Origin: Candidatus Sigynarchaeum calidifontis | GTDB lineage: Archaea; Asgardarchaeota; Lokiarchaeia; Sigyniarchaeales; Sigyniarchaeaceae | Assembly (NCBI GenBank): GCA_030587475.2 | Contig: JAUQYZ020000135.1 | Span: 1-45,689 of the forward strand | Length of the DNA: 45,689 bases | Direction: 5' to 3' | Part shown: positions 1-45,689 of the stretch, piece by piece | Layout of the letters: each line of letters opens with the position of its first letter | Position numbering within the stretch: position 1 is the first letter of the stretch | Notes under the pieces: generated by a model | The model's input: only the letters and a program-made list of their open reading frames with translations | What the model was told of the DNA's origin: nothing | Database searches by the model: none | Translations under genes and position numbers: made by a program

Positions 1-59
1 TAACTGTTAGTTCGTCCGGCCTTGTAAATTTAGGTGCCATCACCAAACACGCCATACCC

Positions 60-3000
60 TTATTCGATCGAGGATCCGCCCCACGTGCGATACCAGATCA
101 CGTTTCCGGAGCGATCCCATTTGACCAGGACCATATCGCCGCCAACACCATAGCTCGTCGTGTAACCCGTCGTGTAGATATAATTAGCATCCGCCCAGGA
201 TCCATAGGGATATTCAGTACCCGATCCCCCCCATGTCTGGTACAAGCTATACTGCGGTGGGATAGCCAGGAACGGGTTCACCTCGGGGGCATCCACCCAT
301 GTCGATGCGTTCGTAAAGGTTCCGTCGGAACAGTTTATTTGAAACCGGTATAAGCCCCACGCCAGAGTCGTCGAGTGCTGGTAGGCCTTCCCGTCCATGG
401 CATTCGTGTCGTAAACGTCGACCTCGGACATGGATATCTCGGTTGCGTTGATCGTGACGCTGATAAATGCGGGCATATTATTATCCGCATCCGTGTAGGT
501 GACAATGAATACGAACTGGGTCGTGTTCGTTCCTCTGGTTGGCGAGACCCGTGCATTCGAAAGTATGGGGGCAGCCATGTTCGTGGAATTCACGACCAGT
601 CCCGTCCTGAGCGGTGTGATGATCGAAAAGCCATAATCGTTGCACGAGAAGTAATATTCATACGTGCCAGGCTGGAGGTATAATGATACCGTATAGATGC
701 AGCCGTCCGTGTAGATACTATCCGCGGAATTCACTTTCTCCATCGGAAAGTTCGTGGCATTCACCACGAGATTTACATATTGAGGTGCGTTGTTGTCGGC
801 ATCGGTATACGTGACGTTGAAGGTGAACAGCGTGTTCTGAGTGCCAGTTAATGGATTGACGGAATCTCCAGTGAGGGCCGGCGGCCGGATGTTGTTGATA
901 CGATTCATAAGCTCAACAACTTCTATGCCCGAGAGTGTCCTGTTATATATGCGAACCTCATCGATCAGGCCGTTGAAGTAATAATTATATGCCGGATCCC
1001 TCCCGATGAAGAAATTATTGACGAGGGTTGGTGTGGAAAACACGACCGTCGTTTGTTGAATCATGGTCCCGTTCACATAGCTCGTGACAAGGTTATTTTG
1101 CCGATCGAAGGTTACAACGAGATAATACCAAAGACCCGTCAAGAACGAATATGGGTGGGTAAAGTAAAGGTTATTGATGACCATCGATATGGTTGTCGAC
1201 GAGACACCCATTCCCGTGCCATAATACGATGCCCGGTCGCTATCGATGATGGGGGAATCTATATAGCTGTTGGACAAGAAGGAGTTCGCTCGAAACAAGG
1301 CGCAGAGTGAATAACTTGTTGCCCCATTCGCTACAGTCGTATCGATGTAACTCGCACCTGTGAAAATACCCGAATTTCCGAATGCACCTACTTGATAATT
1401 CATTCCTGATGGTATGCCGTTCCTGTTGTAACCGCTGTAATCTGACGCACTCGTTTCTAAGGGATAGAACGCCACGATGCCGTTTTCAAACGCCATATCG
1501 GAAATGTCAATGAACATTGGGCCATACGCTGTTGTCGTGTTGACTACATTGGAGCCATCCGAGCAATTGAATGAGTATCTATGCGACAACCCAGAGGCCA
1601 GTGTTGTGGTATAGATGTAGGTGCAACCATCCATGTAATTCGTATCTGCCGGTATGGATTTTACCATTGCACAAGCCGTCCCATCGACGATGACAGTTAT
1701 AAATGCCGGGGCGTTGTTGTCTAGATCGGTGTAGACGACCGAGTACGTCACGGGCGTGATATTTCCGTAACCCTTCCCCGGAACAGACCGGCCTTGTGCA
1801 AGTTCCGGCGAGTACGAATTCGTGTAAATCACGTTCAATCCAGTCACGACTCCGGTGGCTGTATAATAGCCTCCATCGGCGCACTCGAACGAGTAATTGT
1901 AAACCCCTGGTGATAGAAATCCCTGGTATCGATAGGCACATCCATCGGTATAAACGGTATCGCCAGTATTTACTTTCGACATAGAGACGGGCGTGTTGTT
2001 CAATAATACGTTGATGAATTGCGGGGCATTGTTGTCCAAATCCGTATACGTGACATCGAACGAGAACAAGGTGGCCTGGTTCCCCGATCCCGGTGTTATG
2101 GACATTCCTGTTAAGGTGGGTGGATAGGTATTTCTCGGGTATCGGAAGAGGATAGAGAAATCGTTCAACCCCGCGTATAATCCTGTGTACAAGTTGTAGT
2201 AGCTCAGGTTTAATCCGTAGTTCAGCCCCACAGTCTGCCCCGTAACAGCCGAGACGATATCGTAATTGAAATAGATATCCCCCGTCTGGTAGAGTACCAC
2301 CTCGAAGGTTCCCACCAGTGTTCCCCCGAGCGTGTAGTAGTTCTGGTACTCGACCACGAAGCGGTTCGGCGCGGTGAACGACCGGTAGAAGATGTTGCAC
2401 GTGCTCTCGCATCGTAGATCTTCCCAGAACGGGGCGATCATCAATGTTGGGGAAGAAGTCGGGAATGCGACATTAGAGTAGGAACTACTCGGGCTGAAGC
2501 TCACGAAACCGTTCGAGCAAATATAGATGGTGGAATAGTTCGTCCCATAAAACGTGAACGGGAACGGTAAAGATACTGCCTGATAGCTATCGTCAGCACC
2601 ATTCATCGAACACCTAATTCCGAGTGTTGCATCGAGCCAGGAATATGCGGTTCCGGGGGTCATTATATAGTTTCGCAACCCACCAAGGGTCTGCGCCGAG
2701 ACCATGGGCCCGAAGAACGGGCCTATCGCAGACGAGTTGACCCCGTCAGAGCAGCTGAAGCTAAACACGTGTCCTCCGGCCCAAAGTAAGGTCGAATAGG
2801 AGAATACACACCCGTCGATATAATTGCTGTCCCCGGGGTCGACTTTTACCATCTGGTGTGTACTCCCGTTAATTATGACCCGGATATAATCAGCAGGATC
2901 GTTGTCTTGATCAGAATACGTGACCATGAACGTGAACATCGTGGTTTGGCTCTGTCCGGTCGTAGGGGTAACATTTCCACTAGCGAGTAAGGGCGCGTGG

Positions 3001-5654
3001 GTGCTTGGGATGGCGACCACTGTTGGTCCGGCAATCGTGGAGGTGCTGTTCGAGAAACGCCCGTCGAAGCACGAGAAATTGTACAAGTAACTCCCTGGTT
3101 GTAGGTAGACAATTCGCTGGTACGCGCAGCCATCCGTGTAGTTGAAGTCGGCCGGGTTCTGCTTGACGAGTGGATACGACGTGCCGTTCAGGTTCACGTT
3201 GATTAATGCAGGGGAATTGTCATCTATGTCCGTGTATATGACGGAAAAGTTGAACGGCGTTGTCTGATTACCCGTCATTGGTGAAACGGATGGCAAAGTG
3301 AGTGCTGGGGCAAAATCGTTTCCGGCAACATCGAGAGTAGCATTGCCACTCCCCGAAATAGCTTTCGCGACGACGTAATAGATCCCGGTTCTCGATGGCG
3401 TGAACGAGATGAGCTCGTCCTGCCCCGTCAATGTTGATGTACTGCTTGCAACTTGCACAGGCTCGCCGTAGGCCGAGGAGGAGCCGTTGTATAGGTGCAA
3501 ATCGAAATCCGCGCCCACGGGAACGTCGAGAGAGATGTAGTACTGGATTCCTGCCATTAAATGCACGTGTCCACCTATTGCATGCTTTGATAACGAGCTT
3601 GTAGCGCTACTACTGAGCAAGTGGGTAATCGAACCGGCTATTTGGACATCGTTAATACAAGCCTCGATCGCTGCATCGACGTTGATCCTGCCATACCCCT
3701 CGTGCACGTCCTTCCCACCCCTGTTCAGCAACGGGCTATACGACGTGTCCACTTCTCGCTGCAAGGGATATGTCTCGGTTGCGGTCATGAGGAGCAATGC
3801 CTTGACGAGCTTTGCCTCGTTACCCGTGAAGTTCCAGTTCTGCCTGCCGCCAAGGGCATCGATGACGAGGTTCGCAGCGCCCGCCACCGCCGGCGTGGCC
3901 ATGGACGTGCCGAGCATCGGTGCCATGTCGTTCGTGAATCCCTCTGTCATGAATGTCTCGGCGTCATTGTCGTTCGTGTCCACGGAGAACATCGAGAAGT
4001 TGTAATAACTCCCACCTGGTGCCATGAGATCAGGCTTGTTGGTATAACCCGTGTAGGATGGCCCACCCTGGCTGCTGAAATCAGTGACCCTGTCGGCATC
4101 GCTCATCGCCGCGACCGTGATCACGTTGTCCGCATCACCCGGGGAGCCAATGTTGTCAGCGCCGGATCCGTCGTTCCCCGCGGCGACCACCGTGACGATG
4201 CCACTATTCACCGCGTTGTTGACCGCCGTGATCATCGAGGTCTGGCCTCCAGAACCGCCAAGACTCATGGAGATCACCGTGATGTTATAGACCATCCGGT
4301 TGGTGATCGCCCAGTTTATCCCGTCCACGATGTCCGAAAGGGTTCCAGAGCCAGATGCACTCAAGACCTTGATGCCGACCAGGCGGGAGTCCGGCGCTAC
4401 GCCTTGCCATCGATTGTTCGAGCCCAGGGCAGGCGCGGAGAACGGCCAGTGGACAATCCCCCTGAAGCGCCACACGGGGTTGTCGCAGTAACCATCGGCG
4501 CCATAGAACTGCATCTCCAACCGCAGCGAGTAATCGCCGAGGGTCCCGGCCGCCGCCGCGATCGTGAGCGTGTCGGTCCAAGACGTGGCCGTGCTCACAT
4601 ACGAGTCGACAACTGTTTCGCCGCGGTAGAGATACGCCCGTATGTACACGCGATCGCCGGACGTGCTATCCGTGAACGTGCAATCGATATCTATCGTGCC
4701 GGGATTCGTGACGTTAAACCTCGCCGCGGTGATAGAAATGGTCTGGCTCGGGATGTAATAACCCGTGTAATCGTAACCCATGCTATAAGTCGCCACGGCC
4801 CGGTTCGAACCATCCAACGAGTAATTGCCAGAGCCCGCGACGATGCCCGAGCAGTGCGAACCGTGCCCGTTGTCGTCGTAGGGGGTAGTGACGCCGCTAA
4901 CCTGGTCGCTCCAGCCAGTTATCTTGTACCCCCCGTTCCCGCTCGAATACCCCGGCGCGAACATGGCATGCGAGTCGTCGATGCCGGTGTCAATGACGGC
5001 GACTGCCGTCGAGGGGTCGCCGCGGAAGCCGTACGTGGACCACGCAAGCGGTCGCAGGTTCATGTTTCTGGAAGCGTAATAGAGCTGGGCTCGCACGATC
5101 CCGTCCTCCTCAACCAAAAATGGAACGTTATTTTTACGAAGGTTAGAGCAGAACGCATCTAGCCCTTCCTGGCTGATGGTACCGGCAAAGCCGTTGATCG
5201 CAACGTCATACCAGCTCTTCAATTTGCCTCCCAGGTCGACGAACGCCGCGATGATACCGGAGATATTTCCGCTCGGGAAGCTCACGACCACGGGAATGGC
5301 ATCGAGCGTGAATTCTCGTTTTTCAGGGATGCTGGCTCTTCCTTCCAAGACTTTTACGAGATCCCCTCCCGATAATAATGCTTGCTGGCTTCTTTTCCCC
5401 ATTTCCATGTCGCTGATCTTCCGCTCCAACGAATCGCTCATGCCGTTCGTATTACGGTCTGCTATGCCGGTGATCTTCTTCCATGACGCGATATCACGAA
5501 AATTCACGTTTATGGAATCATCCACTTCACTGATGACGTCACTATTCCCGGAATTATGCACGTCCGGGGTCATCTTGAGTGTTAAAAAAGTGATAATGCT
5601 GAAGGATACTATAGCAAAAAGGAACATGGTCTTTGTGTTCTTGAGATGCTTCAA
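60..5654 (-). CDS. Giant membrane-anchored S8 (subtilisin-like) serine protease with PPC-like, six Ig-like repeat, NIDO-like, LamG/ConA-like and beta-propeller modules; C-terminus probably continues past the window edge
   Basis: N-terminal hydrophobic anchor; catalytic motifs VIDTGID, HGSHCSG, AAGNDG and GTSMATP; LamG signature FNGLIDEVRIYNRTLS; C-terminal TWGGS repeats. Confidence 0.9.
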   Translation of the reverse strand: MKHLKNTKTMFLFAIVSFSIITFLTLKMTPDVHNSGNSDVISEVDDSINVNFRDIASWKKITGIADRNTNGMSDSLERKISDMEMGKRSQQALLSGGDLVKVLEGRASIPEKREFTLDAIPVVVSFPSGNISGIIAAFVDLGGKLKSWYDVAINGFAGTISQEGLDAFCSNLRKNNVPFLVEEDGIVRAQLYYASRNMNLRPLAWSTYGFRGDPSTAVAVIDTGIDDSHAMFAPGYSSGNGGYKITGWSDQVSGVTTPYDDNGHGSHCSGIVAGSGNYSLDGSNRAVATYSMGYDYTGYYIPSQTISITAARFNVTNPGTIDIDCTFTDSTSGDRVYIRAYLYRGETVVDSYVSTATSWTDTLTIAAAAGTLGDYSLRLEMQFYGADGYCDNPVWRFRGIVHWPFSAPALGSNNRWQGVAPDSRLVGIKVLSASGSGTLSDIVDGINWAITNRMVYNITVISMSLGGSGGQTSMITAVNNAVNSGIVTVVAAGNDGSGADNIGSPGDADNVITVAAMSDADRVTDFSSQGGPSYTGYTNKPDLMAPGGSYYNFSMFSVDTNDNDAETFMTEGFTNDMAPMLGTSMATPAVAGAANLVIDALGGRQNWNFTGNEAKLVKALLLMTATETYPLQREVDTSYSPLLNRGGKDVHEGYGRINVDAAIEACINDVQIAGSITHLLSSSATSSLSKHAIGGHVHLMAGIQYYISLDVPVGADFDLHLYNGSSSAYGEPVQVASSTSTLTGQDELISFTPSRTGIYYVVAKAISGSGNATLDVAGNDFAPALTLPSVSPMTGNQTTPFNFSVIYTDIDDNSPALINVNLNGTSYPLVKQNPADFNYTDGCAYQRIVYLQPGSYLYNFSCFDGRFSNSTSTIAGPTVVAIPSTHAPLLASGNVTPTTGQSQTTMFTFMVTYSDQDNDPADYIRVIINGSTHQMVKVDPGDSNYIDGCVFSYSTLLWAGGHVFSFSCSDGVNSSAIGPFFGPMVSAQTLGGLRNYIMTPGTAYSWLDATLGIRCSMNGADDSYQAVSLPFPFTFYGTNYSTIYICSNGFVSFSPSSSYSNVAFPTSSPTLMIAPFWEDLRCESTCNIFYRSFTAPNRFVVEYQNYYTLGGTLVGTFEVVLYQTGDIYFNYDIVSAVTGQTVGLNYGLNLSYYNLYTGLYAGLNDFSILFRYPRNTYPPTLTGMSITPGSGNQATLFSFDVTYTDLDNNAPQFINVLLNNTPVSMSKVNTGDTVYTDGCAYRYQGFLSPGVYNYSFECADGGYYTATGVVTGLNVIYTNSYSPELAQGRSVPGKGYGNITPVTYSVVYTDLDNNAPAFITVIVDGTACAMVKSIPADTNYMDGCTYIYTTTLASGLSHRYSFNCSDGSNVVNTTTAYGPMFIDISDMAFENGIVAFYPLETSASDYSGYNRNGIPSGMNYQVGAFGNSGIFTGASYIDTTVANGATSYSLCALFRANSFLSNSYIDSPIIDSDRASYYGTGMGVSSTTISMVINNLYFTHPYSFLTGLWYYLVVTFDRQNNLVTSYVNGTMIQQTTVVFSTPTLVNNFFIGRDPAYNYYFNGLIDEVRIYNRTLSGIEVVELMNRINNIRPPALTGDSVNPLTGTQNTLFTFNVTYTDADNNAPQYVNLVVNATNFPMEKVNSADSIYTDGCIYTVSLYLQPGTYEYYFSCNDYGFSIITPLRTGLVVNSTNMAAPILSNARVSPTRGTNTTQFVFIVTYTDADNNMPAFISVTINATEISMSEVDVYDTNAMDGKAYQHSTTLAWGLYRFQINCSDGTFTNASTWVDAPEVNPFLAIPPQYSLYQTWGGSGTEYPYGSWADANYIYTTGYTTSYGVGGDMVLVKWDRSGNVIWYRTWGGSSIE
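322..3315 (-). repeat. Six ~85-aa intragenic repeats (F.F.V.YTD.DNN.P..I.V...M.K...D..Y.DGC.Y...L..G.Y.Y.F.C.DG) arranged as three pairs
   Basis: Visible in translation at about 3060-3315, 2742-3000, 1872-2127, 1555-1815, 630-888 and 322-575. Confidence 0.85.
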
Positions 5655-6348
5655 CTACTTTCCCTCGTTTAAATCGAATATCTTTTTTCTGCATAGGAAT
5701 TTAAAAATTACTACGAATTCCCGACGTTACGATTTTTGCGAGAATCGTAGTCCTATTCGTGTATAGAAACGAACGAAGATCAAGAATAAAAATCCATATC
5801 CCCCGAAAATGGAGATAGAAAAATCAACTCGGGTCCTCCATCGTTACGTTTAATGCGCGGTTTCTCGTCGATACTAGTAAGTTTTTTGGTGAGCATAATC
5901 TTGCCATGTCCATGATTCATTTCCAGGCATGTCTTGCGAAAATCAGGACCGATTTTGGTTTACCTGGGTTTTGAAAACGGTATATCAACTGCACCACTGC
6001 CGACGTGTAATTTCATCACCTTCTATGCGTGTATACACCACCACGTGTAGCCACGCAGCCATGCGTGAGTCATTATCAAGTGCAATCATGCTGCGTGTTA
6101 AAGTGATGATGGTGATGGTGACGAGAATAGCGAGGTCTTTCTTGTTTCTCTTATGTTTCTTACATATTTCCTTTGTTTCAGCCAGCATCCATAATAATGG
6201 CAAATTGAAGATGATCTTTGCGTATTAAGTCAGAATAAGTGCGGTGTTCAAAGAATTTATGGGCGGTATCGAAAATGACAAATATATAATATCCACACCA
6301 AAACCTGGATGAAATAAAAAGGATGGGAAATGCGATCTCGATTATCTT

Positions 6349-6849
6349 CTACCTGGGAGCGGGTACTTCCTTGAATTCCTTCATCGACTTCACGAAAGTC
6401 TTGAAAAACCTGAATGCCTGGGCAATCACCATGAACAATGCCGACACGGTATTCAAGTACACGATGCTCGCGGTGACTTCTCCGACTGAAAAACCCGGGA
6501 GGGGGATAGATGTAAGATCCGCCGCGAGCTGCACGTTCAGCATCCCGAAGCCGCTGTACGGCATGAAGGCCGACAGGATCGTGCAGCCTATGGTGTAAGC
6601 CATTACCGTATACACGAGAAAGCCCCCCGAGGAGAGCATTTCGAGGCGCGCGTGGTCCTTCGCGATGGCCGACAAGACGATGAGAAATGCCAGCACGCCG
6701 GACATGATCCATACCGTCTGGGAATAGGTCACGACGCGGAACTCGCCGAGGTAAGAGTCGACGAAGCCGATTGCCCAGAAGAATCCGTACGTGATGGCGA
6801 GCAACCCGCCCGCGCCGATCATGTACAAGATGACTTTTCCTGCGCTCAT
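6349..6849 (-). CDS. Hypothetical integral membrane protein (~4 TM)
   Basis: 166-aa ORF with several hydrophobic stretches; 4-bp overlap with the upstream gene. Confidence 0.75.
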   Translation of the reverse strand: MSAGKVILYMIGAGGLLAITYGFFWAIGFVDSYLGEFRVVTYSQTVWIMSGVLAFLIVLSAIAKDHARLEMLSSGGFLVYTVMAYTIGCTILSAFMPYSGFGMLNVQLAADLTSIPLPGFSVGEVTASIVYLNTVSALFMVIAQAFRFFKTFVKSMKEFKEVPAPR

Positions 6850-7364
6850 GGAAAGCTCAGCCCTCCTGGCAGTTCTATCGTCGCGGACAAGGTCGTCGTG
6901 GCAAATATGTAGCTCACGTGGAAGTTGATTCCAAGAACGAACGGCGTCGTGCTATTCAAGATCGAAAGTAAAGACCCCGTGTTTAAACTCACGAGCGTGA
7001 CGTTGAACGGGCACTTGTTCGTCCCGAACGGTATGTCCCCGATGTTCGACGTGGAGCTCGTGATCAACGAGCCATTCGAAGCATAGGAGAGGCTGACATC
7101 GATACGGAGGTCCTTCACGTCGAAGCCTATCGCCCCGGAATTGTTGACGTAGGCCGGGATGTAGACAACGAGATGCGTGGCGTTGGAATACGTGCCGACA
7201 TTTGGCACGGTCCTGTTAGGATAAAAACCCCAGCTGAGCATGTATCCTGCTACCATGTTGTAGCCGTTCACGGCGAGCGTACCGATAATGAACAAGGTCG
7301 AGAGCACCGAGATCAATTTCACGACATTGGGATGGCTCACGACCTCCTTTTTCTTGATTGACAT
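6846..7364 (-). CDS. Hypothetical single-TM protein with beta-rich (LEA_2/Ig-like) extracellular domain
   Basis: N-terminal TM after a basic patch, beta-strand pattern, several N-x-S/T sequons; ATG 7364 preferred over the longer track start. Confidence 0.7.
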   Translation of the reverse strand: MSIKKKEVVSHPNVVKLISVLSTLFIIGTLAVNGYNMVAGYMLSWGFYPNRTVPNVGTYSNATHLVVYIPAYVNNSGAIGFDVKDLRIDVSLSYASNGSLITSSTSNIGDIPFGTNKCPFNVTLVSLNTGSLLSILNSTTPFVLGINFHVSYIFATTTLSATIELPGGLSFP

Positions 7365-7436
7365 GCGTGGGTCACTCTGGATGATGGTTCTGATGATGGA
7401 TGACTTATGCAAACCAGTCGTTCATTAATCTATCGT

Positions 7437-9602
7437 TCAATCCAAATCATCCGCGCGTGAAGATCCCTTGGCGAACCGAACCGGCGCGAAAAGATACCTT
7501 GCCCTCTCCTCGTCCTTTTTTATCCCTGTCAAAGGATTACCTCGCAAATCAAGCAGCCGGAGTTTCGCCAGGTGTAGCAAGTTCCCCAATGAGTCGATCT
7601 GGTTGCCGCTCGCGAGGAACTCGCGCAAGTGGGGCATGGTGTCGATTTCCCTGGTGTTTTTCAAGTAGTTGTTGTGCACGTCGACGTGGGACACGGCGGG
7701 GAAGTTGCTGATCCCCTTCAGCGCGCCCAGGTTGTTGTCCGACAAGTCGAGCCGCTCGACGCTCGGGATGGTCGTGTCGTTCTCCAGCTTGACGATCCCG
7801 TTCCCGTTCAAGAATAAAACCTTCAGTCGCTCCATGGCGGGACAATCTTGCAAGTTGTCGAGCTTGTTCCATGCGAGATTCACGGAATCAAGTTTCTGGC
7901 AAGTATCGAGTCCTTTTATTTGCGACATCTTGGTGAACTGGTTCCGGGATAAGTCGAGCACCTCTAAACCCCCGCGAGCAAAGGTAACATCCACGTTTTT
8001 CAAGTTGTTGCAGTGGAGATCCAGGAAATGCACGGGGACTTTCTTGCCAGACGGTTCGAAGTTGGTGAGCAAGTTCCGGGACAGGTCCAGGCACCGCAAG
8101 TCTGGCCAGGTTCCAAGCGACTCGACATTCTTGATCGCGTTATTTGAAAGATCCAAAAACTTGAGCTTGGATAATTCATTGATCGCTGGCGGGATCTCCC
8201 TTAACCGGATCCCGGATAAGCCGATACCGGTGATGCTTCCTTTGTGCAGCATGATCCAGGGTATTTTTTTGAATTCTGGTGGTAACAGCGGGAGAACCGG
8301 TGGCGGCTGCCCGCAATCGAGCACGTGGACGACCGGCAGGGCAGGATCCTTGGGAGGAAGGATCACGGCGAGCGCGTCGACGACGCCACGAGGAACGCCC
8401 ATTTGTTCAAGGGCATCGAGATTCACCTCGCGTCGTTGTTTCCCAGCCGCATCACCATCAAGAACCAGCCCCTGCCAGACTTCCCCGAATTGGACGAGCT
8501 CCTCGCTCGTTATCATTGTCTTGCGGGCGGCATCCAGTTGCTTCGTGATGATGCCCTTTATCTTGTTGACCTTCTCACGATCGAGGGCAGTGTCGGAGAT
8601 TCGCTTTTTCCACGACGTGAACTGGCGATCCAACGCCCACGGGTTCGCCATCTTGAGGTAGGCAAGCACCTTTGAAGCGATGTCCCCGGCTTGCTTATCT
8701 TTCTGCATCCGCTCCCGCAGTAATTCCTCCCTTTCCGTGTCATCAAGCTTGACGCGAGCTGGGCGTTTCGATGCCGGCGTCGTTCGCAAGGTATACAAGC
8801 GCAAGAAAAAATTGGCGTGGACAACTCGCATGTCTCGATTGATGAACGTGGCGACAGTATCGCGATCCATTAACCCGAGCAAATCGAGGACATCATCTCC
8901 CTTGTCTTCGGACATGCTTCCCGCGCGGAGCAGCGCGTCGACGAGCATCGGTTGCTTGCCGTTTCGCGTCAAGAAATCATCAAACACGCGCCGTTTACTC
9001 GCGATGCTACATTCTTTGAGGATGGACGCGCTTTTATGAATCAACCACGCGTGACCTGTCGGGTCATTACAAAGAAGCATCTCGGCAATGGCAAGGGCAC
9101 GCCTTGCCCAGTCGACGTAATCGAGTTGCTTTTCCACGATATCCATGAAGATGTTCGTGAACGAAATCGCACCCAGGGATCCAACGAAACTTGCAAGGAT
9201 TCTCGTGAGCCAGTTGTCCCCGGCTCGTCGCGAGATCGCGTCAACACCGTTGTCCGTGAGAACCAGCTGTAAATTCGTCAGCGGGAGAAATTTCTTGAGA
9301 ACCCGCTCGACAACCACCTTTGTATCCGCTCCTTGGAACAATTGCCAGTTATCGGGGTGTAACAGCACGAATAGCGCCTTGCACTTGTCCAAGATGATGT
9401 CATGGATGCCTGGACGAAGCATTTGCTCGGCAACCTTGTTACCATCCTTGTTGTCGATAACATTCCCTGACGAGTCGAGGATGGTTTCGGTCCCTCCTGC
9501 CCTCCACGTTATTGCTTTATTGAGCACGATACCAAATGGCCGGTCCACATCGGGCTTTATATCTTCGAGATCCTTCCGGATGAGGTCGGCGAGGGAAGCC
9601 AT
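7437..9602 (-). CDS. Leucine-rich repeat protein (helical N-terminal region, C-terminal SDS22-like LRR solenoid)
   Basis: About 10 LxxLxLxxNxL repeats (LKFLDLSNNAI, LRCLDLSRNLL, LEVLDLSRNQF, LRLLDLRGNPL); start may lie up to 9653. Confidence 0.88.
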   Translation of the reverse strand: MASLADLIRKDLEDIKPDVDRPFGIVLNKAITWRAGGTETILDSSGNVIDNKDGNKVAEQMLRPGIHDIILDKCKALFVLLHPDNWQLFQGADTKVVVERVLKKFLPLTNLQLVLTDNGVDAISRRAGDNWLTRILASFVGSLGAISFTNIFMDIVEKQLDYVDWARRALAIAEMLLCNDPTGHAWLIHKSASILKECSIASKRRVFDDFLTRNGKQPMLVDALLRAGSMSEDKGDDVLDLLGLMDRDTVATFINRDMRVVHANFFLRLYTLRTTPASKRPARVKLDDTEREELLRERMQKDKQAGDIASKVLAYLKMANPWALDRQFTSWKKRISDTALDREKVNKIKGIITKQLDAARKTMITSEELVQFGEVWQGLVLDGDAAGKQRREVNLDALEQMGVPRGVVDALAVILPPKDPALPVVHVLDCGQPPPVLPLLPPEFKKIPWIMLHKGSITGIGLSGIRLREIPPAINELSKLKFLDLSNNAIKNVESLGTWPDLRCLDLSRNLLTNFEPSGKKVPVHFLDLHCNNLKNVDVTFARGGLEVLDLSRNQFTKMSQIKGLDTCQKLDSVNLAWNKLDNLQDCPAMERLKVLFLNGNGIVKLENDTTIPSVERLDLSDNNLGALKGISNFPAVSHVDVHNNYLKNTREIDTMPHLREFLASGNQIDSLGNLLHLAKLRLLDLRGNPLTGIKKDEERARYLFAPVRFAKGSSRADDLD

Positions 9603-9713
9603 GGTAGTATCACCAGATCGCGAAGGATGCATCGTCGCGTTGTTTGATAACAAGTGTTCGTCCGCTTCGTCAACGAAAAATGGAGGGTAGGATGATTACA
9701 GGTTTCTCGTGGA

Positions 9714-10202
9714 TCACGCGATTTTTTGTGCCAGGTCATTTACACTGGAAATGATCTTCGCGATGTTCTTGTTCAACGATTTCCAATTCCGCTCCAGGTC
9801 GTGGAAAACGAGGAGCTTCAAGTCATTGTTGATCGTCTTGTCGTAATATACCTTGTGAAAATTCTTGATGTGTTTCAAGAGATCATCGATGAGGGCTGGA
9901 GTGACCTCTAAGGGATCAAATTCCTCGAGAATTTCCTTCTCGTCAAGGTTAAGCATTTCATCCCCGATGACCTCGTCGATTGCCATGTTCAAGTCCTGCA
10001 GAACCTCGGCAAGCTCGTAGAGCTCGTTTGTCATCGATTGCACCCTCGTCTTGCGGTTCTCGTCGTCGATCATGGTGATGTCTTTCATGTTCTCTTCCAG
10101 CTTGCTTGTCGATTGGGTCATCTTTTTGGCTAGCTTGCGCAGTTGCACGATCAGATTCGCGCCGCTGGGGGCGCTATCCTTTATCTTTTGTGTCTTGGTC
10201 AT
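9714..10202 (-). CDS. Hypothetical alpha-helical/coiled-coil protein
   Basis: 162-aa ORF with heptad periodicity, basic N-terminus and acidic middle. Confidence 0.75.
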   Translation of the reverse strand: MTKTQKIKDSAPSGANLIVQLRKLAKKMTQSTSKLEENMKDITMIDDENRKTRVQSMTNELYELAEVLQDLNMAIDEVIGDEMLNLDEKEILEEFDPLEVTPALIDDLLKHIKNFHKVYYDKTINNDLKLLVFHDLERNWKSLNKNIAKIISSVNDLAQKIA

Positions 10203-10234
10203 TGAGTCTCATCTCTTTTCACGCGGCCCGGCTT

Positions 10235-10786
10235 TCAGTTTAGATCGTCATCTGGCACGTCGATGACGCCGAAGTCGGACCACAAGTTCAGCTTGAGCGA
10301 TATCTTGTTTCGATCGATTTTTTCAACGCAGAAGCCATGCTTTTCCAGGAAGGCACTGCCCTCCTTGTAATTCTTGAACAGCGTGGTGGTTATGCACGCA
10401 ATGTTCTTGCTCCTTTGCTGTTGAATGAAGTTTTCCATTAATAGTTTCCCGACACCCGTGCCGCGATAGCGGGAATTCACTTCCACGAAGAGCAGCCGGA
10501 CGCATGGCAAGGGAATCGGGTTGCCGGTCAAGCTCGCGTCGATGTCCAGCATGCCAGCAATGGCTCCCATGGCAAGTCCCATCTCGTCACAAGCGACCAA
10601 GCCCGTGATTTTTCCACTGGCCATGTTCTCTTGCAAGTCCGGTATCATGGGCGCAAGCTCGACGCAGCACGTGCTCACGTCCAAGAAATCCGCTGGAACG
10701 AGCGTGCGGATCGTCACGCCGCCGGTCAAGCTGCCCGGTGCCATCTTCATTCCCGATCCTTTGCCTGGTACATCAAGGCGATACAT
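10235..10786 (-). CDS. GNAT family N-acetyltransferase
   Basis: Motif A VNSRYRGTGVGKLLM and motif B FLEKHGF. Confidence 0.85.
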   Translation of the reverse strand: MYRLDVPGKGSGMKMAPGSLTGGVTIRTLVPADFLDVSTCCVELAPMIPDLQENMASGKITGLVACDEMGLAMGAIAGMLDIDASLTGNPIPLPCVRLLFVEVNSRYRGTGVGKLLMENFIQQQRSKNIACITTTLFKNYKEGSAFLEKHGFCVEKIDRNKISLKLNLWSDFGVIDVPDDDLN

Positions 10787-10837
10787 GTTGAAATGTTCTG
10801 AGCTAATAGAAACTTCGCTTCTTGCTTTACAGCTGAA

Positions 10838-10858
10838 CGAAAAAAAAGATCAAAAAAA
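10838..10858 (-). terminator. Archaeal oligo-T terminator after the Get3 gene
   Basis: Two T-runs on the minus strand directly after the stop (plus strand aaaaaaagatcaaaaaaa). Confidence 0.5.
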
Positions 10859-11866
10859 TCACGCGGATCCCTCGCCTTCGACGATGTACTTGGCCATTCG
10901 CCGAAGCTGGTCGAATTTACGAATTTCTTTCTCGAACAAGGGCACTTTCACGACGTCAAACTCGTCCTTGTAGAGATCCTCTATCTCGGCGAGATGCTTC
11001 AGCTGGAACTCGCGCCGGGACTTGCAAAAATTGCATCCGAGATTTTCTGGAAATATCTGGTTCACGATCATGTGCCGTGACGGGATCTGGTAGGAAATCA
11101 GCGCGGACAGCAACCGTTCGGTCTCGTAGATCGCCATGTCCTCTGCGATGAGCACGATGACGAATTCCGTCTTGGCGGGATCTTGCAACTCGCCCTTCGC
11201 GGCCTCGATCGAGTTCTTGAGACGCTCGATCGCTTCCGTGGCGTCGGCTTCGTCGTCCTTGCCCTTGTTGCGCTTGAACATGTTCTTGAACGCGCCCATG
11301 AGCTTGCCGAGCTTGAGCCGCAAGGTGATAAGCTTGCCAATCCAGCTTGACAAGAGCTCGGGGAGACTGAGCAGCCGGAGTGTGTGCCCGGTCGGCGCCG
11401 TGTCGAAGATAATAAGATCGTATTCCGAGTTTTCGAGAAATTCCAAGACCGTGCCGAAGGCCATGGCCTCGTCCGCGCCCGGCGGGCTCATGCCCGCGAG
11501 GTCGCCCAGGTCGCCAAGGAGCGGGATACTCATACCCTCCATCCCGCCGCCCATGGCCATGTCCAGGCCGCCCGCGCCGCCCATCTTCTCTTGTGCTTCC
11601 TTGAACGCCTTGGACGGGCTGATCTCGAGCGCGAAGAGCTTTTCCGTGCCTGGCACGGGGGTCACGGTGCCGGGCTCGAGTTGCAGCCCGAGACTGTCGC
11701 CGAGCGAATGTGCTGGGTCTGTCGAAACGATGAGAACGGACTTGTTCGTGTTTTCTGCAGCCCACAACGCCGAACACGCGGCGGAGCTCGTCTTCCCGAC
11801 CCCACCCTTTCCACCGAAAAGAATGAAGTGGGAATCGGGGCTCGTTAGCAAATCTTTCAGAGCCAT
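10859..11866 (-). CDS. Get3/TRC40 (ArsA-family) ATPase, single-domain
   Basis: GKGGVGKT P-loop, STDPAH, DTAPTGH, Met/Gly-rich helical subdomain, C-terminal CNFC; ATG 11866 (MALKDLL) preferred. Confidence 0.9.
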   Translation of the reverse strand: MALKDLLTSPDSHFILFGGKGGVGKTSSAACSALWAAENTNKSVLIVSTDPAHSLGDSLGLQLEPGTVTPVPGTEKLFALEISPSKAFKEAQEKMGGAGGLDMAMGGGMEGMSIPLLGDLGDLAGMSPPGADEAMAFGTVLEFLENSEYDLIIFDTAPTGHTLRLLSLPELLSSWIGKLITLRLKLGKLMGAFKNMFKRNKGKDDEADATEAIERLKNSIEAAKGELQDPAKTEFVIVLIAEDMAIYETERLLSALISYQIPSRHMIVNQIFPENLGCNFCKSRREFQLKHLAEIEDLYKDEFDVVKVPLFEKEIRKFDQLRRMAKYIVEGEGSA

Positions 11867-12114
11867 ACTCTCATCAAGGGAGGGATGTTCTTGAAGTTCG
11901 ATATTATATCGAGACCTCACGTTGCACGCCCCGATACCAAGCGCGAAGCACGGTTGTTCTCAGAAAGTACCCCGCACGACGCGGATTTTAAGTAAAGAAG
12001 GTACAACCTACTTTTCATGTCATAAAAGGTTTTATTCATTGCGCGGATTCGATCACTTGGTATTAGCATTTTGAACGAGTTAACAACGAGCGAAGGTGAT
12101 TACCCGCACGACCA

Positions 12115-12144
12115 TTTCCCGCCGGTTGCCAGCCGGGCGGGAAA
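12115..12144 (+). promoter_or_regulatory. GC-rich hairpin about 75 nt upstream of hdrA(Sec)
   Basis: TTTCCCGCC-GGTT-gcc-AGCC-g-GGCGGGAAA inverted repeat. Confidence 0.5.
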
Positions 12145-12218
12145 GGAAAGTGCATGTCGATCAAGATCACGAATAGCTGCCCCATGAATTCTCACCGGTA
12201 ACGTTCAGGGAAGCAAAT

Positions 12219-14297
12219 ATGAGTGAAAAGAAAGCAAAAGCTGGTAATATCGAAGCGAAAGCCGAAGCAAAAACTGAAGCGAAACCAGCCGCAGCCGAAG
12301 CGAAACCAGCCGCAGCCGAGGAGAAACCTGCCGAGATAGGTGTTTTCGTGTGCAATTGCGGTATCAACATCGCAGGGGTGGTAAACATTGCAGATACCGT
12401 CGAAGCTGCAAAGAAGATGCCTGGCGTGAAATATGCCGAGAACAACCTTTCCTATTGCACCGAGGCCGGCGCCGTCGCCATCCAGAAGGCAATCGATGAG
12501 TACAAGCTCAAGCGCGTCGTCATCGCTGCTTGCACCCCCAAGACGCATTTACCCGTGTTCCAGAGCGTCCTCAAGGCGGCCAATCTCCCGAAGCGCATGC
12601 TCGAGTTCGTGAACCTTCGCGAGCAAGACGCGTTCGTTCACATGCACGACAAGGACAAGGCGACGGAGAAGGCAAAATCTCTTATCGCAGCTGCAGTGGA
12701 GCGTGCCAAGAACCTCGAGGACATCCCGACCGAGATCGTGGACGTCACCAGGAAGGCACTCGTCATCGGTGGCGGTGTTGCTGGACTCCAGGCAGCGCTC
12801 GACCTCGCGAAGTTGGAATACGACGTGACCCTCGTGGAGAAGACCCCCACAACTGGCGGGAAGATGGCAAAGCTGGACAGGACATTCCCGACCGACGATT
12901 GTTCGATCTGAATATTGGGGCCGATCATGCTCGAGGCGAACCGGAACCCGAAAATCAGGACCTTGACCTACTCGGAAATCGAAGGGTTCTCCGGGTTCGT
13001 CGGAAACTTTGACGTGCGCATCCGGAAGAAGGCTCGATATACAACAAGCAAATGCAATGGATGCGGCGCTTGTTTCGACGTATGCCCCGCGTATCGACCC
13101 CATGACTTCGAATACGGCATGGCCCAGTCCAAGGCGATCTATAAATCCTTCGCGCAAGCAGTTCCCGGCGTCGTTCAAATCGACAAGCAATATTGCATCG
13201 ATTGTGGTCTCTGTGCCAAAGCTTGCGAATTGCAAGCGATCGATTACAACCAGAAAGATGAAATAATCGAGGAGCGATTTGGCGTGGTCGTTGTTGCCAG
13301 CGGGTTCACCGAATACTTGCCTCCAGTTGGCACACTCGGTTTCGGCGAATACGAAAACGTGATCACGCAAGGGCGACTGGAACGCATCCTTGCGCCGAAC
13401 GGCCCGACAGTAGGCCATCTCGTGCGCCCGAGCGACGGGAAGCATCCCACGCGTATTGCCTTCATTCAATGCGTCGGTTCGCGAGATACGCAGTCTAATC
13501 CGCATTGTTGCACGACTGGCTGCCTGCTTTCAGTCAAGAACTCGAAACTTATCAAGCAGCACTACCCCGATACAGAGGTTTACGTGATATTCATGGACCT
13601 CAGGTGCACGGGTAAGATGTCTGAAGAGTATTCCATGGCCACGCGCCAGGAAGGCGTCCACTTCATCCGGTCGAATATTGGCCGTGTATGGGAGGATCCG
13701 AAAACCAAGAATATCGTGCTACGTTTCGAGGACACGATGAATCCAGGCGTGCTCCAGAAGCTCGAGGTTGATCTGCTCGTTCTCACGACGAACATGGTGC
13801 TCGGCGAGGATGGCACGAAACTTGCCAAGATGCTGAAGCTTGACATGTCGCCCGACGGTTTTATGAAGGAATACCACGCGCGCCTCGACCCGATATCGAC
13901 CAAGATCCCCGGCATCTTCCTCGCGGGCACGTGCCAATCGCCAATGACAATCGCCGAGAGCATCGGTCACGCGAAGGGCGCCGCGTCCAGCGCGGCTCGC
14001 ATCTTGCAAGCCAGGAAGTACGAGATCGAGCTCATCCGGGCAGTCGTCGAGAAGCAAGAAGCGTGCTCGAAGTGCTATCGATGCGTGGAGGCGTGCCCGT
14101 ATAACGCGATCTCGATCGATGAGAACGGGAAGATAACCGTCGACGTGATCCTGTGCAAAGGATGCGGGACTTGCTCGAACGTGTGCCGCTCGCAAACGAT
14201 CCAGCTTCGATATTACCGGGATCCCGGCTACGATGGCCAGATCGACGCACTTTTCGCGTCGGTCGTGCCTCAAGAAATGAAGGACTCGAGCAAATGA
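12219..14297 (+). CDS. hdrA: Heterodisulfide reductase subunit A, selenocysteine-containing (UGA at 12909-12911, codon 231; 692 aa)
   Basis: Track ORFs 12219..12911 and 12915..14297 are in the same frame and join as FPTDDCSI-U-ILGP, matching FPTNDCSL-C-ILAP in the paralogue at 20615; CNCGINI, AACTP, GGGVAG, QCVGSR and ferredoxin motifs; SECIS downstream. Confidence 0.93.
12276..12317 (+). repeat. Exact 21-bp tandem duplication (EAKPAAA x2) in the Ala/Lys/Glu-rich N-terminal extension of HdrA
   Basis: gaagcgaaaccagccgcagcc at 12276-12296 and 12297-12317. Confidence 0.9.
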
Positions 14298-14353
14298 GTC
14301 GTGCGCCCAAAGGCAGCGCGCACGATGATGGAGGCAGCAAGCCTTTCTCGAGT
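14284..14353 (+). ncRNA. Eukaryote-type SECIS element (cis-acting mRNA structure) overlapping the hdrA stop codon
   Basis: AUGAG (14294-98)/UGAU (14326-29) tandem G.A core; perfect 8-bp helix UCGUGCGC/GCGCACGA; apical AAA (14309-11); basal helix ACUCGAG/CUCGAGU. Confidence 0.85.
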
Positions 14354-14431
14354 ATATTCCTATCAATAGAAAACCATGCCAGGTCGGCGACGGCCTGGCA
14401 ATCACGATTATAATTGCATCATCAGTAATAC

Positions 14432-14458
14432 CATCAAATTCATCACATTCATCAAATG
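14432..14458. repeat. 9-bp imperfect tandem repeat x3 just upstream of the frhB-like gene
   Basis: CATCAAATT CATCACATT CATCAAATG. Confidence 0.6.
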
Positions 14459-14465
14459 AACCAAC

Positions 14466-15542
14466 ATGAGCAAGGTAATAGTGAAAAAGGGCGACCAGCC
14501 CAATTTTAAAAAGATCATTTCAGAGGTTCTTGATAAAAACAAGTGTTGCGATTGCGGGATTTGCCAGTCAGTTTGTTTTCTTGCTGGAGCTGGAGTGATC
14601 AAGTACGAACGACCTGCCTACCGCGTATACGACGATGAAAAGTGCGTCCGGTGTGGATTTTGCCAGGCTGCTTGCCCCGTGACCTCCTACGACACCAGCG
14701 AATCTGATCACCGGGTCTTCCGGGGTCATGTCGGAAATTACTTGAGTATCCGCTCGTTCACGTCAAAGATCGAGGGTGTCGCCGAGCGGGCGCAAGACGG
14801 GGGTGCCGTGACCAGCATCTTGCTTTACATGATCGACAACCACGTCGTTGATGCGGTTATGGTCACCAAGCACTTGCAAGGATGGGAGCCATCGTCTTTT
14901 CTCACGAAAAATCGTGATGAAATTATCGCGTCTGCGGGAAGCAAGTATGCAACCAACCCCGTGTTCAAGGCGATCACATCGCTCAAGGATCTTCCGCCTG
15001 CGGAAGTGGCCAAGTACGGCGTGAAAAAAATCGACGATCTCCGCATCGCGGTCGTGGGCTTGCCGTGCCAGATATCGGGCCTCACGAAGGTGCAAAATCT
15101 CGGCATCTTTCCGGCGAATCTCATCAAGATCAAGATCGGCCTGTTTTGCTTCAAGAATTATAACTGGATTCGTTTTCAAGAGTTCCTCACGAAAAAACTC
15201 AAGATCAAGCTCGATGATATCAAGAAGATCCGGATTCTCGGGGACATGACCATCACCCTCACCAATGGAAAGGTTTTAACGGTTAAATCCAAGGATTACG
15301 ACAACCTGGTGAACGAGGGATGTGCCTGGTGCAAGGATCTCACGGCGCACGACGCGGACATCTCTTGCGGGAATATCGGTTCCAAGGAGGGGGCCACGAC
15401 CGTCGTCGCGCGCACGAAGAAAGGGCTCGAGATCGTCGACCGCGCGCGGATTGCTGGTTACATGGACGACGCGGGGGTCGTGAACGTGAAGGAAGTGACC
15501 AAACAAGCCCGGATGAAGCTGGACCGGGCAAAGACGGAGTGA
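14466..15542 (+). CDS. Coenzyme F420 hydrogenase/dehydrogenase beta subunit family protein (FrhB/FdhB/FpoF-like) with N-terminal 2x[4Fe-4S] ferredoxin domain
   Basis: CCDCGICQSVC and CVRCGFCQAACP; QDGGAVT, AGSKY, VGLPCQ, IGLFC, GCAWCKD...ADISCG. Confidence 0.9.
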   Translation: MSKVIVKKGDQPNFKKIISEVLDKNKCCDCGICQSVCFLAGAGVIKYERPAYRVYDDEKCVRCGFCQAACPVTSYDTSESDHRVFRGHVGNYLSIRSFTSKIEGVAERAQDGGAVTSILLYMIDNHVVDAVMVTKHLQGWEPSSFLTKNRDEIIASAGSKYATNPVFKAITSLKDLPPAEVAKYGVKKIDDLRIAVVGLPCQISGLTKVQNLGIFPANLIKIKIGLFCFKNYNWIRFQEFLTKKLKIKLDDIKKIRILGDMTITLTNGKVLTVKSKDYDNLVNEGCAWCKDLTAHDADISCGNIGSKEGATTVVARTKKGLEIVDRARIAGYMDDAGVVNVKEVTKQARMKLDRAKTE

Positions 15543-15552
15543 ATGATGCGAC

Positions 15553-16764
15553 ATGACCGAAATACCATCCGCCGTTCAAGATAACTTGCAGAAAGACTAT
15601 GCATCCTTACAAAAGCGAACGCTTCTCTGTTACCAATGCTCGAAATGCACGTCGGTATGCCCGGCATTCCGTATCAACCAGTTCAACCCGCGAAGCTTCA
15701 TCCTCGCGGCCGTGACTGGGGGTATCGACGCCGCCTCGAGGGATGCGACCATATGGGGCTGCCGGAATTGCTCGTCATGCCAGATCTGCCCGATGGGCAT
15801 CGATATCCCGAGCATGGTCCTGCTCGCACGCCTCCATTCGCTCAAGCACAACAACGCACCCCCGGCAGCAAAGATTGGCCATCGTCGTATCTTCAATCTC
15901 GCTCAAAAAATACAAGCAGCATCTCCCGTTCCTCCGGTCGTGAACAAGTGGCCCCTCAACCATCAAAAATTCACCGAAAAGGGCAAGATCGCCCTTTACA
16001 CCGGGTTGATGCCGATCTGGGACAACTTGATGTACAACTACGACCTCAACTTCGTTACCGGCTTGCGTGCCATCCTCGAGGCGATGAACATGGTTGGCGT
16101 TGAACCGGCTATCCCGGCTGGTATCAAGGACAGCGGGCACGACGTTTACTACGGCGGCGACGAGACGACCTTCATCACGTTGGCTCGTTACAACCTCGAC
16201 GTGGTCGAGAAACTCGGCATCGAAACGCTTGTCGTGGTTAATCCCGAGGATTACCACGTCATGAAACACTTGTACCCGAAATACCTCGGCTCGATGGCGC
16301 CCGATGTCGTTTTTTGGACAGATTTCCTCGTGGAGAATGGTTTCGTCGAGAAGCTGAGGTACCAAGCGTACCTTGACATCGAAATTCACGCGGCCTACCA
16401 TGATCCTTGCAAGCTCGGGCGCAGAAGCAAAATATTCGATTCGCCAAGAACGATCCTCGAAAACGTGCCCGGGGTCAAGCTCGTGAAATTCAAGGACGAG
16501 AAAGAACTCGCCCCTTGCTGCGGGGTCACTGCATTCATCGGCTGCGATGATGGATCGCTTTACTTGCGGCACGAGCGCCTCAGGGAAGCGCGCGATATCG
16601 GTGTAGACGTGCTCGTGACGACGTGCCCCTCCTGCGTGTCGCACTATTCCTGCGCCCTCGCATCGCTCCCCCCTCCCAAGGAAGCCCAAGAAGCAAAGCC
16701 CTTGCAAGTGACTGAGCTGGGCACGTTCCTGGGGACGCGACTATTCCATTTCAACAGCAAATAA
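15553..16764 (+). CDS. HdrC/HdrB-like fusion (HdrD-type Fe-S oxidoreductase) with only the second CCG domain intact
   Basis: CYQCSKCTSVCP and CRNCSSCQICP; C-terminal HDPC...CCG...TCPSC; first CCG domain has no Cys. Confidence 0.85.
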   Translation: MTEIPSAVQDNLQKDYASLQKRTLLCYQCSKCTSVCPAFRINQFNPRSFILAAVTGGIDAASRDATIWGCRNCSSCQICPMGIDIPSMVLLARLHSLKHNNAPPAAKIGHRRIFNLAQKIQAASPVPPVVNKWPLNHQKFTEKGKIALYTGLMPIWDNLMYNYDLNFVTGLRAILEAMNMVGVEPAIPAGIKDSGHDVYYGGDETTFITLARYNLDVVEKLGIETLVVVNPEDYHVMKHLYPKYLGSMAPDVVFWTDFLVENGFVEKLRYQAYLDIEIHAAYHDPCKLGRRSKIFDSPRTILENVPGVKLVKFKDEKELAPCCGVTAFIGCDDGSLYLRHERLREARDIGVDVLVTTCPSCVSHYSCALASLPPPKEAQEAKPLQVTELGTFLGTRLFHFNSK

Positions 16765-16810
16765 GCAAGTTAACTCGTGATAATTCCTTTCAACGCTAAC
16801 CGGGTTCAAG

Positions 16811-19800
16811 ATGGCAAAACCGATCAAGAAAAACCTCCTCCCCTCGGATGATCTCTTCAACATATCCGACGCGGTGCTCGTGGTCGGCAGCGGGGCCGCC
16901 GGGATCCAGGCAAGTTTAGACCTATCACGACTTGGTGCAAGGGTTATCCTCGTCGAACGCGGTAAAAACATCGGCGGGCTCATCGCGAAGCTCGATAAGA
17001 CATACGCCACGCACGATTGCGCCGGGATAAATGCCCTCTATTCCATTCAAGACGCTTGGGGGAAAAAATGCTTGCAAATGCAGCACGGGGCATGCGGCAA
17101 GTGCCATATGGCCACGCAAACATACAATAACGCAAACGTGAAGATTTACCAGAATTCCGTGGTCTCGGCCATCGATTATCTCGACGAGGGGAACATCCGC
17201 GTCACGATCGAGAAGCAGGTCCTCGGCATTGACGAAGAGCGGTGCACTAATTGCGGGGCTTGCTACGAGGTATGCCCTGTACGGTTTGACGAAGACATCA
17301 ACTGGTTCGATGCGGGCCTCGGTACGAGGCGGGCTGTGAACACGCCTTTCCCCGGTGCAGTCCCTCCCACGCATTCGATAGAGCACGACAGATGTATCTA
17401 CGTGCAGAATGGTCTTTGCGGGAAATGCAAGGATATATGCCCCACGAATGCCGTTACATTCGAGTTTAAGAAGGAGCTGCACGAGTTCACGGTCGGGGCG
17501 ATCATCTTCGCCACGGGTGCCAACCAAGCGCACCCGTTCGACTACGACAAGTTTCTCGGCCACCATCCCGACGTCTTGAATGGCCTACAGTACGAGCGGC
17601 TTGCCAGCGAGAATGGCCCGACCAAGGGAAACATCATCAAGCTCTCCAACCACAAGCCTGCCAAGCGCATCGCGTTCGTCCAGTGCGTCGGTTCCAGGAA
17701 CACGCGTCCTGGCGGCATGCCATACTGCAGTACCGTGTGTTGCATGTATGCTATCAAGGAAGCCGACATGGCCAAGGAGAAAGATCCATCGTGTGAAACT
17801 TATATCTTCAACGTCGAGAACCGGGCTTATTTAAAAGGTTTTCACGAGTATTATCTCCGCGCCAAGCGAGATCACGGCGTGAAATTCATCCAGGGACGCG
17901 TTGCCAGCGTTCGTAAAGATATAAAAACTGATGATTTGATAGTCGAATACGAGGACGTCGAAGCTGGCGAGATCAAGTCAATGCCCGTCGATCTCGTGGT
18001 TCTCTCGACTGCTCTGATCCCGAACGTCGACGGCATCTCGCGGATCCTGGGTGTCCCCTTGAACAAGTACCATTATTTCGACAAGCCCGTCCTCGAGGAT
18101 CTCGAACATAAGGGGATCTATTTCGCCGGCTTTTGCATGCATCCGATGGACATCCCGTCGTCGGTCATCACGGCCGACGCGGCGGTCGCCAAGGTCTCCC
18201 GGCGGTTGTTCCACGCCCTCAAGGCCAAGCAGCAAGAACCGGGCGAGGTCGTCGACGAGATCAAGCTCTACGGGACTCCACGCATCGGCGTGCTCGCGTG
18301 CCAGTGTGACAAGGAATCCGCGAGGGTGTTAAATAATGAAGCCATCATCAGCGCGATCCGGAACATTCCCGGGGTCGTTGCCGTCGAAGCTAGCGTATTC
18401 GACACGTGTACCGAGTCCCGATCCTTCCTAGCCAAGATGATAAAGGAACACCGGCTCAACCGAGTCGTGGTCGGCGCGTGCTCGCCCAGGACATACGGCT
18501 CCATCTTCACCGAGGCCGTCAAGGAGGCGAAGTTGGATCCGAACTTGCTTGAAATGGTCAATATCAGGGAACAAGCCGCGTGGGTTCATCAAAACGAGCC
18601 TGAAGCAGCCACGAAAAAGGTTATCGATCTCCTGGCGATGGGAGTTGCGAAAAACCGGGAGCTCACGTATCAAGAAAACAAGAAAGTGCCAATGACAAAG
18701 GCAGTGCTCGTGATTGGCGGTGGTCCCGCTGGTATCGTCGCCGCGGACAATATCGCGAGCCAGGACATAAAGGTATACCTCGTCGAGCGGGAAAACAAGC
18801 TCGGCGGCGCGACGAACAAGATTTCCCGCAAGTTCTTGTTCGACGACGAGCAAGTCATCATCGACAAGATCGAAGCAATCGTCGCCCGGTTTCCAAAGAA
18901 CAAGAACATCGAAGTGCTCACGAAATCAAGAGTTGTCGGCGTTTCTGGCTTCGTGGGTAACTTCCAGGTGCGGATCGACGCTGCTGGTGTAGAGAAAAAT
19001 GTCCGTGTCGGCTGCATCATCGTCGCGACAGGCGCGTCGCAAGATCCAAACTATGCCAACGTGGTACAAGGAAAGTCAGATCGCGTGTTCAACCAGGAGC
19101 AGTTCGAGCAGTTGCTCATCAAGGGCGACCTTCAAGGCATGAAGAAATTCGCGTTCATCCAATGCACGAACCAGCGGGCCGATGGCAACATCAAGCCCGA
19201 GTTCAAGAACTGTTCCGGCATTTGCTGCAAGATCACGCTCAAGCAAGCCATCAAGATCAAGGATCTGGTGCCCGATGCCGAGATACACATCATCCAACGC
19301 GGCATGCAACTGTCGGGCGAGGTGTATTACGAGGACATTCACCACCAGGTGCAATCATTCGCCGCGATCGAGCGGTACTCCCCCGAGCAATACCCGAAGA
19401 TCATCGCCGCGGGCGACAAGGTTCGCGTCTCGTTCCGGGAGCGCAACGTCGGCGAGCAGCTCGACCTCGATCTCGATGCCGTGATCCTCGCTACGCCTTA
19501 CAGATCAGCGCCTGGCACCCAAGAGCTCGGTGCCTTGCTAAAGGTGCCCGTGATGCAAGCCGGGTTCTTTTTAGAGGCGCACGTGAAGTTTCGGCCAAAT
19601 GATTTCGTCGTTGACGGCATGTTCCTCGCCGGGGATGCCCATTGGCCGAAGACCATGATAGATGCCGTCTCGCACGGTCTTGCGTCGGCCGCGCGTGCCA
19701 GTGCATTCTTGACACGTGGTTACGTGGAAATCGAGGGCACGGTCGCTAGTGTGGACGAAAACGCGTGTATCGGTTGCAAGAAATGCCAGGATGCATGCCC

Positions 19801-20023
19801 ATTCGACGCCATCGACATGGTCAGCGTGCCGCGCGAGATCGAGGGGCAAATCGTGAGCGTGCTCAAGGCGCGGGTGAACGAAGTTCTTTGTAAAGGCTGC
19901 GGTACGTGCACGGGCGGTTGTCCGACGCACGCTATAGACCAAATGAACTTGAAGACCGACCAGATTTCCGGAATGATCAAGATCTTGTTTCCCGTGTTTG
20001 ATGCCACGAAAGTCGAGAATTAA
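16811..20023 (+). CDS. hdrA: Large HdrA-family protein with two FAD-binding modules (1070 aa)
   Basis: VGSGAAG and IGGGPAG motifs; QCVGSR..YCSTVCC and QCTNQR..NCSGICC; internal CQC/GACSP domain; inserted and C-terminal ferredoxins. Confidence 0.9.
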   Translation: MAKPIKKNLLPSDDLFNISDAVLVVGSGAAGIQASLDLSRLGARVILVERGKNIGGLIAKLDKTYATHDCAGINALYSIQDAWGKKCLQMQHGACGKCHMATQTYNNANVKIYQNSVVSAIDYLDEGNIRVTIEKQVLGIDEERCTNCGACYEVCPVRFDEDINWFDAGLGTRRAVNTPFPGAVPPTHSIEHDRCIYVQNGLCGKCKDICPTNAVTFEFKKELHEFTVGAIIFATGANQAHPFDYDKFLGHHPDVLNGLQYERLASENGPTKGNIIKLSNHKPAKRIAFVQCVGSRNTRPGGMPYCSTVCCMYAIKEADMAKEKDPSCETYIFNVENRAYLKGFHEYYLRAKRDHGVKFIQGRVASVRKDIKTDDLIVEYEDVEAGEIKSMPVDLVVLSTALIPNVDGISRILGVPLNKYHYFDKPVLEDLEHKGIYFAGFCMHPMDIPSSVITADAAVAKVSRRLFHALKAKQQEPGEVVDEIKLYGTPRIGVLACQCDKESARVLNNEAIISAIRNIPGVVAVEASVFDTCTESRSFLAKMIKEHRLNRVVVGACSPRTYGSIFTEAVKEAKLDPNLLEMVNIREQAAWVHQNEPEAATKKVIDLLAMGVAKNRELTYQENKKVPMTKAVLVIGGGPAGIVAADNIASQDIKVYLVERENKLGGATNKISRKFLFDDEQVIIDKIEAIVARFPKNKNIEVLTKSRVVGVSGFVGNFQVRIDAAGVEKNVRVGCIIVATGASQDPNYANVVQGKSDRVFNQEQFEQLLIKGDLQGMKKFAFIQCTNQRADGNIKPEFKNCSGICCKITLKQAIKIKDLVPDAEIHIIQRGMQLSGEVYYEDIHHQVQSFAAIERYSPEQYPKIIAAGDKVRVSFRERNVGEQLDLDLDAVILATPYRSAPGTQELGALLKVPVMQAGFFLEAHVKFRPNDFVVDGMFLAGDAHWPKTMIDAVSHGLASAARASAFLTRGYVEIEGTVASVDENACIGCKKCQDACPFDAIDMVSVPREIEGQIVSVLKARVNEVLCKGCGTCTGGCPTHAIDQMNLKTDQISGMIKILFPVFDATKVEN

Positions 20024-20034
20024 GGGGATAACAA

Positions 20035-20457
20035 ATGGGCAAAAATCAATATAAACCGAAGATATTGGCATTTTGCTGCAATTGGTGCTCGTACGCGGGC
20101 ATCGACGTCGCGGGGCTCACGCGCGCCCAGTACCCCGCGTCGATACGGTTGGTCAAGGTCATGTGCATCGGCAGGATCCATCCGGATCTCGTGCTCGAAG
20201 CATTCGCCCGGGGGGCAGATGGCGTCCTCGTCGTTGGCTGCAACGTCGGTGATTGCCATTACTTGCACGGTAATCAATTGGCGACCGAACGAATGGCGGA
20301 GATGGGTAATCTGCTTGAAGGCATTGGTCTCGATCACCGGCGCATCAAGATCGGGTATATCTTCGCTTACGAGGGCAAGAAATTTTCCGAACTCGTGACC
20401 GAATTTACCGACGGGATTTCTGCCCTTGGACCGAACGTGATCAAGGTCGCCACGTGA
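20035..20457 (+). CDS. mvhD: MvhD/VhuD/FlpD [2Fe-2S] adaptor subunit
   Basis: FCCNWCSYAG, VMCIGR, GADGVLVVGC..GDCHY..GN. Confidence 0.93.
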   Translation: MGKNQYKPKILAFCCNWCSYAGIDVAGLTRAQYPASIRLVKVMCIGRIHPDLVLEAFARGADGVLVVGCNVGDCHYLHGNQLATERMAEMGNLLEGIGLDHRRIKIGYIFAYEGKKFSELVTEFTDGISALGPNVIKVAT

Positions 20458-20614
20458 AACCCTTCTGATCCATGCTCGATATTTTTAATAAATCTGGACT
20501 TGAATGTTTTTATTGAACATGAAATTGTAAAGCATAGCACGAAAGCGTACAAAAAACCAGCTCTTCGTACTCCTTTCACGATCCACGAATTCACGAACAA
20601 TCATCGCGAGGAAC

Positions 20615-23600
20615 ATGTCGGCTAAACCTGGCAGCAACGTGCCGAAGTCTGGCGAGGTCCTGGTCGTGGGAATGGGCGTCGCGGGCATTCAAGCGAGCCT
20701 TGACCTGACACGCCTTGGATTCCACGTCACCGCAGTTGAAAAGGGGAAAACCATCGGAGGAATAATGGCCCAGCTCGATAAGACTTTCCCCACGAACGAT
20801 TGTTCACTTTGTATTCTGGCTCCAAAAATGGTCGAAGTATATCGCGATCCGAACATCACGCTTTACCAAAATACCGACATCAAGAAGATTGAATATCTGC
20901 CGGATGGAAACATAAAAGTATTTCTCGAAAAACAGAACATGGGCATTAACGAGGCAGCGTGCAAGAACTGCGGCGAATGTAACAAGGTATGCCCCATCCA
21001 ATACGACGAGCCCATCACGTGGTTCGACGCTGGCCTCGCGCGCCGCAAGGCGGTCAACATCCCGTTTCCATCCGCGGTTCCCCCCGTGTATGCCATCGAG
21101 AAAAACCGGTGTTTAAAAGCCAAGCACAACGCGTGTGGCAAATGCCAGGCCGCTTGCCCATCCAACGCAATCACCTATGATTTCAGCGTTCAAACAATCG
21201 AGCTCGTCGTCGGCGGCATCATCTTCGCGACCGGTTGCACGCCCATGGAACCCAAGCGATTCCCGCGGTTCCTCGGTGGCCACCCCGACGTTCTCAGCAG
21301 CATCCAGTTCGAGCGGCTCATGTGCGCGAGCGGGCCGACCGGCGGCGAGATCATCAAGCGCTCCAACAAGAAGCACGCGAACCGCATCGCATTCATCCAG
21401 TGCGTCGGCTCCCGCTCGAAACGCCCCGGCGAGCTCGAGTATTGCTCGTCGGTCTGCTGCATGTACGCGATGAAGGAGGCGCAAATTACCAAGGAACACG
21501 ATCCCCACGTCGAGTGTTACATCTTCAATCCCGAGAACAGGGCCTGTGCCAAGGGCTTCCACGAGTATTTTTTGCGGTCCAGGAATGAATACGGGGTAAA
21601 ATTCATGCCTGGCCGCGTGTCCCGTGTTCATGATTTCAAGGATTCACCAGATCTTGCCGTGGAATTCGAAGACGACATCACCGGCGAGCCCGCCGAGCTG
21701 CGCGTCGACCTGGTCATCCTCGCAACGGGACTCGTCCCGAACACGCAAGATGTCTCGAAAGTGCTCGGCATCGGCTTGAACAAGTACGGGTATTTTGACA
21801 CCCCGGTCATCGAGGACCTCGAATCGAAGGGGATCTATCTCGCCGGTTATGACATCAAGCCCATGGACATCCCGCTATCGGTCGTGTCCGGCAGCGCGGC
21901 AGCGGCGAAGGTCTCGCGGCGTTTACACGCTGCCCGGTTTTCACGCATTGTCACGCCGAAACTACCCAAGGAAAAAAAGGTGACAAGCGCGGACGAACCG
22001 CGGATCGGCGTGATGGTATGCCACTGCGGTATCAACATCGGGCGCACGATCGACTGCGAGCGCGTGGCCAAGGAGATCGCTAAAGTGCCCAACGTCGTCG
22101 TGGCTGATCACAACAATTACACGTGTAGCTCCGATTCGCAAGTCACGATCAAGAACATGATAACCGAGCATAACTTGAACCGGTTCATCGTGGCATCATG
22201 TACGCCGAGGACACACGAGGCGTTGTTCCGTGGCACGCTGCAAGAAGCGGGCCTGAACCCGTACTTGTTCGACCTCGTCAACATCCGGGAACACGCGTCG
22301 TGGGTGCACATGACCGAGCCACAAGCCGCGACGGAGAAGGCCATCGAGCTCATCAAGATGAGCATCGGCAAGGTACGGGAACTCGGTCCCCAGCAGAAAA
22401 AACAAATAAAAATAACCAAGTCCGTGCTCGTCATCGGTGGCGGCCCAGCGGGATTGTTCGCTGCGGATAACCTGGCAAATCAAGAATTTGACGTGTTTCT
22501 CGTCGAGAAGGAAGCCATGCTTGGCGGGGCGACCAGGACGTTCACCCGCAAGTTGCTGCTCCCCGACGAGAGGCTCGCGATCAACCGCATGGAAGGGATA
22601 ATTCAGCAACTTGGAGGAAATCCACGCGTGCGGATCTTCTTGAATTCACGCGTGGTGGACGTGTCCGGCTTCGTTGGCAATTACAAGGTCAAGATCGCGC
22701 ATGACGGCAAGATTGAAGAGGTCGACATCGGCGGCATCATCGTCGCCACCGGCGTGGCCCAGGATCCGAATGTCGCCATCGCGACGAGGGCTTCTTCCCC
22801 GCGCATCTTCACGCAAGAGCAATTCGAGCACGTGTTGGACGAAGGCAAGCTCGATGGCATCAAGCGCGTCGGGTTCATCCAATGTTCAGGCCAGCGCCAC
22901 GATGGAAGCATAACTTCCGATTTTCCGAACTGTTCCGGGATCTGCTGCAAGATCACGCTCAAGCAAGCGAAGCTCATGCGGCAGCTCGAGCCCGACGCGA
23001 GCATCTATATAATGCAACGTGGGATGAATCTCAGCGGGGACGTGGAGAATGAGGCTCTCTTCCAGGATGTGCAGCGATATGCTGGCGTGGCACGGTATGA
23101 TCCTTCAGAATACCCTGATATCAAGGTGGTAGGGAAGGAATTGCATGTTACATTCAAGGAGCGGAATTCGAGCGAGCAGCTCGACTTGGCCCTCGATGCG
23201 GTCGTGCTGGCCACCCCGTACAAGTCGGCAGCCGGCACGAAGGACCTCGCCATGCAGCTCAAGGTGCCCGTGACCCAGGATGGTTTCATGCTCGAGGCAC
23301 ACGTGAAACTGCGCCCCGTGGACTTCGCAACCGAGGGTATCTTTGTTGCCGGCGGGGCACAATGGCCCAAAGCCTTGGAAGATGCCATTTTACAAGGTAT
23401 CGCCGCTTCAGGCAGAGCAATTGGCTTGCTCGCAAAGGGATTTGTCGAAGCCGAAGGAATCACTGCAGAAGTCGACGAGTCCATGTGTATCGGGTGTCGG
23501 AAATGCGAGTCGGTATGCCCGTACAAGGCCATCGAGATGGTACCACGTGAATCCATCATCGACATGGAACGCGTGACGGTCTATAAAGCCCACGTGATCG

Positions 23601-23785
23601 ATGCAATGTGCAAGGGTTGCGGCACGTGCGCGGCCAACTGCCCGACAAAGGCAATAGACCAGCGTCACTTCAAGAATTCCCAGGTCTTGAGCATGATCAA
23701 GGCGCTATTCGATAACGACGAAGCATGCGAGTGCTGCGCGCAGCAACCCGTTCCCGCGAACGGCAATGGAGGCGATTCTTCTTGA
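20615..23785 (+). CDS. hdrA: Large HdrA-family protein with two FAD-binding modules (1056 aa), paralogue of 16811..20023
   Basis: VGMGVAG, FPTNDCSLCILAP, QCVGSR..YCSSVCC, CHCGINI, ASCTP, IGGGPAG, NCSGICC, C-terminal ferredoxin, CECC tail. Confidence 0.92.
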   Translation: MSAKPGSNVPKSGEVLVVGMGVAGIQASLDLTRLGFHVTAVEKGKTIGGIMAQLDKTFPTNDCSLCILAPKMVEVYRDPNITLYQNTDIKKIEYLPDGNIKVFLEKQNMGINEAACKNCGECNKVCPIQYDEPITWFDAGLARRKAVNIPFPSAVPPVYAIEKNRCLKAKHNACGKCQAACPSNAITYDFSVQTIELVVGGIIFATGCTPMEPKRFPRFLGGHPDVLSSIQFERLMCASGPTGGEIIKRSNKKHANRIAFIQCVGSRSKRPGELEYCSSVCCMYAMKEAQITKEHDPHVECYIFNPENRACAKGFHEYFLRSRNEYGVKFMPGRVSRVHDFKDSPDLAVEFEDDITGEPAELRVDLVILATGLVPNTQDVSKVLGIGLNKYGYFDTPVIEDLESKGIYLAGYDIKPMDIPLSVVSGSAAAAKVSRRLHAARFSRIVTPKLPKEKKVTSADEPRIGVMVCHCGINIGRTIDCERVAKEIAKVPNVVVADHNNYTCSSDSQVTIKNMITEHNLNRFIVASCTPRTHEALFRGTLQEAGLNPYLFDLVNIREHASWVHMTEPQAATEKAIELIKMSIGKVRELGPQQKKQIKITKSVLVIGGGPAGLFAADNLANQEFDVFLVEKEAMLGGATRTFTRKLLLPDERLAINRMEGIIQQLGGNPRVRIFLNSRVVDVSGFVGNYKVKIAHDGKIEEVDIGGIIVATGVAQDPNVAIATRASSPRIFTQEQFEHVLDEGKLDGIKRVGFIQCSGQRHDGSITSDFPNCSGICCKITLKQAKLMRQLEPDASIYIMQRGMNLSGDVENEALFQDVQRYAGVARYDPSEYPDIKVVGKELHVTFKERNSSEQLDLALDAVVLATPYKSAAGTKDLAMQLKVPVTQDGFMLEAHVKLRPVDFATEGIFVAGGAQWPKALEDAILQGIAASGRAIGLLAKGFVEAEGITAEVDESMCIGCRKCESVCPYKAIEMVPRESIIDMERVTVYKAHVIDAMCKGCGTCAANCPTKAIDQRHFKNSQVLSMIKALFDNDEACECCAQQPVPANGNGGDSS

Positions 23786-24273
23786 ATGCAAAGGCCGCGA
23801 CGACGGTGGATCATGGCACGGACAAGCGAGTCGTGAACGAGAACAAGAATGGATGCCCCCCGACTGAATGGCAGCCGAAAATCCTCACCTTCGCGTGTAA
23901 CTGGTGTTCTTATGCCGGGGCGGATCTCGCCGGGGTATCTCGGTTCCAGTATCCCCCGTCGATCCGCATCTTGCGCGTCATGTGCAGCGGACGCGTCCAT
24001 CCGGACATGGTTCTCGAAGCTTTCGGACACGGTGCGGACGCAGTACTCGTTACAGGCTGTCATATTGGAGATTGCCATTATATCTCCGGAAATCAATACA
24101 CCAAAAGCCGGATGGCCCTGGTTCCCCAAATGCTCGAGGCGATAGGTGTGGATCCCCGGCGTTTCAAGCTGGATTGGGTCTCGGCATCGGAAGGAAAGAA
24201 ATTTTCCGAGCTCATCAAGTCTTTCACAGCACAAATCAAGGAACTCGGCCCGCTGAAGATGAAAATTGCTTGA
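23782..24273 (+). CDS. mvhD: MvhD/VhuD/FlpD [2Fe-2S] adaptor subunit, second copy (start uncertain: TTG 23782, GTG 23806 or GTG 23833)
   Basis: FACNWCSYAGAD, VMCSGR, GCHIGDCHY, WVSASEG. Confidence 0.92.
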   Translation: MNAKAATTVDHGTDKRVVNENKNGCPPTEWQPKILTFACNWCSYAGADLAGVSRFQYPPSIRILRVMCSGRVHPDMVLEAFGHGADAVLVTGCHIGDCHYISGNQYTKSRMALVPQMLEAIGVDPRRFKLDWVSASEGKKFSELIKSFTAQIKELGPLKMKIA

Positions 24274-24291
24274 TCCTTGTTTTTGGATTAA

Positions 24292-24468
24292 AAAAAGGTC
24301 ATCGTGGTTATCAATAGCCGGGAGATCGCGGCAACCGTGAGAACAAACCCGCTGGTGTTCGTGTTCGAGCACACGACCGTGAACCCTTATTTGGCCCCGA
24401 TATTCGAGATAGTCGTGATCCAGTTCATGATCTTGAAGCTCGCACGGAAGATGGACATGACCGCGTGA
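24292..24468 (+). pseudogene. C-terminal remnant of a SIS-domain (GlmS/FrlB-like) sugar-phosphate protein
   Basis: Unlisted frame KKVIVVINSREIAATVRTNPLVFVFEHTTVNPYLAPIFEIVVIQFMILKLARKMDMTA*, resembling the SIS C-terminal L.P....P.Q.LA..LA helix; in-frame TAA at 24289 directly upstream. Confidence 0.5.
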
Positions 24469-24507
24469 TCGATGCGTTCAAGTAGGAAAAACACGTAGGA
24501 CGGATTG

Positions 24508-25194
24508 ATGACTGCCCCCACCGCCGAAAAAAAGCATCGAATCCCGCGCGCCTTCCAGCTCGATGGCCATCGATCCCGGTTCGCCTACTTCTTTCTCGCG
24601 CTCGTCGTGGTGCTTGCCATGCGCATGCTCGAGAACACCATGCACGAATACGCGCACGTCGTATTCGTATTGTTGTCCGGGGGCGAGGTCGTGGGCTTGC
24701 CTCTGGTCACCCCCTTCGGCGGCTTCACCAGGTGGCGTGGCGACACGGTACCCGTGGCGTGGCTCCCCGCCGTCAACATCGCCGGGACCCTGGTATCCGT
24801 GGTCGTTTTGCTCGCCATCTTCTTGCCGGTTTATTTTAAGGCCAAGCAGCCGTGGATGCGATGGTTTGCATACTGGGGCGCGTGCATCGTTCCTGTAAAT
24901 TCATTATTCTATTGGTTTATGGCTCCGTTCATCGCGACCGCGCAGCATTACGATCCGATCGCGTTCGCTGCTAATGTCGGGATCTCTCCCCCTTGGATCG
25001 TCGGCGTCATCGCCGCGGTTCCTTTTTCCATCGCGGCATGGTGGATGGTGAAGGGCACCCGCTCAATACGCTCCGGCATCTTGCTGGATCCGCATCGATT
25101 CCACGTGTTTTGCCTGGTCTTGTATTACATCATCTCGATCGGCTTTCCCGTCGTTTCCTACTTGAACTTGCTCGACCGGTTCGCGTTCTGGTAG
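24508..25194 (+). CDS. Membrane HExxH metallopeptidase-like protein (M50-like), copy 1
   Basis: MHEYAH within a TM region, GGFT, NIAG, distal YDP; ~6 TM. Confidence 0.75.
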   Translation: MTAPTAEKKHRIPRAFQLDGHRSRFAYFFLALVVVLAMRMLENTMHEYAHVVFVLLSGGEVVGLPLVTPFGGFTRWRGDTVPVAWLPAVNIAGTLVSVVVLLAIFLPVYFKAKQPWMRWFAYWGACIVPVNSLFYWFMAPFIATAQHYDPIAFAANVGISPPWIVGVIAAVPFSIAAWWMVKGTRSIRSGILLDPHRFHVFCLVLYYIISIGFPVVSYLNLLDRFAFW

Positions 25195-25264
25195 GGGACC
25201 CGTGGCAAGATATGCCGTGCATGTTCCGCTGCTTGATAGGATGCGATAAGGATCCTCCCACCAA

Positions 25265-25957
25265 ATGACCCTTTCCCTCGTGAAGCGACCGAGAGAGAAT
25301 GTCCAGGCCGGCCTATTTTGTCTCGCAGATGCCCGCTCGAAGTTTTACTACACCTTGCTCTCCATTGCCGTGGTACTCGGCGCGCGCATGATCGAGAACG
25401 CGATGCACGAGTACGCGCACGCGGCGGTCGTGTTGCTCTCCGGTGGCGAAGTCGTCGGGCTCCCAGTGGTCACGCCGTTCGGTGGCTTCACGCGGTGGAA
25501 CGACGTGCCAGCGTCCTGGCTAGCCGCGGTCAACGTCGCGGGCACGGCGGCATCGGCTGCGGCGATGCTTGCCATCTTCCTGCCGCTTTACATCAAGGCC
25601 AAACAACCGTTGGCCCGCTGGATCGGCTATTGGGGCGCATGCGTGTTACCGGTAAACATGATTTCATATTGGGTATTAACACCCTTTCTCGCCAGCGCGC
25701 AGCGATATGACCCGGTCGCGTTCGCAACCAACGCGGCAATTGTTCCCCCGTGGATCGTCGGCATCATCGCGGCCGTGCCGTTCGCCATCTCGGTTTGGTG
25801 GATGGTGAAGGCCACGCGCGATTTGCAGGCCCGGGACCTCGCCGATCCACGCCATTTCCACGCGATCTGCCTGGTGATCTATTATATCATCTCGTTAGGC
25901 ATCCCGGTCGTTTCTTACGCGGGCTTGCTCAACGAGCGGTATTTCTGGGGATGGTAA
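25265..25957 (+). CDS. Membrane HExxH metallopeptidase-like protein (M50-like), copy 2
   Basis: Colinear paralogue of 24508..25194 with the same motifs. Confidence 0.75.
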   Translation: MTLSLVKRPRENVQAGLFCLADARSKFYYTLLSIAVVLGARMIENAMHEYAHAAVVLLSGGEVVGLPVVTPFGGFTRWNDVPASWLAAVNVAGTAASAAAMLAIFLPLYIKAKQPLARWIGYWGACVLPVNMISYWVLTPFLASAQRYDPVAFATNAAIVPPWIVGIIAAVPFAISVWWMVKATRDLQARDLADPRHFHAICLVIYYIISLGIPVVSYAGLLNERYFWGW

Positions 25958-26039
25958 GCTAGAGGTTTTAACCGCCACGGTCGATAGGACATCACGTGCC
26001 GTGGTCTGCTGCACCACGGCCCGCGAGCGCGTGAAGGCC

Positions 26040-28691
26040 ATGGCGCACACGTTCACGATAACGAATCTCGAACCGGGAAAAGGCTCATGGACAAGAAAGC
26101 CGGCGCACCTTGTCCCCGTCCCGAGGTTCATCGACATTCAGGGCGGCTCTTTCACGATAGGAAGCGTGCTCGATGTCGAGTCTTCCTTGCCCCCCGAATA
26201 CCGGTACCTCCACGAGCTCGTGTCGGAGGAGCTCGGCAAGCGGCTTGCCTGCGGCATCAAGGCCGGCGCGCACGTGCATGTCGCGGTGCCGGACTCCGTG
26301 GCGATTCCCTCCTCGATAAATGGCAAAATACCCCCCGAACAGCACTACCATTTTATCCGGGAGGGATATTTCATGGATATCTCTGGCGGGAAGGCATCGA
26401 TCGTCGCGGAAACCCCGCGGGGGATATTTTACGGCATCACGACGCTGGTCCAGCTGGCTGGCACCGCCGGGGTTTTGCCCGCTTGCCGTGTACTGGATTG
26501 GCCGAGCATGGAGATCCGCGGCGTTTCTGACGAGAACGCGCGTGGCCAGGCTGGCAGCATCGAGGGCTTGAAGCGATATTGCCGATACATCGCGATGCTC
26601 AAGATGAACACGTTCCAGATGAACCTGGAGGACATGTTCCGCAGCGCCAGGCATCCCAAGTCGTCCGACGAGGCGCGTGGGTGCTATTCCAGGGAAGAAA
26701 TGCGAGAACTTTCCGATTACGCGGCTCGATACTTCGTCGAGGTCACTCCGATCCAAACGACTTGCGGGCATCTGGATAACCTGTTTTATTTACCCGAATA
26801 CAAGCACCTCGCCGAGTTCGAGAACGTGGCCATGTGCTTCGACATCTCCAACCCGCGGATCTACGATTATATAAAAGACATCGTGGAAGAGGAAGTAGAC
26901 TCGTGGTATCTCAGTCCCTCCTTCCACATGGCTTGCGACGAGAGCTGGGACGTGGGGAAGGGTCGCTCGCAGCCGTTCGTGGTAAAGAAGGGCATCGGCA
27001 AGGCATACCTCGATCATTACACCCGCTGCTACGAGATCATCAAGAACGCGCTGGAAGCGAGGCACGGCAAGGGAAAATACCGGATTTACCTGTATCACGA
27101 CATCATGATCCACCACGAGGCCGTGCTCAAGGGGCTGCCGCGAAAGAACATGGTCATCGATGTCTGGCGATATTCCCCGGCCGAGAAATACAAGGAAATA
27201 GATACGATCCTGGAGAACGGCTTCGAATTCATCGTTTCCGGATCGGTCATGGATTTCCAGCGCATTGCTCCCAGCTATGCTCTTGCCGAGAAAAACATCA
27301 TCAACATCACGAAATATGGCTTCTTGAAAGCCCGGGGGGCCGGCACTCCCCACCTTTTCAAGGGGCACGTCGTGACCACATGGGGTGATTTCCGCTCGGA
27401 AAACCCGCGGGACTTGCGCATGCCTGGCTATGCCTTGTGCGCGTCGGTCGCGTGGAACATCGAACCGTGGCTTGGCTTCACGAACAAGCAATACACGACC
27501 TACCCGGCCTTGCTCGATTTTAAACAAGGGTTCTACCGGGCAGCGTTCGGCATCGAAGACGATCTAGCCGCAAAGGCTGCCCAGCTCGACCACATATTGC
27601 ACTCCATCGAGGAAGGAAAGGATTTCAAACCATGGCTGGGATATCAACTCGTTTTCCCGAAGCTATGGGCCCACCCGCTCCAGCCGTTGAAAGCAGAAAA
27701 GGCCAGGGGATATCCCGCGGCCATCGAGCGATTCTTGAAGGGCATCGAGATTTGCAAGGAATTAAAAACCGCTTGCCAGGACCACGCCTTTTATTTCGAC
27801 GCAGTTACCCTTGCATTGCGCCTCCACGTGTTGTACTGCAAGAAGGTGCTCCTCGGCAAGATGCTCAAGGGAAAGCACCCGTCCCGCCTCAAGGGAAAGG
27901 CCAAGGAGCGATTACTCTGGCACGTTAGCGAGATCGTGAAGTATTTCTCCGAGATCAAGCAAGAGTACCGTGCCGTATGGGAATACAATAGCAAGCCGGT
28001 CGGTCACGGTTTCTTGCTCGGGCAATACGACGCCATGGTCCGAGCTTACGAGGGGATAAAAACGGCCATCGAACAAGGGATCGTGTATCCCGCCGCTTGC
28101 ATTCCTGCCGAGTACATCTATATACCTGCCCAAGCTCCGATCGACGTGCCCGTCCGGTTCACGAAATCATTCGTGATCGACAAGGAGCCCGTGGCCGCGC
28201 ACGTGCAAGTCTTCGCGGTCAACCACGCGTCCATCACGATCAACGGTCAGTCGGTCGGGTGGGTGCAGTACCGTCCCACGTTGTCTTACATGATCCTCGA
28301 TAACTGCGTGAAGGCTTGGGACGTCACGGGCCTCGTCAAGAAAGGGCAGAACCGCGTCGACATCGACATCACGAACAACACGCGCAGCTGGTGCCTTCTA
28401 AACTTTTACCTCGTGATTGCTTTCTCGGACAGCACGACCGGGCTCGTGATCTCGGACAAGTCGTGGACGTGCGACATCGGCGCGGGCGTCGAGCACGGTC
28501 CCGTGCCCGTGAAGTCGCTCGGCCCGCCGCCGGCCGTCATTGGCTGCTTGACCGTGCCAGATCTCCCCAGCGGCCAGCGCTCGCATTTCACGCGCATGCT
28601 CGGCGTGGCCGTGGAAGCAGTGCCCCGCGTTCCCCGTTGGTTACTACCCGTCCTCGTCGCGATCGCGAAGGCCACGAAAATGGTCGCTTGA
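26040..28691 (+). CDS. GH20 family beta-N-acetylhexosaminidase-like protein with C-terminal beta-sandwich domain
   Basis: EGY...RGIFYGITTLVQL, DWPSMEIRG, catalytic HMACDE, TTWGD. Confidence 0.85.
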   Translation: MAHTFTITNLEPGKGSWTRKPAHLVPVPRFIDIQGGSFTIGSVLDVESSLPPEYRYLHELVSEELGKRLACGIKAGAHVHVAVPDSVAIPSSINGKIPPEQHYHFIREGYFMDISGGKASIVAETPRGIFYGITTLVQLAGTAGVLPACRVLDWPSMEIRGVSDENARGQAGSIEGLKRYCRYIAMLKMNTFQMNLEDMFRSARHPKSSDEARGCYSREEMRELSDYAARYFVEVTPIQTTCGHLDNLFYLPEYKHLAEFENVAMCFDISNPRIYDYIKDIVEEEVDSWYLSPSFHMACDESWDVGKGRSQPFVVKKGIGKAYLDHYTRCYEIIKNALEARHGKGKYRIYLYHDIMIHHEAVLKGLPRKNMVIDVWRYSPAEKYKEIDTILENGFEFIVSGSVMDFQRIAPSYALAEKNIINITKYGFLKARGAGTPHLFKGHVVTTWGDFRSENPRDLRMPGYALCASVAWNIEPWLGFTNKQYTTYPALLDFKQGFYRAAFGIEDDLAAKAAQLDHILHSIEEGKDFKPWLGYQLVFPKLWAHPLQPLKAEKARGYPAAIERFLKGIEICKELKTACQDHAFYFDAVTLALRLHVLYCKKVLLGKMLKGKHPSRLKGKAKERLLWHVSEIVKYFSEIKQEYRAVWEYNSKPVGHGFLLGQYDAMVRAYEGIKTAIEQGIVYPAACIPAEYIYIPAQAPIDVPVRFTKSFVIDKEPVAAHVQVFAVNHASITINGQSVGWVQYRPTLSYMILDNCVKAWDVTGLVKKGQNRVDIDITNNTRSWCLLNFYLVIAFSDSTTGLVISDKSWTCDIGAGVEHGPVPVKSLGPPPAVIGCLTVPDLPSGQRSHFTRMLGVAVEAVPRVPRWLLPVLVAIAKATKMVA

Positions 28692-28735
28692 AAACTGCTG
28701 CATTTCCTTGTTTTTTATTTATAAGACTCGCATTT

Positions 28736-29869
28736 TCACGTGTTCTTGGGTATCATGAAAGAAAACGTCGATCCCTTGTCACGTCCCTCTGATTCGGCCC
28801 AGATCGTCCCGCCGTGGGCATCGATGATTTCCTTCGAGATGAACAACCCGACCCCTGTCCCATACGTCTCGATCTTTCCCTCCATCTGCTTCCGGTACAC
28901 GGATCCGAATTTCGTGAACAAGATTTTTTTTTCATCGTCGGTCAAGCCGACGCCGTTGTCGGTCACCGAGAATTTCACGTGGGTTTGCGTGGTATCCAGG
29001 GAGATGGTGATGTCTCCGTTGCGCAACGTGTACTTGATCGCGTTCGTTACCAGGTTGATGATCACTTCCTCGATGCGTAATGGATCGGCTCGCACGATAC
29101 ACGTGGGCGGGAGTTTCAAGTGGATATTATGGTTGTTTTCCTTGATCTTGTATTCCAATTCCGCGATGATCTCGTTAACCATCTTGACCAGATCCACCTC
29201 TTGCATGTCGAGCTCGATCCTCTTGAGCTCTGCCCGCGAGAAATCGAGGAGCTTCATAACAAGCCGCTGCAGCCGCTTGCTCCCGCGAGAAAGGATATCC
29301 ATGATGTTTTGCACGTTTCCCGCTGTTTTCGGGTCGATCATGGCCTCGAAGAGGTTTATTGCCCCTGTAATGTTGGTCACTGGCGTTTTAAGCTCGTGCG
29401 TCGCCTTGACGATGAAGGCTTGCCGGATCTCGTCTAGTTCCTTGAGCCGTTCATTTTCTTGCTTCAATAATTCCTCGTACTTGCGCTTTTCGGTCACGTC
29501 CTTGACATATTCGAGAACTCCGATGATATTGTTCGCTTTGTCAACTAATGGAAACGAGAACAGCTCCAACCAGCCTAATACCTTCCCGCCTGGCCCGTGA
29601 TACGGCACGATGTCGACTGCCGCTTCCTTTGTCTTCAAGGTTCGCGCGCTGGGGCACGGATTGCACACGACGTGCGTCCCGTGATAGGCCTCATAACATT
29701 TTTTCCCCGCGATTGGCATCATGTGGTGATACCATTTTTCCATTGTGGGATTAACTTTTACGATGTTCAATTCCTTGTCAAGAATGGAAATACCATCCTG
29801 GATGGAATTGAAAACCAACTGGTACAATTCGGGGTCATTTCCGAGATCTGGTTCCGTCGGCTTAGCCAT
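28736..29869 (-). CDS. Cytoplasmic PAS-domain sensor histidine kinase
   Basis: PAS with KCY...CNPCP; H-box THELKTP; N-box NLVTNAIKYT; DNGVG and GTGVGL. Confidence 0.93.
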   Translation of the reverse strand: MAKPTEPDLGNDPELYQLVFNSIQDGISILDKELNIVKVNPTMEKWYHHMMPIAGKKCYEAYHGTHVVCNPCPSARTLKTKEAAVDIVPYHGPGGKVLGWLELFSFPLVDKANNIIGVLEYVKDVTEKRKYEELLKQENERLKELDEIRQAFIVKATHELKTPVTNITGAINLFEAMIDPKTAGNVQNIMDILSRGSKRLQRLVMKLLDFSRAELKRIELDMQEVDLVKMVNEIIAELEYKIKENNHNIHLKLPPTCIVRADPLRIEEVIINLVTNAIKYTLRNGDITISLDTTQTHVKFSVTDNGVGLTDDEKKILFTKFGSVYRKQMEGKIETYGTGVGLFISKEIIDAHGGTIWAESEGRDKGSTFSFMIPKNT

Positions 29870-30007
29870 GATGGCCTCTCCACGAGGAAGAAATACCTAC
29901 AATATTTGATTGCAATCGTTCACTTAAAATGTTATAATCGCAAGCACGTCGTGGCTGGTCTTTACTCCCCCGATGGTGCTTCTTTGGTAGAAAAGGGCTG
30001 GGTCCTC

Positions 30008-30817
30008 ATGAAACTAGTAAAAAACCAATTGGCGAGGCTTCTCGAGGCAGCGAAGGTTTCATCCGACGACTTTTTCAAGGGACGGCTCGAAGCGGGGAAG
30101 CACGAGTTGACGGTGCAAGCATCCGAAGCGTTCCGAACAATGTTCCGCGCGTTGGACCCGTTCCGGTTCGGTTTATCGTGCGGACACTTCCACCGGGACG
30201 GGATGGCTTGTGCCTTCTGGTTCCTGAACGACTACGGGGCACGCGGGACGCCGGATGACGTGATGGACAGGATCACTGGCTCGCTCGCTGGTGTAGGTTT
30301 TTCCATAAGCAAGGCAGCATCGGACGAAAATGGGGTCATTCTCGATCGTATTCGGGGTACCTTGAAAGAGGCTTTCACCATCGAGCCTGTCGCGAGGTTC
30401 ACGGGCACGAAGGAGCATCGGGCGGGGGGTCACTTGTTACACGAGATCACGTTGCAAGAAAAATGCGCGCCCTTGACAGTTGGAGAAGTGATCGACTCGT
30501 GGCCCGCGCTGGAATGCTTCGACTTGCCATCCCCGTTCAAGGAATACTTGTACCCGCTCCCCGCGATCGAGGTGTCTAAGGGTGGAACTTGGACGCAGTA
30601 TTACGACTGGACCGCAAGAATCGCAGCGGAAAACCAGCAAGTGGAGCAATTATTCGGGGAATTGAAGCGATTGACCGAGAAAAACGGTTTCGTGCTTGAA
30701 AGTGATAACGAGGGAACATTGACTTATTTCCACGGCAAGAGGGATCCTCCCGTCGTTTTCCTTTCCATCGAGCCATCCGGACGGGGCATGCAGTTCCGCA
30801 TCCAGCCGCGAATGTGA
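30008..30817 (+). CDS. Hypothetical protein
   Basis: 3' part of track ORF 29597..30817, which otherwise overlaps the kinase gene antisense; ATG 30008 preferred; 13 bp before the next gene. Confidence 0.7.
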   Translation: MKLVKNQLARLLEAAKVSSDDFFKGRLEAGKHELTVQASEAFRTMFRALDPFRFGLSCGHFHRDGMACAFWFLNDYGARGTPDDVMDRITGSLAGVGFSISKAASDENGVILDRIRGTLKEAFTIEPVARFTGTKEHRAGGHLLHEITLQEKCAPLTVGEVIDSWPALECFDLPSPFKEYLYPLPAIEVSKGGTWTQYYDWTARIAAENQQVEQLFGELKRLTEKNGFVLESDNEGTLTYFHGKRDPPVVFLSIEPSGRGMQFRIQPRM

Positions 30818-30830
30818 TACTGGTGATGCC

Positions 30831-33254
30831 ATGAGCTGGATAACATCGCTTGTCAATTGGGTCGCGATTCCCGTCGTGGTTATTGTTATATTCGTGATCC
30901 TGGCGAGGATATTTTACCCCGATATCTTCCGGCGGTTCGTCGTCCCTCACTTCGAGGGAAGCTATGACCCCGCTGATGACGCGATCGAGAACCCTCCAGA
31001 ACTACCCGCTCAAGACGAAAAACCGTCACTGGTCATCGACCCGATAACCGGCGATTACCGGATCGATTTTGGTAATGGTCGCTCGCTCCAGCACGGCTCG
31101 ATCCGGCTACACGTGAAGGGCATCTGGTACTCTAATGTCGCTCCAGCTGGCGGGCCGAAGCTCGAGATCACGGGCCAAGAACGGGGCACCGTCCAAACGC
31201 GGCTCGGCCTGGCCGAAACCATCACGCTACACTGGCAAGCGAACGGCACCGGCATCAAGCTGGACACCATCTTCTATCGATATCCCGGCGCCGCGCACGT
31301 GGTCTTCGAGGCGCGTGTTCCCGGGGGCATTGACGAGCTGGCGTGCGGGTCGTACGGGGAACCGACGATCGCCTTCCCGTGCTTCGACAACGCGAGCCCG
31401 AACAAGCGCGTGCTATGTTACAAGAACCAGGTTTTTTCTCCCGCGCAGCGAGATTTTACCTTCATCACGTCGCCGGCATGCTTTTTTGACGACGACCGGA
31501 ACGCCTTCGTGATTTCTACCCTCGATCATTTCATCACGCATGGTATAAAAAAGGAAATCGCCAGCCAGGTCCAGCGCATCTCGTGCGGGCCGAATGGTGT
31601 CCTGGAAAAGGTACCCCCCGGCCACGCGTCCTCCTATTTGCTCGTATTTGGTCGCGGCATCAACGCGACCTTCATGCGCTGGGGCGAGTTGCTCCGCCAG
31701 CATCATGGATCTCCCGTGAAGGATCGTTACTGCGACATAATCACGTCGAAGCTCGGTTACTTCACGGATAACGGGGCTTATTATTATTACCGGCCGATCA
31801 AGCACCGGTTTGACACGACCTTGAAAGCGGTCAAATCATATGCGGACGCGGAACATTTACCATTCTCGTACTTCCATCTCGATTCGTGGTGGTACCCAAA
31901 GATCGTGAAATCGTGGAAGCGAACGATCGTCAATCTCCTGCATTTGCATCTGGGCGGCGGAATCTACGGTGGTGCACTCGCGTGGGAACCGGATCCATAT
32001 TATTTCTCTCCTGGCACGACGCTCGCCGGATTATCAAGAGAATTAGGCGGATTACCATTCACGGCTCACCACCGGTGGTATAGCGAGGCGACTCCCTACA
32101 AGGACAAGTTCAAGTTCATCGTCGAGAACCGCTGGGCGATGTCCATCGATCCGGCATACTGGGATTTCATCATGAATTTTGCAAAGGAGAGTAACATCGC
32201 CGTGTACGAGCAAGACTGGATGATCTCCCACGCGAACCACTTCAAGACGTTCAAGACGGAGCTCGGCTTCGGGGAAACGTGGCTGCGGGAGATGGCGACC
32301 GCGGCTGCGAGGCATGGCATCACGATACAATATTGCATGTCGCCACCATCCATGTGGATGACCGCCATCAAGTATGGCAACGTCACGAACGTGCGCGGAT
32401 CCAACGATTACCACCCGGACTGGCCGCACGTGTACGACATGCCGTTCCTCACCCAATCATCAATTCTGGCTCGTGCGTTGAACTTGTGGCCGTTTAAAGA
32501 CGTGTTTTTCACGACAAAGCGTGGCATCATGTGGGGCGAGCGTTGTCCCGAGCTGGAAGCCATCCTTTCCGCCCTCAGCGCGGGGCCGGTCGCGCCTGGC
32601 GACCCGATCGGGCACGTTGACAAGCGGCTCATCCACGGTTGTTGCAGGTCGGATGGTTTGTTACTTAAACCTGATCGACCGCTCACGGCCGCGGACGTCA
32701 TGTTCACGAAACATGCCAAGTATTACATCTGCACGACCGAGAGCACCATCGGCGGGATGGTCTGGCACTACGTGTTGGCCGCGAACTTGTGGCCCCGGCG
32801 GGTGCATGACCGGACATACACGCTCGCGGAGCTGGACATCCACGGCGAATACATCGAGTACGAGTTCAGCAAGCGCATGGCAAGGCGCGTCAATGACAAG
32901 GAAAAAATCGAGCTTTCCTTGAAATACGAGCAGCACAGCCTTCGCGTCTACGCGCCCGTCTTGGAAAACGGCTGGGCAGTCATCGGCGACGCGGGCCGGT
33001 ATGCAATGATGAACGACAAGACATTCTCTGGTATCAAGGCGATCGGAAGCCTCGGCGTCGCGGTCACCATCACGAGTATCGCGAGCGACAAGGTCGATGT
33101 CGTGGTTTACTGCCCGATACCTCCAAGGTCGGTAAGGTTAGACGGTCGCGAGATCTTGACCACCGAGTCCAATTACGATGCCGCCAGATCGTTGCTGTTC
33201 GTGCCGGTCATGGCCAACTCGAGCCGGGCAATGAAGCTGGAAGTGAGCGCGTGA
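30831..33254 (+). CDS. Membrane-anchored putative glycoside hydrolase (clan GH-D / raffinose-synthase-like TIM barrel)
   Basis: N-terminal TM; TDNGAYYYY, YFHLDSWWY, YEQDW, RGSNDY, LSAGPVAPGD, CRSDGLLLKPDRP (the last two resemble Sip1/GH36 C-terminal motifs). Confidence 0.65.
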   Translation: MSWITSLVNWVAIPVVVIVIFVILARIFYPDIFRRFVVPHFEGSYDPADDAIENPPELPAQDEKPSLVIDPITGDYRIDFGNGRSLQHGSIRLHVKGIWYSNVAPAGGPKLEITGQERGTVQTRLGLAETITLHWQANGTGIKLDTIFYRYPGAAHVVFEARVPGGIDELACGSYGEPTIAFPCFDNASPNKRVLCYKNQVFSPAQRDFTFITSPACFFDDDRNAFVISTLDHFITHGIKKEIASQVQRISCGPNGVLEKVPPGHASSYLLVFGRGINATFMRWGELLRQHHGSPVKDRYCDIITSKLGYFTDNGAYYYYRPIKHRFDTTLKAVKSYADAEHLPFSYFHLDSWWYPKIVKSWKRTIVNLLHLHLGGGIYGGALAWEPDPYYFSPGTTLAGLSRELGGLPFTAHHRWYSEATPYKDKFKFIVENRWAMSIDPAYWDFIMNFAKESNIAVYEQDWMISHANHFKTFKTELGFGETWLREMATAAARHGITIQYCMSPPSMWMTAIKYGNVTNVRGSNDYHPDWPHVYDMPFLTQSSILARALNLWPFKDVFFTTKRGIMWGERCPELEAILSALSAGPVAPGDPIGHVDKRLIHGCCRSDGLLLKPDRPLTAADVMFTKHAKYYICTTESTIGGMVWHYVLAANLWPRRVHDRTYTLAELDIHGEYIEYEFSKRMARRVNDKEKIELSLKYEQHSLRVYAPVLENGWAVIGDAGRYAMMNDKTFSGIKAIGSLGVAVTITSIASDKVDVVVYCPIPPRSVRLDGREILTTESNYDAARSLLFVPVMANSSRAMKLEVSA

Positions 33255-33281
33255 GCCTTGCAGCCTCGCCACTTTATCTTT

Positions 33282-34055
33282 TCAAGTTGAATAGTGGCTC
33301 CAGATGATTCGTGCCACCGTTTCTCCCATGACCTGATCGCCAGCCATGGTAAAATGTACCCCGTCTGCATAGCACAAGCCGTCGATCATGTACCCGTCGC
33401 TGGTACTCATTGCATCGTGCACGTCGCAGAACAAGATGCCAGGGTTGTTCAATCCTTCCACGTACGATCGCAATTCGGCGTTCACGTACTTGATCGTGTT
33501 GATTATGTGGGGGTCGTAATACACCGGCGGGGTGACTTTTCCGAAGGGGGGAATCGAACAAATGACGAACACGGGCGCGGCATAGCCAAGACTTTGCTGG
33601 TATGCGATGGTATTGAAGATCGTGTCGTTGTATTTCCCGATGATGCGGTTGGCAAGCGTGTCGTTGATACCGGGCGCAGAATAATCTGCCCGCCAGATAT
33701 CGTTGGTTCCGCCCATGCAAACCGTGTAATTTGCAGGAATGGTCGAGTTCAAGCGGCCCCAGATCTGGCTTATGCTCTGGCCGCTAATGCCGAGATTGCG
33801 AACGAGCGCGTTCAAGTTATGGTTTTTTAGATATTTATACGTGTAATATTGATAACAATCACGTATCTCGGCGCCACATCTCACTTCGGTTCCATAGTGG
33901 CCAGCATCGGTCAAGCTATCGCCGATGGTGCTGATCGTGAGGTCAATCGGCGCGTTCTTGCACTGGTAATCGTTGTATAGAAAGTACGCGCTGGCGACGA
34001 GGTTCGCTGCTATCAACGACAGGATCGCGAGCATTGTGGTTTTTCTCGATATCAT
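33282..34055 (-). CDS. SGNH/GDSL hydrolase with N-terminal anchor
   Basis: GDSLT, NLGISG, GGTND, DGVH. Confidence 0.92.
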   Translation of the reverse strand: MISRKTTMLAILSLIAANLVASAYFLYNDYQCKNAPIDLTISTIGDSLTDAGHYGTEVRCGAEIRDCYQYYTYKYLKNHNLNALVRNLGISGQSISQIWGRLNSTIPANYTVCMGGTNDIWRADYSAPGINDTLANRIIGKYNDTIFNTIAYQQSLGYAAPVFVICSIPPFGKVTPPVYYDPHIINTIKYVNAELRSYVEGLNNPGILFCDVHDAMSTSDGYMIDGLCYADGVHFTMAGDQVMGETVARIIWSHYST

Positions 34056-34089
34056 TGCATGTTCGTCTCTTTGCCATGGCTCCTCGCGT

Positions 34090-35676
34090 TCACACTCCTA
34101 GATTCCACTGGATGATTTTTTCCAAGATCTCCAGCGTGCCTTCCGTCTCGGGCTTCGCGGCGACGTAATCGCAGTGCTCGCGGAGGAACCGGCTCGCGTT
34201 CGACGGGCACGCGGTGAACCCGCAGCGCTGCATGTATGTCCAATCACCATCGCTATCTCCTATTCCGACGATGTTCTCGAACTTGATATCCTGCAGCATA
34301 TCCACGAGCATCGCGGCCCCCGTGCCCTTGTCGATACCCGGCACGCCGACGTTGAAGAAATTCGGCCCTTCCTCGATGTCGAAATTGAAATGATTCTCAT
34401 CGATAAAATTTTTCATGTCCTCGAGGCAATTGTTGAATTCCTGGGATCCCATCTCGAACTGGAACGAAACAGTATATTTTTTCCCGGCTTGAAGATGAGA
34501 ATGGTATTGGGGATACTTGCGGATGAAATCCGTGGTGAGCTTGGCTATTTGGTCAATGATCTCCGGCGTGATGCGGGGATCGACTCTCTCGTGGACAAAA
34601 GGGCCATCGATGGACACGATAGCAGCGCCCCGCTCGATGATGTGGTATTTCGGGATATCGAGCAACTGGGCATATAAAATGCAATAATTGAGGTCCCAGC
34701 CAGTGTTAAGAAAGATCTTCGGGATGGCGTCGTCCTTTTCCGATCTCGTGACAAGATCTTTGATCTTCGAGATCTGGCCAAGGTCGAGGGCTTTTCCAAA
34801 GACTGCGGAATCGATCGTCCCATTGATGTCCGTGATGACCGCCTTGATGGGATGACGGGGGCATTTTTGGCTTGCTTCTCGTTGCTTGATAGCATGGCGG
34901 TTGCGTTCGATGATGTACTGCAATATCTCGAGCGTTCCCCTCGCCTCGGGCCCACATGCGACATAATTGCAATGTTCCTTCAAGAAATCACTGCCATTCG
35001 CGGGACATGCGCTGAATGCGCACGATCGAAGGAATTCCCAATCCCCCGTGGAATCGCCGATGCCCGCGATGTTCTCGTGATTTAATTCGGTATTGTTCTG
35101 GAGCAGCAGATCAAGCCCCGCGCCCTTGTTCACGTTGGGAAAAGTGATGTTGATGAAGTTATGTCCCTCGTCGACCGCGAAGCTGTGCGTGTTGCCAATA
35201 TAATTCTTTAAATCTGCGGCACAGCGGGATTTTACTGGATCGCCCTCGGTAAAGAGAAAGGTGACCATGTATCGCTTCCCGTATTGGAGATATCGGCGAT
35301 ATTGCGGATGCTTGTCAAGAAAGCCAGTTTGCAGCGAATCGAATTGCTTTAGCGTGTCGTTGGTGATGCTCGGATGGAATTTGTAATTGATTTGTGCACC
35401 ATGGATGGACACGAGTGCAGCGCCCGCTTCGATGATGAAATAGTGAAATGCATCGATGGCCTTCGCCATCAGCTCCGTGTGGTTCAAGTCGCGCCCCGTG
35501 TTCAGCACGATCATGGGTATCGCGGGGTCCCTCATGTAATTCTTGCTGATCTCGCTTATCTGGCGTAAGCTTTCGAGGTCGAGCGGCTGGCCGAATATCT
35601 TGCTCGTCAAACAGCCGTCTATGTCAATGATTACTGCCTTGATGAGTCGCGTGGATGTGGGCACGATCAGTTTCAT
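34090..35676 (-). CDS. Tandem two-domain HAD (Cof/phosphoglycolate-phosphatase-like) hydrolase
   Basis: Domain 1 DIDG..NTGR..NKGAG..GIGDSTGD; domain 2 DING..NTGW..DKGTG..GIGDSDGD. Confidence 0.88.
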   Translation of the reverse strand: MKLIVPTSTRLIKAVIIDIDGCLTSKIFGQPLDLESLRQISEISKNYMRDPAIPMIVLNTGRDLNHTELMAKAIDAFHYFIIEAGAALVSIHGAQINYKFHPSITNDTLKQFDSLQTGFLDKHPQYRRYLQYGKRYMVTFLFTEGDPVKSRCAADLKNYIGNTHSFAVDEGHNFINITFPNVNKGAGLDLLLQNNTELNHENIAGIGDSTGDWEFLRSCAFSACPANGSDFLKEHCNYVACGPEARGTLEILQYIIERNRHAIKQREASQKCPRHPIKAVITDINGTIDSAVFGKALDLGQISKIKDLVTRSEKDDAIPKIFLNTGWDLNYCILYAQLLDIPKYHIIERGAAIVSIDGPFVHERVDPRITPEIIDQIAKLTTDFIRKYPQYHSHLQAGKKYTVSFQFEMGSQEFNNCLEDMKNFIDENHFNFDIEEGPNFFNVGVPGIDKGTGAAMLVDMLQDIKFENIVGIGDSDGDWTYMQRCGFTACPSNASRFLREHCDYVAAKPETEGTLEILEKIIQWNLGV

Positions 35677-35729
35677 TGGTGGCGCCGTGATAATTAATCC
35701 ATCGGTACTTGCCGTCGTGGATGGGTCAC

Positions 35730-37115
35730 ATGGATTACGAGACTTTCTTCGGAAAAGGGCGCAAGATCGCCAAGGTCGAGGCCCCGGGACGGCTCGACGT
35801 CATGGGTGGCATTGCCGACTACTCGGGTTCACTTGTCCTGGAGATGCCGGTCGACCGGTGCACGACCGCGAGCATCGCCCTTCGCCAGGACGACACTTTG
35901 CGGGTACACAGCACGAACGCAGCTGACATGGGCAAGGTGGACACGGTAACTGTCAGGTTCGAAGAATTTATCGATATTGATAGCCAGGTTAACTACAAGC
36001 TCGTCCGGAGCAAGCTCGCGCGTGTTCCAGGCTCCGATTGGGCCGCGTACGTGATCGGTTGCTTGCTCGTGCTTGTAAAGGAGAAGGGCGTGCGGGCGCG
36101 TGGCATGGACGCGTGGATCGATTCCGGTCTCCCGCCGGGCAGGGGCGTGTCGGCATCGGCGGCGTTGGAGGTTTCCACGATGGCAGCCTTGTGTCGTGCC
36201 ATAGGCATCGAGCTGGGCAAGACGGAGCTGCCGATCTTGTGCCAGAAAGTTGAAAACCTCGTAGTGGGCGCGCCTTGTGGCTTGATGGACCAGCTCACGT
36301 CGTACCTCGGCGAGAAGAACCGGTTGTTGCCCATCCTCTGCCAACCGGCGGATGTCCAGGCATCGATCCCGATCCCGGAAGGTGTACACTTCATCGGCGT
36401 CGATTCGGGTGCCGAGCATTCCATCGGGGGGTCTGCCTACACGAACGTGCGCGTCGCGGCGTTCATGGGGTACACGATCATCGCCCGGGCGGAGGGCGTC
36501 GATCCGGCGAGCCTCGAATCGGCCCGGATCGCCCCCGATCGCTCGAAATTGCCCTTCCGCGGCTACCTCGCGAACGTTCCCGTGCCTTTATTCGAGAAGC
36601 GGTTTGACGGTTTATTGCCTGCCATGATAACTGGCAAGGAATTCATCTCACGGTTCGGTTGCACCATAGACCCCGTGACCGAGATCCAACCCGACGTGGA
36701 ATACGCGGTCAGGGTGTGCACCCGGCATCCCGTCATGGAGAGCGCTCGGGTCGCGACATTCGCCCGGATCATCTCGGAGCTGAACGCTAATACACGCGTT
36801 TCCAAAAGTGAACGGATTGCAGCGCTGGAGCGGCTCGGCGACCTCATGGTGCAATCACACCGGAGCTATGGCGCGTGCGGGCTGGGGCACCCGGCCACGG
36901 ATGCCATCGTGGATGCCGTGCTGGACGCCGGCACCGCGAAGGGCGTGTTTGGCGCGAAAATCACGGGCGGGGGCAGCGGGGGCACGGTCTGCATCTTGTG
37001 CGACGGGAACGAGGGCCTGCAAACGGCGAAAGGGATCGCCCGCGCGCACTGGGCTGCCAAGAAAAAAGAACCGGTTATGTTCATCGGAAGCAGAAATGGG
37101 GCATTATTCGCCTAA
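35730..37115 (+). CDS. GHMP sugar kinase, L-arabinokinase-like (galactokinase family)
   Basis: APGRLDVMGGIADYSGSLVL, PPGRGVSASAA, VENLVVGAPCGLMDQ, GAKITGGGSGG; start at 35709, 35721 or 35730. Confidence 0.88.
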   Translation: MDYETFFGKGRKIAKVEAPGRLDVMGGIADYSGSLVLEMPVDRCTTASIALRQDDTLRVHSTNAADMGKVDTVTVRFEEFIDIDSQVNYKLVRSKLARVPGSDWAAYVIGCLLVLVKEKGVRARGMDAWIDSGLPPGRGVSASAALEVSTMAALCRAIGIELGKTELPILCQKVENLVVGAPCGLMDQLTSYLGEKNRLLPILCQPADVQASIPIPEGVHFIGVDSGAEHSIGGSAYTNVRVAAFMGYTIIARAEGVDPASLESARIAPDRSKLPFRGYLANVPVPLFEKRFDGLLPAMITGKEFISRFGCTIDPVTEIQPDVEYAVRVCTRHPVMESARVATFARIISELNANTRVSKSERIAALERLGDLMVQSHRSYGACGLGHPATDAIVDAVLDAGTAKGVFGAKITGGGSGGTVCILCDGNEGLQTAKGIARAHWAAKKKEPVMFIGSRNGALFA

Positions 37116-37235
37116 ACAATCGATCTCATCTTTATGGATATTTCTCGTGGATAACAGACAAGGAATTCGGTCTTTGAATTAGTCATCCAATTATTTTCTA
37201 TTTTTTTTTAAAAACCAAGAGTCTCCTATCATATT

Positions 37236-39167
37236 ATGGACATCAATCATCGATTGTTCAAGCACGTGCAGCTGGTGAACATGGCCGTGTTCGGTGCCAT
37301 CGGTGCCCAGCTGATGCTCGTGCCGCTCGTCTTCGGCATGGTTTCCCTTGACTATTTTCCTCTCGGCGGCATTTCTTTCGCGATCGTCGCCGCGTCGTGG
37401 CTGGGCTACCACTATCACTTCAACCCGTTCGCCCGGTCGATACTGCTCGCGTTGAATTTCCTTTGCGTGCTGCTTTGCATGTTGTGGCTCGTCGAGTTCT
37501 CGGGTCCGTGGGACCGGATGATCCAAGTCGTGCTGCTGTCACTCGCCGGGGTGAATATATTCGGGGTGATCATAAACATCGTGAGCGGCATACAAGCGCA
37601 CCGGGAAGTAAAAGCGTCTATTAGCCGGCGGGATTGGGGAACGCGCCATCGGGTATTGGGGCTGGTCATCACGGGCGTGTTTGCCGCGTTGGCCGCGTTC
37701 GCCACGCTCGCGACGTTCGATTTCTTCCAGACGTACACGATCCAGGCGCCGCCGGGTGCGACGACCCGGTCGTCGTTCTGGGGATCCCCGCATTACAACA
37801 AGACCCTCGTGAGCGCTGGCATTACCCCGACCAGCAACACCCGCATCGATGTCTCGAATTCCACGTTGATCGGTTCGACGCCACCGAACCTCCGGCCGGG
37901 CGCGTTCATGTACGTCGAGAGCGTGACACACGCATCCACGGGATCTTTAAATTATTGCAATTACTCGGCGGGGGCCTGGTCTTTCCCGAACGGCACGGTG
38001 TTCCTTTCCCAAGCATTACCAAATCTAACAAGCGTGAACATCTCGTTTTACTACATGCAAAATGTTCGGGTACTGGAATACCTCGTCCAGACGAACAGCC
38101 GCATCATCACGACGAACTGGGGTGACAACCAGTCGTGGATCGAATCGCCGAACCTGTTCCACGCCATTTCCATGACCCACGAGTACCTGCTGCTCGAATA
38201 CTGGCACATATCATATTACATCAACATCGGCGTCGTCGGGCTCTCCTTCCCCCACATCTTCAACTACAAGGCCTTCACTGCCCGGGGCCTCGCGACGCTG
38301 CAATGGGTCAATGCAACGAAACCCCATCTCGACCACTGCATCGGCATCTCCTACGACTTCGAGAAGGGGAGCGCGGCCGAGATCGTCGGGACTGCCAACA
38401 ATCCAGATCGTCCCGATATGGGCGAGAACCCGTTCCCGGGCCTGGTTGGAGACAAGGGCTGGTACGAGAGCAACGAGCAGAACGACGAGATCCTGAACGC
38501 TGCGAGGGCTACATTCTTTAACGTGTATGACTACGCCGCGAGTGTGGGGATGGGCGTCTACGTGGTCTACCAGTATTCCGGGATGGCCGATTATGGCGAG
38601 GGTGACATCGACATAACACGATTGCCCCTCTGGCGGCATCCCGCGTGTTTGTATGGAATGATGTCTTACCAAGACGGCTTGAAAAACGACAAGGCGTTGT
38701 GGCAAATATACAAGAACGTGCACAACCAGCGGGCAGTATATGGCGATCTTGGCACGAGCATCTTGACCGGCTGGATCGAGGATGATCCGAGCTCCGTCTA
38801 TTCGCAAATATACACGAACGACGAGGCAGGATTCCAGCGGTACATCCGTGACATCAAAGCACACCAGGCTTGCGGTATCACCGAGATCTTCCATGCATGG
38901 CTCCACGACCTCCAGTTGAAGTGGGGCGAGGATGCCATCTTGCGCGTGCACGATGCACTGAACGTGGACCCAAAGGAAACGTTCACCTTCCGCGCGGAGC
39001 CGTGGAGCGATTTCGATACCGAGCTCAACGACATCGTCGAAAACTTTAACAAGCCCTGGATGGGCATCATGATGCTTTCGGTTGTTGCTTGTATCTTGGC
39101 TTTCGCGCTCGTCGACATCGAAACATCACGATCGAGAAAAGGCACTATCGCGTCGATCACCAAATAA
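37236..39167 (+). CDS. Hypothetical multi-pass membrane protein with large extracytoplasmic domain and C-terminal TM
   Basis: ~5 N-terminal TMs, N-x-S/T-rich region, GISYDFE strand suggestive of a TIM barrel, C-terminal TM plus basic tail. Confidence 0.75.
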   Translation: MDINHRLFKHVQLVNMAVFGAIGAQLMLVPLVFGMVSLDYFPLGGISFAIVAASWLGYHYHFNPFARSILLALNFLCVLLCMLWLVEFSGPWDRMIQVVLLSLAGVNIFGVIINIVSGIQAHREVKASISRRDWGTRHRVLGLVITGVFAALAAFATLATFDFFQTYTIQAPPGATTRSSFWGSPHYNKTLVSAGITPTSNTRIDVSNSTLIGSTPPNLRPGAFMYVESVTHASTGSLNYCNYSAGAWSFPNGTVFLSQALPNLTSVNISFYYMQNVRVLEYLVQTNSRIITTNWGDNQSWIESPNLFHAISMTHEYLLLEYWHISYYINIGVVGLSFPHIFNYKAFTARGLATLQWVNATKPHLDHCIGISYDFEKGSAAEIVGTANNPDRPDMGENPFPGLVGDKGWYESNEQNDEILNAARATFFNVYDYAASVGMGVYVVYQYSGMADYGEGDIDITRLPLWRHPACLYGMMSYQDGLKNDKALWQIYKNVHNQRAVYGDLGTSILTGWIEDDPSSVYSQIYTNDEAGFQRYIRDIKAHQACGITEIFHAWLHDLQLKWGEDAILRVHDALNVDPKETFTFRAEPWSDFDTELNDIVENFNKPWMGIMMLSVVACILAFALVDIETSRSRKGTIASITK

Positions 39168-39330
39168 AAAACTTCGTTGTGCATTGCATTACTATATAGT
39201 GAATCATAGAACCTTTTTTTCTCCAAGGAATATGCCGGGAAGGCATAAATACCCAGATCCTATCGTTTACCACAAAATAGCGAGCGAATCGTTTAGCAAA
39301 CGACTCATCGTTTTTCGCGAGGTCATCATC

Positions 39331-39447
39331 ATGAACCAGGCAGTCCCCGATGAAGACGACAACTACTCCGAGATTATGAAGCGCATCCTGGAAGACTTGT
39401 GGACTTCTATAATGGTAGATGCGGCGTTTGTTGACAAGTACCTTTAA
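39331..39447 (+). CDS. Possible small acidic protein (38 aa)
   Basis: MNQAVPDEDDNYSEIMKRILEDLWTSIMVDAAFVDKYL, preceded by GAGGT and followed by a T8 run. Confidence 0.35.
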   Translation: MNQAVPDEDDNYSEIMKRILEDLWTSIMVDAAFVDKYL

Positions 39448-39481
39448 TTATCTTTTTTTTACTAGGACTTGTTGAAAAGCG

Positions 39482-40154
39482 ATGATCTCCCTTCCGATGC
39501 AAGGGAATCCGCGCGTTGCTCGCGATCATCGTCGTCAGCCTTCCTTTTATGTTCTTCTGGCGTGGGGAACCCGTCCCTAGTATCGTAGCAAACCTTGTTT
39601 TCATCGTCATCGCCTTTTATTTCGAGAAACGTAGCCAGAAATCCACGGTAAAGGAGGCGGCAATGCAGATCAGCGAGGAACGCAAGAAGATCCCTCGCGA
39701 CCAGTTACCCCTCTATTTACCCAGGTACAGCGTCCGGGTAATTCTCGTGGCGCTGGTCGTATCCTTGTTCATCAACAGCTACTTCGTGGCCAGCCCGCTC
39801 CCGACCGCGATCAACACCTTCATCGATATCTTAGCCATGGTTGGTTCGTTCATCTTTGGCATGCTCGGGCGTGCCATCGAGGTGAATATGGCCAAGCGGA
39901 AAATATTGAAGCGGAAGAAGAAAACAGGAGAGACCTTGCAGCAGGCTGCCCAGGTGCTCGAACGTGAAAACAAGCTGGTGAGTGCGAGGATCGGGTCATT
40001 CATCGCCTATCTCGTGTGCGCCGCTATGATCATTTCCATGTTCTTGTACACGTTTAAAATTCCATTGCTGCTTGAACTGGCGCCAGGCGTTTCTATCCCG
40101 ATCCGTGAAGCATTGTTTATGTCCGTGAACGTGTATTTCGGGTTCAGGCAATGA
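39482..40154 (+). CDS. Membrane protein with duplicated LPxx(G/S)(I/V)R-TM motif; apparent 1-nt frameshift near the 5' end
   Basis: Open frame 39516..40154 with ~6 TM; ATG 39482 is one base out of frame. Confidence 0.65.
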
Positions 40155-40201
40155 ATCTCAAGATCGCTGGTTTCCAGCCTTCTTAATGCTCTCTTTTTCT
40201 C

Positions 40202-40294
40202 CTATATAGTCTCTATTCATAGCATGAGCCACTATAAACATCGTGTCACTCCGGCGCCAAATGGAGCTATCCGGATTCTATGTCGTAAATCTAT
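40202..40294 (+). promoter_or_regulatory. pstS promoter region with CTATATAG palindrome and repeated CTAT boxes (candidate PHO box)
   Basis: CTAT at 40202, 40213, 40232, 40267, 40278 and 40291; TATA-like CTATAAAA at 40291. Confidence 0.5.
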
Positions 40295-40382
40295 AAAAGA
40301 TGCGCGGCGGTGAACGAGTCAAGATTATCGGATCGAAACGTCCGATATTCTTAGAGATGAAAAATGAATCAAGGTTGATAAT

Positions 40383-41273
40383 ATGTCAGAAAATGCAGGC
40401 AAGAAAATCGCTATCATCGCGGTGGTCGTCGCGGTAGGAATGTTTTTCGCGGGCTTGGGTTCTGGCTACTTGGCCTTCTCCGGCGGCAATCAGGGCGGTG
40501 GCCCGCAGGTCACGACGTTGAAGATATCGGGTTCGACGACGGTCTTTCCCATCGCCACGACGGCAGCGGATGTGTTCATGGACTTGTATCCAATCTATGA
40601 TGTTCAAGTCAGTGCTGGCGGATCGACCCAGGGAATCACAGATGTCGGTAACGGGATCTCGGATATTGGCATGTCCTCCCGGGAAGTGAAAACATCGGAA
40701 CGTACCGCATTTCCAAACTTGAACGTCACTGCTATCGCCAAGGATGGCATCGCCATCATCGTGCATCCGACCCTTACCGTTAGCCAGATGACCATCAAGG
40801 AGCTGAAGATGATCTACAACGGTTCGATAACGAATTGGAACTACTTTGGTGGTCCGAACCATGTGATCCACGTGTATGGCAGGGAAAGCGCCTCGGGCAC
40901 CCGCGGCACGTTCGAGGATCTCGTCATGAAATCGGATTCATCCACTTTCTCCTACGTCTCGGGTATAGTAGAGGTGGCGGGTAGTCCCCAGATGAACACG
41001 ACAATTTCCGGCGATCAATACGGTATCGGGTACATCGGCATCGGGTTCCTAAATTCGCACATCAAGGCAATCGATGTTGCCAAGAATTCGACGGCGCCGT
41101 ATGTCGTTTGCAGCGCCGCAAATGTCAAATCCGGTGCATATCCCCTCGCCAGGAACCTTTACATGATCACGAATGGCCCAATGCCGGTCGCAGAACTCAC
41201 GTTCATCAGCTTCGTGCTCGGTCCTGTCGGCCAGAAGATCGTCGAAAAAGAGGGATTCGTGGCAATATACTAG
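40383..41273 (+). CDS. pstS: Phosphate ABC transporter substrate-binding protein
   Basis: ISGSTTVFP, GGSTQG, DIGMSSR, RESASGTRGTF, YPLARNLY; N-terminal anchor. Confidence 0.95.
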   Translation: MSENAGKKIAIIAVVVAVGMFFAGLGSGYLAFSGGNQGGGPQVTTLKISGSTTVFPIATTAADVFMDLYPIYDVQVSAGGSTQGITDVGNGISDIGMSSREVKTSERTAFPNLNVTAIAKDGIAIIVHPTLTVSQMTIKELKMIYNGSITNWNYFGGPNHVIHVYGRESASGTRGTFEDLVMKSDSSTFSYVSGIVEVAGSPQMNTTISGDQYGIGYIGIGFLNSHIKAIDVAKNSTAPYVVCSAANVKSGAYPLARNLYMITNGPMPVAELTFISFVLGPVGQKIVEKEGFVAIY

Positions 41274-41484
41274 TCCCGAAAGATATTCTCCTTTATTTTT
41301 TATTCCAGTTGCTCCATTTCCTCAACTACCGGGCACGGAACATTGTCCACGTGATCCCGGGCGAATGAGAGACCAGATACTTCCAAGCCATCGACTATAT
41401 AGGCTATATTCCAGCCTATTATGCCCAATAGAAACCTTCGGATCGGCTTAAGAGGTATCTTGCAAGATCCTTCATGACATCGAA

Positions 41485-43455
41485 ATGAGAATCGGTTGCA
41501 TGTTCTCACCGAGGGATGCATCCTTGCTTGCCGTGCCGCGCCTGTCACTCGAAAAAACTAAGGAAACAGCGATCAAAAGCACCTTGGGCGTCATCGCGTT
41601 CTTTGCCATGATTACATTATTCTTGATCATCGCCTTTCTTATCCGGGAAGCGATTCCATTGTACCAGCACGTGAGTCTCGGCGAATTTTTCTTTGGCACC
41701 ATATGGCTACCCAATAGCATTCCTGAAAGGTTCGGGGCACTTCCTATCATCATCGGGACCGTATGGGTCACGCTCGGTGCTATGGTAGTGGCCATTCCAC
41801 TCGGGATCGGATGCGCCATCTTTATCGCGTTCGTAGCTCCGAAAAAACTGCGAGTTTTCATGAAATCTGCCATCGAGCTCCTGGCTGGCGTGCCGTCCGT
41901 GGTCTTCGGGTTTTTCGGGTTGCAAATAATCCTTCCGTGGGTTCGCACCACGTTTGACGTGCCCGGGCAGTCTTGGTTTGCCGCGTCATTGCTGATCGGG
42001 TTGATCTCGCTTCCGACGGTCGTGAGCGTTTCCGAGGATGCGCTCACGTCGGTGGGACGGGATTTATGGGAAGCGTCTGTCGGCGTCGGGGCAACCAAGT
42101 GGGAGACAATCTCCAAGATCATCTTCCCCTCCGCGATATCTGGCATTGGCGTGGCAGTGATCCTGGGCATCGGGCGGGCGATGGGGGAGACCATGGCCGT
42201 GATGATGGTGGCGGGTAACAGCAAGCTCATCCCGATGTCGTTCTTCGACCTGTTCCGCCCGATCAGCACGATCACGGCGACTATCGGCCTCGAGATGGGA
42301 GAGGCACCCCTCGGTTCCGCTCACATGTACGCGCTCTACGGGCTCGCCTTGATCTTGCTCTTCTTTATGCTCTTCGTGAACACCGTGTCGAGCCGAGTGA
42401 CTTCGATGCTGAAGAAACGCATGCACGGCGAGATATCGAGGCGTAATTACTTTTCCCCGAGAGTAACTCGTGTGATAAAGGTAGGTATTGCCTTGGTCGT
42501 GGTCGTGTTGCTGCTTGATCTCGTCGCGGTCAACCTCGGCATCGGCGTGGCCTGTGCGATCGTCGGGACCTGCTTGGGTGCATGGCTCGCTTGGAAATTC
42601 ATACCGCGCGCGGCCGTCCAGTACCTGGCATTCGGCCTGGTAAGCATGGCCGCGGCAATCGTCCTGTTTTTTCTCGGTTACATCATCTACGACATCATTT
42701 TCAAGGGAGCCCCTGTGGTGACGTGGGAATTCCTCAGCACGTTCCCCCGGCGCGGTGGCCGGGAAGGCGGGATTATGCCCGCGATTGTTGGCACGCTCTA
42801 TCTCGTCGGCGGCGCCTTGCTCTTCGCCGTCCCCATCGGGATCTGCACGGCCATCTATTTAAACGAGTACTCGCGCGACATCGGTGCCTCTGGGCGCATC
42901 AAGAAGGTCATCAGGTTGGGTGTTGACAACTTGAACGGGATGCCCTCCATTATCTTCGGCCTGTTTGGCTACACGCTGTTCGTGATCACGTTCGGCCTCG
43001 GCAGGTCCATGCTCGCCGGGCAGCTCACGCTCGGGCTCATGGTCCTGCCGACCGTCATCCGCACGACCGAGGAGTCCCTCCGGACCGTTCCCAACGGCCT
43101 CCGGGAGGCCAGTTTCGCCCTTGGCGCCACGAAGTGGCAGACCGTCTCGAAGGTCGTGCTGCCGGCATCGACTCCCGGAACGATTACGGGGATCATCCTC
43201 AGTATCGGGCGCGCGTCAGGCGAGACCGCCCCGATCCTGTTCACCGCGGCCATCATCTCGTCCCGATTCCTGCCGGATTCCGTCCTCGATCCCGTGATGG
43301 CCCTCCCTTTCCAAATATATGCCTTGACACGCGAGTTCCCCGATGCCGTCGCGCAAGCCTACGGCACGGCGTTCGTATTGCTCGTGCTCGTGCTCGCGAT
43401 GTATAGCCTTGCGATCATCTTGCGCAATTATTATAGAAAAAGGATAAGATTGTGA
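41485..43455 (+). CDS. pstCA: Fused phosphate ABC transporter permease PstC-PstA
   Basis: Two permease domains in one 656-aa frame: ELLAGVPSVVFGFFG..GRAMGETMA (PstC) and DNLNGMPSIIFGLFG..GRASGETAP (PstA). Confidence 0.92.
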   Translation: MRIGCMFSPRDASLLAVPRLSLEKTKETAIKSTLGVIAFFAMITLFLIIAFLIREAIPLYQHVSLGEFFFGTIWLPNSIPERFGALPIIIGTVWVTLGAMVVAIPLGIGCAIFIAFVAPKKLRVFMKSAIELLAGVPSVVFGFFGLQIILPWVRTTFDVPGQSWFAASLLIGLISLPTVVSVSEDALTSVGRDLWEASVGVGATKWETISKIIFPSAISGIGVAVILGIGRAMGETMAVMMVAGNSKLIPMSFFDLFRPISTITATIGLEMGEAPLGSAHMYALYGLALILLFFMLFVNTVSSRVTSMLKKRMHGEISRRNYFSPRVTRVIKVGIALVVVVLLLDLVAVNLGIGVACAIVGTCLGAWLAWKFIPRAAVQYLAFGLVSMAAAIVLFFLGYIIYDIIFKGAPVVTWEFLSTFPRRGGREGGIMPAIVGTLYLVGGALLFAVPIGICTAIYLNEYSRDIGASGRIKKVIRLGVDNLNGMPSIIFGLFGYTLFVITFGLGRSMLAGQLTLGLMVLPTVIRTTEESLRTVPNGLREASFALGATKWQTVSKVVLPASTPGTITGIILSIGRASGETAPILFTAAIISSRFLPDSVLDPVMALPFQIYALTREFPDAVAQAYGTAFVLLVLVLAMYSLAIILRNYYRKRIRL

Positions 43456-43461
43456 ACTAAC

Positions 43462-44364
43462 ATGGAAAACCCCAAGGTATTGGCTGGTGGCAATAGCAAC
43501 CCGCCCGGGTGTAGCGGGACCGCCGACATCAATCATCCCGCTGAGGGCCAGGAAATCCCGAGGGCTCCCGTTCCGATCGCGAACGAAACGGGAAAGGCGA
43601 GTAAAAACGGAGCTATTATCCGCGTCAAGAACCTCAACCTCTGGTTTGGCACGCATCACGTCTTGAAAAATATCAACCTCACCATAGCCAAGCACGCCGT
43701 CACTGCAATCATCGGCCCGAGCGGCTGTGGAAAGAGCACGCTGCTCCGCAGCTTGAATCTCATGAACGGGCTCTACGATGACTGCAAGATCACGGGTGAG
43801 ATCGAGTTCAAGGGAAATAATATCCTTGCAAGACAAGGGGATGTATACGGCATCAGGAAGGCGATCGGGATGGTGTTCCAGAAGCCGAACCCGTTCCCGA
43901 AGACGATTTACGAGAACATCGCCTACGGGCCGTCGATCCATCGCCTCAAGCGACCGGACGAGCCGATGGCGAAACGGGTCGAGCGAGTCTTGAAGGACGT
44001 GGCGTTGTGGGATGAAGTCGCCGACCGGCTTCATAAATCTGCCCTTGATCTTTCTGGTGGCCAGCAGCAGCGGCTTTGTATCGCCCGTGCACTCGCAGTC
44101 GAGCCAGAAGTCGTGTTAATGGACGAACCTTGTTCGGCGCTCGATCCGATAGCCACGACCAAGATCGAGGATCTCATCGCCGAGCTAAAGCGGAACTACA
44201 CGGTCGTGATCGTCACCCACAACATGCAGCAAGCGGCGCGCGTGTCCGAGTACACGGGTTTCATGTATCTCGGCGAGCTAGTCGAGTTCGGCACCACGCG
44301 CCAGATTTTCGAGAATCCCAAGAACCCGCTGACAGAGAGATACATCACCGGCCGATTTGGTTGA
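43462..44364 (+). CDS. pstB: Phosphate ABC transporter ATP-binding protein
   Basis: [49 protein letters not shown]. Confidence 0.97.
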
Positions 44365-44391
44365 CCGGAAATAATTCACAAAGGGAGAACG

Positions 44392-45042
44392 ATGACCAAG
44401 AAATTTCACGAGGAACTCGACTTGCTCAAGGCTCGAGTGCTCGATATGGGCTCGCTCGCGATATGTTTCCTCGAGGGGAGCGTCGATGCAATGGTCCGGC
44501 AAGATGTCGAGAGTGCGGCAAAGATATTGAATGCCCGCAAGCAGATCATAGACAAGAACAAGAAAATCGAGCAGAAAGCGACGGAATTGCTTACCCTCTT
44601 CCAACCCATGGCTGGCGACATCCGGTTGCTCGTGTCCATACTCAAGATCATCGAGGATCTCGTGCGGATTGGACGGTACGGGAAGGACATCGCGGCGCTC
44701 GTCAACGAGCTTTCACAAAAGCCACACGTGAAAAAAATCGTCCACATCCCCCAGATGCAGCGTTCCGTTGTCGGGATGATCAGAGATGCCCTCGATGCAT
44801 TCCAATCGGGCAATCTAGACAAGATAAAGGATATTGGCGATCGGGATCGGGCGGTCGACGAGTGCAGGCACGAGATCTTCCGCGAATGCCTCACGTACAT
44901 GATGGAAGATCCAACTACGATTACCCGGTGCATGCATTACGTCATGATCGCTCGATACCTGGAGCGATGTGGCGACCACGCCGTGAAAATCGCCGAGCGG
45001 GTCATCTACACCTACAAGGGCGAATACATCGAGCTGAAATGA
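44392..45042 (+). CDS. phoU: Phosphate uptake regulator PhoU
   Basis: QPMAGDIR, DLVRIG, YLERCGDHAVKIAE. Confidence 0.95.
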   Translation: MTKKFHEELDLLKARVLDMGSLAICFLEGSVDAMVRQDVESAAKILNARKQIIDKNKKIEQKATELLTLFQPMAGDIRLLVSILKIIEDLVRIGRYGKDIAALVNELSQKPHVKKIVHIPQMQRSVVGMIRDALDAFQSGNLDKIKDIGDRDRAVDECRHEIFRECLTYMMEDPTTITRCMHYVMIARYLERCGDHAVKIAERVIYTYKGEYIELK

Positions 45043-45043
45043 A

Positions 45044-45574
45044 ATGGTGAAATCGAGAACTTTGCGACGGGTGATCGCGTTCACGTGCACCGGGAATCAA
45101 GCGATCTGCATGATGGCTGCCGGGGTCGCTTTCAAGAACCTTCATGGCGTATCTGTGATTCTTGCGGCCGTGCCTCCCGGGATTGATACACTTGAATGCC
45201 TTCAGAATTGCGAGGGACTCGAGATTCCTTTTTCAACGGCCGTGCAAGTCATGGATGAAATCGGCATCGACATCTCGTCGATCAAGAGGATACAGCTCGA
45301 TGAACGCATTATGAACACGATCACCCACCTTGTATTGATAAATCGTGAAGATCAAGATTCGTGCGTTATACCGGGTCTAGGCAAGCATCGTCGAAGGGTG
45401 CCGATGCAAGTGAGAGAATGGCACGTAGAGGAACCAACTTCCCTTCTCGAATCCTGGCGGAAAGCAAGAACCGAGATCGAATGGCGAGTTAGGGTGTTGC
45501 AGAAAGAACTGGAGATTCCCATGTCCTCTAATTGTGATTTAGATGCTCCGCGATCAATCCAAGCCGTGAATTAA
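45044..45574 (+). CDS. Degenerate ArsC/low-molecular-weight phosphatase-fold protein
   Basis: FTCTGNQAICMMA (P-loop Arg absent), AVQVMDEIGIDIS, W.VEEP. Confidence 0.7.
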   Translation: MVKSRTLRRVIAFTCTGNQAICMMAAGVAFKNLHGVSVILAAVPPGIDTLECLQNCEGLEIPFSTAVQVMDEIGIDISSIKRIQLDERIMNTITHLVLINREDQDSCVIPGLGKHRRRVPMQVREWHVEEPTSLLESWRKARTEIEWRVRVLQKELEIPMSSNCDLDAPRSIQAVN

Positions 45575-45589
45575 GGAGGCGAGCTTTAA

Positions 45590-45689
45590 ATGACCGGCGA
45601 AGCAAAAGAAATCACGGGTGACAAACCGAAGAAAACCAAGGTCATTATCCTCTGCACGGGGAACTCGGCCCGCAGCCAGATGGCCGAGG
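45590..45689 (+). CDS. arsC: Arsenate reductase ArsC / LMW-PTP family protein, 5' fragment truncated by the window end
   Basis: MTGEAKEITGDKPKKTKVIILCTGNSARSQMAE; AAGGAGG at 45573-45579. Confidence 0.85.
   Translation, partial: MTGEAKEITGDKPKKTKVIILCTGNSARSQMAE

Follow-up and report, generated by a model that had tools for sequence, protein, structure and literature searches.

A stand-alone hdrA gene with a predicted selenocysteine and its own three-armed SECIS element in a lokiarchaeal genome

Introduction

The whole stretch of DNA analysed here, 45,689 nucleotides of a contig of Candidatus Sigynarchaeum calidifontis (hereafter the window), contains two open reading frames, 12219-12911 (230 aa) and 12915-14297, that share one frame and are separated solely by the TGA at 12909-12911. 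The question raised by this locus is whether the two frames are separate genes, the remains of a pseudogene, or a single HdrA in which the UGA is read as selenocysteine (Sec). The initial annotation had proposed a 692-aa Sec-HdrA with a eukaryote-type 3' SECIS element. Such proteins and elements are already known (Mariotti 2016, PMC4989117; Huang 2024, PMC11227280), as that annotation had stated, and Sec-HdrA is ordinary for Lokiarchaeia; the text of Huang 2024 lists HdrA among its five widespread Asgard families. The less ordinary parts of the locus are its stand-alone arrangement and a third helix in its SECIS element, which has shown predictive value in genome scans. We assign a probability of about 0.9 to the whole explanation, namely a single 692-aa Sec-HdrA, delivery of Sec by EFSec, a three-armed element, and a stop codon placed within the core of the gene's own SECIS.

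The probable selenocysteine codon of hdrA

The gene and its relevant positions are as follows.

12219-14297, plus strand: hdrA, 692 aa with one predicted Sec (U231); N-terminal Cys domain, FAD fold and two ferredoxin domains
12276-12317, plus strand: two identical 21-nt copies in an Ala/Lys/Glu-rich N-terminal extension
12909-12911, plus strand: in-frame UGA, candidate Sec codon in a canonical CxxU site, conserved in relatives and replaced by Cys in paralogues

Reading the internal UGA as Sec yields a 692-aa HdrA with its terminal stop at TGA 14295-14297. The residues around the internal codon form the motif DDCSI-U-IL, and the same motif carries a Cys in the paralogue at 20615-23785 (motif start at nt 20786), which agrees with the position given in the initial annotation. 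The full-length protein aligns with the solved HdrA 9sfi_A over residues 39-679 (phmmer, E=1.6e-190), where 9sfi shows an unknown residue X at the position aligned with codon 231. Residues 40-680 match NF040770 at 703.6 bits, which is below the cut-off of that model, a longer HdrA2-MvhD fusion. Of the 61 genomes in the order, 59 have close HdrA matches. The nearest genomes are MAGs of Promethearchaeota (Lokiarchaeia), and 'Ca. Sigynarchaeum springense' is among the members of the 90% cluster to which the N-terminal fragment belongs.

All five components of the Sec machinery were identified in the genome, the fifth as a probable match. The tRNA-Sec gene lies on contig C88. SepSecS scored 430 bits (cut-off 225), EFSec scored 241.6 bits (cut-off 242.25), and the SelD gene contains a TGA of its own. 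The best PSTK match (E=1e-29) scored 104, far below the cut-off of 290, with a partial domain scanned. Under Huang's rule, by which genomes with at least three machinery components are taken as Sec users, this genome is a Sec user. Only two frames with an L7Ae domain were found in the genome (89% complete), of 123 and 125 aa, and neither is SBP2-sized.

A genome-wide reassignment of UGA to Trp or Cys, which would make the hairpin behind hdrA irrelevant, has a practically negligible probability, as TGA ends 546 of 956 long ORFs (57%) and the only tRNA found with a UCA anticodon has the shape of tRNA-Sec. TGA is thus the commonest stop in the genome, and recoding at hdrA has to be site-specific. 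A separate feature of the tRNA complement is a group of about twenty tRNA genes packed into 6 kb and all on the same strand (contig C212 of this genome, 11601-17652), comprising about half of the tRNAs called in the assembly.

The databases call hdrA as a split gene or pseudogene, in which UGA 231 would be a genuine stop and a protein of 456-460 aa would begin anew behind it. Identical hdrA DNA occurs in two further assemblies and is called there as 230 + 456 aa, the kind of splitting that the initial annotation had anticipated. This reading is scarcely credible, since codon 231, at the same conserved Cys, is TGA in all 29 hdrA relatives read in detail (three families), the genome has the full Sec machinery, a SECIS lies behind the gene, and solved homologues are one chain. 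No TGC or TGT was seen in place of the TGA at 12909, either in the other assemblies or in any relative examined. From these comparisons, UGA 231 is almost certainly decoded as selenocysteine.

Three further positions in the N-terminal part of HdrA (sites 47, 80 and 105; window 12357-12533; loci L012-L040) toggle between Sec and Cys. All three are TGC here, while a genome of the same genus has TGA at 47 and 105, and nearly all relatives have TGA at 47. This lineage therefore seems to have reverted to Cys at these sites.

The SECIS element and the hdrA stop codon

The stem-loop that the initial annotation had placed about 1.4 kb downstream, with AUGA, AAA and tandem G.A pairs, was recovered with its core 1382 nt downstream of the Sec codon. 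Its parts are listed below.

14284-14290, plus strand: 5' arm of the lower helix P1, inside the last hdrA codons (pair probabilities 0.72-1.0)
14294-14297, plus strand: AUGA core, of which UGA 14295-14297 is the hdrA stop codon; same overlap in genomes G001, G002 and G003
14298-14326, plus strand: upper helix P2 of 9 bp (14298-14306/14318-14326) with an 11-nt loop and AAA at 14309-14311
14327-14328, plus strand: 3' GA of the tandem G.A core
14330-14346, plus strand: third helix P3 of 6 bp with a 5-nt loop (14336-14340) and the G-Y-R triplet at 14337-14339
14347-14353, plus strand: 3' arm of P1, directly abutting P3 (from the fold and pair probabilities)

The element has the published lokiSECIS dimensions (AUGA, 9-bp stem, 11-nt loop, GA), and the combination of AUGA, nine of nine pairs, an 11-nt loop and GA has a single match in the 5-Mb genome, which is the hdrA element itself, and none in two Markov simulations. 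The folding z-score of 14280-14355 is -3.0. Three of the first five bases of the P2 loop are adenines. The loop ends in G-C rather than in the 'ultraconserved' final G, as it also does in other elements of the same family, and an alternative pairing is predicted for the G of this G-C. The window's element escaped a strict scan in which a G was required at the last loop position, so this criterion was dropped; a loose IUPAC pattern was useless, giving thousands of matches. An Rfam scan of 11500-25000 gave no SECIS match at E<=10, and the text of PMC4989117 likewise reports no Rfam SECIS match for Loki elements.

The hairpin is kept in the orthologues of all four genomes of this organism's family, where the stems are wholly different between genera and still paired, as would be expected of a conserved element in UGA-containing orthologues. 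P1 pairing across elements was found in 61 of 73 cases against 38 expected, which is a weaker test than that of P3 below. The hairpin, its AUGA, its AAA and its G.A pairs thus stand as first described. Its assignment to the 3' untranslated region does not, because the UGA of the core is the stop of the gene and the 5' arm of P1 lies in the last codons; the third helix, the loss of vhuD and the overlap of stop and core are absent from the initial annotation.

The frame stays open for 23 codons beyond the terminal UGA, up to a TAG, so recoding of this UGA as well would add a second Sec and a 23-residue tail. We regard this as very improbable: the terminal UGA is the core itself, orthologues conserve base pairing rather than coding sense beyond it, and in VhuU.1, where this overlap has been published, the UGA is a true stop. 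The terminal UGA is therefore taken to remain a stop codon, being part of the core. Neither a sigma-70 promoter nor a plus-strand terminator was matched at the locus by a model that is not archaeal.

Separation of hdrA from vhuD

The genes surrounding hdrA include several of Hdr type.

10859-11920, minus strand: ArsA/GET3-type ATPase, divergently upstream of hdrA
14466-15542, plus strand: FrhB/FpoF-like F420-binding subunit, at the place where other families have Sec-vhuD; also behind the orthologue in G001 and G002
15553-16764, plus strand: HdrD-like protein (4Fe-4S and CCG)
16811-20023, plus strand: long HdrA-like paralogue without an internal TGA
20035-20457, plus strand: MvhD, Cys form
20615-23785, plus strand: second long HdrA-like paralogue, the one with Cys at the Sec-equivalent site
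23725-24273, plus strand: second MvhD, Cys form (domain 23863-24270)

According to the text of PMC4989117, vhuD lies behind Asgard hdrA in every case, one SECIS serves both genes, and the hdrA stop is UAA or UAG. The text of Huang 2024 has 'almost all' Asgard hdrA genes sharing the vhuD SECIS, which leaves room for exceptions. In our annotation the tandem rule held in 26 of 26 loci of two other families and at the second locus of the present family. The latter (L047, on contig C47 of the studied genome) is of the published tandem type, in which hdrA has two TGA codons and shares a single SECIS with Sec-vhuD, the core of which is the vhuD stop. The studied hdrA orthologue departs from this rule in all four genomes of its family, as there is no vhuD behind it, it has its own SECIS, and its stop is the core UGA.

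The stop is TGA in all five hdrA genes that have a SECIS to themselves and TAA or TAG in all 29 that share a downstream SECIS, although the five TGA stops are weak evidence alone because 57% of the genes here end in TGA. Once apart from vhuD and provided with its own SECIS, hdrA would be free to end in UGA. The stand-alone hdrA offers a natural test of Mariotti's minimal-distance idea, as a UGA stop is tolerated where the SECIS lies at the gene's own end.

In the phylogenetic tree the four stand-alone genes form one clade (100/100), and together with a fifth copy from G002 they are sister to the tandem-type genes (99/98). The fifth copy (L044:6534-7700) has a TGA stop and a SECIS to itself; a vhuD with another SECIS follows 680 nt further on. 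This copy looks like a possible intermediate, in which the SECIS was duplicated before the genes were separated. The FrhB-like, HdrD-like and Cys-MvhD genes downstream of the stand-alone hdrA suggest an F420-linked Hdr-type complex.

In G002 and G003 a P-loop ORF with a similar start takes the place of the ATPase upstream of hdrA. Other genes in the window encode a 1864-aa subtilase with a LamG domain (60-5654, minus strand), a leucine-rich-repeat protein (7437-9653, minus strand), a GH20 glycosidase (26001-28691, plus strand) and a phosphate-type ABC transporter with a double membrane domain (40383-44364, plus strand).

Conservation of the third helix

A total of 75 Asgard elements of hdrA, vhuD and selD genes, representing eight families across the phylum, were surveyed for P3. 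A hairpin at this position was found in 73 of the 75 cores, 16 of them placed by hand, against 30 expected from dinucleotide shuffles. Hairpins with G-Y-R at the 3' end of the loop, a motif defined after viewing the first Loki sequences, were found in 71 of the 75 (4.8 expected); the genomes are kin and such counts overstate independence. In a MAFFT alignment of 37 elements selected for short loops, the P3 stem has 61 changes on both sides against 23.9 in shuffled alignments (0/500), and in the same alignment its score is 0.66, compared with at most 0.25 in slid controls. RNAalifold recovered P3 unprompted. The most common loop triplets among 98 are GCA (43), GCG (26) and GUG (14). In the UGA-UGA family described below, whose cores were located without the use of P3, the helix is present in 25 of 25 cores (3.5 expected). 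No core was found in 13 of 15 Cys-type mvhD genes. P3 is thus a conserved third helix by both pairing and covariation. It has no description in the texts, figures apart, of PMC4989117, PMC11227280 and the review PMC13188914, where two stems only are given.

Two more specific models of the loop were rejected. P3 is not generally closed by a GNRA tetraloop, as the fourth base is often G, U, C or paired and only G-Y-R is steady, and in only one of 64 cases does the P2 loop hold an exact complement of the P3 triplet, as a pseudoknot of the two would require.

P3 might instead be a passive filler of a two-stem lokiSECIS that shortens the 3' internal loop or protects the mRNA end and takes no part in recoding. 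Published models perform well without it, the loop (3-9 nt) and the linker before the helix (1-7 nt) vary in length, and a 3' P3 is missing from five vhuD elements with degenerate cores in the non-Loki family f10 (L087, L090, L091, L093 and L094), four of these five being unparsable and outside the 75. On the other hand, G-Y-R is kept at the 3' end of the loop across eight families and several gene families, which a filler would not need, and the helix lies inside P1 and not at the transcript end. A passive P3 is therefore possible, though we consider it unlikely, and a role of the loop triplet as a docking site is favoured. In four of the f10 vhuD elements a GCA-looped hairpin is present, but on the 5' side of the core.

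Proposed mechanism and comparison with known systems

In the proposed mechanism, Sec-tRNA(Sec) would be made by the archaeal/eukaryal route (PSTK, SepSecS and SelD), and EFSec would bring it to UGA 231 under the control of the element at the end of hdrA. This element is predicted to be a three-armed RNA in which P2 with its AAA loop adjoins the G.A core and P3 abuts the lower helix P1; its helices follow the order, and possibly the geometry, of a k-junction. The terminal UGA would escape recoding as a ribosome that reaches the core must unfold the signal, an explanation modelled on Mariotti's minimal-distance argument. By homology to HdrA of Methanococcus maripaludis (PMC13518236), Sec231 and Cys228 may form a redox relay between FAD and the N-terminal cluster.

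The element shares with the lokiSECIS and Loki Sec-HdrA, as described in the text of PMC4989117, the AUGA, the 9-bp stem, the 11-nt A-rich loop and the GA, together with a canonical Sec site, a position beside the stop codon, the apparent lack of SBP2, and a core that doubles as a stop (VhuU.1). The locus differs from the tandem described there in having an frhB-like gene in place of vhuD, a SECIS that belongs to hdrA alone, and the core UGA as the hdrA stop. The third helix is absent from that text, and the last loop base is C here whereas it is G there. The Asgard type I eSECIS-like elements, as given in the texts of PMC11227280 and the review PMC13188914, are alike in core, upper stem and loop sizes and do not require the final G, whereas the PMC11227280 model has two stems with an internal loop and no conserved nucleotides around the core.

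Eukaryotic type I SECIS elements (RF00031; as presented in the text of PMC11227280) have a similar tandem G.A core with AUGA, apical adenines and far-downstream action. The present element has a shorter upper stem, a third helix and no Rfam match, and no SBP2-sized L7Ae protein was found in the 89% complete genome. At the level of secondary structure only, it resembles the k-junction (Wang 2014, PMC4005666) in that tandem G.A pairs lie 3' of a loop and the non-bulged strand bears a third helix. The k-junction is, however, known from TPP riboswitches and rRNA and not from SECIS elements, and the linkers vary here. The Methanococcal Sec-HdrA of M. maripaludis has the same CxxU site, with a Cys-Sec bridge between FAD and the N-terminal cluster, but it uses the GAA/A archaeal SECIS type and serves methanogenesis; the partners here are FrhB-like, HdrD-like and Cys-MvhD proteins.

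The link between archaeal SECIS elements and the ribosome without SBP2 is called an open question in the texts of PMC4989117 and PMC11227280, and P3 with its fixed loop triplet provides a precise mutation target for it. A conserved P3 also alters the picture of the eukaryotic SECIS ancestor. A broader and rather improbable proposal, which we offer tentatively, is that the Asgard SECIS is a k-junction whose P3 G-Y-R loop docks the ribosome, EFSec or tRNA-Sec in the manner of SBP2, that the eukaryotic two-stem SECIS arose by loss of P3 when SBP2 arrived, and that several unlisted archaeal selenoprotein families exist, one with Sec-Sec.

P3-guided search for selenoprotein genes

P3 sharpens genome scans and exposes selenoprotein families beyond the reach of homology-based surveys; a coding-potential scan for in-frame TGA returned too many ordinary gene junctions to be of use. 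As a filter, P3 reduced 314 candidate cores to 45 in a relaxed scan, and a strict scan gave ten matches that include three already known elements and three new gene candidates. The scans recovered four known-type selenoprotein loci. The relaxed scan also recovered an MvhA/FrhA-type Sec gene that was unused in building the model. This small MvhA/FrhA C-terminal (VhuU-type) gene, with a Sec motif and a three-armed SECIS, is located on contig C15 of the studied genome (about 340-700, plus strand).

Two of the strict-scan matches sit behind a protein of about 150 aa with two consecutive TGA codons (L116:2447-2899, minus strand; L117:2987-3292, plus strand). Homologues of this UGA-UGA family (L119-L147 and L153-L156, with GC-U-U and AD-U-U subtypes) were found in 25 of the 221 genomes searched, all from the Loki order, together with four more relatives. 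The motif is exactly TGA-TGA in all 27 loci read. A conserved tail of 32-50 aa follows it, in which changes are biased to the third position (0.45/0.33/0.60), and most of the loci have only a short overlapping ATG frame. Homologues that lack the UGA keep the tail behind a Cys. A SECIS core lies 109-136 nt past the second UGA in 25 of 29 genes, and all 25 cores have P3; where two genes of the family are in tandem, the upstream gene lacks an element of its own, its stop being TAA. The databases truncate these proteins at GC or AD. One database homologue (P0007), annotated under code 4, has W-G-W-W at this motif, which suggests three UGA codons.

Neither Pfam nor NCBIfam gave a match for the UGA-UGA protein. 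Its predicted structure (pLDDT 87) gave weak beta-grasp matches, the best being CysO (Z 5.3, rmsd 3.5, 74 aligned). The family is absent from the 119 families in the text of the 2026 review (PMC13188914) and is a candidate for an unlisted, beta-grasp-like selenoprotein family of Loki genomes.

A second candidate is a small HesB/CC-Se-like protein (L114:3456-3767, plus strand; L149-L152) with one TGA (YRS-U) and a three-armed SECIS. Conservation of this gene was seen in five genomes from two Loki families, and the protein weakly matches NF041239 (E=0.02). Neither this nor the UGA-UGA family is among the seven Asgard families in the text of Huang 2024. Finally, the relaxed scan marked a tiny membrane-protein frame ending in GG-U-HG, accompanied by a three-armed element, on contig C193 of the studied genome (about 7330-7600, plus strand).

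What the first reader, a model, noticed from the sequence alone, without database searches (positions are those of the whole stretch)
14284..14369. The SECIS core AUGA is the gene's own stop codon
Seen: the terminating TGA (14295-14297) is the UGA of the AUGA kink-turn core, and the 5' arm of the basal helix (ACTCGAG) lies within the codons for the final residues D-S-S. Inference: a ribosome reaching the terminal UGA must melt the SECIS, so this UGA cannot be recoded while the upstream one can. That would discriminate stop from Sec and might couple Sec insertion to ribosome traffic. Alternatively the original stop was lost and the frame simply runs into the SECIS. Read-through here would add U plus 23 residues, up to TAG 14367-14369.
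Basis: partly seen in the sequence, partly recalled or inferred. Interest (0 to 1): 0.8.

Follow-up and report, generated by a model that had tools for sequence, protein, structure and literature searches.

The report
Asgard SECIS containing hdrA's stop codon
The RNA signal that makes this Asgard archaeon read an internal UGA of its hdrA gene as selenocysteine really does contain the gene's own UGA stop codon, but this overlap was published for Asgard archaea in 2016, so this is a new example (the first I found for hdrA) of a known arrangement.

Summary
hdrA (12219-14297) carries a Sec codon at 12909-11. It ends on TGA 14295-97, which is the UGA of the AUGA core of a eukaryote-like Asgard SECIS (14284-14353: 7-bp basal helix, AUGA/UGAU core, 9-bp stem, 11-nt AAA loop, third hairpin).

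The overlap is not a recent accident. Six of seven orthologues (74-92% protein identity) stop on the core UGA, although both helices show compensatory changes. The seventh has UAA two codons upstream.

The overlap is not obligatory or special to hdrA. In this family it occurs in 10 of 28 SECIS-bearing genes. In AT-rich relatives of the same order it occurs in 4 of 22, and other genes stop 4-64 nt upstream.

UGA stops lie 0-30 nt from the core UGA. The nearest putative Sec codons lie 50-53 nt upstream, which fits discrimination by proximity.

Mariotti et al. 2016 already described AUGA serving as the stop codon (VhuU.1) and proposed a minimal-distance rule. Huang et al. 2024 say the overlap is frequent. 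This scan has also reported the same overlap on other Asgard DNA.

New here: an hdrA with its own SECIS and a UGA stop, contrary to the 2016 statement that HdrA always ends in UAA or UAG. Coupling to ribosome traffic is untested.

The parts
12219..14297 (+). hdrA selenoprotein gene (692 codons plus stop)
   Evidence: Pfam finds FAD/pyridine-nucleotide oxidoreductase and 4Fe-4S domains.
12909..12911 (+). Sec codon (UGA) at the canonical HdrA position, DDCSI-U-ILGP
   Evidence: It aligns with Cys of the paralogue at 20798 and is TGA in all orthologues. It lies 1386 nt upstream of the stop.
14284..14353 (+). Whole SECIS element, a three-way junction of the lokiSECIS / eSECIS-like type I
   Evidence: Fold. 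Conserved with compensatory changes in orthologues. Same shape in 25 elements of the order.
14284..14290 (+). Helix I, 5' arm ACUCGAG, inside the codons for D-S-S
   Evidence: Pairs with 14347-14353. G002 has A-U changed to G-C, and G003 has a different 7-bp helix CCCAGAC/GUCUGGG.
14294..14297 (+). SECIS core AUGA; its UGA (14295-14297) is the hdrA stop codon
   Evidence: The core reads AUGA or GUGA in orthologues and is the in-frame stop in 6 of 7.
14298..14306 (+). Helix II, 5' strand (9 nt)
   Evidence: Pairs with 14318-14326. The first pair, G.U, is the fourth non-Watson-Crick pair of the quartet; this position is unpaired in 12 of 25 relatives.
14307..14317 (+). Apical loop, 11 nt, CCAAAGGCAGC, with AAA
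   Evidence: The AA in this loop is invariant in alignment A1.
14318..14326 (+). Helix II, 3' strand
14327..14328 (+). 3' core GA, within UGAU 14326-14329; partner of the GA of AUGA
   Evidence: GA is invariant in 25 of 25 elements.
14330..14346 (+). Third hairpin (6 bp, loop AGCAA) between the 3' core and the 3' arm of helix I
   Evidence: Fold. An equivalent hairpin is present in the SECIS of the whole order.
14347..14353 (+). Helix I, 3' arm CUCGAGU
14298..14369 (+). Notional read-through tail (23 codons plus TAG); judged not translated
   Evidence: The tail is alike among close orthologues only where the SECIS RNA is conserved. Beyond that it differs in length and sequence.

Best explanation
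Positions 14284-14353 are a genuine Asgard eukaryote-like SECIS (lokiSECIS type). It directs Sec insertion at UGA 12909-11 of hdrA, 1.39 kb upstream. In orthologues it serves up to three Sec codons, as far as 1.94 kb upstream. The gene's real stop codon is the UGA inside the element's AUGA kink-turn core. Stop and Sec are told apart by position. When UGA 14295-97 is in the A site, the ribosome holds roughly 14280-14310 in its mRNA channel. That stretch includes the 5' arm of helix I, the core and the 5' strand of helix II. The SECIS therefore cannot be folded or bound, and release factor wins. This step is inferred. The overlap itself is a tolerated and evolutionarily changeable way of ending a gene next to its SECIS. 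It is favoured in this GC-rich lineage, where UGA is the usual stop, and it is not a dedicated regulatory device. It probably arose when this hdrA lost its vhuD partner and acquired or kept a SECIS of its own directly behind the coding sequence.
For: Shown:
- The anatomy matches the published lokiSECIS: AUGA, a 9-bp stem, an 11-nt loop with adenines, and GA (definition).
- The element sits behind a gene with a Cys-aligned UGA.
- The genome holds tRNA-Sec and a Sec-containing selD with its own SECIS.
- Six of seven orthologues end on the core UGA, although the helix sequences differ (GUCGUGCGC, UUCGCAUGC, UCCCCGCGG, UGCCCCCCG). A 6-nt insertion in L042 keeps the frame.
- The G001, G002 and G003 orthologues carry extra Sec codons at the Cys47 and Cys105 positions, served by the same element.
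- UGA stops of SECIS-adjacent genes lie 0-30 nt from the core UGA. The nearest putative Sec codons lie 50-53 nt upstream.
- hdrA genes more than 450 nt from a shared SECIS end in UAA or UAG in all 26 loci outside this family. The same holds in this genome (C47, UAG), although TGA makes up 58% of stops here.
- The core UGA serves as stop in other genes too: vhuD, the C14 protein and G002 selD.
- The published interpretation is the same (Mariotti 2016; Huang 2024).
Against: - There is no experimental evidence here: no RNA or proteomic data, and no RNA run was listed.
- The size of the ribosome footprint in Asgard archaea is assumed from bacteria and eukaryotes.
- The SECIS-binding factor in Asgard archaea is unknown (no SBP2 was found).
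- The published 'ultraconserved G' at the end of the loop is not in register here (the loop ends AGC).
- Rfam's eukaryotic SECIS models do not match.
- The 0-30 versus 50-53 nt boundary rests on few, related cases. The Sec status of the GGG-U-x-G codon is itself inferred.
Confidence: 0.8

Rival explanations
1. The overlap is itself selected. An in-frame core UGA would act as a fail-safe or regulatory stop, and each terminating ribosome would reset the SECIS, so that Sec insertion is coupled to ribosome traffic.
For: The arrangement is kept in 6 of 7 hdrA orthologues despite helix turnover and a 6-nt indel that preserves the frame. In L041 the core UGA stays in frame behind a new UAA. Several genes of this family have an in-frame UGA followed 2-9 codons later by the core UGA (C129, L055, L063, L064, L066). 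In this family the coding sequence is in frame with the core UGA in 18 of 28 cases.
Against: Leaving out the hdrA orthologues, the count is 11 of 21 (binomial p = 0.056, not corrected for relatedness). In AT-rich relatives it is 6 of 22, as chance predicts. L041 and many other genes work with UAA or UAG upstream. Nearly every SECIS of the order would be melted by terminating ribosomes anyway. Neutral turnover from an ancestral core stop explains the retained frames.
Confidence: 0.12
2. The terminal UGA is also partly read as Sec, giving an HdrA isoform with U plus 23 extra residues.
For: A SECIS is present, UGA is the Sec codon, and an open frame continues to TAG 14367-69.
Against: The tail is conserved only where the RNA is conserved. 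Past the SECIS it differs in length and sequence (24, 26, 31, 31 and more than 100 codons). Differences between close orthologues fall in the loop and at the base of the stem, not at third codon positions. The SECIS must be unfolded when this codon is decoded.
Confidence: 0.05
3. This is not a SECIS but a chance hairpin or a transcription terminator, and hdrA is a gene broken by a UGA.
For: There is no Rfam match. My covariance model found only its own training sequence in this genome.
Against: The UGA is conserved at a Cys position in all orthologues, and the reading frame downstream of it is intact and conserved. The core, helix lengths and loop adenines are conserved with covariation. Sec machinery is present. 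Huang 2024 report that SECISearch3, a eukaryotic SECIS search tool, gave no significant results on these elements.
Confidence: 0.02

Closest known systems
lokiSECIS of Lokiarchaeota, in particular VhuU.1 (Mariotti et al. 2016, PMC4989117)
   Same: AUGA...GA core, 9-bp stem, 11-nt loop with adenines, position at the very end of the coding sequence. For VhuU.1 the paper states that the AUGA motif also works as the gene's UGA stop codon, and it proposes a minimal-distance rule.
   Different: Here the gene is hdrA. The paper states that HdrA always ends in UAA or UAG and shares the SECIS that lies behind vhuD. This hdrA is followed by an frhB-like gene, has its own SECIS and ends in UGA. The loop reads CCAAAGGCAGC rather than A-rich with a final AG. 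The genome is GC-rich (54%).
Asgard eSECIS-like type I structures (Huang, Xiao & Zhang 2024, PMC11227280)
   Same: The same core model, including GUGA variants such as those in the G001 and G003 orthologues. The paper says that UGA stop codons of Lokiarchaeia selenoprotein genes often overlap the AUGA motif.
   Different: They report that almost all hdrA share the SECIS of frhD/vhuD. A stand-alone hdrA SECIS with a core stop is not described in the text I read. The third hairpin is not mentioned in the passages I read.
Eukaryotic SECIS (kink-turn, AUGA/GA quartet, AAR loop)
   Same: A core quartet is possible (U.U, G.A, A.G, G.U). There are adenines in the apical loop. The element acts at a distance of 1.4-1.9 kb. 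Minimal UGA-to-SECIS spacing is cited (Martin et al. 1996).
   Different: Helix II is shorter (9 bp against 12-14). The element overlaps the coding sequence instead of lying in a 3' UTR. SBP2 has not been detected in Asgard archaea. Rfam SECIS models give no match.
Methanococcus-type archaeal SECIS (GAA_A bulge)
   Same: It lies 3' of the coding sequence and acts at a distance. It can be placed directly behind the coding region without loss of function (PMC9622424).
   Different: The motif and architecture differ, and the stop codon is not part of the element.

Membership tests
lokiSECIS / Asgard eSECIS-like type I | 5' core [A/G]UGA and 3' core GA (or AA) flanking the upper helix | tested here: met
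   AUGA at 14294-97 and GA at 14327-28. Invariant in the 25 elements of A1.
lokiSECIS / Asgard eSECIS-like type I | Upper stem of about 9 bp and apical loop of about 11 nt | tested here: met
   9 bp plus an 11-nt loop. Definition.
lokiSECIS / Asgard eSECIS-like type I | Unpaired adenines near the start of the apical loop | tested here: met
   The loop CCAAAGGCAGC has AAA at positions 3-5. AA is invariant in A1.
lokiSECIS / Asgard eSECIS-like type I | Conserved G (mostly AG) as the last loop position | tested here: inconclusive
   The loop ends AGC, so AG is one position out of register. Orthologues end AGC, CGC or GGAA. Huang 2024 report wider variation.
lokiSECIS / Asgard eSECIS-like type I | Lies directly behind a gene with an in-frame UGA at a conserved Cys position | tested here: met
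lokiSECIS / Asgard eSECIS-like type I | Helices supported by covariation | tested here: met
   Orthologues chosen by protein homology: 7 of 16 pairs change on both sides and 85.6% of cells are paired. One search agrees, but its sequences were picked by a pairing filter, so that count is circular.
lokiSECIS / Asgard eSECIS-like type I | Host has the Sec machinery | tested here: met
   tRNA-Sec with anticodon TCA and Sec-containing selD. EFSec, PSTK and SepSecS were not searched.
lokiSECIS / Asgard eSECIS-like type I | Actually directs Sec insertion | not testable with these tools
   This needs a selenium-labelling or reporter experiment.
Kink-turn RNA | Tandem sheared G.A pairs with a kinked backbone, bound by an L7Ae-type protein | not testable with these tools
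   The sequence allows G14296.A14328 and A14297.G14327. The geometry and the binding protein are unknown.
Eukaryotic SECIS (Rfam RF00031 and related) | Match to the curated covariance model | tested here: not met
   No hit at the gathering threshold in the window. No SECIS hit at E <= 10 in 14200-14470.

The most novel reading that the evidence does not exclude
In this GC-rich Asgard family, where UGA is the main stop codon, selenoprotein reading frames would be kept in register with the SECIS core UGA. That UGA would then be the one stop that can never be recoded, either as the primary stop or as a fail-safe a few codons behind a recodable UGA. Together with Sec codons as close as about 50 nt, this would define a sharp exclusion zone of about 30-50 nt set by the ribosome footprint.
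Probability: 0.12. Interest if true: 0.55.

Novelty: new member of a known kind. Interest (0 to 1): 0.3.

Why it matters
The case is a natural test of how a cell distinguishes a Sec-UGA from a stop-UGA on one mRNA. The same SECIS recodes UGAs 1.4-1.9 kb away but not the UGA inside itself. It qualifies the 2016 generalisation that HdrA must end in UAA or UAG: that holds only when hdrA lies far from a shared SECIS. It also yields natural variants that could be built directly into reporters: AUGA or GUGA cores, a two-codon insertion, and UAA two codons upstream. For annotation, gene callers split this hdrA at the Sec codon. The finding does not change the current picture of Asgard Sec decoding.

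Tried and rejected
- Rfam at gathering and at E <= 10 gave no SECIS family match.
- A loose genome-wide pattern search gave about 20,000 matches and was useless.
- Pattern scans allowing one mismatch, with or without a basal-helix requirement, gave 204-258 hits, mostly noise. I therefore built the SECIS census from strict hits plus protein homology, and it may be incomplete.
- Covariance model R1, trained mostly on AT-rich relatives, found only its own training sequence in this genome, so I did not use it for a wider survey.
- Sequencing runs: no RNA holder was listed, and the only DNA run holds a small share of the sampled words.
- A search of the supplementary files held under the Huang 2024 record gave nothing on stop overlap.
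- Frame-0 enrichment: suggestive in this family (18 of 28) but 11 of 21 without the hdrA orthologues (p = 0.056, relatedness ignored) and absent in AT-rich relatives (6 of 22). I do not claim it.
- The GC hairpin at 14377-14400 was considered as an alternative SECIS or terminator. It has no AUGA/GA core and is absent from the G001 and L040 orthologues.
- The SECIS serving the downstream genes was rejected: frhB-like, hdrC/B-like and the 1070-aa hdrA-like ORFs are uninterrupted.

Full report
**1. Observation**

The sequence at 14283-14297 reads GAC TCG AGC AAA TGA, which encodes D-S-S-K-stop in the frame of the long ORF 12915-14297.
- That ORF is joined in frame to 12219-12911 through the single TGA at 12909-11. 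Together they give a 692-residue HdrA with FAD and 4Fe-4S domains.
- A14294 plus the stop gives AUGA.
- ACTCGAG (14284-90) pairs with CTCGAGT (14347-53).
- After AUGA, 14298-14306 pairs with 14318-14326. This helix has 9 bp with G.U at its base and encloses the 11-nt loop CCAAAGGCAGC.
- UGAU follows at 14326-29.
- A 6-bp hairpin (14330-46) sits between the 3' core and the basal helix.
- RNAfold returns exactly this three-way fold and leaves AUGA and GAU unpaired. For 141 nt the z-score is -3.9, and none of 200 shuffles folds as well.
- Read-through would add U plus 23 residues up to TAG 14367-69.

**2. It is a SECIS**

- The shape is the one Mariotti et al. 2016 give for the lokiSECIS: AUGA, a 9-bp stem, an 11-nt loop with adenines, GA, at the very end of the coding sequence.
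- The internal TGA aligns with Cys of the paralogue in the same window (DCSLCILAP at 20798). It is TGA in all orthologues.
- The genome is a 4.99-Mb Asgard ('Promethearchaeota') MAG with 54% GC. It holds one tRNA-Sec and a Sec-containing selD with its own SECIS.
- Rfam has no matching family. Huang et al. 2024 also report that SECISearch3, a tool for eukaryotic SECIS elements, gave no significant results on these elements.

**3. Orthologues**

Protein searches found hdrA orthologues in three genomes of the same family and in three metagenome contigs that reach the 3' end of the gene.

| Orthologue | Protein identity |
|---|---|
| G001 | 90% |
| G003 | 81% |
| G002 | 74% |
| L040 | 92% |
| L042 | 87% |
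| L041 | 85% |

The endings are as follows.

| Source | End of the gene | Stop |
|---|---|---|
| G000 (this window), L040 | ...DSSK-UGA | core UGA, AUGA core |
| G001 | ...DSSK-UGA | core UGA, GUGA core |
| L042 | ...DSSKAG-UGA | core UGA; a 6-nt insertion keeps the frame |
| G002 | ...TKE-UGA | core UGA; different helix II, UCCCCGCGG |
| G003 | ...TKE-UGA | core UGA, GUGA core; different helices I and II |
| L041 | ...DSSK-UAA-GGA-UGA | new UAA two codons before the core UGA, which stays in frame |

So 6 of 7 orthologues stop on the core UGA. On the alignment of these seven, which were chosen by protein homology and not by structure, 85.6% of cells in helices I and II are paired. Slid controls give 27-67%. 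Seven of 16 pairs change on both sides.

The G001, G002 and G003 orthologues carry further Sec codons at the positions of Cys47 and, in G001, Cys105. One element therefore serves codons up to about 1.94 kb away.

**4. The wider picture**

*Other families of the same order* (about 50% identity, AT-rich):
- hdrA ends in UAA or UAG in all 26 loci.
- The SECIS usually lies 450-550 nt further on, behind vhuD. This is the published shared-SECIS arrangement.
- In four loci hdrA has its own SECIS, with UAA 21-64 nt upstream of the core UGA.
- Of 22 SECIS in these loci, 4 use the core UGA as the stop of vhuD. One has UGA 4 nt upstream. The rest have UAA or UAG 5-64 nt upstream.
- The frames relative to the core UGA are 6, 9 and 7 for frames 0, 1 and 2, which is random.

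*This genome.* I located eight SECIS of the same three-way shape.

| Location | Gene | Stop arrangement |
|---|---|---|
| Window (C153) | hdrA | core UGA |
| C47 | vhuD | GUGA core UGA; its partner hdrA upstream ends in UAG |
| C14 | unassigned 154-aa protein | GUGA core UGA |
| C129 | CC/Se-like protein | UGA, then 7 codons, then the core UGA |
| C15 | VhuU | UAA 6 codons before the core UGA |
| C63 | a second hdrA with its own SECIS | TAA 13 codons before the core UGA |
| C31 | selD | UAA, out of frame with the core UGA |
| C193 | small membrane ORF | UAG, out of frame with the core UGA |

*Orthologues of these genes in G001-G003* show the same mixture. In G002, selD ends on the core UGA.

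Overall, the core UGA is the stop in 10 of 28 cases in this family. TGA makes up 58% of the stops of long ORFs in this genome, which helps explain why the arrangement is commoner here than in AT-rich relatives.

**5. Mechanism**

Shown by comparison:
- UGA stops of SECIS-adjacent genes lie 0, 4, 9, 18, 20, 20, 24, 27 and 30 nt upstream of the core UGA.
- UGA is never the stop of an hdrA that lies hundreds of nucleotides from its SECIS.
- The closest putative Sec codons are 50 and 53 nt upstream. They belong to the conserved ending GGG-U-[H/P]-G-UAG in G000 and G001.

Inferred, from my own knowledge of ribosome footprints (about 12 nt 5' and about 15 nt 3' of the first P-site base):
- With UGA 14295-97 in the A site, the ribosome covers about 14280-14310.
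- That stretch holds the 5' halves of helix I, the core and helix II.
- Only the third hairpin could persist, the element cannot recruit the Sec machinery, and termination follows.

This is the reasoning Mariotti et al. published. [quoted passage not shown] Huang et al. [quoted passage not shown]

The read-through tail is not conserved beyond what the RNA constrains, so I consider an extended isoform unlikely.

**6. What the overlap is not**

It is not obligatory, as L041 and many other genes show. It is not specific to hdrA.

Melting of the SECIS by terminating ribosomes would apply to almost every SECIS of this order, since their stops lie within 64 nt of the core. 'Coupling to ribosome traffic' is therefore neither supported nor specific to this gene.

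The coding sequence is in frame with the core UGA in 18 of 28 cases in this family. That is suggestive. It falls to 11 of 21 without the hdrA orthologues (p = 0.056, ignoring relatedness), and it is absent in AT-rich relatives at 6 of 22. Neutral turnover from an ancestral core stop explains it as well.

HdrA of this clade has a poorly conserved tail about 12 residues longer than HdrA elsewhere, so the frame does run into the SECIS. The state is old, being shared by three genera.

**7. Novelty**

The phenomenon and its interpretation are published. This scan has also met it repeatedly on other Asgard DNA, with the same verdict.

Specific to this case:
- An hdrA uncoupled from vhuD and followed by an frhB-like gene.
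- A set of natural variants exists.
- There is a small comparative hint of an exclusion zone between about 30 and 50 nt.

I class it as a new member of a known kind, with interest 0.3.

Noticed in passing
G000 contig C193:7273-7497 (+), SECIS core at 7535; orthologue L072 (G001): A small single-pass membrane ORF ends ...GGG-UGA-His-Gly-UAG, and ...GGG-UGA-Pro-Gly-UAG in G001. A three-way SECIS follows 49-52 nt downstream. It is a candidate selenoprotein with Sec near the C-terminus and has no Pfam or NCBIfam match. If real, Sec decoding works as close as about 50 nt to the core.
   Followed up: partly
G000 contig C14:2447-2908 (-) = L047:148-609: A 154-aa protein with no Pfam or NCBIfam match has two adjacent in-frame UGA codons (DPGC-U-U-HKF) and ends on the GUGA core of its SECIS. 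Orthologues in G001-G003 also hold two TGA. It is a possible unlisted selenoprotein family with a Sec-Sec pair.
   Followed up: partly
window 14330-14346 and the equivalent positions in alignment A1 (L014-L037): The third hairpin, between the 3' GA and the basal helix, is present in the SECIS of the whole order (for example ACCAUAAAGCAAUGGU in AT-rich relatives). The three-way junction is therefore the normal form here, not a peculiarity of this gene.
   Followed up: partly
L011 (G001), L013 (G002), L012 (G003): The hdrA orthologues have extra Sec codons where this window has Cys47 (VFVCN-U-GINIAG) and Cys105 (VIAA-U-TPKTH, G001 only). The number of Sec codons varies from 1 to 3 among close relatives.
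   Followed up: yes
window 14397-14458, minus strand: Weak matches to archaeal C/D-box sRNA models (sR2 and sR11, E about 0.7-1, far below gathering). The sequence shows UGAUGA ... CUGA UGAUG ... GUGA spacing in the hdrA-frhB spacer. This could be chance.
   Followed up: no
window 14377-14400: A GC-rich hairpin (GCCAGGUCGG/CCGGCCUGGC) lies 24 nt behind the SECIS. It is absent from the G001 and L040 orthologues. It is possibly a local terminator or an insertion.
   Followed up: partly
G000 contigs C129:8767-8793; L055, L063, L064, L066: Several selenoprotein genes of this family have an in-frame UGA followed 2-9 non-conserved codons later by the in-frame core UGA. This looks like a tandem-stop pattern.
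   Followed up: partly
G000 contig C86:51322 (+): A SECIS-like core and stem resembles the SECIS of the G001 orthologue of the C14 family, but there is no clear basal helix and no intact upstream ORF. It may be a decayed or misassembled paralogue.
   Followed up: no
G000 contig C63:68854-70113 (-), SECIS core at 68815: A second hdrA paralogue in the same genome has its own SECIS, here with TAA 39 nt upstream of the core UGA. Its N-terminal part runs off the contig end.
   Followed up: partly

Follow-up and report, generated by a model that had tools for sequence, protein, structure and literature searches.

A putative F420-coupled, hydrogenase-independent HdrA-type gene row in Candidatus Sigynarchaeum calidifontis

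RESULTS

We propose that a row of seven genes on contig JAUQYZ020000135.1 of Candidatus Sigynarchaeum calidifontis encodes a hydrogenase-independent, F420-coupled, HdrA-type system of flavin-based electron bifurcation (in reverse, confurcation), built from known modules. From the gene families, motifs and conservation described below, we put the probability of this reading at about 0.6. Every part of the cluster is of a known kind, and it is their combination in Asgard archaea that appears to be new. The preliminary description of this DNA had spoken of an undescribed Asgard system; this is too broad, as the fused HdrA and MvhD pair is widespread and FrhB-HdrA clusters are known in ANME (PMC9012536), but for Asgard archaea we found no paper on FrhB, an HdrC/B-like protein and fused HdrA-MvhD together.

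Gene content and layout

Within the window (the whole stretch of 45,689 nt that was analysed), the co-oriented set of seven genes at 12219-24273 was confirmed, all on the + strand, with their families matched by Pfam or NCBIfam:

12219-14297, + strand: selenocysteine (Sec) HdrA of canonical length, 692 aa; best NCBIfam match HdrA2, 704 bits
14294-14328, + strand: candidate lokiSECIS; AUGA with the UGA stop inside, 9-bp stem, 11-nt A-rich apical loop, then GA
14466-15542, + strand: FrhB/ElpB-like module, 358 aa; Pfam FrhB_FdhB_C (PF04432) 6.5e-36, FrhB_FdhB_N (PF04422) 8.6e-19
15553-16764, + strand: HdrD/BamD-like fused HdrC/B, 403 aa; Pfam CCG 5.6e-16; NCBIfam TfrB 97 bits, HdrC 47 bits
16811-20023, + strand: fused double HdrA no. 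1, BamE-type, 1070 aa; three HdrA stretches against 5odc_A
20035-20457, + strand: MvhD no. 1, [2Fe-2S] connector, 140 aa; Pfam FlpD 1.2e-47; NCBIfam VhuD 116 bits
20615-23785, + strand: fused double HdrA no. 2, BamE-type, 1056 aa; NCBIfam HdrA2 850 bits, three stretches
23782-24273 (open frame from 23725), + strand: MvhD no. 2; Pfam FlpD 2.9e-53 at residues 53-175 of the 182-aa frame

The frhB-ccg-hdrAA1-mvhD1 genes are separated by gaps of 10, 46 and 11 nt, the last of them lying between fused HdrA no. 1 and its MvhD. Two wider gaps in the row, of 168 and 157 nt, allow three transcription units, and the 157-nt one carries T-tracts and AT-rich boxes. The 182-aa frame of MvhD no. 2 overlaps the preceding fused HdrA gene by 61 nt; translation probably begins either at the TTG at 23782, whose TTGA overlaps that gene's stop, or at the GTG at 23806.

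The absence of mvhA/mvhG, fdhA and flx from the cluster, as first described, was borne out: the larger ORFs across the window were scanned, and none encoded a hydrogenase, FdhA or a Flx/NuoF-like protein. Neither an ElpA/FdhA-type subunit among the window ORFs scanned nor a BamBC tungsten enzyme or BamGHI NADH/ferredoxin module among its annotated ORFs was observed.

The first gene is a selenoprotein HdrA

The HdrA of canonical length has an N-terminal domain, an FAD/thioredoxin-reductase core, an inserted ferredoxin domain and a C-terminal ferredoxin domain, and its residues 39-680 align with the solved chains 9sfi_A (1.6e-190) and 5odc_A (9e-183). A single in-frame TGA at 12909-12911 corresponds to residue 231, which lies opposite the X (Sec) of 9sfi_A and Cys197 of 5odc_A. 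The hairpin at 14294-14328 fits the lokiSECIS criteria of PMC4989117, and no Rfam family matched it; it is kept in another genome of the same genus (G001), and in the alignment a second genus (G002) has a different, still pairing stem. The G001 orthologue has TGA at the residue-231 site and at two further sites, both of which are Cys here, and tRNA-Sec is present in the host genome. The selenocysteine reading of the in-frame TGA holds.

The FrhB-like module and the link to F420

The FrhB-like protein consists of an N-terminal ferredoxin domain for two [4Fe-4S] clusters followed by the FrhB N and C domains (FAD, [4Fe-4S]). Among solved structures it comes closest to the F420-reductase subunits 8rja_E (2.4e-39, residues 14-357) and 8riu_B, with end-to-end alignment, and it also matches 8rvu_E (1.1e-16), a chain of the Elp-Hdr entry titled formate dehydrogenase beta subunit. 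Both 8rja_E and 8riu_B are modules that reduce F420 by experiment (PMC11493965).

The host genome encodes F420 synthesis genes (CofH, 451 bits, with a CofG-like neighbour; CofD, 278 bits; a CofE-like match of 157 bits, below its curated cut-off) and the F420-dependent Mtd (372 bits), while Mer was searched for in this genome and not found. We also counted FrhB paralogues (E<=1e-40) and CofH among 40 relatives at the family level. FrhB paralogues and CofH were found in 3/3 and 2/3 genomes of family f1, in 22/22 and 20/22 of f4 and in 0/14 and 0/14 of f2, respectively.

The FrhB family also includes F420-independent members, and none of this protein's matches to the named FrhB and FpoF models reaches the curated cut-off (NCBIfam). 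It could thus be argued that it is an F420-independent flavin/iron-sulfur module receiving electrons from ferredoxin or another carrier, so that the cluster would have no F420 link. We regard this as very improbable in view of the full-length alignment and the domain plan shared with proven F420-reducing subunits (PMC11493965), the F420 synthesis genes and Mtd in the genome, and the co-occurrence of FrhB paralogues with CofH by family. The F420 linkage initially suggested for the cluster is supported by the same observations.

One CCG domain of the HdrC/B-like protein has lost its cysteines

The HdrC/B-like protein carries two cubane motifs (Cys26-36 and Cys70-79) and is matched in the PDB by HdrC and by residues 121-240 of HdrB. 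The CCG cysteines are confined to the C-terminal set (Cys286, 322, 323, 358 and 361), and the first CCG domain is cysteine-free. In a comparison with 10 relatives, the four conserved Cys columns of that first domain read L, D, S and N in the HdrC/B-like protein, and the loss of all four is common to all four genera of the host's family. The HdrC/B-like protein announced in the preliminary description is thus present, but it has cysteines for just one of its two CCG domains. Because the first-CCG cysteines are lost, an acceptor of the CoM-S-S-CoB heterodisulfide type appears unlikely for this protein; a protein or a different small molecule could serve instead.

Two unequal copies of the fused HdrA-MvhD pair

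In fused HdrA no. 1 the parts follow in the order FAD core 1 with inserted ferredoxin, N-terminal-type domain, FAD core 2 and C-terminal ferredoxin domain. Each fused HdrA has two GxGxxG (FAD) motifs and Cys motifs for seven [4Fe-4S] clusters, and the CCMYA(M/I)K lysine, equivalent to Lys409 of 5odc_A, is found in the first core of both. Both MvhDs consist of the FlpD domain only (about 140-160 aa), with five conserved Cys and no in-frame TGA. Direct reading of the sequences revealed the Rossmann GxGxxG motif in 5/5 expected places across the HdrA-type proteins of the cluster, so the count of five HdrA-type FAD modules stands by motif. However, BamE, in which a fused HdrA dimer holds two FAD and seven [4Fe-4S], bifurcates at its N-terminal flavin alone (bioRxiv 10.64898/2026.04.10.717634), and by analogy only one flavin per fused HdrA would bifurcate.

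The fused HdrA-MvhD pairs, which share 52% and 59% of their residues (52% for the fused HdrA copies), are sister paralogues of recent origin, and in the tree the fused HdrA copies are sisters, with copy 1 on a long branch. Fused HdrA no. 2 keeps CxxC (Cys63, Cys66) and CCMYAMK, and its orthologues in G001 and G002 are 64-89% identical. In fused HdrA no. 1, DCAGI replaces CxxC and an insert of four cysteines (Cys70, 87, 95 and 98), also present in G001, has been gained. It is the sole exception among the real motif matches of the comparison loci, 116 of 117 of which keep the CxxC/U motif. These features indicate that no. 1 is the derived copy and no. 2 the conservative one. The idea of interchangeable HdrA cores is not upheld: the fused HdrAs are recent sister paralogues rather than old cores, and copy 1 lacks CxxC/U.

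The close sisterhood of the pairs and the promoter-like AT-rich region ahead of copy 2 would suit condition-specific isoenzymes that share the FrhB and CCG partners, like the Sec/Cys isoforms of methanogens. This is quite improbable, however, since both copies are Cys forms and do not provide a Sec/Cys backup, only one fused HdrA was seen in G002, and the loss of CxxC/U with the gain of the four-Cys insert points to a changed function of copy 1 rather than an equivalent spare.

Conservation of the row and genome context

The synteny across Asgard genomes bears out a conserved row in the same genus, a second genus and further Asgard lineages. In G001, HdrA, FrhB, CCG and fused HdrA no. 1 run up to the contig end and the remaining genes are on other contigs; in G002 the order HdrA-FrhB-CCG-fused HdrA-MvhD was followed across one contig break. 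The gene families of the cluster also stand in rows in three further Asgard lineages sampled. Rows in which FrhB is joined by an HdrC- or HdrC/B-like gene and by between one and three fused HdrA-MvhD units occur in families f4 and f3 and in a Hodarchaeota MAG. An HdrC/B-like gene lies directly upstream of a fused HdrA in L002, L007, L013, L022, L056, L061, G002 and G005 as well. Genus G003 has the FrhB-CCG pair alone, with HdrA-type genes about 100 kb or more away. Outside these rows, the fused HdrA and MvhD pair is found in sulfate reducers, Bathyarchaeia, Methanomassiliicoccales and ANME. In family f2, which yielded neither FrhB paralogues nor CofH, 5/14 genomes have fused HdrA-MvhD units, and this core thus has no need of F420.

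McrA had no match in the 89%-complete host genome, with control methanogens matched, in agreement with the non-methanogenic host presumed in the preliminary description; the F420 synthesis genes that it had called for (cofG/H, cofD and cofE-like) were found, as described above. NiFeSe_Hases matches in the genome are confined to contigs C117 and C158, that is, two [NiFe]-hydrogenase loci; no group 3c MvhA/MvhG adjoins HdrA/MvhD at 12219-24273. The C158 hydrogenase locus has its own HdrA and MvhD. Canonical HdrB genes lie on C136 and C175, each adjoining its own HdrA, and C175 also has its own MvhD.

These observations bear on whether the row is instead two or three separate enzymes in one neighbourhood: a Sec-HdrA with partners elsewhere, an FrhB-like and CCG pair acting as a non-bifurcating F420H2:acceptor oxidoreductase, and fused HdrA-MvhD pairs serving other donors, such as a [NiFe]-hydrogenase elsewhere in the genome. 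The isolated FrhB-CCG pair in G003, with fused HdrA-type genes and MvhD elsewhere, agrees with such a division. So do the 168- and 157-nt gaps with T-tracts, the self-standing fused HdrA-MvhD pairs of many bacteria and archaea and of f2, and the presence in this genome of [NiFe]-hydrogenases at two loci and of canonical HdrB genes beside other HdrA genes. On the other hand, the five cluster families stand side by side in four Asgard families and Hodarchaeota, the gaps from frhB to mvhD1 are just 10-46 nt, and the C158 hydrogenase and the C136 and C175 HdrBs already have HdrAs of their own, C158 and C175 also MvhDs. We therefore consider separate enzymes unlikely, though a serious contender.

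DISCUSSION

We prefer the F420-coupled bifurcating system, in which the likeliest core unit would be the frhB-like, hdrC/B-like, fused hdrA and mvhD genes; the second fused hdrA-mvhD pair would be a lineage-specific duplicate and Sec-HdrA a conserved neighbour. We infer the direction of electron flow, the donor and the acceptor alike. F420H2 would deliver a hydride to FAD in the FrhB-like subunit, whose three [4Fe-4S] clusters would conduct single electrons to the [2Fe-2S] of MvhD; from there they would reach the FAD at which a fused HdrA bifurcates, in its first flavin core. The low-potential electron would exit via the inserted ferredoxin domain to ferredoxin, and the high-potential electron would travel through the flavin-adjacent cluster and the HdrC/B-like protein to a further acceptor. 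Such a system could keep the F420 pool (Mtd, H4MPT C1 pathway) in balance with ferredoxin and one more carrier. For the F420H2-driven bifurcating or confurcating complex initially suggested, the Elp-Hdr precedent (PMC12350162) and the families and motifs are favourable, but the isolated FrhB-CCG pair of G003 speaks against a single complex.

A more elaborate arrangement would unite all seven products in one asymmetric super-complex of this Asgard lineage, with a heterodimeric core of the conservative copy 2 and a rewired copy 1 (no CxxC, a new four-Cys site), the FrhB-like protein as F420 port, the one-cluster HdrC/B-like protein as exit to a non-disulfide acceptor, and two bifurcations in series as with the coupled modules of class II benzoyl-CoA reductase. 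We hold this to be doubtful and well on the improbable side.

The balance of ferredoxin, F420, hydrogen and heterodisulfide in Asgard archaea bears on syntrophy models and, through them, on eukaryote origins. The cluster is a concrete candidate for a site of hydrogen-independent F420/ferredoxin coupling. The Hdr acceptor in Asgard is still given as an unidentified heterodisulfide in one paper (PMC11291895); the family-wide loss of one non-cubane site argues against reduction of a CoM-CoB-like disulfide by the HdrC/B-like module and narrows the search for the acceptor. The analysis also shows fused HdrA with MvhD to be a general-purpose core with different inlets across anaerobes.

Comparison with known systems

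Elp-Hdr of Methanothermobacter marburgensis, (ElpABC-HdrABC)2, passes electrons from F420H2 through an FrhB homologue and an MvhD homologue to HdrA (PDB 8RVU/8RVV/8RVY; PMC12350162). The row resembles it in combining an FrhB/FdhB-family subunit, an MvhD connector and HdrA with no hydrogenase, here known from the genes. Unlike Elp-Hdr, it lacks ElpA (a truncated FdhA) in the cluster, has a fusion with just one non-cubane Cys set instead of separate HdrB and HdrC, has fused double HdrAs as two of its three HdrA-type proteins, and has an FrhB-like protein with an N-terminal two-cluster ferredoxin domain. In the methanogen, Mcr makes CoM-S-S-CoB, whereas McrA was not found in our host, and this substrate is therefore unlikely.

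BamDEF of the class II benzoyl-CoA reductase of Geobacter metallireducens, compared by description, likewise combines an HdrC/B fusion, a fused HdrA and an MvhD-type adaptor. By motifs, both fused HdrAs here have the two-FAD, seven-[4Fe-4S] inventory of BamE; an N-terminal CxxC like that described for BamE occurs in copy 2 along with the lysine motif, and copy 1 has the lysine motif without CxxC. As with BamD, the HdrC/B-like gene lies directly upstream of a fused HdrA, its second non-cubane site is weakened, and a non-disulfide acceptor would be expected. In contrast to BamDEF, the FrhB-like module takes the place of BamBC and BamGHI in the window, the MvhDs are short and Cys-only (BamF is long, with two Rossmann domains, a winged helix and Sec), and the fused HdrA-MvhD pair is duplicated.

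The FrhB-like protein shares its size and its plan of two-cluster ferredoxin plus FrhB domains with FwdI and ACDS zeta of Ca. Ethanoperedens thermophilum (PDB 8RJA, 8RIU). These couple their partner enzymes, formylmethanofuran dehydrogenase and CO dehydrogenase, to F420 (PMC11493965), and the partners, unlike the gene partners here, are not of Hdr type.

The Sec-HdrA agrees with the lokiarchaeal ones (Mariotti et al. 2016, PMC4989117) in the Sec at the canonical HdrA position, the eukaryote-like SECIS (AUGA, 9-bp stem, 11-nt loop, GA) and a multi-Sec orthologue, here in the same genus. In that study the HdrA stops are UAA or UAG and one shared SECIS lies downstream of VhuD, whereas HdrA here has its own SECIS, with the UGA stop inside the AUGA core, and is followed by the FrhB-like gene rather than MvhD/VhuD.

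The likeness in gene arrangement to ANME clusters lies in an FrhB homologue near HdrA and in fused HdrAs. In ANME, FrhB homologues adjoin HdrA without FdhA, and F420 coupling to bifurcation or confurcation was proposed; their fused HdrA3/HdrA4 have Cys197 and the N-terminal domain in complementary fashion (Chadwick et al. 2022, PMC9012536). At 36-37% identity, a fused HdrA from ANME-2c can be aligned over its full length, and HdrA2B2C2 of Methanosarcina acetivorans (PMC5296606) is grouped with these systems as a close relative. The ANME and Methanosarcina hosts have Mcr, CoM/CoB and canonical HdrBC, whereas the row described here belongs to a non-methanogenic Asgard archaeon and has a one-cluster HdrC/B fusion.

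A row of seven co-oriented genes

The preliminary description had placed seven co-oriented genes in one row without hydrogenase, formate dehydrogenase or Flx genes, and we found all seven on the plus strand at 12219-24273.

Main features of the window; the last seven are the row, in gene order
60-5654, minus strand: subtilase with a laminin-G-like domain, 1864 aa, upstream of the cluster
7437-9653, minus strand: leucine-rich-repeat protein, 738 aa, upstream of the cluster
10859-11920, minus strand: ArsA/Get3-type ATPase, upstream of the cluster
Within 12219-24273, plus strand: HdrA, 692 aa, with one internal TGA
Within 12219-24273, plus strand: FrhB-family protein, 358 aa
15553-16764, plus strand: HdrC/B-like CCG protein, 403 aa
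16811-20023, plus strand: fused double HdrA no. 1 (copy 1), 1070 aa
Within 12219-24273, plus strand: MvhD1, 140 aa
20615-23785, plus strand: fused double HdrA no. 2 (copy 2), 1056 aa
From 23725, plus strand: MvhD2, 182-aa frame, last gene of the row

The intergenic gaps, in row order, were 168, 10, 46, 11 and 157 nt, and the final gene pair overlapped. At 23725-23806 of the window, the 182-aa frame of MvhD2 shares 61 nt with the 3' end of fused HdrA no. 2. A TTG at 23782 shares TTGA with the stop codon of fused HdrA no. 2, and this overlap suggests translational coupling.

The larger window ORFs scanned outside the row gave no hydrogenase, formate dehydrogenase, NuoF/Flx, AOR, MetF or ETF matches, and the remainder of the window offered no redox partner. 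It encodes the subtilase, the LRR protein, the Get3/ArsA-like ATPase, GNAT, M50B-like and GH20-like proteins, a histidine kinase, HAD, a GHMP kinase and phosphate ABC transporter genes.

The probable F420 module and the F420 genes of the host

The FrhB-like protein has a 2x[4Fe-4S] domain at its N-terminus and both FrhB domains. It could be aligned with 8rja_E from residue 14 to 357 and with 8riu_B from residue 19 to 344; these are the FwdI and ACDS-zeta subunits, for which electron delivery to F420 was demonstrated (PMC11493965). The host genome encodes CofH (451 bits; cut-off 374) adjoined by a CofG-like gene, CofD (278 bits; cut-off 257), a CofE-like protein (157 bits, under its cut-off) and an F420-dependent Mtd (372 bits); Mer was not found in this genome. 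The F420 link proposed in the preliminary description is accompanied by F420 biosynthesis genes in the host.

Genomes with FrhB paralogues (E<=1e-40) and with CofH, by family, counted without the host genome; few independent lineages stand behind the counts
Family f1 (that of the host): FrhB paralogues 3/3, CofH 2/3
Family f4: FrhB paralogues 22/22, CofH 20/22
Family f3: FrhB paralogues 1/1, CofH 0/1
Family f2: FrhB paralogues 0/14, CofH 0/14 (three closed genomes among the 14)

Set beside these alignments and counts, a weaker rival in which the FrhB-like protein is F420-independent appears very improbable.

In G003, from another genus of the host's family, the FrhB orthologue (comparison locus L120:7761-7940) keeps the N-terminal Cys motif immediately after an in-frame TAG, and no ATG, GTG or TTG precedes this motif.

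The HdrC/B-like protein

We observed two cubane motifs and the complete Cys set of the C-terminal CCG domain in the HdrC/B-like protein, and none between residues 79 and 286. When 11 relatives were aligned, the first CCG domain showed L/T/M, D, S and N at its four conserved Cys columns in 4/4 genera of family f1. In the 7/7 remaining sequences, drawn from Hodarchaeota, Promethearchaeota, family f3, Bathyarchaeota, Methanomassiliicoccales and Desulfobacteraceae, these columns hold C. The orthologues that have lost the first-CCG cysteines lie at comparison loci L121:4478-5686, L120:8856-10016 and L123:215-1360.

Reduction of CoM-S-S-CoB by HdrB requires both non-cubane clusters. BamD is reported to have an altered second cluster and a filled substrate pocket, with ETF as its acceptor (bioRxiv 10.64898/2026.04.10.717634). 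From these two precedents and the loss of the first-CCG cysteines, we infer that the acceptor of the HdrC/B-like protein is probably not a disulfide. A complex prediction for the FrhB-like and HdrC/B-like proteins with two alignments, run without controls, gave a median score of 0.30 against a mark of 0.32 and is neutral with respect to binding.

The fused HdrAs and their two copies

Each fused HdrA aligned with HdrA as three pieces: residues ~18-416 (FAD core with an inserted ferredoxin domain), ~489-722 (N-terminal domain and the beginning of a second FAD core) and ~918-1060 (core end and C-terminal ferredoxin domain). Each carries two GxGxxG motifs and Cys motifs for seven [4Fe-4S] clusters. 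Both share this plan with BamE of class II benzoyl-CoA reductase, which a cryo-EM preprint describes as an HdrA dimer fused into one chain and carrying seven clusters; only its first-core flavin, which lies close to a lysine and a pair of CxxC cysteines, bifurcates, and the second flavin is non-bifurcating (bioRxiv 10.64898/2026.04.10.717634). The lysine motif CCMYA(M/I)K (Lys409 of 5odc_A) is found in the first core of both fused HdrAs. Thus, the five FAD modules counted in the preliminary description are present by sequence motifs, but by analogy with BamE only about three would bifurcate.

A tree built from 102 fused HdrAs placed copies 1 and 2 as fully supported sisters, with branch lengths of 0.69 for copy 1 versus 0.33 for copy 2, and their next relative came from a Hodarchaeota MAG. 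Copy 2 keeps the CxxC (Cys63, Cys66). In copy 1 (window 16997-17104, residues ~63-98), the CxxC/U is replaced by DCAGI and an insert with Cys87, Cys95 and Cys98, which is also present in the same-genus orthologue and may bind an extra metal centre. Across the window and 79 comparison loci, the CxxC/U motif gave 117 real matches in HdrA-type genes, 67 Cys-Cys and 49 Cys-Sec, with copy 1 as the sole exception; the 49 genes with TGA (Sec) at the second position all belong to the comparison loci. The sister copies are therefore not equivalent, and the idea of interchangeable HdrA cores is not supported. Another weaker rival, in which the fused HdrA-MvhD pairs are condition-specific isoenzymes, seems to us improbable.

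The duplication of the fused HdrA may be older than the genus, because both copies have relatives in G003, with identities of 66% and 68%. In G002, from another genus of the family, one fused HdrA was seen, immediately after the CCG gene and 64% identical to copy 2; the counterpart there may be unassembled (the genome is 78% complete) or lost. The G003 relatives are of partial length, each then followed by MvhD: the first, a frame of 656 aa, corresponds to copy 1 over residues 525-1061, and the second, of 762 aa, to copy 2 over residues 312-1043.

We rejected a Sec/Cys backup pair, as both fused HdrAs are Cys forms, and also an ancient two-paralogue heteromer at the window locus, as the copies are sisters in the tree. 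In the Desulfobacterota with doubled fused HdrA-MvhD, the first copies and the second copies fall into separate clades of old origin, which suggests a conserved heteromeric pair; loci with such clades are L004, L006, L014, L015, L034, L036, L039, L052, L058, L065, L076 and L078.

The selenocysteine HdrA

Residue 231 of the Sec-HdrA (TGA at 12909-12911), within a DCS(I/M)-C/U-IL motif, aligned opposite X of the solved chain 9sfi_A and Cys197 of 5odc_A. In the same-genus orthologue, TGA stands at this site and at two others, which correspond to Cys47 and Cys105 of the window's HdrA, so that three Sec codons face one here; this is the multi-Sec HdrA pattern reported from Lokiarchaeota (PMC4989117).

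At 14294-14328, on the HdrA stop codon, AUGA, a 9-bp stem, an 11-nt A-rich loop and GA match the published lokiSECIS signature, and the stop UGA is part of the AUGA core. Since an Rfam scan of 11900-24700 gave no matches, this candidate SECIS was assessed by hand with the published criteria (PMC4989117). The hairpin is kept in the same-genus genome G001, and G002 has a different stem with the pairing preserved. The host genome also encodes tRNA-SeC (ARAGORN). Stand-alone Sec-HdrAs with their own lokiSECIS were also seen at comparison loci L121 (~3255-3293) and L093 (~975-1016, minus strand).

Conservation of the row

The nearest named relative is a same-genus 'Promethearchaeota archaeon' MAG, with 85% identity across fused HdrA no. 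1. In G001, HdrA-FrhB-CCG-fused HdrA1 runs up to the contig end and the other genes lie on two further contigs. In G002, HdrA-FrhB joins FrhB-CCG-fused HdrA-MvhD at a contig break within frhB. Family f4 shows related arrays: CCG, split fused HdrA, MvhD, fused HdrA, MvhD, FrhB, fused HdrA and MvhD at L144 (G039:C152), and, at L146 (G028:C4), FrhB with three fused HdrA-MvhD units behind it. Family f3 and the Hodarchaeota MAG have comparable gene mixes. In G003, the FrhB-CCG pair is isolated, with HdrA-type genes and MvhD at other places. The neighbours of this pair (thiolase-like genes, an ADP-forming acyl-CoA synthetase, ribophorin-like and glycosidase genes) gave no substrate clue. The isolated pair speaks for the main rival, in which the row represents separate enzymes, including a simple FrhB-CCG F420H2:acceptor oxidoreductase, and the linked genes in G001 and G002 speak against it; we regard this rival as less likely than a single F420-coupled system.

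Asgard arrays L144, L146 and L147 (G037:C3) combine FrhB and an HdrC-like or CCG gene with as many as three fused HdrA-MvhD units. In related Asgard genomes, the number per genome reaches seven for fused HdrAs and nine for FrhB paralogues, and some fused HdrAs are two genes, split at the junction.

Full-length fused HdrAs were found in 3/3 genomes of f1, 1/1 of f3, 20/22 of f4 and 5/14 of f2. Because of the f2 genomes, the fused HdrA core is evidently used also where FrhB paralogues and CofH were not found, which fits exchangeable inlet modules.

The rest of the genome and the probable identity of the row

McrA had no match in the host genome (4.99 Mb, 269 contigs with the window as C153, 88.95% complete, 5.18% contaminated), in agreement with a probable non-methanogen. 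This genome has two [NiFe]-hydrogenase loci (contigs C117 and C158) and six HdrA genes outside the window, several with their own MvhD and one with its own FrhB; a canonical HdrB adjoins HdrA on C136 and C175. None of these loci is obviously short of a partner, and therefore the window's subunits are not explained away by a standard mvhAG/hdrBC set elsewhere.

MvhAGD-HdrABC was rejected, as the row has no hydrogenase and the hydrogenase and HdrB loci at other places all have an HdrA of their own. Class II benzoyl-CoA reductase itself was also rejected: BamB/C/G/H/I are absent from the window and MvhD is short. The sequences themselves show the protein families, the cofactor motifs, the synteny and the F420 genes. 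We consider the row to encode, with a probability of about 0.6, an HdrA-type system that is coupled to F420 and bifurcates or confurcates electrons.

Comparison with known systems

Published work already covers Hdr bifurcation fed by F420, fused HdrAs, clusters of FrhB with HdrA, and Sec-HdrA with a lokiSECIS (PMC12350162, PMC9012536, PMC5296606, PMC4989117), and also the presence of several fused HdrAs in Thor- and Lokiarchaeota (PMC11237513). The fused HdrA+MvhD pair, often doubled, is common in Desulfobacterota, Bacillota sulfate reducers, Bathyarchaeia, Methanomassiliicoccales and ANME-2c. In the literature, we found no paper on the FrhB/HdrD-like/multi-fused-HdrA/MvhD combination in Asgard archaea, and no report of a one-cluster CCG variant or of a CxxC-less fused HdrA copy. 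The undescribed Asgard system of the preliminary description may be new as a combination; its components are of known kinds, and its fused HdrA+MvhD pair is widespread.

By the published rule, lokiarchaeal HdrA genes stop with UAA or UAG and share a single SECIS behind VhuD (PMC4989117). The row differs from these Sec-HdrA/VhuD pairs in that no MvhD stands behind the HdrA, which has its own SECIS and a UGA stop. In the F420-coupled system that we favour, the subunits would contact one another, the input side would work as in Elp-Hdr (PMC12350162), with ferredoxin as the probable low-potential partner and electrons flowing in either the bifurcating or the confurcating direction, and the core and output would work as in BamDEF (bioRxiv 10.64898/2026.04.10.717634).
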